Below, piece by piece: positions 1 through 64,000 of a stretch of DNA of 64,000 nucleotides. The stretch's first letter is position 1; each line of letters begins with the position of its first letter. Below the pieces are notes generated by a model. It was not told the DNA's origin. It was given only the letters and a program-made list of their open reading frames with translations, and made no database searches. Origin of the DNA: Schmidtea nova. Its lineage: Eukaryota. The position numbers and the translations under genes are program-made. The DNA lies in assembly GCA_044892505.1 (NCBI GenBank), contig CM097882.1, positions 488,436,001 to 488,500,000 of the forward strand, in the 5' to 3' direction.

Positions 1-197
1 GCCTCACTACATTGAAGAAATGTTCTGCAAATAAATCTGCAATCGCTCTCGTTTGACTGACATTGCCCCATAACTTTTTTTCCCTGTAAATTTTTTTTTA
101 ATTTTTTAAACGAAATTTTAATGAATCAATTTTTTATTTTTATTTATCCAGCGAAATAGCTGGTGAGTGTGACTTATTGAGTATGATAAAATTTTTT

Positions 198-3100
198 TTA
201 TATTTGATTTGTTTTATTGGAATGTATAAATCTGTAATTTTTTGAGCACAAAAATGAATTTTTATTACATTTCATTTCGAATATTTAATTAGAATACTTT
301 TTTTGGTGAATACAGCAATGCCAGTCGAGTTCCTTCTTACATAAAAATGTTTTATGTTTTTAACCGTGATAAATTATACAAATTACAAAACCAAATACCT
401 GTTGATCTTCATCCTGCCATGGAAGGATTAAAATTATATCGTCTTTATGTAAATCTAATTCATCATCATCTTGTTTTGCGTAATTGTACCTGACAATGAC
501 TTGTTGGCGAAACTGGTTAAGATAATTTGTATCGTAATATTCATCTGAATTCAGAGACATTGAAACCCTTTTATTGGCGGACTTCTTAAAATTCGAGCGA
601 TATGATTGAGGTGATGAATTACTATGAGAAGATTTGTTGTTGTCCTTAGCAATCTTGTGGTAGAGATGTCGACTATTCTCCAAGTCCACGTCACTTTCTA
701 ATTCAGAATTAATAGGCGGTGACGGCCTCATTATGACAGGCTAAAATACCGAATTAGAAAGATATTTAATTTTTAGGAGGCAAGAGAAAGAAATAATTAA
801 GATTTTATTAGAAAAATATTCTATTATTTTTATATTCAGATAATTCAAGTTTACCCATTTACCATTTATTTATTATATTTACCCATTTATTAAAAGGTTC
901 TACATCACTGAACCAAATGAATAATTTCTAATTTTACACAAATTTATGTACATTTCTTTTCAAGTGTAGCCGATCAAGTGTAGTCCCTTACCAAAAGTGG
1001 AAATAAAGACAGGATGTAGACATCGCTTTTTTATGTGTAACCCTCTCGCTCTACTCATTTCAACCATCGCTGTAGGAATTCTATAAAAGCATTGTTGAAG
1101 AAATTCGGAATTTATCCTTCAAAAACTTCTTGATTGCGCTCTTAAATCATCGGCGCTAGAAAATGACTTCCCTTTCAGATGATTCTTTAAATTTTGTAAA
1201 AGGTAGCAGTCTCTAGAATGGAGATTGCGACTCAAAGAATGGCGCTCAATAAGTGTCAAGCCAGTTTGCTCAATTCTGGCAACAGTGGCATTGTAATGCG
1301 AAAATCTGTTTTCTACTTTTTTTCTGGCTGTTTTTTACAAGGTAGCACTCGATATTTATCTTTACTGATTTATCAACAAAGTCTATGCGCACAATGCCCG
1401 TTCTATCCCCAAAATTGCAATCATGAGCATTCAGCGATAGAAAGTTGCTAGTCTCAACTTAACTGGCGGTTTTCACTATAATTCAAAAGCATCTTTTTTG
1501 TACTCATATGTATATATATATATGTGTGTGTATATATATATATATATATTTAAAAAGTTTTAATAACTTTTTTGTCAAAAACTTAACATCCTTTATTTTG
1601 TTCATCTTTGCTCTTAGTTTCCATTACTACGATTGCTGGACACAGTTAAATTTAGATATTCTTCCATAATAACTTAATAAAATACAAATTACCTAAGTTT
1701 ATTTATAATATTCAAATAACTGAGAAATTTTTAATTTTGGCATTCCTACGAATATCGCCACATTACACTTAACTTTTTCGCTGCTCAAACCGTACATAAT
1801 CGTAAAATGAAAGTGTGGCTCACGCGCTCCTAGTGAGTTAACTCACACCGTGTTTTTAAATTGTTCCCTGCTCAACACGACTATTCATACTGGGTACCCC
1901 CAACAAGTCAAGTACCTACGGGTAAGTTAAATGTAAAAGAGGCAATGCGGCGCTTTTAGTATAGTAAAATACTAATTTTGATCATATATGTACACGAATA
2001 AGCTCGTAATCACCGAAATATGTGCGCACAGCGGGCACTAAACCTCAAAGTGTGTTGCGCAGTAAAATGGTTAATTAATTTCAATAGGAATATGCAAAAT
2101 TTAATTAGTTAACACTAGAACTACTAGGATTGATTGTATACCTAGTTTTACCACATCCACATCCACATTACTTAAATCGAAAATGAAAATAAATTTTTAA
2201 TTATATATAATGCCAAATTAAAAGTCAACATAAATTCTTATCATAATGCGTATAAAATGTTAATAAAAAAATTAAATAATTAATTTAATTAGTTTAATTA
2301 TTTTTAATCACTAAATCATCGTAAAATCGTAATTAGTTTTTATTAAAAAGAAAATTTGAAACTCCTTGCGAAAATAAAACCACAAAATATGTTTAAAGAT
2401 GACATAAAATGCATTTTATATTTTTAAAAAAGCAATTTAATTATATTTACCGATGGGCGTTCAAGGGAGCTGGGATTTGTATTGAATGAAAGCCTTTTAA
2501 TAATTGGTTCTCTTTTCTCTATCGAATATGTGGAGCTGGCGCTGTCACTCGCGAAGGTTTGATTGAGTGTCTGTCGATATCTTTTGTTAAAATAAATAAA
2601 TAAAATAATCAAAATTTTACTTCGATTGATGTCTTCCCAGGATTTACTAAAAACCCTTTCGAATCGAGCAAACCGGAATCTATTCGGTCGTAGGTCTGTG
2701 AGAAATGTATGGGATAAATAAATGAAATCTAATTGAAAAATATTAATAACCTCAGAAAAATGTTTTTCGCTGATCTTGTTGTTTTTTACATCGTTTTCAC
2801 TGTTATTATTTAATTTTATCGTTCCGTTTGTTATCTAATTTAATATTTTATATAAAGCAAGTCATAATAAATTATAAATTTTTAATAACCTCAGTTGGTT
2901 TTATTTCTATTTTTTCTGTATCTCTTTTCTGATTAACAGATTCGGAAATTTTGGGGTTCTAGCATTCAAATGATAACGAACGAAATAATATATAATTAAT
3001 AACCTCTGATGTCAGATGTGAATTGGTACTGCTCCTCTTGTCACTAATGGCATATGTGTCTAAATTCTATGGAACAAATGAAATCGAAGTTAAACCTCTA

Positions 3101-4645
3101 AAAGACAAGCACTACCTCATAAGAACTTCTTTCTCCAACATTGTAGCTTTTCGTTCGGGATAAAGACCCATCATTTGGGTGATAAGGAATTTGGTCGTAG
3201 ACTTGTTCCGGAGAAGCGATGTTCCATGCACTTCCGCCTTTTGAAAGATTAGTGTCTATTGGTCGCCGTTCGGAGGAAAATAATGTCATTACTCTAGAAA
3301 GATAATTATAAAAACATAATAAATTATTTAGATTTATTACGAGGCAGCTTTCTTTTTGTCATATATGAAATTGGAATGATTTGGAGTTGAATTAGTCTGA
3401 TTAATAATACTGTATTTTCCGGAACTTGCAGCCTCATTTAATTTATTGAGGATTATTAGTTGGTTTTTTCTNNNNNNNNNNNNNNNNNNNNNNNNNNNNN
3501 NNNNNNNNNNNNNNNNNNNNNNNNNNNNNNNNNNNNNNNNNNNNNNNNNNNNNNNNNNNNNNNNNNNNNNNNNNNNNNNNNNNNNNNNNNNNNNNNNNNN
3601 NNNNNNNNNNNNNNNNNNNNNNNNNNNNNNNNNNNNNNNNNNNNNNNNNNNNNNNNNNNNNNNNNNNNNNNNNNNNNTAAATAACAAAATAAGCCTTTGC
3701 TGCAAAATTTTATTAGGTGAAAATTTTGGATTATAAATCTCTAATTCAAAATATAACTGGAATCTTCATCGTACATTGATGTTTCTTTCTATTGAATTAT
3801 CACTTTTTTATTGAGTGTAAAACCTGATTATTATAATATCTATTTGTTTTCTTTAAAATTTTAAAATAAAAATAAAAATTGGAAACTTAAAATTTTAGAA
3901 TAAATATAAATTTAATACTTTTTAAAAATCCTCTCAATTATAAAGCAATTTTTTTCATTTCTATAATTTAAAAATTAAGTTAAGCTTTTATTTTATATCT
4001 TAATTTTTTAGGTCTATTTTTAAATATTAAATTTTATTTTATTTTATTTTATATGAAAATTTTTCTCATTGAAATCCCATATATATATTTTTGATACTTT
4101 CTGTTTTTCTTATCTTTTTCTTTCTCTTTTTTAGAACAAAAATGTTTTTTTAACAGGGTGGTATATGGATTAATTTATAATTGAAAATTTTCACATAATA
4201 AAAGTTTGCAACAAAGGCTTATTTCGTTATTTATTAATTATTTAATATTTCATTAATACTGCTNNNNNNNNNNNNNNNNNNNNNNNNNNNNNNNNNNNNN
4301 NNNNNNNNNNNNNNNNNNNNNNNNNNNNNNNNNNNNNNNNNNNNNNNNNNNNNNNNNNNNNNNNNNNNNNNNNNNNNNNNNNNNNNNNNNNNNNNNNNNN
4401 NNNNNNNNNNNNNNNNNNNNNNNNNNNNNNNNNNNNNNNNNNNNNNNNNNNNNNNNNNNNNNNNNNNNNNNNNNNNNNNNNNNNNNNNNNNNNNNNNNNN
4501 NNNNNNNNNNNNNNNNNNNACCTTTGATCTTTTTTTATTATTATTATCAATAATTCTCATAATGACTATAGATCAAAATTTTTTTTTTTTATTTATAAAC
4601 AATAAAAAAAAAAATTTTGATCTATAGTCATTATGAGAATTATTG

Positions 4646-4701
<56 letters not shown>

Positions 4702-7700
4702 TTATTAATATTTCCCAAACATCGACTCACTTACGTCTTGGAGCGATTGATAAAGTTTATCTTCTGCCCGAAACATAAGCGACCAAATTTGTAGATATAC
4801 CTGAATACGACTAACATTGGGATCAAAATTTAATAACAACCAAATGATCAAACCTATCACAGAATTGTGGTAATTCATTTTTCAAATCACTATTGATTTC
4901 CTGAAACTGATCTTGTGCACTTTTCAACTCATCTCCAACCTTATCGGATCGAATCAAATTACCGATAAAATACTTTGTAAAATGAAAAATTAATTTTACT
5001 TTTTTAATTTTTATACTGTCGGGCCTCTTGCTATTTCTGTAGGATTCGAACACGGTTTTTTGTTTCTGTAATTCATTGGCCTTCTTATTGCATTTTTCAA
5101 TCGATCTCTGTGAAAATATTATTGTCATAAATAGTGTAGGTTTATATTTATTATTGAATTAACAACTTGATTTTCAACAGTTTTTAGAGTAAATCAGTGT
5201 AGAATTTTCAGTAAGATATTGATTTGAATGTCACATCAAAGTGCAATTTGAGTATTACAACATTTCAGCACAGATAACAACCAATTTTGCAATCATAATA
5301 GTTCTTTACTTTGATAAATTTTATTGATTATTATTTCATCTATTTTTATTTGCTTTGTTATGGGATTTGTAGCAATTTTTAATGGCAGACTAGATTCGAG
5401 TTTATGTGGAATTTCACCAGAGATAACAAACAACCAATCAGATCCCAGAATCTGACGACTCTGCTACTGGACTTCATTGAATATTGCAGTTGTAAAAAGT
5501 TTAAAAATTCGTTTATATTTCACTTTCTAAGTTGTATTTTTTAGCGTTTTTTGTAATTTGCTTTCTAGACTTTTTTTTGCAAATTTGTTAAAACTATCAA
5601 TAAAATTAATAACAGGTGACAAACGAACTTAAAAATTTTTGAATTAAATAGACAATTAGAAATAAAAAGAACGACTATGGAAGAAAATTAGAATATACAA
5701 TTTTGGGACATAAGAAACTTTATATTTAAGATTTAAACAATATACTGTTATAGCAAATAATATCAAGTTGAGTCAAAAGTTATGCATATTCTTTAGTTAT
5801 TTAAAGTTATTGTTTCACCAGATTATTTAAGCATAACATTTATTTGCAACATTTGTTATCATTTTAAAGCCCTTGAAAAGGTAAATTAAACTACACTTTA
5901 ATATTTACATTTTTAAAGCACTATTCAATTATTTTTATTTTTTAGAATGATTGAAGAAAAGGCAGTATTTCGTGCCTTATTACGACATTGTTAAGAAAAA
6001 GACCTTACAGCAGCTGCGACTCAAGAAATCTGCAACGCAAAAGGAAAGGATGTGTTCAAGAAAAATAGAGCTCAGTGGTAGTTTCGTCGCTTTAATCATG
6101 GAAATACCAGTTTTAAAGATCAGGAACATTCAGGCCGACTTCAGTGATGAACAAGTTTTGTGTCTTAGTGGAGCGGCAGCCCAATACTAGCACCGGCAGG
6201 CTGTCAAAGGAGCTCGGCCATTCTCAAACACATTCCGAGTACCCAACGAATTGACAAATATTCAAGCCCAGTGTCGAGTTGATCTTTGCAGCGAACTACT
6301 TGATAACCCAAGAGACAGTCGTTTTTGGAAGCGAATTATTACAGAAGATAAAAAGTGAGTTTTCTTTCGTAATTCCAGTCGAGGTAAGCAGTGGCTTCAG
6401 CCTGGCCAGCCGCCAACTTAGCAAGTGGTTTCTTCAGGTCGCTTCGAAACGAGAGTGATGTTGTGTGTTTGGTAGAATTATGATGGATCTGTGAACTGGG
6501 AAATTGTTCCGTGTGGGCAAGCTATCGATGGTAATCTTTACATTGAACAACTACAGTGAGTTCATGATGTTTTGAGCACTCGATACCCAGATCTGTTGAA
6601 TCGTGTCACCCATCATAAATGATGGAAGGAAAATAAATTTTAGTTTTTATTCTTTCATTAATTTTTTTATATTGAATGTTAGAAGACATTTACAAATAAC
6701 AAATTATAATCACATTAGATTAAAAAAACTTTAGCGTTACACACAGAATGACATATTGCGGAAATTAAATATGTAATAATTAGAAATTAAAATATTTATA
6801 ATATATTTATTTTAATTTAATTTACTTTTTTCAATTTACTGCGTTACTTACAGACAGAAGGAAACAAAAAATTGAGTATAATTATTATTGATTTTTATTA
6901 ATAACTTAGAAAATAATTATCATTGTTTTATCAATTTATTATCGTTGTTTAATTTCCAAACCTTTGCAAAACTTTTATGAATAATTGATGTAAAAATCTT
7001 CAAATAAATTATTCACTTTTCCTTCTTTACTCAGACTGATCATGGAAATCTTGCACGATATAATTGTAAAAAGTGCTCAAGAAGTATTTATTAATTAGAT
7101 AATTATAATTCATTGCCCTTAAATAGGTGTTTTGGAACTAATAATATTTAATGATTTATTATTTAAAGCAGAGTCTATTAATAAATCTTGATTTTTAATC
7201 ACAACAATTTATATATAAATCATAAAAACTATGTGAATAATAATAATAATAATAAAAGTTTAACAATAACAACAATGAAAATAACATTGAATAATTCAAT
7301 GTATTCCATCTAATTTAAGTGATATTTGCATTTAACCGTAATACGGTTCTTATCTTAATCATTTCGGGAAAGTCGGCCTGATGCATGCTGGTTTGTAAGT
7401 GTCTGTGTGTTTCTTTGCGCATGTCTGTGTGTGCTTGCGTGCTGGTTTGTGTCTGCCTGTGCGTAATCGGGCCGGTTTGGTATTTGTTACCGCTGATAAA
7501 ATATAGAATTTAAACATTCGATCAATGGAAATGAAAATGTTCACTGCATTCAATGTATGAGCCGATTAATTGTGACTAATATATAAATGGCATCAATTAA
7601 TTGTACTAATAACTGCTAATATCAATTCGTCAATTAATTTCTACCATTAAAAATTTGTTGAGTTGGATGACTTTTTTAAGATGCTTGATTTTGTTGTAAT

Positions 7701-9258
7701 TATCAATGATTTACTTTAAAATTAATTCTGACGTTGAGGCCAAAAAATGACAACAGGTCTCGAGTTTAAAAGGCAAGTATTAAATGTAGGTATACCTCGT
7801 TATACGGAATAGGTAAGTTCTTAGAAAATTGGCCGTAAAGCGAAATACTGAATAACTAAGCAATCCAAAAAAAGTTCAGTTTTTCTCTAACAAGAGGAAT
7901 TACTAGAATATTGTTAGGATTGATTAGTTATGTAGCTTCTCGATATAACGCCAGTTTAATAAGAACGTACATAGGCCGTATAATGAGTACAGGTGTATTA
8001 CTACTAGTCAGTCTTTTTATATAGGTGATTCTGAAAAACTAGATTAGTTTTCAATTGCAATTTTATTATATAAAATGCTCATAAAGTCGCAATACCAAGA
8101 ACACCTTATCTATTATATATATATATAGGTCAACCCCAGCCCCCTAGAATAGTCAGTTTAAGGTCAATTTTTTGCTTAAGGTCACTTTGAGGTCAAAAAA
8201 GTAGTTGAAGGTCGAATTAAGGTGAATTTAAAGTCAAATAAGATAGGTCATTTATGAAAAATTAAGTAGGCCATATATAAAAATTAAAATATTATAATTT
8301 AAGTGAGTCATATATATATATATATGACCTACTTTAGTTGACCTTAAATTCACCTTAAATTATAATATTTTAGTTTTATATATGACCCTCTTTATTTGAC
8401 TTTAAATTATAACATTTTAGTGTTTATATATGACCTAGTTAATTTTTCATATACGACGTACTTTATTTGACCTTAAATTCACCTTAAAATTATATTAATT
8501 CGATCTTTACCTTAAAATGACCCTGTGCGAAAAATTTGACACATTAGGTGTCTTTTAAAAATTTGATCTTAAATTGAGCTACATAAAAAAATAATAAGGT
8601 TTGGGCTAGAGTATTTACATATTTACAGTATTTTTCTTTGATATTCAATCTTATCATTACATTTATTAATGATTATATAATAATAAATAGTTAATGACAT
8701 TTATATTAACACATTGATGACAATATGTTCTGATAAAGAAAGCCTTAATTCCCACGTAATTTTGAAAATATATAATAAATGATTGAAAATATTCACGAGT
8801 ATAACACATTTAACAAGTAGGTTTTCATTTTTTACACAACTTCGCTTGATGTGTGTGTCGGGAAATAGCGTGTCCCGTCACCAACAGTTAAAAAAATAAA
8901 AGGCACCAATTTATAGAATTACTTCATTCAGTGTTATTACTTAATTTGGTTAATTACATCTATTTTAAATAGTTTAAATAACATATGATAATATGATTGA
9001 CAACTGATTTTTCTCCGCCTACAGCTGACTTTAATTCGATCAAAATAAATAAAAAATGTCAAATTTCCAAATCTGTCAACTTAATATATTAATAGGTTTT
9101 TTGTGAAATTATGGTAACTCCATTTGGATTTTGCAAAATTTTTATTTTCTTCAGATATTTTTAATGAACATTGTAAGGAGTTCCAAAACTCCTTTTAAAT
9201 TAAAAATAATTTAATTAATTAATTTAACGAATAACATTTTATATATTTTATATTAATA

Positions 9259-9303
<45 letters not shown>

Positions 9304-12300
9304 ATTAATATTAGAATTACAAATGCCTCAGTGTTTTAATATTCAGAATTACACGTGGACATTTTTAAATTGTTATAAAATTTAATAAATATTAATGGAA
9401 GAAGAGTTGAATTTAATTGCTTCTAACATGGCGACTACGACCACGGATCTTTTAATAAGCAGACTGCTTCCTGGAAAATTCCACAAGGGTGATAATATTG
9501 ATGATTTTATCAAAGATTGTCAGAGATTTTTCAGCGTTACGAAGACTTCTATCAAAATGCAACTAATTTTGACCACTACTCTTTTGGATAGATCTTTATT
9601 GGAAGATTATGCAGATGCAGAAGGAAAAACTATTGAAGAGAAACATCTTGGTGCTTTTTCAAAGCCAACTTCATTAATAGAAGATTTAAAAGAAACTTTA
9701 AGTTATGAACAAGAGTCTGATTCAGTCGAAATATTTATAGAGAAAATTAATAAATTAATGAAAAAAATAATTGCACACAAATGGGATGAAGAAGAGATAG
9801 AAAAATGCCTTTTAATAAGCTGTTCAAGAGATAAAGAAGTTAAAAAAGAAGTTGAAATGAAAGATATAAAAACTGCCGATGAAATAAAATCACCAATCAA
9901 GAAATTAGAAAAAGTTGACAAAATTATGGGCCAAATTAATGTGTTGAAGACTTCATCAGTTACATTCAACAACAGAAATTATAGAGATGCTGCTCGAAGA
10001 GGACTCGTGGATAAAAACAATACCTTGAAGCAAAGAGATCCGAATAATCGATATGTCGAATGCTGGACATGCAACAAAACGGGTCACATTAGTAGAGAAT
10101 GTCAAATGAAAAAAAGAACCCAGTGCTTTGCATGTGGAGTGGAACGGCATGTACGTCGAGAATGTCCAACAACTCAATGTCAAAGATGTCGATTGCGTGG
10201 ACACAAAGAAAATGATTGTTACACCAACTTAGAAAGAAGAAGATTTGGAACTAATCAGAATGGAGAAAACCATAATTACTATCAAATCGATCAATGAAAT
10301 ATCATCTAAATACACCATTACCCCTTCTTTATTTAGATCTTTTAATACTTTTGTAATTAATTCTTGAAATGTACCTGGCGCAGCTGCAATGCCAAATGGC
10401 ATTCGATTAAAACAAAATTGGCCTTCTTTATAAGAAAAAGCTATCTTTTCTTTAGATTCAATATCCAATCTTACTTGATAATAAGCGTTCCCGAGATCTA
10501 TAGAACTAAAGTATTTAGATCCATGCAGTGTATCTAAGATTTCTTCAACGTTCGGCATTGGAAAAGCTTGTCTTTCGGTAATTTTATTCAGTTGCCTAAA
10601 GTCTAAACAAAGTCTAATATCTTTTTTCTCTTTTTTCCACACGCATACTAACGGAGTATTCCAAGGCGAGTTACATTTCATTTATGATATAATTATTTTC
10701 TAAATTTTTTATTGCATTATTTATTTTCTCCTCTAAATTGATAGGCTCTCTTCTCGGTTTTATTATTATTGGTTCACCTGTTGTAATAATTTTATGTTCA
10801 ATTAAATCCGTACATCCAATATCCCACTTATCTGTCATAAAACATTTATTTTTCTTTACAATTTCTAACAGTTTATTATTCTAGTATAATTTTAAAGTTT
10901 CTATTGTTTTCTGTAATCTTTCAGTATTTGTAATTTTTCTTCCAAATTTCGCTTCTATTTCACATATAAAATCATTCGATTTTTCACATTTACCCTCTAT
11001 ATATCTTAATTCTATTCCAAACTGTTTCTGCAATTCCACTCCTCCAATTATATCTGGGACAACGTTTGTAACTACAAGAAATGTTACTTTTCTTGCTATA
11101 TTACCAATTCTAACATCAATTTGTATCTTTCCTACTGTATCCAGTTTGCTATCATTTGTACATCTTAATTTATCGTTTGTCCTTATTATTTCAACATTTT
11201 CTAATTTATCCACAACTGCTTTAGTCATAACATTAACTCTAGCTCCCGTATCTAACAAACATTCCATTTTATGGCCCTGAATTTCAAGAGTTGTACTCGG
11301 TCTACCTTGAATTTTATTATATGCCAATCGTGGCTCTTCCCATTCTTCGTCAGTGAATATATTTTGCTTCTCCTTAAAATTTGAATTAACCAATTTTTCA
11401 TTCATCCACATTTTATCATTTCTCTCTGTATTCTCTAATTTTTTTAAAAACTTATAAACTTTTTCTGCTATCATTTTATTACCACATTCTATTTCTTTAA
11501 ATTTACTATCTTTTTGATTTTTAAAATTTTTAATATTATTAATTTAATAAAGTCTGGTCAGCATTAAAAAAATTACTAAAATTACGTACATTACTACTTG
11601 TTAAATTACATATTTTATTCGATAAAGGGGTACGAGCATGTTGTAGCATATGGATCACATGCAATGGGCTCACACGAAAGAGGATATTGCATTACACGAA
11701 AGGAACTTTTGGCTATTTACTTTTTTTGTCGTCATTTCAATCATTATTTATATGGTAAACGATTTGTCTTACGCACTGACCATAAAGTGATTACTTTTAT
11801 GTTAACGACAAAAAAGCCAATAACAGCACAATTCCAAACATGGATAAATTATTTAAGTAATTTGGACATAAAAATGGAGTTCAGAATAGGTACTGCGCAT
11901 ACTAATGTATATATGCTTTCTAGAAATACCTGTGGAAAATGTGGACAATGTGCAATGGAGCATGAAAATCCAAAATCAGGAAAATTAAAAACTAGTTTGT
12001 TAACTTTGATGACAGAAAATAACGGATATGAATGGCAAAAGGATAATGCAGAGATAAAAAAATATAAAAGATAGAATTAATAGAAATGAAAAGGATAAAT
12101 TTTATTTAAAAAATAATATAGTCTACACAAATAAAGACAAAATTTGGATACCAGAAATTTAAAGACGAAAAATGATAAAGAAAACACATTTTCTATTATG
12201 TCATGCAGGGGTAGAAAAAGTAATGAAATACATTCAGAACAATTTTGATATGTTAGACTTGGCAAAGGAAATTAAGGCGACTATCTCTACATGTGAATCA

Positions 12301-13243
12301 TGCCAGAAAAACAAAGTTATGACCACAAAGTCTAAAGAAGAAACCAAAGTCATTCAAGCTTCTAAACCTTTTGAAAACATATACATGGACATCTGTGGAC
12401 CTTTAAGAGAAACATTCAAGTGAGATAAATATATTTGTGCTATAATTGATCATTATAGTGAATATATTTCACTAACTGCTATTAGTAAACAGGATGAAAA
12501 AACAATAGGAAAAGTTTTGTTACATAAATGGATACTTAAATTTGGGGCACCTAAAGAATTACATGTAGATTGTGGAAAGAATTTCGAAGCAAATAGCATT
12601 AAAGAACTGACAAAAACAGCAGGTATAGAGCTAATATTTTCAAGTCCGTATCACCATAATACCAATGGTTTAGTTGAAAGGCAGTTTCGAACTATTAGAG
12701 ATTATATTAACACATCATTAAATGATGGAAGGAAGAAAAATTGGGCAGAATTATTACCTGATATAGAATACACTTTAAATGCGACAGCTCAGAAAACTAC
12801 TGGAGTTAGTTATTATTTAGTTATTATTTAGTTATTATTTAGTTATTATTTAGTTATTATTTTTGGAAGAAAGATTAATAGATTGCAATGGCATGTTAAT
12901 AATAAAATAAATAGAAATGACATTACGCAGAGATTAGAAGACAAAAGACAGGAAAAGTAAGTCAAAACAAAAAGAGAATTAGAAATTGGATAAAGAGTGT
13001 TAGTAAAAAAGGAAATTCGAAATAAAGACCACGAAAGGTATGAAGGTCCATATACAGTAAAAAAACAAATTCATGAAAGAAGTTACTTATTAGAAGACAA
13101 GAATTGGAAGACTATAGTCAGAAATATTGAAAGGATTAAACATTTTAAAGAAGGGGGAAGTGAGGAGTTCCAAAACTTATTTTTAATTAAAAATAATTTA
13201 ATTAATTAATTTAACGAGTAACATTTTATATATTTGATATTAA

Positions 13244-13311
<68 letters not shown>

Positions 13312-15509
13312 CAATATCCTCATTAATATTAGAATTACAAATGCCTCAGTGTTTTAATATTCAGAATTAAACGTGGAAATTTTGAAATTGTTATAAAATT
13401 TAATAAATATTAATGGAAGAAGAGTTGAATTTAATTGCTTCTAACAAACATTATTGGATAATAAACTTACACTACCTATTACTACAAAACGCGCAAAAGT
13501 TGACTGATGAAGCTTATCAATATTTTGAAATTTAAAACGCAAATCTTTAAGTAGATTGTTATAACATAAAACATCTCATTTGGAAAATTTTAAAGTGGTT
13601 AATAAGACGCTGTTCTGAATCAATCTTGTCGTTTTTTATTGGTGCGTCGGCCAAAATTGTGAATCGAATGCAAAAGTCTACGAAAACTTTAATTTGGTTC
13701 TACGCATGACTACATAATTTCATTGAGAACTTCACAGTAAATTTACAAGAAAGAGAAAGAAACAATACTACTTGGATTTATTGTTTCTGACACGCATTCA
13801 TCTGAAAACTTTTATTCAAGAAGAGAGCGAAAAATAGAAGTACTTATTTTTATATAGGCTATCACTAATGTAATGAAACTTTAATTATTCAGATAAATTG
13901 ACATGATGGGGAATCTTGAAAACCAGATATACGGATCAACAGCGTTTTCTATAAAATATACTTTAACCCAGCGGTTTGCAAACTGTGGGTCGCGTAATAC
14001 CCTCAAGTGGAGTCGTGAAGTTGCCATTCGTAACATCATATTTATGCGAAGCTGGATTTTCTGCTTTAGCTGCCATTAAATCGTTTAATAGCGGAAAAAT
14101 AACTTCGGGTGGCTATTTCAACAATAACACCACGATTTAAGAAACTTTGCTAACAAACAAGCTTTACATTAATTTTTTTTATAAATACATACTAAACTTT
14201 TATTAATTTTTGTTGTTTTATTCTATGAATACATTACTTATATTATTTTATTGTTTTATGTAATAAGGGACTGCTAATTTTTTATTTTTTTCTATTGTGG
14301 GTCCCAGTTTCATAAATTTTGGAAATCGCTGCTTTAACCTCTCTTTTTATGTTTTTTTTGTAATATTTCTGTTGATAACAATATCATTTAATTCTCTTCT
14401 TGTTCCTTTTTATATTTGATATACTAGATGCAGCAAATATTTTATACATTTTCAATTATATCTTGGAATGATACTGGTTTCTTCTTACATCTGACTACCA
14501 TTTTCAGTTTGTTATAATTTGCATATTTTAGCTTTATTTGATGAAATATCCATAAAACTAAAGTAAATTTCGATAAGTGTCACAAGGAGTGAATCAATTT
14601 GTTTTATAAAGAAATAACTAATAACTATTGACAGTTATAGAATATTAACGAATCAATTTTTTATTTATTATTTTGAGGGCTTAATTTATTCAGTAAGATA
14701 GCTATTGAGTGTGACACTTATCAAATGCGACACTTAGCGATAATTTACAGTATTTATTATGATTTTAAATTTCAAAAGGATTTTTTAAAATTAAGAATAT
14801 TTAAAAAAATCATAATTATCTTTTGGTTTCGCCTTTGATTTCATTTTATTTTTATCAATAATTTTCATAATTGTATGACTAGATCAAACGTTTTTTCTGT
14901 TTTGGGTTTTTTGGTTGTTAAGTATAAGATATTTTGGCACAGCCTTTATCAAAAGTGTATTTCCAAAAAAATAAAAAATTTTGATCTAGTCATACATTAT
15001 GAAAATTATTGATATAAATAATAAAAAAATAACAATTTTGACAATAGAATTTAAAATGTGCTTGGTTTATTGTTAAATATATATTTTATATCCGGTATAA
15101 ATTTTCAACACAGCTTTTTTCATAGTCGAAAAAACCCGCCAAAAATTCGTGTTGAATAAAAAAGCATAATATTAATCGATAGTCAAAAAAAATGAAGATT
15201 GAAAATTTTTTTATAGCAATAAAACGTTTTCATCCGCTTGTGTGACCATAATTTTAATTGTATATTTTAAGTTTAATTTAACCAAGCTAGTTACTATTAG
15301 TACTATAAGACATACGTTAGTTACTGAAACGCACTTTGAAAACCTTTGATGCACTCATTATATAAATTTATGAAGAAATTTATTTTCTTACAAATTGTAA
15401 ATACTTTTATCAATACCAGATATTAATTTCAACAGTTAAACTTTCAATTTTTCCATTACTCCGTTTAATTTAAATGTGAAACAAGTCCATTTGGGTATTA
15501 ACAAATTTT

Positions 15510-15560
<51 letters not shown>

Positions 15561-16004
15561 CGTCGAGAGACAAAACCGGGCCCAAGGAAAAACCTAAAAA
15601 AAATTCTTGGAGTCTATAAAAGTAAATAACAAAATAGTAGTTTCCTACACCTATACACTTAGTATGTGATGCCGAACCCAAGTTCATCCATAGGTGGCGA
15701 TGGGATAAAAATGGTATTACCCCTTTACTGCTCGCTAAGCAGATTCTATACCTCCCTCTTCCTTTCTCTCTCTTCTGTTCTCCTAGACATCCACCTTTAT
15801 TCTCTTCTTCTTTTCTATACTCCTTCTCTCAAACATCATCCCTTTCAATAATTGTTATTTGTTTAATTTATGTTAATTAGAATGTCAAAATAAGGGTGGA
15901 TAAATAGAAACAGCAAACGACGCGATGGACGGGCTAGGGCCCGATAAAATGTCTTGGGAGTCCGGGTCCAAGGAATTTTACCCCTTCTCCCCCCCCACTC
16001 GGCG

Positions 16005-16039
<35 letters not shown>

Positions 16040-19000
16040 AATTAATATATCAAATACCGATATCTGTCCATCCGTTGCTACCGACATATTATTTTATATA
16101 AATTCAAAAACATGTGACTGCTATTTGACGTCATTATATACAGAGGCAATTCTAAGGGGCGTCGCACATAGAGCCCGCCAGAGGCCACATCCAAAACTAA
16201 AACTATTAGCAAAAAAATTTGCAATTGTCGATAACACCAAAAAAAAAGAAAGACAAATATCTCGTCATTCTTTGTCAGTCAAATGTAATTTAGAAAGTCT
16301 TTTATTATTTTTTTCAAATGTTTTGCTTTTTGTTTACTAGAATATATCGTTATATTACGGATGTCAAATGTCATTAAAAATTTGCTTTTTTTCATTAAAT
16401 ATTTATTAATATTGTTTTGTTTTTTTCTTTTTTTTTAAATATATGATAAAAATACTTAGGCTGTCTAATAAGTTCCCGGAATATGTCATGCACACACACA
16501 TGCATACATATATACACGTAAATATTGTATTAGAATGAAGCCACCAATCAACTGCTTTGGCCAATCATACAGTCAAACTTTTATCCACTGTCTTCTCACT
16601 GTGACAGCCCATTATTTCTGCTAACACAGAGTACTGTGCACCGTTGACTCATTATGGATTTACAGAAAGAACATTTTCGTGCATACATTTACTTAGAAAT
16701 GCAACGCGGACGTAAAGCATGTGAAATATATCAGCAACTACAAGATACTCATCTGCATGTTCCTTCACAGACAACTGTATTCGAGTGGTACAAACGATTT
16801 AAAGAGGGAAGGCAATCTCTTGATGATGATCCAAGATGCGGGCGCCCAACCACGTCTTCAACCGCTGAAAATGTGCAGACTATCAAAGCTATTCTGGATG
16901 AAGAACCAAGGATATCTCTTAGAGCAGTGAGTGAATCGATTGGCTTGTCTAAAGATACTGTTAGACACATTTTTACAAATCAGCTTGGATTGCGAAAGAT
17001 CTGTTCCACATGGATTCCACATCACCTCTCAGAAGCGAACAAACGTGACAGGATTTTGTGTGCACAAAGCATCATCACCATATTTGAAAACCAGTCCATT
17101 GATTATTTGTTACACCATTGGGCGACAGAGGATGAGAGTTGGTTTCTGTATGAAACAGCACTGACGAAACAGCAGAATCAGGCATGGCGTCATCCCACAG
17201 AACCAAAACTCACTGTTGTCCGCCCAAAGCTCACAAACAAGAAAACTCTTCTCTTGCTGGCATTCACTGGTGATCAGAAGATAAGTGCAGACATTTGCTC
17301 TCCTGGACAGACTCTGAACTCAGAGCGTTATGTGGAATTTGTTCGTTCAACTGGGGAAAAATGGCGACATGTTCGCAGACATCCTAAAAAACTCACTGAA
17401 TTGTTGTGGCAACACGACAACGCACGCCCTCACACATCAAAAGAAACAATGGAATTCTTTCAGCATCGTGGAGTGACACTCATCAAACAAAGCCCCTATA
17501 GCCCTGACATGAATCAGTGTGATCGTTGGGTTTTCAAACACCTTAAACATTCATTTCGAGGGCAGAAATTCGTGGATGGTGATGAGGTGAAAGGAAGAGC
17601 GGTGCAGCTGCTCCGCGGTCTCACTGAAGAGAAGTTCCGTCAAGAATTGTTATCATTGTATGAACATTGTAAACTCGTTGTAATTAATCATGGTAATTAT
17701 GTAGTTTAAATGTAATATAGAAATGTTTGAAATTTTTCATACAAGTCAGTTTTTTTTTAACAATTCCGGGAACTTATTAGACAGCCCAAGTAAATCAAGG
17801 ATATTTTTTATTTGTAGAGACCATTTAATTTACAGGTTAAAGGCCCAATTTTTTTAACCGCCAGTGGCCCTGGCACAGTTAAAACCCCCTCTGATTATAT
17901 AGCTAGCCTTTAAAAAATATTATTGGATAATAATAAATTGATACTATCTATAACTACTAAACTCAAAAAAGTTGGCTTCTAGAGCTTTTCAAATATTTTT
18001 AAATTTTGAATTAATTAAAATTTAATTAATAAACTATTAAATGAAAACGATAATTTATTCAGGGTGCCAGGGATTCAGAGACAGAATGAGTCATTCTTTC
18101 CGCTATTCTTTTTTCCTTAGTGAATATGAGTTAACTTTCCAAGTGATTTTTGACATTTCGATGTTTCAGAAATGAACATGATCACAAAGGTGCTCTAGCA
18201 CGCAGTCCTCTATAGCACAGTTGTGATCATGGTCAAATTTAAATCATGAAAGTACCAGAAATCAATATGTCACTTATTGCATATTCACTACAATAAAACC
18301 AGAAATCTTGTCAACGGTGTCCATCAGAGAAGATCTGTATCATTTTTCAACGCTCAAAATCACAATTGCTTGATGTTAATCAGATAACAATTTATATTTT
18401 TATTACGTATATGTGATTATTGTGCAGTCTTGGTTTGACTATCAACCTTGCTAGTGTGTTTTTCTTTGCATGACATCATTCAAATTGAACACAACCCGTT
18501 ATCTAATCAATCGGCAATGAGTAAATAAACATAACCTTATTTTATGATCAGTCCATCGGCACTTTTTACAGGTTTGATTCTTTAGGTTTTACTTTATAAT
18601 GTATACCATCAACATCACCATAAACCGTTGAATTTGATTAGAGACTGATATTTTACAAGTTTATGCGTAGATTATTTTTCTTTTTTTCTGTGCGTTCAAT
18701 CTTTGTTTCTTTCTTTTTTGTTTCTATTCTTTTTCTCCCATTTATAAAATGATAATCTTGTCTATTCATTAGAAAGGTATATCTTTCATAAATGACAATT
18801 TTCAATTCTTTTGCATAGTGGTCTTTATACTTTTGATAAACAATTATAAATATTTTACTATACTACGCAACTAAATGTTTATGAATTTCTTACATGATAC
18901 AGGTGAGAGGCAAATAAACTCAAAACATGTATCCTATTAGAAATCACGTCGATTATCCTATTAGAAATCACGTCGATTATTACATTAAAAACTTAATTTT

Positions 19001-22000
19001 AATCAGTTAGTCATCCGAAAAACTTTAAATTATTTAGATTTATGTTTTACAAAGTGACATTTTTATAAAAATATTAAACTTCAGTTTACCTATATTCAGT
19101 ATTTTAAAAAATATTCAGTTACAGTAAAGCCTCCTACAACGCGATACTTCTACAACGCGTTTTCGCTACAACGCGATTTATAAATTACGACAATTTTTCT
19201 CACAAAGCTAGGTTTTTTCCACAACGCGATTTAAAAAAATGTACGTTTTAAAAAAATTACAGTGTATAAATACAGAAATGTGTGTGTATTTTGCAGTTAA
19301 AGTAAATTTAAGATGAAAAGAAGTTTTATTATACGTACATACATACATATTTTATTTTCTATACATGTGTATGTTAAAACAGGTAAGTAAGTTTAGATAT
19401 ATTTTTTTATAAATTAATTATAATATAATTATATGTTTTAGTTCTAATTTTTAAAAACGTGAATTATTTTGTTGAATTTTATTAATTTATTATAATTTTA
19501 TTGAAGACTTCCTAACCTAATCTTGAATATTAACTTATTAAAATTTCATTTTATTAATTTAAATGCAGTTTTTTATACTTGGAACCTAACCCCTTTTTAT
19601 CTATAGAGTTCATGTCTCTTACAACGCAACGTTTCCTAAGAACGTATCCCGTCGCGTTGTAGAAGGGTTGACTGAATATATTGTAAAAATCAATTATTCT
19701 TTTTATTATTATTCTTTTTTATTACTCTACTATTATTGACTAGTTCGTTGCCCACAGCTTGAAGCCGAATGTTTGTTCTTTATCATGGTATCGTAGGAAC
19801 AGTTGACAAATAGCTTACCATATATTCAACTCTTGTTGAAAAAGGATGAAGTTTATCCTTGGATTTATTCAAAAATGTATTCATATTATTGAAATAAAGT
19901 TTAAATATTATTTGTAATAAAAATATAGAAAAATTTAAATTATTTAAACAGTTTAAAAACTAAATTGGCCTAATAATAATATATATTTTCGTTCATAACT
20001 GACTGACTAACTGTGTACCGCTATTATAATTTTTATAGGAATAGTTTTTCAAGAGGCTTTTCATTAAAAATAATTTTTTGTCAAATATTTTTCATTGTTA
20101 TTCATTTGCATAATATTAGCAGAAATATTTCGAGTATATTAAATTAAAGTATTTTTTATTTTTCAACGGGCGCTTTACAACTAGCTTGTATAATATAATA
20201 ATTAATAATATCTAGTTCAAATTGTATAACCCTTTTAATTAATTTATGTCTATATAGTATAGTACAGCGTTTCTCAATCCTTTTACGATTATCGCCCATT
20301 TCCAATTGCTAAAAATTCAAATCGCCCACTAGTGGGCGATATCGCCCATGTTGGGAAACACTGGGGTAAAGTAGATGTAACTACATGTAAGGTGATGTGT
20401 GTGCATCATATATTGTTATACTATAAAGATTGACAAATTGAGGACAGAGGTATATATAGATGTAGGTCATTTATAGGACTTGTTTGTGGGTGTAAAATTT
20501 TAAGGCAAACAGTGGCAAAAAGGTTGACATATGTAAAAACAAAATGGCAAAACATCGCCCACCTAAAATTTCAAGTCGCCCAGGTTGGGAAACACTGGCA
20601 TAGTATTTACTGATAAATATATGACAGAATAGTTAATATAATTTACAATAATATTATATACACTATCCTTTTTATATAGTGCAATTATATATTTATTTTA
20701 ATTTACTTGTTTTAATTTACTGTGTTACTTACAGAAAGAAGGGAAAAATTGCTTTTTTTTATTATTAATTAACCTATTAATAACTTTAAAAATAATTATC
20801 ATTGTTTTATCAATTTATTATCGTTGTTTAATTTCCAAACCTATGCAAAACTTTTATGAATAATTGATGTGAAAATCCTCAAATAAATTATTCACATTTC
20901 CTTCTTTACTCTGACTGATCATGGAAATCTTGCACGATATAATTGTTAAATGTGCTCAAGAAATATTTATTAATTAGAATCTAATTATTAGATAATTATA
21001 ATTAATTGCCCTTAAATATTAGTGTTTTGGAACTAATAATATTTAATGATTTATTAGAGATTTATAAATTTCAAAAAAAATCGTAAAAAGTACATACGAA
21101 GGAGAGATTTAGAAATGTTGAATGCACTACGGTTGCTGAAAATAAGAATGGACGGATCTATTAGCACTACAAGACATCAATATTCCAAACGTAAAATCAC
21201 GTGACGACGAAAATAGATCTAAACGTGGCCAGCAAATGATAATAGAGGCACACGCACATAAGTAGAACATTAATTGCCAGCAAAGCAGAACCAATGAGTA
21301 TAAATAATTAAGGCTTCTGTACTTCCAGTTTATTGTAAATACAGTGGCTTTTAAAATATTTTTATTATTTAAATGTGATCAAGTATCAAGTGATTATCTG
21401 GTAAGTGATTAAGTGTCATGTTATTAATTCTCTTTGAACTCTACTACACATTCGCTTTTTCTGTAATTCTGTAACTATTAGCATGAAATAATAATATTAC
21501 ATTAAATATTTTATTCCACTCTCACTATTTTCATCTTCGTTTCTATTGCAAATGAATAAGTTATCTAGTGTTAAATTTTACAGGTGTTCGGATTTCTCTA
21601 AACAGGCACAAAATAAAATAAAAAGAACAAAAAACTGAGTGCAAATCGATAAAAATTAAATATATTTTGCGGGGGAAACAGCTATTAGGGGTGTTAAATA
21701 GTGAGACGAATCCAATTATAATAATATATTTAGTTATTATTAATATCAATAATTCCCATAAGAGATGACTAAAGATCAAAATTTCTTTAAATAAGTACAC
21801 TTATTATAAGTGTACTTTTTTAAAGAAATTTTGATCTATAGTCATCCATTATTGGAATTATTGATATTAATAATAAAAAAAGATCAAAGGTGAAAAAAGA
21901 TAATTATGATAATATTTAGTTATAACTATTAAATACAAACTAATTAAAAACTTAATTAAGTAATAATAAACCATAGTTCTATTAAATCCCGAGTCATTAT

Positions 22001-25000
22001 CAAAAATAATTAGGACGAATTGTGAGCTATAGAAAAACCCAAACAGTGTGGAGAGACCAAAATGAAAAATAAAATAATTAATTGCTTGGGATAAATCAAT
22101 AGAAATCCCGAGCAAAAGGAAAACCCGGAAGATAGGAAAACCCAAATTATGAATTATGATCAAATTTAAGACGGCTGTCAAGATCCAATTGCTAATTTTA
22201 AAGAATGATAGAGAGGTTAGATTGATCTAATTATTGAAATTTGAAGGAAATTACTATAAAAGCGGAAAGCAAACTCTAAAAAATTGCCAATTGGTCAAAA
22301 ATAGAAGTTGAACCGATCCAGTCAAAGAGTCTTCAGAGCAAATATAATGTTTATTATTCAGATAGTAATTAGAGACTAAGAGTGAAGTGTAGTTAAGAAA
22401 ATCAATCAGAAGAGAATATGAAAAGTGTTCCAGAAAAGTGGTCGCTAATTGGGTCACCTATCTTATTGCTTTCTCCTGAAATGTGCAGACAAAATTTAAA
22501 GTGTTATAATGACAGTGATTGTAGTAAAATTTAAATAACTTTATTGTGTTGGGTCTTGTTATATTTTAAAACAAATATCACGTCGAATAAGAATTTTGAT
22601 ACTGACTTTTATAAATAATCCAACACAGCTATATTTCAAAATCTTCATAAAATATTAATTATTATTAATATTTAAAAGGTTTTTTCTATAGAATATATAT
22701 ATGTGTGTGTGTGTGTGATTTAATCAAAAAAGTTTACTAACTTTGATTTCGGGAAATTTTTCTGAATAATTTTCGAATTCCGGTAGAATATTATTTTTGT
22801 ACTCATCAATGAAAAGCCGCCACATTTTTATAGATTGCTGTAATAAATATAGTATTATATATTATATAATGATACTAATATCATAATTATTTCAGATCTT
22901 GAAAATTCTAAATAAATTGTTCCTAAATATTGTGTGTCGTGACATTTCTAGACCCCTTCCTCATTAGCACGGTAATCAAGTTCTAAATTATTCCAAGGAG
23001 GTGGGGTATATAAAATGGAGTCACGATATCTCAGCTTAAATCCCATTCAAGAATCCGGTTTATCGGTAAAGTACAGCGTAAACAAATGCTTAAATATAAA
23101 CGTAAACGGCTTTATTAATATCAGAAAGCCGTTACCAATGTCCGGTCAACTTGGAAATCGTATCAAGAAGCAGTATTACAACAGTGTAAATTATATATTC
23201 ATATAGGGGGTTTTCAGAAATAATAGTCCTTTTTTCATTAAATACAAATAAAATACAAATAAAATACAAATAAAATACATACAATATATTAAAATACAAT
23301 ATACTAGATATTTAACTATCAATTTCCTTCATCAAAGGGATTTCGAAATGTACTTTCTCATGTTTCTGGAATAACCCTAAAAATCGCAAAGTGAAAAGTA
23401 AATTGGTTGCTTGAATCACGTATTTCCTAAACTCTTCTTCACCAACAAGCCTCATAAACGTCACAGTACTCTTCTGTTTTGAAAATAGCTATCGAACAAT
23501 TTTTAAAGGGACCCGATGAAGGAAATTTTTAAAATTTGAGAACCGCTGGTCTATAGTTATAAAATTATTAATATGAAAATTATTGAATTAAAAAAGAAAT
23601 AGATACATTATGTTCAAATTTTCAAATGATTATTAAAATTAATTCATAAAAAAATAAAAAAACTGTTTGTTTACCGCTAAACATTTATAATTATTACATT
23701 CTTATTAGAAAAATGCAATATTATTAAAAATGCTAAAAAAAATAAGGTCATCTGTAGTGCACAGCTAACAAAGCCCTATTTACTGCCTTGCATGCACACA
23801 ATTATTAACAACGAGAAAATTATGTATACTAATAAATACATAAAAATATTATTCTTTTATTGTCCTTGTAATTAATGTAAAAATACATGTGCAAATATTT
23901 TTCCGATTTTTTTTGAAAATTCAATAATAATTTTAAAAAAATCAGTGAAGACCTTGTTCTGAAATTAAAGGTTAACTGCATTTTTTTATAATCAAGTTTA
24001 AAAAAAATTTTAAAATATAATCACAATCGAAAACATTTATCACGCGGATTCCTTATTATATTTTTTTAAAAAACATTTGTAATTTTAAAATCGGATTTTT
24101 GAAAAGATCATAACAATTACGAAATAATTTTTGATTAAGAGATAAATAAATTAAAATTCGAGGACAAAAAATACACAATCAATCAGAGGGTTATGTAATA
24201 AACGATAAGAACAAACCTGACAAGACTGATGAAACTCGGAGTTTCCAAGCCAATCTGGTTCGTACAAATTTCTAAAGCATGTGTAGAGGTTGTCCATGAT
24301 TGTTGTCAAGTCTGTAATTAGTTAAAAAGTAAACATTGAGTTTAATGAATTTATAAAAATTTTTGTTTACTCTTAATTTCTTGCACAAAATCAGCGAGGT
24401 TTTTACGTAGGTTTTTCATGTCTTCCTAAAAATAATATTCCATTTAAAAAAAAAATATTTTATTACTTTAATAATCACAATGATAAAAATAATAATCATA
24501 ATAATTGTAGTANNNNNNNNNNNNNNNNNNNNNNNNNNNNNNNNNNNNNNNNNNNNNNNNNNNNNNNNNNNNNNNNNNNNNNNNNNNNNNNNNNNNNNNN
24601 NNNNNNNNNNNNNNNNNNNNNNNNNNNNNNNNNNNNNNNNNNNNNNNNNNNNNNNNNNNNNNNNNNNNNNNNNNNNNNNNNGTGTGAGATGTAAATAATA
24701 TGATTAATAATGAATCTGACTTTAAGTGAATCACGTTCATATACATTAAATAGTCTAATTATTTATATAATTGTTTATTATTTCGTTTTCATTACTATAA
24801 AAGTTTTCATTTTTTCCCATTTTGGGGAAATTTACAGCATATATCCCTGGCCATGATCTACGGCATCGCAATTGTTCGAATCAACACCGAGACATTTAGT
24901 TTACAAATTTGCTTAAAATGGAATAATATCTGATTTACAAAGTGCTTTACCAAAAACGTGCCACTAGAGACTGATAATTTTAAAAAATTTAAAAGAGCCA

Positions 25001-28000
25001 TGTGATTATTTGTGTCAATGAACACCGGCTTTGGAAGGACTAGAGATAGAACAGTGAATGTTACATTTTGAGTTAGAAAAATATTTCGGCATTTTATTTT
25101 AAAAGTGTGAAAAGTCCATTATTTGTAAAATTAAAGATTTAAAGATTTGCGTTTTAAAAAATGTAAAAATATCGATTAGTGCCAGCCGTCAACTTCTGTG
25201 TGTTTCGTAGTTATAGATAATACAAATTTATGATCCAATGTTTATTGAAGATGTCGGAAGAAAATAAAAATTTTGCTACATATTTGAAATCGTATAAGGA
25301 TTATGGTGAGTACTCGGTCCTGTATGAACACGTAAGGACGGCGATAAACGAAGGATGCTCCATAAATTCATAGAAATATAAAATGACAGATGCTACATTT
25401 ATTCATGAGGTACCTCTACATTGTTCCAGTCATAAACGTCACATAAACTCTGATCTATTACGCATTCAATAACAAATTTGAAAACAAAATATCCGTGATA
25501 TTTTTAATAAAAATAGATTAAAATAATCACGTTTTCACTCTGCGTCATAGAAAATATGTTGATTTGCACTTATTTGTCTAAAATTGAAAGTTTCATTTGG
25601 TCTCTTTTATGGCGAAGTTGAAGAGAATGAGAGTACCTTTACTCACCTGCAATAGTTCAGCTGGATTCCGAAATCAATTTTCGACCCCAGATTCATATTC
25701 CGAGAAAGAAAATTACTCTAATTTCAATTTAATGGTTTGAAAGAAAAAGAAATTATGCATTTCAGGATTAATAGATGAGAAAATATTTTTAACAATTGAA
25801 GGGGAAAATATTATGGATAAATAAAAACTTAATTTACGACTATAAATCCTTGGATTAAATGCCTATTTTTGGCAATGCTCTTTTTAAGAGTAAACATGAA
25901 TCAGGCAGTGACAAAAATTAAATACGGTGTACCGCTTAATAATGGGGAGGCTTGAATAGATGAAGATTACACATGTTGAGATATATATATATATATATAT
26001 AGGCGCGCACCAATGGGGACTCACGGGCTCAAGTACCCCCAAGACCATAAAAAATCAGTAAATTTATTGTGACGATTGCCAAATTTTATTGAGCAAAATT
26101 ATCTAAATTATTAACTAGAAACGATAACAATTGCGTTCTACAATGGATGAAAACCGATTAAATGGCTTTACTTTAATGAATGCCACTAAGTTAACTTAAA
26201 TGTAGAAGATATACTAATTGAATTGTCAAAACATAAACGAAAAATGAATATAAATATTTAATCTCAATTTTATTATTTGTATACTCTATCGCATATGAAA
26301 ATTAATTAAAGTAATCAAAATATATGTATGAATATATTCCCCTTCCTATACAAAATAACTATAAAAGTACTTGATATTTTATTTTAATCATGTATTATAT
26401 ATTAAAAATATTCAAATTTCTTCTTATAAAGTTGAGCCCCCCCCCCCAAGTGAAAATCATGTGTGTACGCTTGTATATACATATATATGTGTGTGTGTGT
26501 TTGATTTGACAGGTATGCTATTTTGTTGTGTTGACAACAAGCTTTATAACTTAATGGCAAATTTTCTGAAGGTGTTAGCATCATGAATATTTTTGTGCTT
26601 AGAAATGTCGAATTTCGGGTCAAAAAAAGCATTTGCCGTTAATTTAAATTCATTACCTTATTTTGAAGTTCACTGCTAGGGAAGGTTATCGTATATTTCG
26701 AGAAGCTTATGGTGAACATGCTATATCTGAAGATACTTGTGAACACTAGTTTAAACGCTTTAAAAATTGTGGTTTCTATGTGAAAGACAAAGAACATCTA
26801 GGTTAATCGAAAAAGTTTAAAGACCAACAACTTCAAGCATCATTGGATGAAGATGTGTGTCAAACTCAAAAACAAACTTGCGTAAAGATTAAATGTTGCT
26901 CAGCAAATAATTTTCTATAGTTCATAGAAATTGGTAAGATTATGAAGGAATTAAAATGGGTGCCCAATCAACTGTATGAAAGACAAATTGAAAACTGGAA
27001 AGTCATCAGTGAGATGTTGTTTCAACGGCACGAAAGGAAATATTTTTTTTCCGCAAAAAATTGTGATTTATTTACAGAATCCCAAATACATAAAATCATG
27101 GGCTTGTCCAGATCAACCATCTACATCGACTGCAAAATCAAGTCACTTCGGAAAGAAGAAAATGTTCTACGTTTGGTGGGATCAGAAAGGTATAGTGTAT
27201 TATGAATTTTTAAAACCAGATGAAATCTTTAATACTGATCACTATTAATTTGAACCACGCTTTGATCGAAAAACAACCAGAATGGGCTAAAAGACACGGC
27301 AATGTAATCTTGCTTCATGATAACACACAATCACACACTTCAAAAGAAGTTAAAGATATATTAAAGGATCTTGCATTGGAAGTATTAACCGACCAATCGT
27401 ATTCACCAGACCTTGCTCCTTCAGATTAACCCTTGTTCTAATCCATGGCCCGCTTATTATCTAAGCGGCACTTAAAACCGTACAAAGCCTTTGAATAGTT
27501 TGCTTCAAAACAAAAAAAAGCTCTATTTGGGACGATGTCCACAAATTAATTGAAAGGTTGGGCAAATGTGTATTATTAGCCGGTACATCTATTAAATGTA
27601 GAAGAATGAAAATTATAAAAAACTGTAATTATATTAAAAGAGAAATCTCTGTTCTTTACCGCGATATTTATTTATTATTTACACATTATATGGTTAACTA
27701 AACGAATAATTTTATAATAAGCTTATAAAATTTCATTGAAATCAAAATTTAAGTGACATCCTGATTGGTTAAATTCATTATAATTAACCGGATATCCTGA
27801 ATGAAGCCAAAAATCACATCGCACAATTATGAAAAATCGGCATGCTTAATAAACTGAATTTGAAATTATTATAAATCGTAATTTAAAAAAATAAAATAAC
27901 TTATGAAATTTCCTATATAATAATATTGACTGTCCTAACCTTTCCTAGAAGCCGTGAAGTAACTCATCTTCAACTTAATCCAATAGGCCACGTCTTTTAC

Positions 28001-29066
28001 TGGTCTCAAATTAGTACTATACCATAAATAGTTGTGGACACTCAGTGAATTCTAGCTTTCATTTAAGACTTTGGTCACATGAACGTACTGCAAACTTTTC
28101 ATAACCCTTCATAACCATTAATCATTCAATACTTAGTAAAAAGGTTAGTTTTAAATTAGTATAACAATCAATGTTTACTCGTGATAGCATCTAATAAAAC
28201 TGCGGTATAATAAAAGAGCTTCATTTAAATTTATTTTCTTTCATTTTAGGAAAAGAGAATTATATAATTTACATATCATTTAGAACAAGACATAATTTTC
28301 AAAATTTTCTTTTTTAAGCCGTTTTAAATAAGATTAAACAATTTTATGTAGGTTTATTTCGGTAGATAGCAGTTTTAAAATTTCAAAACCTTCTAACGTC
28401 AACCATTTAGAATTTAATGATATAAGACAGTTGTAAGATTCAAAAAAATTTTCGTTATATAAACCGGTAATTAAAATTGTATTTTCATATTTATTTATAG
28501 AATTAATTTCATCAAACTATTTATATTTTCTTATTCTATTGTTTTATACAATTAACCACAAATCAAATTCATAGTCAAATGACGCAAATAATAAATGTCA
28601 ATAAAATCTTTTTTTACATTTTAAATCGATTTTAACTTCCAATTTTTTAATTTTCATTTCTTTTCACATTATAAATCAGCATTTTAATTTATTTTTAAAC
28701 AATTTTCGATACTCGGTTTTAAAAATGTAATATAAAATTTTTATTCCCGTATGCAAAGAATTGCTTAATTAAATAATTTTTATTTATTCATGTTTTTTCT
28801 TGTTTATCAAAATAATAAAGTAAAAATGTTAAATAATTAGATTTTTTTTAATAATTGAAAAAGAATTATAAATGGTATTTTATAAAAAATAATTTTTAAA
28901 AATAATTTATCGCAGAATTTGAAAATTATTTTTATCACAGATTTTTAATATAAATTTTTAATATTGATAACATTAATTTAAAATAACTTACATATTGTAA
29001 TTTGAATTTCCGTTCACAAACACTGATAAGCTGATCATCTGAGAAAGATTTGAACGTAGAATCTAA
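198..29066 (-). CDS. Amph: Amphiphysin/BIN1-like gene (N-BAR, low-complexity linker, C-terminal SH3), spliced; first exon not identified
   Basis: Manually spliced exons, 5' to 3': 28992-29066 (probable), 24371-24425, 24217-24311, 22742-22837, 5000-5107, 4854-4939, 4735-4810, 3341-3471+ (runs into gap), 3116-3293, 3004-3066, 2890-2958, 2751-2834, about 2655-2695 (donor uncertain), 2451-2580, 399-740, 298-335, 198-231. Junctions are GT-AG and phases are compatible. BAR peptides match amphiphysin (YEPDW, FPEIK, NSDLKNELP, SRIQVY); SH3 reads VIVRYNYAKQDDDELDLHKDDIILILPWQD. Confidence 0.88.
399..740 (-). CDS. Amph: Amphiphysin exon: Ser/Asn-rich linker end plus SH3 N-terminal half
   Basis: ORF 360..731. 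Acceptor TTTTAG at 742-741, donor CAG|GTATTT at 398. YNYAKQDDDELDLHKDDIILILP resembles the amphiphysin SH3 ([23 protein letters not shown]). Confidence 0.88.
1035..1480 (-). pseudogene. Mariner transposase C-terminal relic
   Basis: Minus-strand frames give ...GIVRIDFVDK..., HSLSRNLHSRDCYLLQNLKNHLKGKSFSSADDL and FFNNAFIEFLQRWLK*VEREGY, degenerate versions of the YSPDLAPSD region and C-terminus. Many stops and frameshifts. Confidence 0.7.
1773..2070. mobile_element. piggyBac-like MITE (degenerate)
   Basis: TTAA at 1769-72 and 2071-74; degenerate TIRs CTTTTTCGCTGCTCAA / TTGCGCAGTAAAATGG. Confidence 0.5.
4735..5107 (-). CDS. Amph: Three amphiphysin BAR-domain exons (5000-5107, 4854-4939, 4735-4810)
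   Basis: RSIEKCNKK...IKIKK | VGDELKSAQDQFQEINSDLKNELPQFCD(S) | RIQVYLQIWSLMFRAEDKLYQSLQD; introns of 60 and 43 bp. Aligns with [34 protein letters not shown]. Confidence 0.9.
5950..6605 (+). pseudogene. Mariner transposase relic (N-terminal two-thirds)
   Basis: FRALLRHC..., W*FRRFNHGNTSFKDQEHSGR, VPNELT, RIITEDKK*VFF, VMLCVW*NYDG; internal deletion and stops. Confidence 0.85.
6802..7161 (+). repeat. Dispersed ~360-bp AT-rich repeat, copy 1
   Basis: Roughly 90% similar by eye to 20687-21056 (shared ...CTGATCATGGAAATCTTGCACGATATAATTGT...). No TIR or TSD recognised. Confidence 0.85.
8127..8525. repeat. Foldback-like cluster of AGGTCA/TGACCT motifs around a central (TA)n
   Basis: AGGTCA at 8127, 8161, 8179, 8190, 8245; TGACCT at 8325, 8339, 8431, 8468; plus several one-mismatch variants with the same orientation switch. 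Confidence 0.7.
9395..10297 (+). CDS. Gypsy Gag with tandem CCHC zinc knuckles (C-terminus cut at the inversion breakpoint)
   Basis: 300-aa ORF; CWTCNKTGHISREC, CFACGVERHVRREC, CQRCRLRGHKENDC. Confidence 0.9.
   Translation: MEEELNLIASNMATTTTDLLISRLLPGKFHKGDNIDDFIKDCQRFFSVTKTSIKMQLILTTTLLDRSLLEDYADAEGKTIEEKHLGAFSKPTSLIEDLKETLSYEQESDSVEIFIEKINKLMKKIIAHKWDEEEIEKCLLISCSRDKEVKKEVEMKDIKTADEIKSPIKKLEKVDKIMGQINVLKTSSVTFNNRNYRDAARRGLVDKNNTLKQRDPNNRYVECWTCNKTGHISRECQMKKRTQCFACGVERHVRRECPTTQCQRCRLRGHKENDCYTNLERRRFGTNQNGENHNYYQIDQ
10297..11620 (-). pseudogene. Inverted segment of the same element: aspartic protease and RT N-terminal half
   Basis: CLLDTGARVN (ORF 10881..11474); SPWNTPLVCV, RLCLDFRQLN, RMPFGI and YLDD (ORF 10229..10681). 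RT stops right after YLDDI. Confidence 0.9.
11621..13160 (+). pseudogene. Gypsy RNase H (partial) and integrase, frameshifted
   Basis: VVAYGS...RKELLAIY...RTDHK; HAG...CESCQKNK; MDICGP; SSPYHHNTNGLVERQFRTI; RYEGPYTV (GPY/F motif). Confidence 0.9.
12809..12862 (+). repeat. 11-bp tandem repeat (AGTTATTATTT) x~5 disrupting the integrase
   Basis: Visible tandem units immediately after ...ACTACTGGAGTT. Confidence 0.85.
13969..14331. mobile_element. hAT-Charlie-type MITE
   Basis: TIRs CAGCGGTTTGCAAA / TTTGGAAATCGCTG; exact 8-bp TSD CTTTAACC at 13961-68 and 14332-39. Confidence 0.9.
15555..16010. mobile_element. hAT-like MITE inserted in (TA)n
   Basis: Degenerate TIRs TAGGGTCGTCGAGAG / CACTCGGCGGTACTA, internal GGGCCC motifs, (TA)n on both sides. 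Confidence 0.6.
16455..17790 (+). mobile_element. Full-length mariner element (1336 bp)
   Basis: 28-bp TIRs CTTAGGCTGTCTAATAAGTTCCCGGAAT (one mismatch); TA duplication at 16453-54 and 17791-92. Confidence 0.96.
16654..17709 (+). CDS. Intact mariner DD34D transposase, 351 aa
   Basis: HTH region (WYKRFKEGRQSLDDDPRCGRP), WIPHHL, TEDESW, QHDNARPH, YSPDMNQCD. I count 34 residues between the 2nd and 3rd Asp. Confidence 0.96.
   Translation: MDLQKEHFRAYIYLEMQRGRKACEIYQQLQDTHLHVPSQTTVFEWYKRFKEGRQSLDDDPRCGRPTTSSTAENVQTIKAILDEEPRISLRAVSESIGLSKDTVRHIFTNQLGLRKICSTWIPHHLSEANKRDRILCAQSIITIFENQSIDYLLHHWATEDESWFLYETALTKQQNQAWRHPTEPKLTVVRPKLTNKKTLLLLAFTGDQKISADICSPGQTLNSERYVEFVRSTGEKWRHVRRHPKKLTELLWQHDNARPHTSKETMEFFQHRGVTLIKQSPYSPDMNQCDRWVFKHLKHSFRGQKFVDGDEVKGRAVQLLRGLTEEKFRQELLSLYEHCKLVVINHGNYVV
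18173..18234. ncRNA. Candidate pre-miRNA-like hairpin
   Basis: 26-position stem with 22 Watson-Crick pairs and an 11-nt loop. Lies in the large Amph intron. No expression evidence. Confidence 0.25.
19122..19674. mobile_element. Tigger/pogo-like MITE
   Basis: TIRs CAGTAAAGCCTCCTACAACGCGA / TCGCGTTGTAGAAGGGTTGACTG; repeated ACAACGCG subterminal motifs; TA at the left end. Confidence 0.8.
20265..20597. mobile_element. hAT-Charlie (MER5-like) MITE with two 3' ends
   Basis: 5' CAGCGTTTCTCAA; 3' ends TTGGGAAACACTG at 20363 and 20597; near-TSD GTATAGTA / GCATAGTA only at the outer end; GGGCGATATCGCCC palindrome. Confidence 0.7.
20687..21056 (+). repeat. Dispersed ~360-bp AT-rich repeat, copy 2
   Basis: Direct-orientation homologue of 6802-7161. 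Confidence 0.85.
22742..22837 (-). CDS. Amph: Amphiphysin BAR exon (32 aa)
   Basis: TTACAG|QSIKMWRLFIDEYKNNILPEFENYSEKFPEIK|GTTAGT. Same length and phase as the vertebrate exon [32 protein letters not shown]. Not in the ORF track. Confidence 0.88.
24217..24425 (-). CDS. Amph: Two amphiphysin BAR exons (24371-24425, 24217-24311)
   Basis: EDMKNLRKNLADFVQEIK(N) (55 bp, phase 1) | LTTIMDNLYTCFRNLYEPDWLGNSEFHQSCQ (95 bp); 59-bp intron; conserved YEPDW motif. Confidence 0.9.
26000..26473. mobile_element. hAT-like MITE in (TA)n
   Basis: TAGGCGCGCAC / GTGTACGCTTG termini, GGGCTCAA / TTGAGCCC subterminal inverted motifs. Confidence 0.55.
26605..27575 (+). pseudogene. Near full-length Mos1 (mauritiana)-like mariner transposase pseudogene
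   Basis: MSNF start, WVPNQLYERQIEN, QPSTSTAKSSHFGKKKMFYVWWDQKG, LLHDNTQSH, YSPDLAPSD; many frameshifts. Confidence 0.9.
28992..29066 (-). CDS. Amph: Probable amphiphysin exon 2
   Basis: TTATAG|LDSTFKSFSDDQLISVCERKFKLQY|GTAAGT, phase 0/0; weak similarity to [26 protein letters not shown]. Confidence 0.6.
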
Positions 29067-29565
29067 CTATAAATTATTCTAAATGGTTTTTAAACTAAAT
29101 TTAATTTATAAATGCCTTGTGTCTGTCTTTGAATATTTTAAACATCTTTTTATTCATACTTTTCTATTATTTGATAATTCTACAGTTTTATTGTTACAAC
29201 TTAAAGTAATAATGATATATATAAACAAAAGTAGGTTTTGAATTGATGATTAATTTTCTTGTTATTCATTATTTTAATTTTTAAAAAGTAGATTTGAATT
29301 TATTATTTGTAATAAATTATGCTTTAGTTTTATTATATTATTTTAAATAAATTTTGGATAAAAACGATTTTAATAAAAAAAATAGATTTAAAATTGCTTG
29401 TAAATAATTTAATTTTAATCGAAAATTTTAAGAAACTTATGTTCTTCAATGAGTGTTTTAGAAATAATATAGACGGATAATATTTTGAATTATAGTTAGT
29501 AACTTATTTTTCAATTTAAATAAATAAAAAATCCAAATAATAATAATTCTATATTAAATTATAAA

Positions 29566-29666
29566 TATCATAATTATCTTTTTTCACCTTTGATCTTTTT
29601 TTATTATTATTATCAATAATTCCCATAATGATGACTATAGTCATCATTATGGGAATTATTGATAAT
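29566..29666. repeat. Foldback family copy with a 58-bp loopless perfect palindrome (29609-29666)
   Basis: ATTATCAATAATTCCCATAATGATGACTA|TAGTCATCATTATGGGAATTATTGATAAT, preceded by the family outer end TATCATAATTATCTTTTTTCACCTTTGATC. Related copies at 4520-4653, 14809-15015, 21735-21911 and 35907-36498. Confidence 0.85.
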
Positions 29667-31099
29667 TATAATAAATTATAAATAATTCTATTTTAAATAT
29701 ATACAGTATCTTTGTCAAAGGTAAGGTTGTCTTAGAAATGCTATATCAGTGAGTGCTAAGTTGTGCCCTCTATAGATTTGTGCAAAATTTATATTTTTTA
29801 CTATATACTTTGAAACTCTATAACTTGGTTATTACCGAACTTTATCTTTCAAAATAAGAACCATTAAATTTGATAAACTTTTACAAACGAGTTAGTTTGT
29901 TTAAACCCTTACAATAAAAGTTCTTTTTTCAGGAAACTGTTGGGGTTATTTTTAAGTCATGTTGAGGATACATTTATTCATGTTTTTTGTTTATCAAAAT
30001 AATAAAGTAAAAATTTATTGAGGGTTATTTTTAAGTCGTGTTGAGGATACCTAAATAATAAATATAATATTGGCACAAAAAAAATAATCGGGGGAAATTA
30101 ACAGGGTGAATGATGTGATGTTTAGAAAAACGAAAAAATGGTTTGGAGAACAAAACTTATTATGATATTCAATCAAATTTACCATCTTCATTTTTTTATT
30201 AAAATTTTTCAATTTGAAATATTTTTCAATTTTAACTTTTAAATTTAAAATCTTTTCTAAATTTTAAATTTCACATTTTCAATATTTTGTAACCAATAAC
30301 TTTAAAAAATTTTAGATGCTTCCAGCTTCCGTCATAATTAATATTATTATTATTTCTTTTTTAAAAACAAACAGATATTTTTCTAATTAATTAATATTTT
30401 GCAAATTTTTAAAATCAATTAATCAATGTTGTTATTACGTTAAAGAATATAAATCTTTTACATAAATGATTTATAAGAATTATTATAAAGATAAATCAAA
30501 GAATTTATAAGTTTATTAATTAAAAACTAAAAATAACAGAAATTTTTTAGGATATTTTTTCGATTTTTCTAAATTTAATAACAATGGATTTTGTGGATAA
30601 TCGTGACTGAACAATAAATAATCGATAATAACAAAATTTTATTAAATATAAAATATATAATGGTGCTGAGTTTTTCTTATGTTGTTTAAACTCCATCTTC
30701 TCTTGCGTTTTTTCTGCTTTTTTCTTTATATATTAAAACAAACTTTTATTTAAATTATAATTTTTTATATATAGTTTATTATTAATATACATATTCTAAT
30801 TTAGTATATAAAGAATATTATTATTATGCATAAAGCAGAGGCACTACAATAGTCCAAGCCGAAGTACGCGGAGCGTATTGCGACTGAAAGAAACGGAAGA
30901 GGAACAAGTATCGACGGTAGAGTCTAGCAGATAATTTGCGAGGTATTGCAGAGGACGGCGGATTTAGTTGGATGTATTTGAGCCGGGCAAAGGGTCGGTG
31001 AGTGGAATTGAGGCGAAGCGGTCAGTACCGGGGTAGAACACAGTAAGAGTCTTCCTCCAAATCTTCGTCGACTGGGAGGTGGAGGTGGTACGTTGTATT

Positions 31100-32290
31100 G
31101 ATCATTTACAACGAGAGCAGGTTTGAGGTGGTTTTAAGCTTATAATGAGTGGTGCATCATCGATATTTAACTGCGCAATACTTTTGAAAAGTTTTATCAC
31201 CGGGAAAGGTCCTTTGTAGCGGGGTTTCATGTTTGAATTATTGACACATTTTAACCAGGCATGCGAAGTTGAGAATAGTGACTTTGGTACATAGGGTTTG
31301 TACAGTGTTGAGTATGTAAATGATGGGTTGGAATATAAGGATTAGAAGTGGTTGCCGGCATGATTTATCTGTTGTTGCGAGGAGTCTGAATCGGTCTCTA
31401 GTAGTTCAGATGGTATGCGTGTATTCGTATCGAACACTAATTGCGAGGGAGAAACTCTGCTAGAACGATAAGACGTATTGTGCCATACTAGTAGTACGAA
31501 AGGTCCACCCTGATGAATTAGGGAGAATTCGAAGTGATGCTTTGATAGTGTGATTAGTGCGTTCCACGAGACCGTTGGTCTGGGGATGGTAGGACGAAGT
31601 GCGTAGGTGTTTGATGTCAATGGAATTCGTCATGTAATTAAACAGTTCTGCTTAAAATTGGTGGCCTTGGTCTATGATGATTGTTTTCAGTATGCCGTAA
31701 CGAGAGAAGCAAGTAGAGGCGAGGAAATCTGAGACTGTTATGGCTGTAATATTTGAAATGGGGATTGCTTCGAGTCAACGTGTCTTTCGATCTATTATTG
31801 TGAGGATATAGGAAAAGCCATTGTTTCGTGGCAGGGGTCCTACTAGGTCGATATGTAGGATGTCGAAGCGTGAACCAGTCGGGAATGCAGTGAACGGTGG
31901 TTTGGTGTGTTTATTCATCTTATGCTGTTGGCAGCCTTTGCACTCGTTTACTCACCGTTTAACGTCTTTGAACAGCGTGTACCAGGCAACCTTCAGACTG
32001 AGCAATGCGTATGTAGATTTGATGACAGGATTGTGAAGGTTATGAACTGCGAGGAATGCGTCTTTGGTGAGAGATTCGAGTAATATGGAGCGCAATCAAT
32101 TGTTTAAAGATGTGTCGTAATGTACGCCGTCGATATGTTTGTGAGATTCTTTGAATTTGGAGATGTCGGTCTCGGATGATGGTGTAGAAGAGAAAATATA
32201 CAAAGGAAAGAGGAGATTGGAGGATATTGAATTTACAGTTGCGAGCGAAAAACAGTCTGCAATGACGTTATCTTCTTCATTCATAGATGG
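31100..32290 (-). pseudogene. Gypsy integrase relic
   Basis: NVIADCFS; HN..H...CKGCQQHK; HIDLVGPLP; IDRKTR; DQGHQF; TSSYHPQTNGLVER; KPRYKGPFPVI. Confidence 0.88.
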
Positions 32291-32303
32291 GGTTGGTTTA
32301 GAC

Positions 32304-33435
32304 CAGGCGCCTCGAACACGCGGCCCGCAAAGACTTTTTAATAAATTACCAAAAAGAGTTTATAATTTGAAATTCAAATTAATTAAATAACAAGAACTGC
32401 ATAACGCAGTTAAAAATCAAGTTTTTAAATTGATTTTTTTTAATTAAAAGCATGACTTAATTAATGCTTATTAAAGAGAAACTTTAGAAAATTATAATAT
32501 TTTTAGTTTAAAATTTGACTCAAACAAAGCATCATCAAAGATTATAATAAAAATATTTGATCATTGTTGTAAATTTTAACGAATTATCCGTATTCAATAA
32601 TTTATACTCAATTTTTTTCAATAGTTCCAAACAAAAGAAATAATATATAAAATGCCTATGAAAAAGAAATCAAAAATGAATGTTGAGTTAAAAACAGATA
32701 TGGTGGCATTAAAAAGAAAAATTGAAGATGAAAACAGAAAGTTTCAAGACAAGTGGAAAGATATGTATTTTTTTATTGAAACAAAGGACCGAATTGTGTG
32801 TCTTATTTGTCAGCAAACAATTGCGGTCGCAAAAGAGTTCAATCTTAGTCGCCACTATAACACACTTCATGGCAACAAATTCAACAAGTTCCATGGAAAA
32901 TTAAGAGAAGAGAAAATTATTCAGTTCAAATCATCATTTGAAAAACAAACAAGTTTTTTCTCCAAGTGCAATAAAGTCAGTGAAGATTCTGTCAAAGCAA
33001 GCTATGTTCTCTGTGAAATGATAGCAAAAGCATCCAAACCTTTTACAGAAGGACTTTTTGTCAAAGAATGCATGGTACAAGCCTACGAAATAATGTGCCC
33101 TGAAAAGAAGAAAGTGTTTGAGGGAATAAGCCTATCTGCTAATGCAGTTTCTGCTCGAATTTCTGAGTTAGCAGATGACACAAAAAAACAACTTATCAAT
33201 ATCCCTAAACCTTTTGAAGCATATTCCATAGCTATTGATGAGAGCACAGACACAACTGACACAGCCAAATGTGCAGTCTTCATTAGAGGTGTTGACAAAC
33301 ATTTAATGATTACTGAGGAATTGCTAGAATTAATACCTTTGAAGGGCACAAACACAGAAAAATTATGTTGCAGCCCACCGGATCAGGATACTAGTCTAAT
33401 GCGGCCCGCAGGCCAGTTTAAGTTTGAGACCCCTG
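32304..33435 (+). mobile_element. hAT-Charlie/SPIN (GTF2IRD2-like) element, internally deleted
   Basis: TIRs CAGGCGCCTCGAAC / GTTTGAGACCCCTG; exact TSD GTTTAGAC at 32296-303 and 33436-43; GCGGCCCGC subterminal motifs. Confidence 0.92.
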
Positions 33436-33473
33436 GTTTAGACGGTATTTTAAAACTATGCAAAATAGATTAG
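32652..33473 (+). pseudogene. N-terminal half of a SPIN/GTF2IRD2-like transposase (open but truncated)
   Basis: ENRKFQDKW...CLICQQ...NLSRHY; SLSANAVSARISELA; YSIAIDESTD. The ORF reads through the 3' TIR after the deletion. Confidence 0.85.
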
Positions 33474-33574
33474 TTAGATGGTAATTTACGAGAGCTTTTA
33501 GAGATAATGAACGAGGTGAGGAAATTGTTAAAATTTGATTGACGAACATTTGACGAAATTGGAGTAGATGTGCA

Positions 33575-35311
33575 TATGGGTAAGGGGGGAACTTGCCCCC
33601 TGGATTGATTAAAAATAGTCAAATAATGTTATTTTACTTTAAATCACTTTGTGTTAGCATAAAGAAAGTGTGGAGAGCAGAACGTTGGCCAGTCTGTAGC
33701 AACATCATCTCCAGGTTGGCGACGCACCGGTGTGACGTGAGCGTCAAGCGTTCGGCCCCCACGCCTAATTGCTTGGGCCGATCATCTTTTTGTTTCTTAA
33801 CTTGTATTTATTTTAATTTCTACCAGACCTGTGGAGACTGGTTCGGTTTTAGTTTTAGTTTAAGTTTTCTTATTTTTTGTTTATTGTTTTTTGTTCTATC
33901 TTATTTATTTATTTTCTTTGTCTTATGATTATCTAGACAATGGCCGGAAAAGAAAATGGTGTTCTGGCAAAAATTCGAAGTATTTACCCCAAGGCTGCCT
34001 TTGTTCACTGTGCCTCGCATAGACTTAATCTCGTAGTATATGATCTTAATAATGTTGCACTGATATGAAATAATATTGGTACTACCATAACAATTATTAC
34101 ATTTTTTCGCGAAAGCCCAAAAATTAGGTCCTCTGTCCCAAATATTCCTCTTCTGTGTTAGACAAGATGGACAAGCAAGTATAAAAGTATTCGGATTTTT
34201 TCTAGTAAATTTGAAGATATTTATTGTCAACTGGAAGAATTTTCATTGCATGCAAGTGGAAATACACGACAGGCTGCACATTAGTTATGTTGTTCATCAA
34301 TGTCCAGCACGTTTTATTTTGACTCAATATTATTTCGCAGTACTCTGCCATACTGGAAACAGTTGCTCAGGCTTTTCAAGCTGTTCAAGTTGATCTTACA
34401 GAAAACTTGCTCAGTGTAATAAAACTTCACAAAGGTGATTCCGATAAATATTTCAGGGATATTTTTGAGAAAACAGTACAACTCGCACTGAAAGTGGATA
34501 TTGAACTGATTATCCCGAGACAGTGTGGAAGACAAAAGCATCAAAGTAATCCGGGAACCATAAGTGTTGAAGAGTACTTCTGACAAACAGTTTACATTCC
34601 ATACTTAGATTCTCTAATTAACTCAATGGGGAGTCGATTTTGTGAAGCCCACAGTGCACAATTCAACTTACCGTTGCTACATTCTTCGAAATTGTGCAAA
34701 CTGAATCGTCAACAGTTCAAGGATATAATGTCTACTATTAATCAGGTATACCACATTCATAATTTTGAAATTGAAGCCTTGAGTTGGATAACGTGAGAAT
34801 ACAAAAGTAGCCAAGATTTCATTGACTTGTTACGTTTTACAAAGTTTTATCCGAGTGTCAGGTATGCCTTACTAGTTTTGCTAACATTACCAGAAACAAC
34901 ATGTATGGTGAAGCGATCATTCAGCACATTACGTCGTGTAAAAACATGGCTTTGATCTAAAATGTCAGATTAACGTCTGTCTGGATTGTGCATGTTAAGC
35001 GTACACATAGACAAAGTGAACTGTAATAAAAAAGACTTTATGGACAAAATTGTAGATATGTTTGGTAGCTATAACAGACGACTCCAGTTCTTGTTTAAAG
35101 AATAAATTTTTTTTTAAATTTATGTTGTAATATTTTTTGTTATATACATATATTGTGTTAATAAAAAATTTGTTGCTACAGTATGCCCTTCATTACTACA
35201 GTGTCCTGTCCGTTTACTCACCATAAAAATACAATACAGTAAATTAAAACTACATTAAAACATTACTAAAAATATTTTGCCCCCCTAGAAAATTTTCTGC
35301 GGGCGCCGATG
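33575..35311 (+). mobile_element. hAT Tip100/ZMYM1-like element, 5'-deleted
   Basis: TSD GATGTGCA at 33567-74 and 35312-19; 3' end CTGCGGGCGCCGATG; MAGKENGV, VHCASHRLNL, LC*TRW, LTLPETTCMVKRSFSTLRRVKTWL. Confidence 0.85.
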
Positions 35312-35721
35312 GATGTGCACAATGCAAATTTTGGTCTCAATTCCTTTACTGGAGATGTTTGATTTATTGCTTCCTGGTTCGATGCTTCTTGATAAAACGC
35401 TTTATCGAATTTATTCATAAACGATTTTTTCCGAAGTTTTTAACTTTTCTATTTTGCATTTAAGATCAACTTGTTTATTTTTTGATCGAAGAATGATACA
35501 AGATCTGGTTTAAAGTTTCTAAATTTTTCAAAGAAACTATCAAAGTTCTTATTCGACAAAATCAGTTGATTTGGTTTCATAAATGAAGATATAATGACAG
35601 AATTGCCTAGTTTAATCAAACACTCCTTTTGTGTGGAATTATTCTTGGATTTAGACTATTCTATCAGGATTTCTAACACAAATTATCGTGACTTAACAAT
35701 AAAGGATCGATAATAACAAAA

Positions 35722-35865
35722 TTTTATTAAATATAAAATATATAATGGTGCTGAGTTTTTCTTATGTTGTTTAAACTCCATCTTCTCTTGCATTTTTTTT
35801 TGCTTTTTCCTTTGTATATTAAAACAAACTTTTATTTAAATTATAATTTCTTATATAGTGTATTA

Positions 35866-35906
<41 letters not shown>

Positions 35907-36234
35907 ATTATCAATAATTCTCATAATGACTATAGATCAAAATTTTTTTTTATAAACAATAACACAATATTTCGGCACAGCCTTTATCAAGTGTGTATTT
36001 CACACACTTGATAAAGGCTGTGCCGAAATATTGTGTTATTGTTTATAAAAAAAAATTTTGATCTATAGTCATTATGAGAATTATTGATAATTTTATTAAA
36101 TATAAAATATATAATGGTGCTGAGTTTTTCTTATGTTGTTTAAACTCCATCTTCTCTTGCATTTTTTTTTGCTTTTTCCTTTGTATATTAAAACAAACTT
36201 TTATTTAAATTATAATTTCTTATATAGTGTATTA

Positions 36235-36273
<39 letters not shown>

Positions 36274-36460
36274 ATCAATAATTCTCATAATGACTATAGA
36301 TCAAAATTTTTTTTTATAAACAATAACACAATATTTCGGCACAGCCTTTATCAAGTGTGTATTTCACACACTTGATAAAGGCTGTGCCGAAATATTGTGT
36401 TATTGTTTATAAAAAAAAATTTTGATCTATAGTCATTATGAGAATTATTGATAATAATAA
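35722..36460 (+). repeat. Tandem duplication (~365-bp unit: LTR piece, (TA)n, 185-bp perfect hairpin)
   Basis: Duplicated ORFs at 35764 and 36133; hairpins 35907-36091 and 36271-36455 with 90-bp arms and a 5-nt loop. Confidence 0.9.
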
Positions 36461-36519
36461 TAAAAAAAGATCAAAGGTGAAAAAAGATAATTATGATAAT
36501 ATATATATATATATATATA

Positions 36520-39500
36520 CAAAGGCGTCTTTAGAAATTTGTCGCCCCTGTGATATAAAATATAATGCGCCCCTAAAAAAACAATTTTTACAAAAATATA
36601 TTATGTTTATTAATAATATTACACATTATTGCATATACATATATTAATATTATATATTACATCATTTTATTTCAATGACTAGGTTAACAAACGAACAAAA
36701 AAACAATAAAAAAATAATATTAAATTAACATTAGCTTACAAAAATTCAACAGTCTAATGTTTTCTTTAAACAAAAAAATTAAGAAAAAAATAAATTTCTT
36801 TCAAACATAAATATCAAAATATAACATTAAATAGAATTAATATGTATAATGAAGAAAAACGATTACAATATTTTTTTCTTTCTAGATTTATGTCTTGCAA
36901 AACTATCAACTATTTCTTCACAGTCAATACTTTCAAAATATTCAGACTCAATGGCTAATATACTTAAATTATTAAATTTTTCTTGTCGCAAGAAAGAACG
37001 AAGATGATTTTTTAATCTTTTTAGAAGCGAAAAAGATCTTTCACCTGAACAGTTAGTTAATCCTATACTCATAAATATTCTTAACGTAATTTCTATGTTT
37101 GGAAAAGTGGATCCGATATCAGACTCAATTATTGTTTTTAAAATAATTTCTGATTGTGAATTTTCAGTACCAGTTTTGTTATGGACAGTAAAATTTTTAA
37201 AATATAGGCATTCTTCAATTTAACTTTTATCTAGATCGTTCGTGTATATTTCACATAATTTAGAGGCTTTCTCCTTGATTTCAGTATCATCTAAATTTTT
37301 TAAATCGAAAATAAATCCGAATTTTAAATATATTTCATCATAACTACATTTTCTTTTATTTATTTCTAGGAGAAGTTTATCAAGAATTACGTAATATGAA
37401 TTTATACGAAAATTCGTATCACTACAAAAAAAATGATCTGGTGTACTACTTTCGTCGAATTGTTTTTTTCTTTTATGTTGCCTAGTTGTTTTAAAATCTT
37501 GGCACCCAGTTATTAAAATTCTTTCTTTTTATAAAAATTGAAAAACTCTAACTCTCGTTTGCTCTGCAGAAATACATTTAAACTATTATATATTTTAACA
37601 CCTACTTCAATGTTTATTTCAACTTTTTGAAGTGTTTTACTTGCCCCATTAATTGCATTTAATATAACGAACCAAAATGATAGCATTATACCGGTTTCAA
37701 GAAAATTTAATTGTTTTATTAGTCCCTGGGCTTCTATTTTTTCAACTGGTTTTTTCGTTATATCATTAATAATGTTTTGTAGTGCCTTTTTAAAAGACTC
37801 ATATTCTAATTTAAGTGCTTTAACTGCATCCGCTCTAGCAGACCACCGAGTATCACATATTCTTTTTGGAACAAGGCCTTTTGGTCCTATCTCCTTTTTT
37901 TAATAATTCCCACCTAGACGTGGACACCGAAAAAAAAGTGTACAAATTTTGTACAAGCATAAATAGTTTAGTCGCTTCTTGACAACATTCTGTTGAGCTT
38001 TCACCAATTACATTTAACGAATGTGCAGCACATGGAACATAAATTGCAAATTCATTTTTGGCTCTAATACGAGCTTGCAGACCATTATAGACTCCCGACA
38101 TATTAGCAGCATTGTCATAAGATTGCCCTTGACAATCTTGTAAATTTATACCGAAGTTAGACAATGTTTTAATAACTGATTCCTCCATTTCGAAGCTCTT
38201 ATGACCAGTGTTATCTAAAAAGCACAAAAATCTTTCTACCGGAATTCCATCTCTTTTCACATATCTAATAATTATCGCTTATTGGTCTACATGTGAAATA
38301 TCAGGAGTATAATATTTTGCTTCTTTCAATTCTGTGATTATTTTGCTTCTCACATAACATCCCAAGATTTCTATGAATTCATCGCAAATATGTGCTGATA
38401 AATAGGACACATATCCCTTTCCTCTATTTCCATACTCTCTTAGATGCTGTTGAAGCAATGGGTCAAATTTAGCTAAAAGTTCTAAAGAACCTAAATAATT
38501 GCCATTTAATTTATTTCTTAATATCTGATTTTTACCCCTAAATGGAAGTCCCTGGAACTTAGAAACTTTATTACTTCAACTATTCTTGTCAAAATATTTT
38601 TCCAATATCTAATATTTTTAATTTCTTCAGCTTTAAAACTTTGCCTAATACTGGATGTATCATTTAAATTATTTACAAAAATTAGTGTATTATTTTTATG
38701 ATTAACTGAATTCTCATGGTCCGACAATAAATTTGGATGACTCCAATCATTAAAACCTAAAGTGAGACTATTTGTAATAGTTCCAAATAGTTTGCAAAAA
38801 GCACAAAAAAATTTTCCTGTAGATTTAGAAAACCTAACCCAGTTTCTTTTTTTTAATTCACCGTTTACTAATTTCCTATAATATAAATTTTTACTTGCAA
38901 ACCGGTTTTTATTTTTATAAATTATTTTCGAGCTAGAAAAATCTAATTTGCTTACATCTACATCCTTTAAATTACTAATTATTTTGTTTCTTTTTTTGGA
39001 ATTTATATCACCCCAATTTGCGGGGTCTTCGTAATTTACTTGCTCACTACATCCTTCTGAGATAACGTTTGCTGCTCCAGAATTGTTTTCATTATCTATT
39101 GATTCTTCATCAACAGCTGTTATTACACTTATGTTTTGATTTTCCAGCATTTGTTGCGGCTCATTTTCAATTGGTGCAATTGAATTATTTACATCATCAG
39201 TGACTTTAAACAAAGTTTTTAATGTTGGCGTTTTTTCCAATATAGATTTGTCCTTTAATCTTTTTGTTGCATTTAGTTTTCGTCTAGCACATCCGGATAA
39301 TTTTTTCTTTTCCATTTTTATTTTACAAGGGTATCTTTAAAAAAATGTAAAGTTATAAATTGTAATAAAAAATATATTCTTTTCACCTTTTATTTCAAAA
39401 TTAATTCGTAAATGTAGATAACTAGATTATTACAAAATTTTCTTCTCAATTTTTTAAAGTTTTAAAACTTATAAACAAAAATGTCAAAAAATAATAATTA

Positions 39501-40186
39501 TTTTTGCATATATTTAAAATTTTAATTTATATATTAAACTAATTTTTTTTCGATTTTCTTTAATTTTGTTTTGTTTATAATTTTTCAATTTTTCTCCATC
39601 ATCCTTTTCATTTAATATTATTACATTTCAATCGATCAATTGATTCAATTTAACGCATAATCCAAATTGATAATTGATACCATTCACTTTATACATATAT
39701 TTTTTTTCATCACTCGCATAAAAAATTATTTCTTAACTGATATACTATACTTTTTATTAAATAATGTCCAAAGAAAATAATTTTTTTTCACCAATTTAAT
39801 TTTTAATTAAATATTATCTATGGATATATCATATATGCAATATGTTTGTTTATGTTTTTCCTAGGAAAAATAAAATTTTTGTTCCGGTATACAAAATTTA
39901 AAATGTTATAAAAAAGCTTACTATGTGGTTTTGATATTTCACGACCACAATTTACAATTACATATTACAAACCACTGCGACTACGACACTATTTGTTTGA
40001 TTATTTTCAACCAATGGCCTCTCTTGGGAAATTTTTTAAATTATTCATAATTTTTTTTGTAATATCATAAATTATATTTGAAAGTGCAAATTTTATCAAA
40101 TTTATGGATTTTATAAAATTTACGGCGTCCCTTCACTCACGGCGCCCCCTGTGCTTAGCACAGTTAGCACAATGGAAGAGACGGCG

Positions 40187-40189
<3 letters not shown>
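36520..40189 (-). mobile_element. Full-length hAT (ZMYM1/DUF4371-type) element with frameshifted transposase 39315-36863
   Basis: TIRs CAGCGCCGTCTCT / degenerate CAAAGGCGTCTTT, both in (TA)n; FCAFCKLF (TTF-type zinc finger), GQSYDNAANMSG, YVPCAAHSLN, TRWSAR, NCSGERSFSLLKRLK (hATC). Confidence 0.92.
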
Positions 40190-40242
<53 letters not shown>

Positions 40243-40286
40243 TAATTTAGTAAACATGCATAAAACAGAGGCACTACATGGATATA

Positions 40287-40414
40287 TGACAACTCATTAC
40301 AATGGCAACTCATCACAATGACAACTCATCACATTGACAACTCATCACATTGACAACTCATCACATTGACTACTCATCACATTGACAACTCATTACATTG
40401 ACAACTCATCACAC
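40287..40414 (+). repeat. 16-bp tandem array (TGACAACTCATCACAT) x8
   Basis: Eight units with few substitutions, immediately before the MULE relic. Confidence 0.92.
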
Positions 40415-40519
40415 TATATAAATTAAGCTGTTACTTTTTTAAGACTTCAGTGGTGCGTTTAATAAGTCCTTGGTCTAATATAAAATTAAAATAATAACTT
40501 AGTAATTTATTATTGAAAT

Positions 40520-41200
40520 TACCATATAAGTATTGGTCAAAAAATGAAGTTTGTTTTCTTTTATCTTTAAAGGTAAATAAATATTATGGAATGATCATTG
40601 ACAATTTCAAGTTAATAGACAAAAATCCAAAACAAAAAGGCCCATAGCTTTTCTTCAAGCAGAAGTCAAAGGATGCTCCTTTTTCCCTAACAAAATCTGA
40701 TTTTAAAAAATCAACAGTCTTGACCTGAAAATTGGATTTTCAAGGAAATATTGTTGTGAAGCTGGTGATTAAATGTCTCGTATTATTGACACTTATGCAA
40801 ACATAAGTGAAATTGTATTTGACACTATTAGCTAGATTTCTAGATGCGGACATGTACAGTGAGGTTTTCATCTACTTTTTGAGAGTACATTGGGACCCAT
40901 AGTCTCCAATTAGAATCTGGAATCAAAATGATGCAGCTGCTGAGACGACACAAAAACAAACAAATTGCTGTAAAGAATTCCACGATTCACTGAAATCCAT
41001 CTTTCACTGGAGCAAATCTGTATTTGTTACTTATTGGAAGACCTTCAAAAAGAATATGAAAAAAGGAAATATGAACTTATTTATGATCAACTGGCGATAA
41101 TGGTTCAAAAATATCAAAACGTATTTGACAAGCTTAAGTCTTTGCTCAGTGAGAAAAATTTAATTGAGTTTGCTGAAAATAATATTTTGTATTTGCTGTA
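40520..41200 (+). pseudogene. Mutator-like (MULE) transposase relic, catalytic core deleted
   Basis: N-terminal MKFVFFIFKGK...; C-terminal YFLRVHW...IWNQNDAAAETTQKQTNCCKEFHDSLKSIF, resembling the MULE YF..TW...WN...RTNN..EGWH motif. Confidence 0.55.
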
Positions 41201-41235
41201 AATAAATATTATTTAAAAAGGCTTTTGTCTGGTGC

Positions 41236-41579
41236 ATAACTTGTGAGGATTTGAATCATTTGATGAGTGCTGCAAGGAGTGGAGGGACTGCATGTTTGAA
41301 ATTCTCTGGTCAATTGAATGCTGATTTGAGAAAATAAGCTTTTAACATCGTGCAATTTCCACGTTTGCATTTCCTCGTGCCAGGATCCGCCCAATTAACA
41401 TGTCGAGGAAGCAAACAATATCACGCATCAACAGTCCCAGCGGACCACAATGACAGCCAACGACAGGCTTTGAAAGATTCCGATTTGCAACTAGAAAGAA
41501 TAAATATATATTATAACGAGGCTACTGGTGGAACGTATGTTCCCCAAGCAGTTTTGATTGATGTGGAACCAGAAGATTT
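41236..41579 (+). pseudogene. TUBB: Beta-tubulin fragments in permuted order
   Basis: DLNHLMS...[25 protein letters not shown]...STVP (about residues 220-290) followed by [32 protein letters not shown] (about residues 39-70); in-frame stop; ends at the gap. Confidence 0.92.
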
Positions 41580-41900
41580 NNNNNNNNNNNNNNNNNNNNN
41601 NNNNNNNNNNNNNNNNNNNNNNNNNNNNNNNNNNNNNNNNNNNNNNNNNNNNNNNNNNNNNNNNNNNNNNNNNNNNNNNNNNNNNNNNNNNNNNNNNNNN
41701 NNNNNNNNNNNNNNNNNNNNNNNNNNNNNNNNNNNNNNNNNNNNNNNNNNNNNNNNNNNNNNNNNNNNNNNNNNNNNNNNNNNNNNNNNNNNNNNNNNNN
41801 NNNNNNNNNNNNNNNNNNNNNNNNNNNNNNNNNNNNNNNNNNNNNNNNNNNNNNNNNNNNNNNNNNNNNNNNNNNNNNNNNNNNNNNNNNNNNNNNNNNN

Positions 41901-44536
41901 AAAATTAATATATCGTCCAAATAAACCATTACTCCATCTTTTCATAAATCCTTTAATATCTTCGTCATGAGCTCTTGAAAAGTGTCTGATGCTGCTGCGA
42001 TGCAAAACGGTATTCAATTAAAACAGAATTGTCCCTCTTTTGTTAAAAAAGCTGTTTTCTCCTGTGATTCTCTATCCAATCTTACCTGATAGTATGCGTT
42101 TCCAAGGTCAATAGAACTAAAATATTTAGCTCTATGCAAAGCATCTAAGATCTTGTCGACATTGGGCATCGGGATCGCTTGGCTTTCAGTAATTTTGTTA
42201 AGTTGTCTTAAGTCCAAACAAAGTCTAATATCCTTCTTTTCTTTTTTCCAAACGCACACTAACGGGGTGTTCCAGGGTGAATTACACTTTCTTATAATAT
42301 TGTTATCCTTCAGATTTTTAATGCCCATGTTTATTTTCTCTTCCAAGTTTATCGTCTGTCTTCTCGACTTTGTCATTATTGGTCCACCAGTTGTTTCAAT
42401 TTTATGTTCAATTAAATCAATGCATCCAATATTCCACATGTCAGCCATGAAAACACATTTATTTCTCTTTATAATTTCTATAAGTAATTTATCTTCTTTT
42501 ACTTTCAACTTCTCTATCGCATATTGGAATCTTTCTTCATTTGTTATATTCTTCCCAAATTTAGCATCAATTTCACATATACGTTCGTTAAATATTATTT
42601 CATTCTCTTGAATCCATCTTAATTCAATACCAAATTGTTTCTGTAATTCTACACCTCCAATAACATCTGGGACAATATTTTGTACTACAGTAAAGGTCAC
42701 TATTTTTCTCATCTTCCCTATCTTTACATCAATTTGAATTTTACCGATAGTCTCCAATTTACTGTCATTTGCACACCTTAGCATTTCATCTGTTTTTATT
42801 ATCTCGACTTATTCCAGTTTATCCAGTACCGCTTTAGACATTACATTAATTCGTGCTTCTGTATCTAACAAACTCTCAATTCCGCGGCCCTGAATTTCAA
42901 ATGTTATACTTGTTCTACCTTGAATTTTATGATAAGTCATACGAGGTCTTTCGTCTTTCGTAAATATATTTTGTTACACTTTGTTCTTTATATTATCGGA
43001 AATTTCATTAATCCACATAATCTTATCTTCATTAATATCAAATGTTTTTTTAGGAAACTGCATACTTTTTCTCCTGTTCTTTCATCGTTAAACGTTATTT
43101 TTCTGTTCTCCTTTTTTATGATCTTTACTGTCACTTTTATAAACATTAAAATTAGTTTTATTATCAATATTATTACATAAATCTTTACTAACAAATTTAA
43201 AATTATTTACATTATTCAAATTATTTACATTATTATAACCAGCATTTTCATCAAAATCAAAATTACCTAATAAATGGCTCTGATCATCGCCTCCTGTGAT
43301 GGAGCTTCCTCGTTTGAGCATTGCATTTTTTCGTATTTCTCTTCGGCTTCACTTGAATAATTTACTTGATAGTTTGCATCTTGATTTCCAATTGCTGCTA
43401 TCTCTCTTCTATTATACTAATTGTTCTGTTGAAATTGGTCCCCTTTATTTTGATATGCTGCATTATTTCTTCCGTTTTGGCTTATTTTTGGCTTAAATCT
43501 TTCTAGATTTGTATAGCATTCCGTTTCTTTGTGACCTCGTAGATTACATCTCCTACACTGGATGTTTGGACATTCTAGGCGTACGTGTCCATATAATCCA
43601 CATCCAAAACACTGAATCTTTCTCTTCATAGTAGATTCTTGGCTTATATGACCTGGTTTTTGTCATGTCCAGCATACGAAGTTTTTAGTCACTTCCAATG
43701 GTTTTGACATTGGCATCACATTTGTCTGTACAGGTCTTTGAACGGCATTTCTGTAGCTTTTGACAGGCTTCGGATAGGCTATAGGTCGAATGGTGTTAGC
43801 ATGACCTAAAGCTTTATTCATTTTCTCAACTTTTCTAATTGTGCTTTTAATTTCTTCTGACGTCTTTAGTTCTGGCATTTCTATTTCTTTTTTAACTTTT
43901 TTCTCTCGAGTCCCATTCATGAGCAAGCATTTTTAATTTCTTCTTCGTTTCACTCATGTCGTAATAACCTTTTAGTTAATTTCTCTACTTTTTCGAGGAA
44001 GCGGTCTGCTGAATCGGATCTTTATTCATAATTTAGAGATTTTTTTAAGTCTTCGAAAAATGATTTTGGCCTCAAAAATGCTGTTCTCAGCTTTTCCTCT
44101 AATGTTTTTCCTTCAGCTTTTTCATATTTATCATATAATGGTTTATCCAACAGTGTGGTAACCAGAATCATCTGCATCTTGACAGATATTTTCGTAATAT
44201 TAAACGACTTTTGACATTCTTTAATGAATTCTTCCAGGTCATCGTCCCTGTGAAATCTTTCTGGTAACATCCTGCTAATCAATAGGTTTGTTGGCGTGGT
44301 CTCCGTATTAGTAGCAACAATATCGAATTAATTTTCTGTATCCATTAAAAAGATCAAATTATTTGAAGGCTATTCTCCTTTAATTTTGATGTTGATTTAA
44401 ATGCTGGCTTATTTTTAAATAAATAATAACATATATTTTAAGCTTAATTTAATTTATTAATTTAAAATGTTTATATAAAAATTTATGAAATCTGATAAAT
44501 ACAATTTAAATGTTTATTAGCAGTTTTAATTTAAAN
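41901..44536 (-). mobile_element. Second copy of the 9.2-kb Gypsy family (gag, protease, RT N-terminal half), bounded by gaps
   Basis: MISRMLPERF gag, CFGCGLYGHVRLEC, SLLDTEARIN, SPWNTPLVCV, YLDD; colinear, not inverted. Confidence 0.9.
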
Positions 44537-44783
44537 NNNNNNNNNNNNNNNNNNNNNNNNNNNNNNNNNNNNNNNNNNNNNNNNNNNNNNNNNNNNNNNN
44601 NNNNNNNNNNNNNNNNNNNNNNNNNNNNNNNNNNNNNNNNNNNNNNNNNNNNNNNNNNNNNNNNNNNNNNNNNNNNNNNNNNNNNNNNNNNNNNNNNNNN
44701 NNNNNNNNNNNNNNNNNNNNNNNNNNNNNNNNNNNNNNNNNNNNNNNNNNNNNNNNNNNNNNNNNNNNNNNNNNNNNNNNNNG

Positions 44784-44940
44784 TCGCGTCTGTGTGCGCG
44801 TTGTTGAAATTCATTTTGGTCTCGCGTCTGTGTGTGTTTCTGATTTTTAGTTTTTGTGTCGCGTCTGTGTGCGCAGAGTTAGCTTTTTCTCTCTCGCGTC
44901 CGTGTGCGCATTGCTTCTTGTGGTTCTCGTCTGTGTGCGC
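44784..44940 (+). repeat. Five 16-bp repeats (TCGCGTCTGTGTGCGC) with unrelated 15-22-bp spacers
   Basis: Copies at 44784, 44822, 44859, 44894, ~44925; the array starts at a gap edge. Confidence 0.8.
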
Positions 44941-46220
44941 ATTTGTAATAAATTGATTTGGTCGGAATTTTAATTTTAATTGAATTCTGGGATTTTATTA
45001 AGTTTTATTTGAGTTTTTTTTATTGATCCAATTTGGAAATTGGAATTTCGGGATCTTTTCGAATTTTGCTGAATAATTCTTTGGATTGGAATTATTTCTA
45101 GAACTTTGTGGGGATTTAAAATTTGGTGGAATCGTTTGAATTTATTTGTACACTTGGGAAACTGAGTTGTTTTGTCGATGCTCTTTTAAGATTTAATTGG
45201 ATTTCTGTAGATTTAAAAGAAGGAAATTGTTCTCTGTGATTCAAAGAATTGTTCTTGTATTCGTTATGACTGACTCGAATTCGTTTCATGTTACTATAGA
45301 GTTGATCACATCACATTTTGATCATGTCGGCAACGTTCTCATACAAAAGATTTTAATTAGATGGTTGATATTCAAACTGAAGACGGTGTTTTGGAAACGA
45401 AAGATTGTATTTCTATAGATTGTGGAAATAATATTATATTCCCAAGTGATATCAATCCTACTTTTCAATTTAAGAAAGTTAATTGTGGTTCAAAGTCAAT
45501 TGTGTTATCGAGAATTCAAACATCTGACGTACGTCAACAATCCAATGCTGCTTTTGATGATTTTAGATTAAACAGTGATATCTCTGACACTATGACAGGC
45601 GAATTGCTTATTGATGAACAAAAAAGTTTATTAAAAATGGTCTTGGCTCGATTCAATATTGGTAGCAGAGCGTGATTCCCATCAGGGGACCTCGAAAATC
45701 TTGGAACTTAGACAATACTGTTCTGGCTGTCCAGCCAGAACAAGGTACCTTTGTGTAATATTTGTTGTTGTGATTTTTTTGAACAATTTTTTGGTATTTG
45801 TAAAATTTTGTTTTTGTCCTTTGTTGAAGCATTCCCCCCGCTATATTTAAAGATTTTCTGAATAGGGATAGTGGTACTGTAAGGAGAAAAATAGGGATAG
45901 ATGATAAAAGAATAAGGGGACCCGATGGGATTGCAGCGGTATTTTCGAATTTGCTCTTTGAGGGTTATGTAAACGATACGAAAAAGTTAAATTTTACTTG
46001 TTACCAGAATCGAAAGGTTAAAGAAGTAGACAATGGGGGTAAGGTGCGAGAGTTAAGTTTAATTAATGGAAGGGTGGTGAAAGGTGGAATGGCTCTGCCA
46101 CAGGATATTGGAAAAGAATGCTGCTATGAGCCCCAGCATTCTTTTAAATTCGGGGAAAATATGGGTAGGGAAGGTGCTCGTGATAGGTATCCGCAAGGGG
46201 TTGGGCGATCGAGAGAGGTA

Positions 46221-46447
46221 AGGCAGATATTTGTGAAGACTATGGCAGGAAAACTATCACTCTTAAAGTGGTAATTAATTACATAATTGCGGACGTAAAA
46301 GAGAAAATTCACGACAAAGAGGGAATACCACCTAGTCAACAAAGGTTTACTTACAATTGCAAACTATTAAAGGAAGGACATAGACTGCATGATTACCTGA
46401 TACATGATAAATAGACTATTCATCTATCATTGAGATTGTGTCGATGA
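46221..46447 (+). pseudogene. Decayed ubiquitin domain (76 codons)
   Basis: RQIFVKTMAG(K)TITLKV...VKEKIHDKEGIPPSQQR...LHDY...HLSLRLCR*; one 1-bp deletion near 46251 and two stops; about 41/76 identical to ubiquitin by manual count. Confidence 0.93.
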
Positions 46448-47284
46448 AATGGTGAGGAGGAGGAATTAGAGGAAGGATTGAGAAAGAAGAAGAGTGTTAA
46501 ATATAGATTGACGAGATTGAGAAATAAATGAATGAATGATATGCTGGCAAAAGATGCATCACATGTGTTTGATGAATATTAGAAAGCAATGGAAAGTGCT
46601 TAAGAGTTTTGAAAGACTGTTCGACATCAGCAAAAGATTAGGAAGGTCAGATACAACAACTGTGCTAGATGGGGATTTAAAAGAGATTGAAGAAAAGAAT
46701 GATAAGGTGGAAGAGCTAATTTCGTCAAAAGCCAATCTGCCCGTTAGGTCGAACGACAACAACACAATAAAAGAGGTAGGTGGGAATGAAACAAAGAAAA
46801 ACTAGATAAAATGCAGAAAATACGAATCCAGATATTTGATGGACAACAGAAAGAATACGAAAGTTGGAGAGCTGCTTTCCATGCTTGTGTGGATAGTGCA
46901 CATGCTGAGGATGATGAAATTATGTTACACCTTCAATCATATCTGAAAGGTGAACCGTTAAAGTTGATCGAAAATTTAGGATTTTCTTCAACCGGTTACC
47001 AAATGGCTAAGGAAAATCTCAATAGAAGATATGGCGGTGAAGAACAAAATTATTTAGTTGCTTTTGAAGACATAGACAGATTCCGACCCATTTGTGAAAA
47101 TGGTATGCTAGAAATAGAGGCATTCGTTGGATTATTAGAAACCCTGGAAGTTAGAATAATTAATATTAGACGAGAGGACGAAATGAAGAACAGTTATTTA
47201 TTGAAGAGATGCCTATTATTATTAGATGCTATTAGATGCTATTACTATAGAAAATTTAATAACAGAATCAACCAAAGAAAATAA
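46448..47284 (+). pseudogene. BEL/Pao gag relic (coiled coil plus DUF1759-like)
   Basis: KKKSVKYRLTRLRNK; IRIQIFDGQQKEYESWRAAF...LQSYLKGEPLKLIENLG...AKENLNRRYG. Confidence 0.8.
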
Positions 47285-47549
47285 AATCAATTATGGAATA
47301 ATAAAACTAAAGAAATTGTCTAAAAGAATTTTCAAGCAAAAACGAAAAATCAATAACAAAATCAAAGGACAATAGCAAACAAGACTACTGAATAACTAAG
47401 GAAGAAACTATGGAAAATAATTAAAAATTGCAAATAAGAAGGTTATAAAAGTTTTGATTAAGCATTCGCTGTGAGTACTGGTTACTTTTTATTCTTCTTT
47501 GATTAAATAAAAGTTGTTAAAGTTGGTTTAATTTTTATTCATTCTTTGT

Positions 47550-50500
47550 TGTGATAACATATACTAGAACACAAGTACCCATTATAACGTAACCAACACA
47601 GCATTTACCCCAGCAGTCCCGAAACACTTTTTACAGGAGATTCTGCTGGGCTCTACATATCTCTTGTACATAAAACTATATAAAAAGCTCATAAGACCAC
47701 TTAAATAAAACTAATTTTAATAACTAGCATTACATAATTCAGCATTAATTATAATCGAACCAAATAATAGAAACTAAATAACAAATAACAAAGTCACGCA
47801 ATAAAGCTTATTACAATTGGTGTCAGATGGAAAAAGCAACACATTTTCATCATCTTTTTCAACTACTATCTCTTTTAGCATACGTAGTATAGATGTATAA
47901 AGAATAGCGTTTCTGTTGACTGAACACAGTTAATTATATCCTTAAAAAAGCTCATTTTTTCACAAACAAACAAAGCAAGTAAAAATACAAGAAATCAAAC
48001 AATTTTAAGTCCATAAAAAATTGATACAATGATTAACCCATCCCAAATTTTTATAAACCAAAATGGCTCTATGCAAGCATGGTTAAAAGTAGATAATTTG
48101 ACACTATCCTTAATTGGAATAAACTCACCAAGACTAATATGCTCGCACATATTGACGGCACTTTCAAGTCATATCCGCAAGGAATTTGCCTATCAAATAC
48201 AGGTAATCCTCGTTTAAAGCGGTTTACTGGCTCCGTGTTATCTAAAACCGGGTTAAATAAAACTAAAAATTTACATATAAGAAAAAATTATAATAAGAAA
48301 AGAAGTTAAAAATTTAATTATATTTTGAAAAAAATTATCTAACATTTAAAATAATTTTAGTTTAACAACCGCGTTAAACGAGGGTTACCTGTAGATAAAA
48401 TTTCCAATATCAAACAACCCTTTTGAAAAACTGTGCAGCGTATTAGAAAATAGGGATGAAACAAATAAAAAACAAATACAAGAATCTTTCACAAATAACA
48501 TGCAAATAAACATTATCCCAATTAATTTTACAAGACCACAAAAAGCAGAATTTGGAGTACGTCGAAGCAAAAATTGCAAACCTTGACTCAAACCAGCAAA
48601 GAACAGTGCAAAAGCCAGCAACTAAAAATAATGAAACTGAAAGTAAAATGTTGACAGACATGGTCGATAAAATAAATATAGGAGCTTATCTCAGTATAAG
48701 CAGCATTCATGACAACAGAAATAAAATATCTAATCATAAGCAAGATGAGAACGAAAACAGAATTTAACGAAACAAATAAAATCTAAAATAACTTAATAAG
48801 TCAACTTGAAAAAAATAGCAACGGAAAACAAAAGGTTCAAATTAGAACTAAATGAAATTCAAGAAAAAAATCACAAACAAAACTACTATCCAAATCAAAC
48901 AGTGTATAGGCTCAATAGGCCAAAGCCAGACTCAAGAAATCAACACCAAAACTTTCACAACAATAAAAACAAAGAAACAAGAAATAGACAAAAATACTGG
49001 AAACCAGAAATCAGACAAGCAAATCAAAAATTTGTTACTTTCATAACAAATTTAGAGAGAAAAGGCATTCAAATTCACAAAACCCTGTAGATATAAGGAA
49101 ACAAATACAGAAAAACTGAAAACGTTACCAGTAGTTGCACCTACATTTTAGAAGAAACAAAACACTTTCTGAGTACATTCAAATAAAATAGAATTTCTAG
49201 TGGACACATATTCAGTGATATCGAGACTACTATATACTTTGTACAAAAATACCAAAAATCAAAACAAACTACTAACTGCAGCCAATGGATCTAACATAAA
49301 AACGTTTGGTGAACAGGATATAACCCTAACAATAAACAACAAAACTTAGAAATGGACATTCATGATAGTCGAAGTTTAACAAAGAATAATTGGTGCAGAT
49401 TTCTTATCAAAATACAATTTTCTGGTCGGCGCAAAAACTAATGACTTATAGAAAACTCAAAAATAATAAATATACAACACATCATGAGATGCAAAACCAA
49501 GCCGAAGAAGGAAATAGGTGTTGTTTCAAAAAACACTGAAAGCAAAGTCATGTTTCAACAAAGCCAAACAACCCCAGAAATAAGTAAGCTACGTAACCAA
49601 TTCGGTGAATTAACAGAACCAGTTCAATTTAGTGATGATTCAGAACACATAACTAAACATGCGATAATAACCAATGGAAATCTAGTACACGTAAAAATGA
49701 GGCCACTGGATCCCAAAAAAAGAAATTACGATAAACATTTTTGACGAATTGTTGGAAAACAACATTGTCAAACATTCAAATTTAGAATGGTATTCCGCGT
49801 TGATGTTAAAACAAAAAGCAATGGTGAATGGAGAGCCTGTAGCAATTATAGACTTCTAAACAAAATTACAGAATCAGACAGATATCCATTACCAATTATA
49901 AAGGACATAATTAGCCGAAAAAAGGGTGCAAAAAAACTTTTCAAAAATAGATCTGTAAGAAGCATATCATCAGATTTCAATAAGGAAAGAAGACATAAAA
50001 AAGACTGCAATAACAACTCCGGTTAGAATGTTCAAATACAACCAAATGCCGTTCGGTTTATGAAACGCAGCAGCAACTTTTCAGCGATTTACGGATCAAA
50101 CAATGAAAATCAACAAAAACACAATGGCTTATCTGGAGGACATTTTAATAACCAGCCCAGGCAAGGAAACACATTTAAAAGACATAAAGAACGTGTTCGA
50201 GACATTAAAAAACGCAAACTAAAAATCAACGCACAAAAATGCGAATTTATAAAAACCGAAATAAATTTCCTTGGTCATACCTTAAACAAAAAAGGAACAC
50301 AACCAATCGAAGTCAAAATAAACAATATTACAAATTACAAATTGCCAATTACCACTAGGGAATTGAGAAGATTCTTGGGAATGGTAAACTTTTACCTCTC
50401 TTATATTCCCAACTGTAGCAAATTATTGGCACCATTAAATGACATCATTAAAACAAAATGAAACGTCAAAATAAATTGGACACAACAAACAACCGAAGTA

Positions 50501-51030
50501 TTCGAAAAAGCTAAAGAAAGCCTATCACACGCAACATTACTCGGATATCCAGATCCAGAATTAGAATATCAACTAGCAACAGATTGTTCAGGCTTCGCAA
50601 TGTGCGCAACAATTTATCACAACAATCAATTCGGAAAACAATTAATATGATTCTTTTCTTAAAAACTAAAGTCACATCAAATCAGATATTCGACTTTTGA
50701 CAGAAAACTCCTAGCAATACATGATGCAATTAAACATTTCCATCACTTGCTAGAAGGGCAAACTTTTAAAATATATACAGATCACAAACCTCTAAAAAAC
50801 GCAATAGCGATGAAGAATACATCTCCAAGACAAATTCGACAATTATTTTATTTCACAATTTAATTGCACTGGAAATTATGTAGCTGGAAAATCAAACATT
50901 GCAGCAGACGCTCTATCTAGAATAGAAAGCGACATAAACTCAATAGAATTCGAAGAAATAATAGAAACGGAACAAATTAAAGACAAAGAATCCGAAACAA
51001 TAAACAAACTTCCTACAAAACACAACATGT
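47550..51030 (+). mobile_element. Third Gypsy family: 5' LTR, PBS, gag, protease, RT, RNase H; integrase and 3' LTR missing
   Basis: LTR 47550-47815 (TGTGAT...ATTACA, TATA, AATAAA); PBS TGGTGTCAGA at 47818 (tRNA-Leu-type); FLVDT, AANGSNIKTFG, IIGADFL, GEWRACSNYRLLNKITESDRYPLP, RRFLGMVNFY, YTDHKPL, AADALSR. Confidence 0.88.
48200..48391. mobile_element. Tigger/pogo-like MITE nested in the Gypsy leader
   Basis: 25-bp TIRs CAGGTAA(T/C)CCTCGTTTAA(A/C)GCGGTT; TA on both sides. Confidence 0.88.
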
Positions 51031-54000
51031 AACTTAAAAATCATTTTTAACTAAGATTTGTTATTAAATAAAATTTTGTATTTTTTTGAAATAATTTTTT
51101 AGGATATTCCAAGAAATATTCCGAATTGGAATTAGTTATTGACATTTTACATGGCTTTTATCATTCTGATTTAGTAGATTTCGCAAATTCCATTTTAATA
51201 TTTTATTTTCACCATTGAAATTTCAAGTTTTATTTTCTATTTCAAGCATTACCCATTTTTTTGTCCTGAATTATCTAAGACTTCTAAATTATTTCAATTG
51301 CCGTGTAAACATGTTTGATTGTCTATAAATTGAAAATAATTAGACAGTATTATAATTTTGGCTTTTGACAATGGAAAAATTTTGCAAAATAATTTTCAGA
51401 AATTTGAAATTTTATATTAAAATTCATTAAAATAAAAGTTACGATGTCATTTATTTCTTTTATCGATAACTCTCCTGGGAAATATTTCAAATTTTTACCC
51501 AAAATCCCTATTTTCAAAACAAACAAATTTATTATTGGACTCTTAATCGCGTAAAATAATTTACCTTTTAAAGTTTGAATGCATTTTTCATTGTAAATTT
51601 TTTCTTCCACTTTATCTATGACATAATAAATCTTAAACTATGTAAAGATAAAATTGAACATCAACGCAAGTTTTCATTTGACATTGGTAATTTATTACAC
51701 TTATATTATACCGTATAACACTGAATACCACCTTCTATAATATTAGTAGGTATGTGTTGTCAGTGATTACTCATGATTTTTAACTGGATAAAGAAATTTA
51801 CATAAAATTTATCATTTAAATACGACTTTTTTTAGTGATTTACCAACGTTACAATGGATTTATATTCACGCAAAGTAAGAAACTAAAGTAAAATTTATTA
51901 TTTTATAACATTAATCTCCTAAGATATCTAATTTTTTGAAGCATTTTGGAAAAAAGCAATGGATATGCTGATAATAATTTTTGAAATTTTTATATCCATC
52001 TTTTTCTAACTCATTTTGTAATGATTCTTTAATTAGGCCAAATTGTTTATAGTGAAATATTATTGATTTAATTGTGTTTTTTAAGATTCATAACAGTCTT
52101 CCGTTTTGTAGGTAATTTTTCTCATTTACCATGGCATTGACAGTCTTTGCTTTATCAGCCGCTGAAATTCTGTTACATATTTCTGTTATAATATTTTAAA
52201 ATATTAAGCCTATAAAACCTATAAAACCTAAGTTTTCCTAGTTTTTCTTTGTAAATCAAGCACTGCAAAACTTGATTATTCTTCATTAAATGATACTATG
52301 AAAATTTTGATTTAATTATAATAATTATATTAAAAAATAATTTTTACAAATTTGACTGATCATTTTCCCGAAAATATAATGTTGATCCTTCAGAAATATT
52401 GAAATTGCTATAAAAAATTTAATTAATTATAAAAATTTAAAAATAAATCTTCCAATTCGCCCTCTTGAAAAATAATTTTTTTCAAAGATTTTGCTTTTAA
52501 AATTTGTTTCATTTTAAAAATCAATAAAACATAATTGAAATAAATGTTGGGCCAACCAAATAGGATCTAAATACAAAATAATGAATAGAGAATAATAATT
52601 ACCAGTAATCACAGAAGGTTCTATAAAATAAAAGTAAAAAGAAATAAATACTAGTAAACAAAAAACAATAATAACGAATACCCGCGGTTATCACTGAAAG
52701 CAGGAGGAAAGTGGATGGTGGTTGAAAAATATAAAATAATAGTAAATAAATGTTCAAAATAGTAATAAAAGTACGTAAAAGTAATGATAATTATTACCTG
52801 CAGCAACAAATGGAGACCCGAAATAACTAAATTAAACAAAAATCAATTAGCAGAAAATGGAGTAAATAATTATACTGCAAAGGAGAAAAACATATTAAAT
52901 AGAATAATTCAAACAAAATAAATATTTACCCCATTTAAATAAGAAACGAATTCTGAAAATTTAAATGGGTAAATTATAAATGAATTGTGAATAAACAAAT
53001 ATTTACCATTTTAAGTTTATGATCGAGCCCCCTGATTAGCTGATCGAGAAGTGCCAACAGGTATAAATACCAGTGTTGAAATCAGTTAAAAACCTTAGTG
53101 TGTTAAATCTTGTCGCTAATATTTTTGGCATACAGACATATACAGTGAAATATCGCTTTGGAATCTTGACAGAACATTATATTATTTGAAACTGTAATTG
53201 GTGGAATTTGAATAAAGGTATCATTTGATTTATATTTTGTTATGCAAACTTGGTTAAATCCTTCATAGTGTGTTTTTGTTAAATAATAGGAGTACGTCCT
53301 GATGAACTCGCGACCTAATTGGCGATAAGCTGCCTCTCACTCCGACTCCTTGGGGAGGTGGGTGATGTGGTGTACCTGTGCCAAATATGGGAGGAGATTG
53401 TACGGGGGATGCTTGATATGGAGTGATTAAAAAATGCGACAAGTTTGATTCCATATAGATGGTAAATCTACCCATATGACAGAGTGGGGAATTGAATGAA
53501 AGTCATTCTACGGATGTAAAGATTTTTTTGAACAAGGGGGTGGATGGATTTAGGTAACCGCATGTATGAACTTGGCAACTACGACAACAAGTGTAGGGTA
53601 TTGACAATAATACACTCAAAACTGTGTTTCACATAGCTATTTAGGTATAAGCGATATCGACACATAATTGGCAAGAGATCGGAACCGTTTGGGATTTTCC
53701 AAGAATAGAAGAGCGCATATGTTGTAAGCACATGATAGGAAATACTATAAGTACAATGCAATAGCATGATAAGGATGATAAACCCATTACGCAATTTTTT
53801 GCGTAACTTTGATTGATCAGAATAGCATGATTCATTAATCGTTCCAACATTAGCTAAATATTTTAGGGAGAGGAAGATAATTCCACTTCCACATGATACC
53901 GATCATTTCCGCCGGCGAATCATAATGAACACGAAGTTATACACATGGTTAATCGATACCAGAAATTTGTTTTTTTCAACTAAATTCATTCCAGTCACAT

Positions 54001-54420
54001 AGATTGAAGGTAAACTCCACTCGAGTAATTACCGAATAGTTTTGTACATAATCCGACAAAGGGAGAACCATTGCTGAATGAAATTTGGGTGGCTGGGGTA
54101 GATCGAATAAAAACGTCGAATACGAGTAATATGAATGTGAATAGACTGTTTGATTCGAATGGTAATTCTGAATGTTAATTGCCTGATCGTATGTGCGAAT
54201 TTTAAAGTTGATATTTATTCAATTAACTCTATGTCAATAGTCAGAGAATCCACTTCTATAGCAAAGAAATATATTGCAGGAATCGTGAAAATCACTCAGT
54301 TAGGTAAATATAATATTGAATTCCGCTACTAGTATTATACCAAACCAAGAATTTTCCTTCCAGCTCGGTCAAAGAAATGGTGAGGAAACCAACTAATGTT
54401 TTTTCGATTATGTCTCCCAA

Positions 54421-55041
54421 TTGATTCTAGACAAAGAGGAAAAGCACAGTTACTCTGATGGATATGTCCAAAGTGAAGATCGTTTATTTTTGGAACGCCA
54501 AGATAAATAATTCTACCTATTCACTATTGGTGGACATCCCTCAGGACGTAAGCAGCGACGTCAACCGTCGGATGAGAAAAGGTGCCAAGAATTTCGCCAA
54601 CCCGCTCCATTTAGGTTGTGGAAGCGGAAAGACTTCCGAATCAGATGGAAAGGAGGACTTCACTGGCCGCTCTCCGAAAAATTCTCCCACACTGGATTTC
54701 CAAGATGGTTCGATGAGATCCGAGACGAAGTAGGCACACCTCGCTGGCTCCTCCATTTTCAAGTCATTGAGATACGAAAATTCAATCAGCTAGGTTACAT
54801 TGTTCTCGACAAGCCCCGCCATATCCGTACTAGAGAAAAGTTGGAGTATCCGAATTTGCCTGACGGTTTTTAGGAGGAATGGAAGAACCGATCCGGATTG
54901 GCGGCCAAAATTCAATTCAAAGAAATATTTCTATATAAAGAAAACCTGTGTTTGAGTCCCAACCCAATATCCTACGACACTGATGACATCAGGAAAGATG
55001 AGTCAGAGTATTCCCAAGATTGTCTCTGCGGTCTTCAGTGA
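54421..55041 (+). pseudogene. Unidentified ~200-codon reading frame with two internal stops
   Basis: One frame reads LILDKEEKHSYSDG...WKRKDFRIRWKGGLHWPLSEKF...CLCGLQ*; much more GC-rich than the background. No family recognised. Confidence 0.35.
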
Positions 55042-57876
55042 GAGCTGAACTTCACCGGATGCTAATTATTGGCACAGTGAAGACTTATTTTTGTGTGACT
55101 TGTTTTAGTTTCATTATAATTTTTTATTTCTATTATGCCTTAATCCTTCTTTTGTTGTTTACACTTTTGAATGTTTGGTATGTATGTGAAAATGATTGGG
55201 TTAAAAGTAAATAGAGAGAAATGGTGTGAAGAGCTGGAATGCATGGAAAAAAGAAAGGTCAGTGTAGTGCATTACGAATGATGAAAACTTGGGTTGCCGA
55301 GAATGCTGCATTGGAAAATGAGGTGTTAGATTCACGAAATAGAGAATAGGATAATCGTAAAAAATGAATCGTCATTTATAACATATAAATGTTTTCTGAA
55401 TTAATTTTCACGTTTCAGATGGATGTCCAGATAAAAAGGTAAAACGAGAGTTGTCGAAAGAAACCGTAAATGCGTTACGGTGGAAAGTCGCACACCAATC
55501 TAAGGTTATGGAGAAGATGCGACACACATGGTTTACACCAGCGTCCATTAAGGCAATAATGATGCGAAACGAGCGCCTGCAACGAGCCTTAGACGATCAA
55601 GAGACCAAATTGAATTGAATAATTGTCTACGAACGGTGACATCCGATTTTGACTCTCAAAACCTGACGCAGCAGATTCAGTCTAGTGTTGAGGTCTAAGA
55701 TTTTTAGATCTCAACGTGCACTGGTGTAGACTATCGTATATAAAAATAAGATAAAGTCTTTTTTTGAAAAAATTTATTTAATAATAAAATTTACCAAATC
55801 AAATGTTCTCAATTACTCCAAAAGTTACAAATTACACGTTCCAATCAAAAACTATCAAATACGCTTTCAACTGTTTTATTTAAAGGATATTTTTTGCGTG
55901 TCCTATTGTGTGCTTGTTTTTTAGTGAATGTGTTATGTTGTTTTAATGATGACAATTTCTTGTAGAACGTTTTTGTGCTGTTCTTTAATTTTAGGTTCTC
56001 TCAGGATTACCCTTTGAGAAAGTTTTTCGCTAAATTTAATTTCAAAAATTGTGGGCCACTTTTCGAAATTTTGGTTTCTTTATATACCAAAATTCGTATG
56101 CTAATTTAAATAATTTTGATTTTCTATTTCCCCCTATTATCTCTGCTGCCGTATAATTCCAATTTGCTCCGATTATAATTATTTGTTCCGTCAATTATTT
56201 TAATTATGTTGATATTATTTTAACTATGTTAATAATAAAATAATTCGTTAACAAGTACATGTTAATAATAAATAAAATATATACATTTATACATTTATAA
56301 TAAAAATAAATCACATTCATAAAAACTTATAATAAATCACATTAATAAGAACACACTCACATTCATAATAAACATAAATTGTTATAAAAGTCATAATAAT
56401 ATCAAATATTTACATCAGTTGAAAAGTCATAGATTGTTAATCAATATTCACCAAAGATGATAATGTCGAGAATTAAATGCCCAATGGATATTGTTGTCTT
56501 GATCTACAGTATTGAGATTGATTGATATTGGGTTCTGTTTCTTTTTGAATATTGGTCTTCTCGACAGGCTCTGCATAAATGTTCACTCTGTATTTGTTGC
56601 CCCCCACACTATAATTTTCTGATAGGAGGAATGTATTGATGGGCTTACCTTCATCATCCAACACTAGTATATTCGCGAAAAGGGTAGATGTCGCGTCAAC
56701 GACAGTAGAAACACAGAGTTTTCTGCCACTAACCCATCAATAACCTCGAGGAAACAATTCCAGGAGATACCTATCAATCAGACGAGGCCGAAGACTAACA
56801 AGTGTAAACGACTGGGGGCGAAAAGAAGACGAGAGCGTCGGGCTTTTTGCCGAAAGATTGAATATTCAAGTGGATTTACTAAGCGGTGTATCCGAAAAAC
56901 AATTGACGAATTTAATTGACATTAGCGGGATTTTTTTGAACGAATATGTTTTTATTGCGAATATATGTGTTTTGCTTCATTTAAGATTTTGATCTGGATA
57001 TGTATGAATTCACTGTTTGAAGTATGGTGTGGTGAATAATAAGTTTAGGGAAAATATTATAAAAAGGGGACACGTGTTTGACATTGCAAGGCCTTCTATA
57101 GGCCAGGAAGAACCCGTAGGGGCTAGAGTCACTACATAGTAGCTCACCTGCCTTCTTGACATACACCGGTCACTATGCTAATGAGATACAATTAGGGGTG
57201 TCTTGTGGGCAACATCGCGGGGTTATATCATTTTATGTGGGTGGAGTTGCCCTAATACCAACATCATCAAAAACTCCATGTTAACAACCAACAACCCAAC
57301 ATAAAGAAGATACCAACTTTTTTGTGTGCATGTAATTTATTTTAGGTTTTTATTGATTGATTTGCACCCATTAAGTTTGCATGCAGTTTCTGCAATATAA
57401 TGCCTTTATGTGGTTTACAAATTTTTTCTACCCATTTTGTCTACCACATAATAAAAGGTGTTATTCATCGTTAGCACACCGGTAACACACAGAGGAGTGT
57501 TTGAAATTTCTATTGTATAATTTAATTTTATATCATCGTTATACGGTATAGAATCTCGTATTGTATGAAAACAGGTGCATGTAATGTACAGAAAGGTGCC
57601 CTTTTCTTTACTATAAACTTATTGATTTTTTAAATTTTAGGTTGTGTTACTGAGTGAAATACGGTATATTACCATTTTCGAAAATTATTTATTTCTTTAT
57701 TTTGTCAACGTTTTGCATTATCAAACCAGACATTTCCTATATTACATGATACTAACGGTTATCTTTTTTGGGGAGGGAAAATCTTCATTTTTATGTATTA
57801 TAAATTAAAATTACAGTAAATAACTATTAATGAATATAATTTCTTTTAAAAAAACTAAGTAATAAATATAAATCTT

Positions 57877-58728
57877 TTATTTACAAATATTCAAAGCGAA
57901 ACAAGCTTCTTTGGCCGCTTTCTGCTTTGCATCAGATCTGGTACAATTTTCTTTGTTTTGAAAATATAAATCATTCACAAAAACTTCAAAAACAAAATCT
58001 TGATTAAATTTATTATTAATCACTGTGTAAATGGGAGGTTTCAGTTTTTTACTTTGACAAAACATATTTAAAACTGAAATATAATCAACAAATGGTTCTG
58101 ATTGCCTTCCGATGTCAAATTCCTGAAAATTTTCCATAACATTTTCTTCCATATTTTCAATCATATCATTAGGTAGAAATGATTTATCGATTTTATGAAT
58201 ACCTCTCGACAATTTATCTGCAATAAATAACTCATCACTCAAATGGGAACTGTCTTTCAGGAAATTAGTATTGATATTGAAATATCCCAAATTAATAAAC
58301 AACTTCACAAATAAATTACTATATAATTTGTCATCAAAACCACAAATAGAATTTAATTCATAATTTAAAGCTAATTGATTTTCAGTTGCTAAAGAATATT
58401 TATGCAATAACTTATTAACTTTAGGAGAAAGATTTAAATATACCGCATCTTCAGTTACGGATTTATTGTCATTGTAAATTTGCAAACATTCTACATCTTG
58501 GAAAGACAAATTTTGTTTATTTAATAAAAATTTAACCCATAAAAATCCATAAGATATGCTAAGCAATTCCAATGCCATAATTGGAATATCAAATTTAAAT
58601 GTTTTACCTAATTTTTCTGAGCAATAAAATTTGGATTTTTCATTTATTTTTGCTACACATCCTATTCCATAAATAGGCGATACATCTGTCCATAATTTCA
58701 CTTTGATATAATTACTAAAATGTTTCAT
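57877..58728 (-). CDS. Intronless RNase H-like (DIRS/retroelement type) plus dsRNA-binding domain protein, 283 aa
   Basis: WTDVS..GIG (D15), I..LELLSI (E54), IYNDN (D87), IADKLSR (D171); residues 215-281 DYISVLNMFCQ...PPIY...F.FEVFVN...RSDAKQKAAKEAC.AL follow the dsRBD consensus. No stops. Confidence 0.78.
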   Translation of the reverse strand: MKHFSNYIKVKLWTDVSPIYGIGCVAKINEKSKFYCSEKLGKTFKFDIPIMALELLSISYGFLWVKFLLNKQNLSFQDVECLQIYNDNKSVTEDAVYLNLSPKVNKLLHKYSLATENQLALNYELNSICGFDDKLYSNLFVKLFINLGYFNINTNFLKDSSHLSDELFIADKLSRGIHKIDKSFLPNDMIENMEENVMENFQEFDIGRQSEPFVDYISVLNMFCQSKKLKPPIYTVINNKFNQDFVFEVFVNDLYFQNKENCTRSDAKQKAAKEACFALNICK

Positions 58729-61700
58729 TTAAAAAAATCATGATTAAAAACAAAATAATTATCTTTTAATATTTAAAATTGGATAAACAAAGGATTATCT
58801 CACTAAATTTGTTTGATAAAGCCTTTTTAAAATTTTTTTCTAATTAAAATAAATTTATTATTTTAAATATAAAATTTCTATATAAAAATGAAACGTAAGT
58901 AATACATTATTTGGCTGACAGGAGAGTAATTTTTTATTTGTTTAAACGCGTCGGCAATACACAAGTACTGCTCAAAAGTTAATTTAAAATTCATGATAAT
59001 ACCAAAAAATCCAAAGTAAGATGGATAAGCACGAAAAAATAAAATATTAAAACTCAAAAGGTAGCAAGCGTAGTGTTAGGCAAAAATTAAACCCAACAAG
59101 TTCTTGTTTAATCGCAGTAGTAACACAGCACGTAAAAATCGCGCACGAATTGAATTTATTATCTTTTATGTATTCTCTATTATGTATTAGTGTCGTTATA
59201 AATTAAAATTTAGACATGAGAGAAGCTCATCTATTGGATAGGTTAAAGATGAAGGAGCCCAGAGCAATGGATGCGTCAGTAGTTGATCTAATGCTGAACT
59301 GCACAATTACATTATCATGGTGGGTTGCTGATCGTTAATATGACATTGACATTGTTATGGCTCGCATCAACAACTCAACATACAAAACATTAGTTTGACT
59401 ATATTTGTTGCCCATCACTATGTAAGGTTGGTAATGCAACAAATAGGTGGATGTCCGCAAACAGAGAGCGTCGAAAAATTCGAAACTATGATTGACCGAA
59501 CATCTCCTGGGTTCAAGGGCTACCGATAGAAGGTTTAATGCCAACTTTTGTCCCTTATTCGACATTTTATCTACAAGCATTCAATAAGATTTTTAATCGA
59601 CCATTCAAATAAATAATCAATATCAATACAATTTATTAACATCAAATTAAACTATATTATTCAAAAATAATGTCTAAGTAAATGTATCCCAGCCATATGC
59701 AAAACAAAATAAATTCAATCATTTCGAAAAGTTTGTGTAAGCGTTCCTGTTTTGATTATCCAGTCTTAAATTCAAGTCGGGTATCGATCAAAGAGATCAG
59801 CGAAGCTTTCAGATAACTTTCCCCTCGATTTTTCCCGATCAAAATCTAAAGCATAATAAAATTACTTACTTCATCTAACCGCCATATACCATATTATCCA
59901 AAGACACTAGCATTTTCGCACATTTATTTTATTCACAAGCTCGTATTCAAATATACCATCGTAACTCAATTCGGGGATCAAATATTCCTTTAGCAACACA
60001 TATATTCGGGGTATTCGATCGCGGTTATTTTGGTCTAAACGATTATTATTTTCGTGATTTTTTAAATTCCTATATTTTTAATGTAAAAATTTAGCTAAAT
60101 TTTATGTATATCCTATTCCTAGTGTCTCTTTTGCTCTATAAATTATAATAAAATTTTTATTATTAAAAATTTAACATTAAATTTTTTAAATTTTGCCGAG
60201 TCGGTAGTCATTGACAACGGATTAAGATTTATAAATTTTTTTGATCGGTTGATATCGTTATTACCTCTTTCCCATATATTGAAATTTCTATGAACAAATT
60301 AAACTATTTTAGGGCCTACCAGAAAACTTGAAGACCTCTCTCTTCCACTGTCGTAAATAAAATACTCTATATGGAATTTTGAAAGTCATTTAGAAAATCA
60401 CCTCCTCAACGCTGATTGGTCCAAATTCATTATTTTAAGCTTTACATTACTGCTTAGACTATTGATTTGTATGCGTTTCTATTTTTAGGCTTTATGAGTT
60501 TTTATAGTTCAACATTAATAGTCCGGGTAAATATTTTCTTTTCTTTTTTTTATTTTAATTTATTCCTTCAAATTCATTTAGACATTTTACGATCCTTAAG
60601 CTCAAATTTCAGGAGGTGGCAATTGTTGCAATTTATTGTTGTTGTTCTTTCTTAGTGCAATAAAGTTTCTCTCATTCGAGGATATTTTGATTTATCGTCG
60701 GAAACTTTTTTGTCCGAAAATTTTGATACAGTAAATTTACTCCGTTATTTTTTCGGAGACTTTTCTTAAGGATGGACAACTTTCCCTTCCAGTGATTTCT
60801 AACCAACGGAGCTAATGATTTTATCTTATAGTAAAAACCGAGATCCTTGGAGCTAAAAGGAAATCATTTACAAAGGTTGGATATATTAGAAAGCCTTCGC
60901 CAAATTTCTTTTCCTGTCGTTTGAGATTCAATCTTTTAAGACGGCTCTATTTGAGGAAAAGGAGTTGCGACGTATTTTCCTTTTTAGATTGACATTTTAT
61001 ATTTATCTTTGCCTGTTGGTATTTTATGTTAAAGTTTGTCAATTAAATAAAATTTGTGTCAGTACTTCCCTTGTTAATTGTTAATAAATTTAATGGATGA
61101 AAATATGAATTATAATATGAATGAGTTTTAAGGGTGAGGTTAAATGATAGGATTTGAATTTGGTGTTTTATGAAGTAGTTAATAGGAAATTAAATTCACC
61201 AGTTATCAATTAATAAATTAATTTTTCTAAATATGGTAGCTCACTCGAATGGTCTTAATGACTGAAACAATAAATATTTTATATAATCTAATCCATTCTA
61301 ATTTGTGTTATCAATTGCAAATAGAGTAGTTAGGTTATGGGATGTTATTGGGTCTAATGATTAGCTTAATTTCAAATATAAATTAATGAAATTTTACATG
61401 AAGTTTTATTTGGATGTAACATGCTACATAGGTAACCTAAATAAATGAAACAATTGACTTAACTAAAAATGGGTGTGCAGATTTTATGTAGCTTTTTCTG
61501 GGTATGCTATTGATATGGATGATGATTGTTGGTTGAAATGATTTAATTAATTGTGAATATGGATGTTGTGAGATGCAAGCCATTTATGTTAGCGGGTGTT
61601 GTGATTTTTCAATGAATTTGTACATGGAATGTTGTATCTGCAAGTTGATGATTATAGATATTTTTATCAATGAAATGGCTAATTCTCCATGTGGAGCGTA

Positions 61701-61775
61701 GATGAGGTTATTGGGTGAGATGGGTATTATAATGTTGAGCCAAAACTGCAAATTGTTTAAATGAAGCGGTAACAC

Positions 61776-61960
61776 AACAAGTAGAGAGCGCGCAAGATTC
61801 TAATTTAACCAAAACATCAAGTAAAACCGAAGTAGTTAAATGAAAACACACTTAGATATTAAAGTGGACCAAAGTGCATTAACAAGTAGAGAGCGCGCAA
61901 GATTCTAATCTAAAGTCCTTTAACCAAAACATCAAGTAAAACTAAATGTGGTTAAAAGAA
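61776..61960 (+). repeat. Imperfect ~105-bp tandem duplication
   Basis: AACAAGTAGAGAGCGCGCAAGATTCTAAT at 61776 and 61881, each followed by TTAACCAAAACATCAAGTAAAAC. Confidence 0.8.
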
Positions 61961-64000
61961 ACATGTCTAAAAAGCTATAATAGACAAATAAACACATCGA
62001 ATATTTACGTGGAGAACGCATTCATGATATAAAACCTCGGTTGTGGAAATTTAGCATGTTTTCAGAAGGAAAATTGCGATTTTATCTTAAAAATTCATAA
62101 AAATATAAAAGAAAATAATTTTGATCTAAAATGTAGCAAATTAAATCAAATTAGAATAAACTTTAATTTAAAAGTAAAATTTTAGATTGAAAATAAATTA
62201 TTTAAAGTTTTATGAAAATTTGATGTAAAATTATTAATTTAATTTTGCGGAAAATTGTTGAAATTAATTTCGAGAAAATTAGAAACTCCTTCTAGAACGA
62301 TTTGTTTTAATACCTCAATGGAAATAAAAATGCAGAAAATTTATATAAATACCGCCATCAAAATGGAGAGAATTAGCATAAATGATATTTTGCAAAGGAT
62401 TTGCGGAAGAATTTTGTTGCTAAAAATTTTGAGGTTTTTAGCAGGGAAATTTTAACAAAGTATCTCTTACTACTAGTATACCAGTGTGACTCTACCAGAA
62501 TATTACGAAAGAAGATTATTTGTGGTCTTGAATCGAATTATTCGTAAAAAACTACTCGGCTACTCGGCCTAGGTATTTTTTCTTATTTTAACCTTAGTCT
62601 ATGTGTACTATATGATATATTATGTATTCTTTTATGAAAATTATAATTTTTTATATTCAAATTTTTATTAAATCTAGTCACATTTTCTCAGTTACTAATA
62701 TCATTTTATTGTTATTTATCATATATACATTTATATTTTTTTATGTATTTCATTAAAACCACTTCCATACATTCTGACATCGGTCTGGCCTCGAGCTGTA
62801 CCGATGAAAGTAGCCTGAGTGGATCGCTGTTCGGTTCGTAACTGGCAAGACCATTTTACCACCTCAGGTGAAGCCCAAACATCTATGATCACTTTATCTC
62901 ATATTGAGGAACAGTGGCTTGGCCAAGGACAAGGTTTTTCATATTAATGATAGTCAATCTATATTTATGTATTTTTATTTGAACTATATTTTACAGCATA
63001 CAGTGCATTTAAAAACTGATACTTCAGCAAAATATCAACGTCAATTCATCCATCAATGTCTTTTCTACGATAAAATTTATCAGCACAAAAATATCCAGCT
63101 CGTTATTCGCCTTCGCTCCATAAACGTCGTCTTTACTTCACTATGAAAGAATTCGCAATATCGATCGGAAAGTCAAATGTATAAAAGATCATAAATGACC
63201 ACTCGAAGAATAGTAAAATATTATATTGAATAATGCTTACTGATTATACTCGATAATAGTTCGTTGAATTTTTACCAAACCGTAAACATCATTGGTAAAA
63301 TCTTCTAAAAGTTGCAGAGATCGCCAAGAGAACCGTCTCGAATTTTATATATATTTTATTTCAGAAGTTCGTATATGATCGGAATTAATTTTTGTAAAAA
63401 TTTATAATTTATTTCTAAAGATAATTTAATAAATTTTTTGAATTATTTAGATTGTGGAATTTGGGAATAAAAATGTTATTATTGTACAAATTTTATAGAA
63501 TTTTTAGATTTGGTTATGAAAATAAAAATTTACTTTTATAGATACTATGTTATGTAAAAATTGTAATATGGAAATTATAAATCAAAATTTTTCCTAGAAA
63601 TTCTTATATCAAACCTTATATTGGAATACGTGAAAATTATAAGCCAAAAATCTTATTATAATTTTTTTTATTTTATAAAATTCTAAATTTGAAATTTTGT
63701 AGAAAAATTTACAATTAGTATATATTTATATAAAAATCATAAGTCAAAAATTTATTATCATATTATAAAATTAGAAATTTTATTATTATTTAACTTTTAT
63801 AAAATTGTAAATTTAAAATTTTGTTAAAAGAATAGTAAAATTATTATTATTATTATTTTAATTCTAAAAATATTTATATATAAATATGTATTATTTTATG
63901 AATACCCCGCACGATATCACAAAAGTCATAACACATCCATATTTGCAAAACAATACATCCATACCATTCATTAACACCATCCATAACTAATAACCCATGA

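Follow-up and report, generated by a model that had tools for sequence, protein, structure and literature searches.

Ubiquitin stands directly before Gag in a clade of BEL/Pao retroelements and is a likely cleavage site for host deubiquitinases

A clade of BEL/Pao LTR retroelements carries ubiquitin directly before Gag, as a fixed feature inside its polyprotein. The frame of these elements runs from the 5' LTR through captured host mRNA pieces and a captured ubiquitin into Gag. The ubiquitin is likely a site where host deubiquitinases cut after Gly-Gly, thereby releasing Gag-Pol. One copy of this clade lies in a stretch of 64,000 nucleotides of the Schmidtea nova genome, hereafter the window. 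It is decayed, truncated and dead, a member of the clade's most relaxed lineage.

The window copy begins about 1.2 kb upstream of 45951, the start proposed in an earlier note on this DNA, and breaks off at 47214. All its features are on the + strand. The visible part of the 5' LTR spans 44783-45658; its true start is hidden by an adjoining run of N. The GCGTCTGTGTGCG-type repeats of this LTR match both LTRs of siblings L079 and L073, and the stretch 45190-45640 recurs at all 40 genomic places that were scored. As in siblings, the LTR ends right ahead of the primer-binding site. This site (45660-45677), the only one of its kind in the window, complements the 3' end of a host tRNA-Met, presumably of the initiator type. 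The complementary tRNA 3' end was found in a tandem array in which ARAGORN calls tRNA-Met(CAT) genes. Near 510.09 Mb (L228, G000:C1), tRNA-Met genes occur within a 458-bp unit repeated in tandem, and the tRNA 3'-end pattern has 1034 exact matches in the genome.

Within the LTR, a frame of 104 codons (45361-45675), to which no Pfam family matched, enters the primer site in the phase (GSRA) of the LTR-born frames of intact relatives. The leader from the primer site to ubiquitin (45678-46220) is about 89% common to several siblings and partly replaced in others; no Pfam family scored above the cut-off in it. From 45828 it is stop-free and in phase with the ubiquitin start, which gives 131 upstream codons instead of the 90 counted earlier. 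On the other side of ubiquitin, the helical N-terminal region of Gag (46448-46834) contains stops and two frameshifts and is open in siblings L002, L005, L008 and L028. The capsid-like DUF1759 domain of Gag follows at 46835-47214 (PF03564, E 5.6e-9). Similarity to siblings stops at or before 47215, mostly at 47214. No zinc knuckles, Pol or 3' LTR are found in the window copy, the 5' LTR being the only one left.

Decayed Gypsy-like elements with RVT_1 and RNase H matches flank the copy at 42014-44327 (- strand) and 47825-51032 (+ strand). The first of them has a relative of 71-76% near 10300-11300. Palindromic AT-rich, MITE-like repeats with near-perfect arms of 94-103 nt are located at 4520-4712, 21726-21930, 29504-29691 and 35720-36519; this repeat family also adjoins several BEL insertions elsewhere. 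At 41338-41579 (+ strand), an 80-codon frame resembles by eye two beta-tubulin pieces in reversed order. No match to Pfam or to the BEL copies tested was obtained for this frame, which is possibly another mRNA mosaic.

The ubiquitin unit of the window (46221-46447; PF00240, E 9e-11) was compared codon by codon with 29 other loci. Sequence and Pfam agree with the earlier note that it stands directly in front of Gag and has lost one base. The unit is composed of 227 nt, one base under 76 codons, with the frameshift near codon 10. Met1 is indeed AGG, and the unit runs directly into NGEEEELEEG with neither poly(A) nor spacer at the junction. An additional stop at 46412 had gone unreported. The tail TTG AGA TTG TGT CGA TGA had been interpreted as three changes from LRLRGG. 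The codons are as described, but Cys74 is family-wide (30/30 loci), so that only the last two tail codons are lesions specific to the window copy.

Counted among the 30 loci fetched for this family, named A, are the window locus and three tandem duplicates. The commonest tail of the 30 loci is LRLCGG (19/30) and GG is kept in 23/30. In all 30 loci, I44 and V70 are replaced, K63 has become Asp, R74 has become Cys and position 1 is never Met. The window ubiquitin is identical to host ubiquitin of its own genome at 40 of 76 positions (53%). Because siblings mostly reach 47-53 of 76, this value mixes family-wide changes with decay after insertion. An alignment-guided model of the family-A domain has a beta-grasp fold (mean pLDDT 82.5) and ubiquitin as its top PDB matches; since the alignment contained host ubiquitin, the model weakly suggests that the domain still folds as ubiquitin. 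In a single-sequence fold of ubiquitin with the start of Gag, the ubiquitin part had a pLDDT below 50.

Search of the genome with the junction DNA revealed 1229 candidates. The best 40, which were scored, all match, at 85-92% in every case but the window. About 36 of these matches cover nearly the full query. Ubiquitin is thus present before Gag in other copies of the family, whose lack of it would have told against the earlier proposal. Siblings L002, L005, L008 and L028 are naturally open across leader, ubiquitin and Gag, the X-Ub-GG-Gag frame that had been sought; in L002 (565 aa) both Pfam domains, ubiquitin and DUF1759, are present. Open leader-ubiquitin-Gag frames in relatives also bear out the suggestion that the ubiquitin was internal to a polyprotein. 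The broken window copy, taken by itself, would be compatible with a chance processed ubiquitin pseudogene in one dead element. The recurrence of the junction at every scored place, in six lineages and in proteins from elsewhere leaves this explanation virtually no chance. With many loci, and with neither a target duplication nor a poly(A) of its own around the window ubiquitin, which the earlier note had named as marks of a chance insertion, a processed pseudogene was ruled out.

The same arrangement was recovered with queries blind to ubiquitin. A DUF1759 search found ubiquitin ahead of Gag in 29 of the best 30 loci (28 whole, 1 partial; the other masked). It was also found in 39 of 40 further loci, hand-picked for variety from the same list, the lone miss (L113) being cut by another element. 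With a ubiquitin-less Gag from outside this genome as query, ubiquitin preceded Gag in 30 of 30 matched loci; these three sets overlap in part. A Pfam ubiquitin search gave 2602 candidates. The best 150 were scored: the first 14 are ubiquitin units of the host, and long open frames contain most of the remainder.

Six lineages can be separated by their junctions: A, to which the window copy belongs, A2, B, C, D and E. GG is followed by Asn, Ser, Gly or Met, among others, and never by Pro in the listed junctions. A second ubiquitin, whole or partial, is seen upstream in the leader or in tandem in the L058:1495 region, L136, L138, L139, L144 and L188. A stretch of a young lineage, searched among sequencing runs, matched four runs of one study, and no RNA run was among the matches listed.

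Intact relatives show the architecture of the whole element. Assignment to BEL/Pao was made from Pao-specific Pfam families. Single frames of 2098-2572 aa with ubiquitin, DUF1759, RT, Peptidase_A17 and integrase were found in L070, L151, L153, L154 and L155. In these five, the Pol order protease, RT, RNase H (Peptidase_A17), integrase is complete; four other scanned B copies miss the Pol enzymes beyond the protease. Five lineages possess one frame running through LTR, host-gene piece, ubiquitin, Gag and Pol. Cys/His clusters, possibly zinc knuckles, were seen by eye in sibling frames, and one weak zf-CCHC match was obtained (L154). TG..CA LTR ends and a 5-bp target duplication are observed in L072 (family A), L065 and L070; the duplication is unreadable in many copies set in AAT repeats. 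A purine tract precedes the 3' LTR in siblings. In 11 young copies the two LTRs share 99.6-99.9% identity, a sign that the clade was recently active. In family-A siblings this identity is 95-98%, and pieces of RT and Peptidase_A17 are found in L072 and L079. Most young copies (flanks of L061-L067, L070, L153 and L155) sit in AAT/ATT or AT microsatellites, which suggests a target preference.

In young lineages, the frame starts in the LTR and reads across the primer site. From the primer site to ubiquitin, it is in frame and stop-free in 12/15 copies of B, 7/11 of C, 14/16 of D, 23/28 of E, 8/11 of A2 and 0/15 of A. Family A has in-frame ATGs 44 and 20 codons ahead of ubiquitin in 23/24 and 21/24 copies, respectively, and the long LTR-born leader would therefore be dispensable there.

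The leaders contain pieces of host genes. Just ahead of ubiquitin, Pfam identifies an Hsp70 piece in B and an Hsp90 piece in C and A2. Upstream of the primer site, Pfam matches in other copies correspond to pieces of TMEM131, eIF3L, SAM decarboxylase and a prenyltransferase. An eIF3L piece at locus L203 has two host exons in direct succession, the GT-AG intron of about 50 bases between them being absent, which shows capture from a spliced mRNA. The TMEM131 donor gene was not among the best 40 scored places, all of which were taken by element copies. In B, C and A2, the whole ubiquitin unit is preceded by a 13-residue stump of the preceding ubiquitin repeat. Up to 39 of its 39 bases are those of one host polyubiquitin repeat, which identifies a polyubiquitin mRNA as the donor. 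In L066:886-980 (+ strand), an LTR-born frame, whose start we take by eye to be the N-terminus of calmodulin, is followed by tandem 44-codon repeats that also occur in L155.

Selection acts differently on the pieces of this frame. In three copy pairs of lineage B, which are non-independent and offer small counts, the Hsp70 piece has dN/dS values of 0.76, 0.88 and 1.00. The values of these pairs are 0.17-0.18 in ubiquitin and 0.11-0.20 in Gag. In a fourth pair, which is recombinant, the Hsp70 piece reaches 1.31 and ubiquitin 0.30. One B pair differs in ubiquitin by 9 synonymous and 6 nonsynonymous changes; its Hsp70 piece differs by 14 and 41, respectively (Fisher p 0.027). The ubiquitin of lineage B is thus under purifying selection like Gag, and the Hsp70 piece is near neutral: the cargo is kept as an open frame and ubiquitin is kept as a protein. 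For the Hsp90 pieces (L120, L132, L135, L138 and L139), comparison of C with A2 gives dN/dS values of 1.2-2.5 with few synonymous changes, which reflect either neutral drift with mutational bias or positive selection. Little weight was given to host-versus-element dN/dS, as amino-acid changes are nearly absent from the host branch.

Family A behaves in another way. With 24 copies compared in all pairs, after six duplicate or truncated loci had been set aside, pN/pS is 1.08 for ubiquitin versus 0.41 for the N-terminal region of Gag. Net divergence between subgroups is larger for pN (0.020) than for pS (0.006) in ubiquitin; the Gag values are 0.002 and 0.033. The ubiquitin of family A evolves near-neutrally. 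Constraint on its body was probably relaxed already, and no more than the fold and the LxGG tail was retained. Long relaxed evolution, which the earlier note had deduced from an identity of about 54%, therefore describes the family of the window but does not extend to the younger lineage B, where ubiquitin is constrained.

Twelve ubiquitin domains, from the six lineages and six outside proteins, were compared position by position. L73 is kept in 12/12, G75 in 11/12, G76 in 12/12 and K48 in 10/12. R74 is found in 5/12, I44 in 6/12, V70 in 3/12 and Met1 in 3/12, and K63 drifts. Core positions are hydrophobic in 195 of 201 cells. The domains are identical to host ubiquitin at 34-71 of 76 positions, two of them scored on fewer positions. 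Lineages B, C and A2 keep L8 and I44, and B and C keep an intact LRLRGG.

In a processing signal of the pestivirus type, a complete ubiquitin fold with a terminal GG stands in frame and immediately ahead of the released protein, the next residue being other than Pro; the ubiquitin and Gag of this clade have the same configuration. We favor this reading because the fold and LxGG are kept, the binding patch and Met1 are dispensable, the junction is always at G76 and the next residue is never Pro. Family A is a less clear case. The surfaces around I44, V70, K63 and R74 are contacted by many host hydrolases, and their loss would count against host cleavage in that family. Broad tolerance at position 74 of ubiquitin, in the accessible text of one study, concerns a viral protease and not host enzymes (PMC7567588).

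Three functions had been proposed in the earlier note for a ubiquitin leader. A cleavable leader fits the observed conservation, and an ESCRT-recruiting tag fits it poorly, since the I44/V70 surface drifts and LxGG is kept. Engineered ubiquitin-Gag fusions recruit ESCRT in retroviruses, and a ubiquitin that stays attached to Gag could similarly attract ESCRT or other ubiquitin-binding proteins, for which the L8 and I44 residues of B, C and A2 would be suited. The intact tails of B and C would however be expected to be cut, Pfam reported no envelope domain in the five full frames, and the loss of V70 and I44 beside a near-universal GG is the reverse of what a retained tag predicts. We consider this possibility very improbable.

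The third function, an expression enhancer, belongs to a wider set of effects on the dose or fate of the polyprotein. The unit could aid folding or expression, act as a degradation signal when uncleaved, or, as a freed leader-ubiquitin ending in GG, be conjugated or serve as a decoy. Retention of the fold and of K48 agrees with such effects, as does the variety of residues following GG, since Asn, Ser, Gly and Met differ in N-end-rule stability; they are also compatible with cleavage. Drift of K63, I44 and V70 is unfavorable, conjugation is hypothetical, and because Met1 is mostly lost the unit is not an N-terminal expression tag. Control of dose or fate is accordingly an unlikely main role, though one with some chance.

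Ubiquitin has also moved between the families. A and A2 have a common Gag (pS 0.19-0.42), but most of their ubiquitin differs (pS 0.55-0.65), the last codons excepted. L140 crosses from B to A2 within ubiquitin; by crossovers of this kind, lineages have exchanged their leaders. At synonymous sites, C is nearest to host repeat b (pS 0.44-0.49) and L058 to repeat a (0.29); A2 is nearest to repeat c, more weakly (0.64), most unrelated host units being 0.6-0.95 apart. Repeats a, b and c belong to one host polyubiquitin gene, and the lineages are closest to different ones. These sequence relationships indicate that ubiquitin was exchanged between families and suggest that it was probably recaptured more than once. 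The N-terminal regions of Gag differ across the clade at about half of their nonsynonymous sites.

Such exchange raises the question of whether ubiquitin is a passenger and a recombination hinge, its protein function being incidental: an abundant polyubiquitin mRNA would be packaged and captured repeatedly, and leaders would be swapped at the unit. The crossover of L140, the common Gag of A and A2 with differing ubiquitins, the proximity of lineages to different host repeats and the near-neutral change in family A all agree with this idea. Repeated recapture would also lower the apparent dN/dS between lineages. It does not account, however, for a unit whose end is invariably G76, with Gag next to it, or for a distal GG that is kept when the ubiquitin stump upstream of it decays. 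It also leaves unexplained why GG survives at 34/76 identity and why ubiquitin contrasts with the Hsp70 piece inside lineage B. We therefore hold a pure passenger to be improbable.

The fusion also occurs in proteins from elsewhere. When 1.84 billion representatives were searched with a Gag query lacking ubiquitin, 150 matches were listed, 6 of which have ubiquitin directly before Gag. One of the 6 has an Hsp90 piece, and a seventh protein begins with an LKGG stump. P0012 is a single protein that unites an Hsp90 piece with ubiquitin, Gag and Pol; it was the one fusion among 16 matches of a word-index protein search. A second word-index search was dominated by polyubiquitins. Four related outside Gags that are devoid of ubiquitin (P0021, P0033, P0062 and P0097) start with Met at about the position where GG ends in the fusions. 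The ESM Atlas yielded DUF1759 clusters alone, at 0.80-0.81, below its reliable range.

A quick tree of capsid blocks with midpoint root placed all 17 ubiquitin rows in one branch of 21, with an SH-aLRT of 94, below the value starred by the tool. It contained 123 of 160 rows (37 missed the capsid block), in a sample gathered with a family-A query. The other four rows of the branch are N-terminally short, too short upstream to be judged. None of the 102 rows outside the branch has ubiquitin, 59 of them being long enough upstream to judge. This distribution suggests a single origin of ubiquitin-Gag.

Taken in order, the favored processing mechanism would work as follows. Translation would start in the LTR. 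Host mRNA pieces would be captured by template switching, as in LTR-mediated retroposition. Host deubiquitinases would cut after G76 and give Gag-Pol the same N-terminus whatever stands upstream, which would let the elements tolerate a changing cargo at their front end. A broader account can be put forward tentatively, at somewhat less than even chance. The clade may have outsourced the N-terminus of Gag to the host ubiquitin system, so that everything upstream, the LTR included, became a free capture zone. Ubiquitin would then be both the cut site and a crossover point for leader swaps and for its own renewal from host polyubiquitin mRNA. The cargo might aid expression or escape from silencing, and the LTRs would spread expressible mosaics of host genes.

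If cleavage occurs as proposed, host deubiquitinases are maturation proteases of a retroelement, and the shifting host cargo carried in one frame with Gag is explained. In these elements, the ubiquitin trick of pestiviruses would have a natural and long-lived counterpart. The identity of their ubiquitin to that of the host ranges from 45 to 93%, a natural series with which to learn what surfaces of ubiquitin are required for cleavage. Annotation is also affected, as most ubiquitin and Hsp70 matches in this genome are element cargo. A search limited to open-access papers found no description of a natural ubiquitin-Gag fusion in BEL/Pao; prior annotation of such elements in repeat databases is possible.

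The elements resemble other BEL/Pao elements (Belpaoviridae) in their TG..CA LTRs, 5-bp target duplication, tRNA primer site and polypurine tract. They also have the single Gag-Pol frame with the order DUF1759, protease, RT, Peptidase_A17, integrase. They differ in that the frame begins in the LTR and crosses the primer site, and in that host mRNA pieces and ubiquitin precede Gag.

The closest functional parallel is found in pestiviruses, described here from the accessible parts of two reports. In BVDV Osloss, CP1 and CP Rit, a captured ubiquitin whose last residue is G76 immediately precedes a viral protein and defines the N-terminus of this protein (PMC8310069). In cytopathic BVDV, NS3 is freed from ubiquitin by cellular hydrolases, also where a host-gene piece stands upstream, as in CP Rit; one strain has a ribosomal-protein piece upstream of a ubiquitin without its first three residues (PMC8310069). 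Pestivirus ubiquitin inserts were acquired independently several times (PMC13517609). These are however RNA viruses, in which the inserts are sporadic variants with a ubiquitin identical to that of the host. In the present clade, ubiquitin belongs permanently to a retroelement and has diverged to as little as 45% identity; its cleavage is a prediction.

LTR-mediated retroposition, in which host mRNA pieces are captured by template switching, likewise produces multi-gene host mosaics, often in frame (Tan et al. 2016, PMC5131818). As far as the accessible text describes, the retrocopy there lies inside a discontinuous element. Here, the LTR and the leader hold the pieces, which precede a processing-like unit, and the full Gag-Pol frame is kept. 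Gypsy elements with cargo, planarian Burro and orchid AlkB-Gypsy, are also LTR elements with fixed extra domains derived from hosts (PMC6431247, PMC9289625). They belong to another superfamily, their extra domains are complete functional modules, and the accessible parts of these reports name no ubiquitin unit. Fixation of extra domains in LTR elements is called rare in one of them (PMC9289625), and yet ubiquitin is fixed across the whole present clade. Its cargo is mostly fragmentary and neutral, and ubiquitin is the constant.

What the first reader, a model, noticed from the sequence alone, without database searches (positions are those of the whole stretch)
57877..58728. Stand-alone RNase H + dsRNA-binding domain gene
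Seen: an uninterrupted, intronless 283-aa ORF in a window where nearly every other element-derived ORF has decayed. It has four acidic residues in retroelement RNase H motifs (TDVS, LELL, DN, ADKLSR) and a C-terminal alpha-beta-beta-beta-alpha-type dsRBD signature. No RT, gag or LTR was found next to it. Known: these RNase H motifs are typical of DIRS/Ty3/pararetroviral Pol; dsRBDs usually partner RNase III or ADAR domains, or act alone as viral silencing suppressors such as poxvirus E3L; cellular RNase H1 uses an N-terminal hybrid-binding domain instead. Inference: a domesticated or element-borne nuclease linking dsRNA recognition to RNA or hybrid cleavage, either in transposon defence or in anti-RNAi. 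The dsRBD lacks the GPxH loop and has a degenerate KKxAK motif, so RNA binding may be weak or replaced by protein binding. I do not know of a described family with this architecture.
Basis: partly seen in the sequence, partly recalled or inferred. Interest (0 to 1): 0.82.

Follow-up and report, generated by a model that had tools for sequence, protein, structure and literature searches.

The report
Orphan RNase H-like plus dsRBD gene
An intact, stand-alone 283-codon gene in a transposon-littered, AT-rich animal-like genome encodes a genuine double-stranded-RNA-binding domain behind an orphan N-terminal domain whose four conserved acidic residues line up with the catalytic site of RNase H; only one full-length relative could be found, so it looks like a rare, undescribed nuclease family rather than a piece of a retroelement.

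Summary
The ORF is real (window 57877-58728, minus strand, 283 aa) and about twice as long as any open frame in shuffled copies of the window. Its C-terminal dsRBD is confirmed: Pfam dsrm scores above the curated cut-off, and Foldseek matches solved dsRBDs. No sequence library recognises the N-terminal 185 residues (Pfam, NCBIfam, PHROGs, PADLOC, PDB). An exhaustive HMMER search of 1.84 billion representative proteins found one full-length relative, P0001 (35% identity, same start and end). An unconstrained profile-profile alignment to 81 bacterial RNase HI sequences places them on D10/E48/D70/D134 of E. coli RNase HI. None of 150 shuffles matched more than 2 of the 4 sites. The overall profile score is not significant, and the AlphaFold models are too poor to show the fold. 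No RT, gag, LTR, TIR or repeated flank accompanies the gene, and it does not resemble the resident retroelement RNase H remnant. The gene is most likely a selectively maintained, single-exon RNase H-like nuclease tethered to a duplex-binding domain. A retroelement origin and any role in defence are unproven.

The parts
57877..58728 (-). Complete single-exon coding sequence, 283 codons plus stop
   Evidence: ORF listing. There is an in-frame stop directly upstream of the ATG, and the start and end match those of relative P0001. The ORF is far longer than any open frame in shuffled windows.
58174..58728 (-). N-terminal orphan domain (residues 1-185), RNase H-like by catalytic register
   Evidence: 34% identical to P0001 over the whole domain. 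No library hit. hhalign against 81 RNase HI sequences puts D15/E54/D87/D171 on D10/E48/D70/D134, while 0 of 150 shuffles match 3 or more sites.
58684..58686 (-). Codon of D15 (proposed catalytic Asp 1, end of predicted strand 1)
   Evidence: Invariant, and inside the most conserved block, residues 10-18. Aligned to RNase HI D10.
58567..58569 (-). Codon of E54 (proposed catalytic Glu, start of predicted helix A)
   Evidence: Invariant. Aligned to RNase HI E48.
58468..58470 (-). Codon of D87 (proposed catalytic Asp 2, end of predicted strand 4)
   Evidence: Invariant. Aligned to RNase HI D70.
58216..58218 (-). Codon of D171 (proposed catalytic Asp 3, in the last predicted helix of the domain)
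   Evidence: Invariant, and inside conserved block 169-177. Aligned to RNase HI D134.
58087..58173 (-). Acidic linker (residues 186-214), the least conserved part
   Evidence: 22% identity to P0001 here, against 32-46% elsewhere. Little predicted secondary structure.
57901..58083 (-). [quoted passage not shown]
   Evidence: Pfam dsrm at 29.3 bits, cut-off 23. PDB profile hits to dsRBDs of PKR, RNA helicase A and Staufen. Foldseek hits to solved dsRBDs. 46% identical to P0001.

Best explanation
This is a complete, single-exon gene kept open by selection. Its protein has two domains joined by a flexible acidic linker. The first is an N-terminal nuclease domain of the RNase H type, with the four carboxylates D15, E54, D87 and D171 positioned to bind two metal ions. 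The second is a C-terminal dsRBD. The inferred mechanism is as follows. The dsRBD docks on an A-form duplex, either dsRNA or an RNA:DNA hybrid. This keeps the catalytic domain on the substrate, where it hydrolyses an RNA strand. That would do the same job as the hybrid-binding domain of cellular RNase H1, but with the domain order reversed and an unrelated binding fold. What is shown: the ORF, its stand-alone state, the dsRBD, the two-domain conservation pattern, and the invariance and collinear register of the four acidic residues. What is inferred: the RNase H fold, catalytic activity, the substrate and the biological role.
For: The ORF is intact and far beyond chance length. One full-length relative exists at 35% identity (E = 7e-50), with the same start, the same end and an upstream in-frame stop in both loci. 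This argues for a complete coding sequence under purifying selection. The dsRBD is supported by profile and by fold. By my calculation the hypergeometric probability is about 0.0014. Three of the four lie in or next to the top-scoring conserved blocks. An RNase HI alignment built independently of the query aligns all four to the catalytic tetrad without constraint. In 150 column shuffles, 95 matched 0 sites, 51 matched 1, 4 matched 2 and none matched 3 or 4. The order of predicted secondary-structure elements is compatible with an RNase H core followed by a dsRBD: strand, strand, long helix, strand, helices, then helix-strand-strand-strand-helix.
Against: No sequence profile recognises the N-terminal domain as RNase H or as anything else. 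The hhalign score is not significant: P = 0.13, and 15 of 150 shuffles score as high or higher. Both AlphaFold models are unreliable (pLDDT 30.6 and 37.0), and Foldseek finds no RNase H fold. The predicted fifth strand of an RNase H core is missing from the model. The family has only two members, so conservation statistics rest on one pair. The dsRBD lacks part of the usual RNA-contact residues, so duplex binding may be weak. No expression data exist for the window's gene.
Confidence: 0.55

Rival explanations
1. The N-terminal domain is not an RNase H-type nuclease but an unrelated orphan fold. The protein would then act only as a dsRBD-containing adaptor, binding RNA or a partner protein without cleaving.
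For: No library, PDB or fold hit for residues 1-185. The profile-profile score is not significant. The structure models are of low confidence.
Against: All four residues predicted beforehand are invariant, and they align collinearly with the RNase HI tetrad, which no shuffle approached. The N-terminal domain is conserved along its whole length, so it is under constraint of its own.
Confidence: 0.25
2. The gene belongs to an unrecognised mobile element or an integrated virus-derived segment, as an accessory gene or a remnant of its Pol, rather than to the host's own gene set.
For: The window is dense with transposon remains. The family is extremely rare and patchy: two members among 15 billion catalogued proteins.
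Against: There is one copy in the window, with unique flanks and no LTR or TIR. No RT or other Pol remnant lies upstream on the same strand. The domain shows no similarity to the resident RT_RNaseH remnant or to any Pol among 1.84 billion representatives. Nothing was found in viral or metagenome contigs. The relative sits alone on a contig about 1 kb long, with short untranslated flanks.
Confidence: 0.15
3. The ORF is the terminal exon of a larger spliced gene, so the apparent architecture is incomplete.
For: A possible splice acceptor lies a few codons after the ATG. No transcript data were available.
Against: The relative starts with the same first residues at its own ATG, and both loci have in-frame stops just upstream. 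Same-strand upstream sequence holds no recognisable coding piece.
Confidence: 0.04
4. The ORF is a chance open frame or a very recent pseudogene with no function.
For: No expression evidence for this locus.
Against: 283 codons against at most 145 in shuffles. A full-length relative at 35% identity has the same length and domain pattern.
Confidence: 0.01

Closest known systems
Eukaryotic RNase H1 and bacterial type 1 RNases H with an N-terminal hybrid- or duplex-binding domain (named in the review PMC9719913, which cites Tadokoro et al. 2007)
   Same: An RNase H-type DEDD catalytic domain is joined by a linker to a small domain that binds A-form duplexes. The likely logic is the same: tether the enzyme to its substrate.
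   Different: In those enzymes the binding domain is N-terminal and, from established knowledge, is a different fold from the dsrm dsRBD. Here a canonical dsrm sits at the C-terminus. The catalytic domain here is too diverged for the Pfam RNase_H model to detect.
RNase III family (bacterial RNase III, Drosha, Dicer)
   Same: A nuclease domain followed by a C-terminal dsRBD. The dsRBD's best sequence hits include bacterial RNase III (P0002, P0005; TIGR02191 positions 129-216).
   Different: Only the dsRBD part matches. Residues 1-185 do not match the RNase III catalytic domain in any search.
Sulfolobus tokodaii RNase HI (described in PMC9719913)
   Same: It shows that an RNase H-type active site can cleave dsRNA, the substrate a dsRBD would normally select.
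   Different: It is an archaeal single-domain enzyme without a dsRBD, and no sequence relationship to it was detected here.
DEDD 3'-5' exonuclease plus dsRBD proteins, such as P0003 from the scallop Ylistrum balloti (RNase_T plus two dsrm)
   Same: Another nuclease of the wider RNase H-like superfamily followed by C-terminal dsRBDs, in an animal.
   Different: Its catalytic domain is an RNase_T exonuclease that Pfam recognises. The similarity to the window's protein is confined to the dsRBD.
Retroelement RNase H domains (Ty3/gypsy, Bel/Pao, DIRS, pararetroviral Pol)
   Different: Pfam RT_RNaseH, RT_RNaseH_2 and RNase_H do not match. There is no similarity to the window's own RT_RNaseH remnant. 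No neighbouring RT was found. No DIRS-specific profile was available, so that comparison could not be made.

Membership tests
dsRBD (Pfam PF00035, dsrm) | Profile score above the curated gathering cut-off | tested here: met
   29.3 bits for the window protein and 28.6 bits for P0001, against a cut-off of 23.
dsRBD (Pfam PF00035, dsrm) | Alpha-beta-beta-beta-alpha fold | tested here: met
   Predicted elements are helix 216-226, three strands, then helix 264-278. Foldseek matches solved dsRBDs with TM 0.65-0.72 on the target and rmsd 2-3 A over about 60 residues. Local pLDDT is only 44-50.
dsRBD (Pfam PF00035, dsrm) | Full set of canonical RNA-contact residues (helix 1 Glu, His-containing loop 2, Lys-rich start of helix 2) | tested here: not met
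   Neither family member has a loop 2 with His. The basic motif keeps its first and last basic residues but not the middle one. The helix 1 Glu is present in P0001 but not in the window protein. This bears on binding strength, not on domain membership.
Type 1 RNase H (RNase H-like superfamily) | Significant match to an RNase H sequence profile | tested here: not met
   No Pfam, NCBIfam, PHROGs, PADLOC or PDB hit at E up to 10. hhalign against 81 RNase HI sequences gives P = 0.13.
Type 1 RNase H (RNase H-like superfamily) | Asp-Glu-Asp-Asp catalytic tetrad in collinear order and compatible spacing | tested here: met
   D15/E54/D87/D171 align to D10/E48/D70/D134 of E. coli RNase HI. All four are invariant in P0001. 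No shuffle out of 150 matched 3 or more sites.
Type 1 RNase H (RNase H-like superfamily) | RNase H fold (five-stranded mixed sheet flanked by helices) | tested here: inconclusive
   The models have pLDDT 30.6 and 37.0. The order of elements is compatible but the fifth strand is not predicted. Foldseek gives no RNase H match.
Type 1 RNase H (RNase H-like superfamily) | Cleavage of the RNA strand of a duplex | not testable with these tools
   There is no biochemical information on either family member.
Retroelement Pol RNase H (Ty3/gypsy, Bel/Pao, DIRS, pararetroviral) | Sequence similarity to Pol RNase H domains | tested here: not met
   No Pol appears among the hits from 1.84 billion representatives. 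Pfam RT_RNaseH and RT_RNaseH_2 do not match. hhalign against the resident RT_RNaseH remnant gives P = 0.55. A DIRS-specific profile was not on hand.
Retroelement Pol RNase H (Ty3/gypsy, Bel/Pao, DIRS, pararetroviral) | Location downstream of a reverse transcriptase, inside an element with terminal repeats | tested here: not met
   No RT remnant lies upstream on the same strand. No LTR or TIR was found and the flanks are unique in the window.
Eukaryotic RNase H1 | N-terminal hybrid-binding domain before the catalytic domain | tested here: not met
   The protein starts directly with the catalytic-type domain (D15). The start is conserved in P0001 and preceded by stops. The binding domain is C-terminal and of the dsrm type.
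RNase III | RNase III catalytic domain | tested here: not met
   TIGR02191 matches only its own positions 129-216 of 219, the dsRBD end, at 24.8 bits against a cut-off of 166. The Pfam scan returned only dsrm and DND1_DSRM, with no RNase III catalytic family.

The most novel reading that the evidence does not exclude
This is a previously undescribed animal nuclease family. An extremely diverged RNase H-type catalytic domain has been joined to a C-terminal canonical dsRBD and kept as a single-exon host gene. It would cleave dsRNA or RNA:DNA hybrids from transposons or viruses, making it a nucleic-acid immunity or genome-defence effector separate from the Dicer/Argonaute and RNase H1/H2 systems.
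Probability: 0.2. Interest if true: 0.8.

Novelty: new variant of a known kind. Interest (0 to 1): 0.55.

Why it matters
If the N-terminal domain really is an active RNase H-type nuclease, this protein uses the substrate-recognition module of the RNase III and RNAi world with the catalytic chemistry of RNase H. My profile, structure and literature searches did not turn up that combination. It would point to another way for animal cells, or for an element living in them, to destroy duplex RNA or hybrids. It also illustrates how much is missing from catalogues: the family has two members among 15 billion proteins. If the domain turns out not to be a nuclease, what remains is an orphan dsRBD protein of modest interest.

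Tried and rejected
1. Single-sequence AlphaFold gave pLDDT 30.6 and the two-sequence alignment gave pLDDT 37.0. Both are too poor to judge the N-terminal fold. Foldseek on PDB and BFVD returned only dsRBD matches, and the long alignments have rmsd above 15 A and mean nothing.

2. Word-indexed searches with the protein, the pair alignment and the N-terminal alignment found only P0001. One call failed because the E-value limit is 10, and I resent it corrected.

3. Scans of metagenome and viral contigs with family patterns found nothing.

4. The N-terminal profile found nothing in the six-frame pieces of the window apart from the gene itself, so I rejected a recent capture from a resident element.

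5. P0004 looked like a possible third member. It shares only the linker end and the dsRBD, and its contigs carry no N-terminal domain upstream.

6. None of the window's ORFs is in the protein collection, so the source organism could not be named. The run accessions of the related contigs appear in no paper.

7. A global hhalign mode collapsed to 2 aligned columns and was not informative.

8. I did not attempt dN/dS on the pair. At 35% protein identity the synonymous sites are saturated.

9. The bacterial promoter and terminator scan is irrelevant to a eukaryotic locus and showed nothing.

Full report
**The observation**

The window is AT-rich, about 20-37% G+C in 2-kb steps. It contains an ATG-to-stop ORF of 283 codons at 57877-58728 on the minus strand. 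A stop codon lies directly before the ATG. In 30 shuffles of the window the longest open frame averaged 119 codons and never exceeded 145, so the ORF is not a chance product.

They carry D15, E54, D87 and D171. The gene occurs once in the window.

**Surroundings**

The window is full of mobile-element remains:
- a zinc-knuckle gag ORF, an aspartic protease piece, RT pieces and an RT_RNaseH piece between roughly 9.4 and 12.1 kb;
- an open 351-aa mariner-type transposase ORF at 16654-17709;
- RT pieces near 42 and 50 kb;
- a Bel/Pao-type DUF1759 piece near 47 kb.

This mix suggests an animal genome, probably an arthropod. That is an inference, and I could not name the organism, because none of the window's ORFs is in the protein collection.

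Around the finding there are no LTRs or TIRs, and the flanks are not repeated anywhere else in the window. Same-strand pieces upstream, out to 63.5 kb, match no Pfam family. The nearest RT remnant is more than 7 kb away on the other strand. The gene therefore stands alone. The window has five runs of N, none near the finding, and I left them untouched.

**The C-terminal domain**

- Pfam dsrm matches residues 216-276 at 29.3 bits against a cut-off of 23. The relative P0001 scores 28.6 bits.
- A profile of the two proteins hits the solved dsRBDs of PKR, RNA helicase A and Staufen.
- Even the low-confidence model superposes on solved dsRBDs, with TM 0.65-0.72 on the target and rmsd 2-3 A.

Neither family member has a His-bearing loop 2. 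The basic motif at the start of helix 2 keeps only its outer two basic residues.

**Relatives**

An exhaustive HMMER search of 1.84 billion representative proteins gave one full-length relative, P0001 (291 aa, 35% identity, E = 7e-50). Four further hits match only the dsRBD.

P0001 is known from a single contig of 1054 bases in a Logan assembly of a public sequencing run. Its ORF stands alone on that contig, with short non-coding flanks and upstream in-frame stops. The two proteins begin with the same residues and end within a few residues of each other. This argues for a complete coding sequence and against hidden 5' exons.

Conservation follows a two-domain pattern: 32-40% identity across residues 1-185, 22% in the linker 186-214, and 46% in the dsRBD.

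Three word-indexed searches and scans of viral and metagenome contigs added no further member.

P0004 is a 117-aa protein found in four runs, on contigs with almost identical ends. It shares only the linker end and the dsRBD.

**The N-terminal domain**

No library recognises it: Pfam, NCBIfam, PHROGs, PADLOC and PDB sequences all fail at E up to 10. AlphaFold gave pLDDT 30.6 from one sequence and 37.0 from the pair, so the fold cannot be read. Foldseek found no match for this part.

Two tests still speak for an RNase H-type active site.

In the relative found later, all four are invariant, although only 6 of the 24 acidic residues in positions 1-200 are. By my calculation the hypergeometric probability is about 0.0014. 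D15 and D171 lie inside two of the four best-conserved blocks.

Second, I built a comparator that owes nothing to the query. It consists of E. coli rnhA, read from NC_000913, plus 80 proteobacterial RNase HI genes. Papers in the library use that accession together with rnhA. The hhalign results against it were:
- The best local alignment pairs D15 with D10 and E54 with E48.
- With the alignment allowed to extend, it also pairs D87 with D70 and D171 with D134, which is the complete catalytic tetrad.
- In 150 column shuffles of the query, the number of catalytic sites met by an invariant identical residue was 0 in 95 shuffles, 1 in 51, 2 in 4, and never 3 or 4.
- Against this, the alignment score is weak. 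P = 0.13, and 15 of 150 shuffles score as high or higher.

The order of predicted secondary-structure elements fits an RNase H core, but one expected strand is missing. I therefore treat the domain as RNase H-like at the level of the catalytic register, not as a proven member.

**Origin**

- no Pol protein among the hits;
- no match to the Pfam RT_RNaseH models;
- no similarity to the window's own RT_RNaseH remnant (P = 0.55);
- no hit of the domain profile on any six-frame piece of the window.

A DIRS-specific profile was not available, so the question stays open.

**Mechanism proposed**

A dsRBD tethers an RNase H-type two-metal nuclease to an A-form duplex through an acidic linker, and the nuclease cuts an RNA strand. 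The substrate, dsRNA or an RNA:DNA hybrid, cannot be decided from sequence. The review PMC9719913 records RNases H with duplex- or hybrid-binding domains at the N-terminus. It also records one archaeal RNase HI that cleaves dsRNA, so both substrates have precedent.

**Novelty**

My literature searches found no description of an RNase H-type catalytic domain followed by a canonical dsrm. The logic of a nuclease plus a duplex tether is familiar. The combination, the domain order and the family appear to be new, so I rate it a new variant of a known kind, with moderate interest.

- My scripts printed the bounds of stop-to-stop pieces across the window, some inside decayed retroelement genes. That comes close to listing break positions. 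I did not count the breaks in those elements.

Noticed in passing
window 16654-17709 (+): An open 351-aa ORF with Mos1-type HTH domains and a DDE transposase region (mariner/Tc1 type). It is the longest open frame in the window, so the finding is not the only intact element-type ORF here.
   Followed up: partly
window about 9.4-12.1 kb, both strands: A cluster of retroelement pieces: a zinc-knuckle gag ORF, an aspartic protease, RT and an RT_RNaseH piece. They lie on different strands, so more than one decayed LTR-type element is present. Breaks were not counted.
   Followed up: partly
window about 42-51 kb: Further RT pieces and a Bel/Pao-type DUF1759 piece, all decayed. Two runs of N lie in this stretch and were left untouched.
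   Followed up: no
window 32652-33473 (+) and 37853-38260 (-): ORFs with a Spin-doc-type zinc finger and a DUF4371 tail. Both domains are typical of hAT-like transposase-derived genes in animals.
   Followed up: no
window 360-731 (-): A 123-aa ORF with a partial SH3 domain match just under the Pfam cut-off. It may be an exon of a host gene at the edge of the window.
   Followed up: no
L002-L005 (P0004): A 117-aa dsRBD-only protein whose dsRBD and preceding linker resemble the finding's (33% over residues 163-281). It was assembled in four separate sequencing runs, on contigs of 1032-1044 bases with almost the same ends. This looks like a transcript, and it may be a truncated or dsRBD-only cousin of the family.
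   Followed up: partly
P0003 (Ylistrum balloti XP_060079738.1): A scallop protein of 633 aa that joins an RNase_T (DEDD) exonuclease to two C-terminal dsRBDs. Foldseek also listed giant-virus '3'-5' exonuclease' proteins that seem to carry a dsRBD. Nuclease-plus-dsRBD fusions outside RNase III may be more common than usually assumed.
   Followed up: no
window 59200-59600: A patch of higher G+C just upstream of the gene, with an 81-aa ORF on the same strand that matches no Pfam family. Its nature is unknown.
   Followed up: partly
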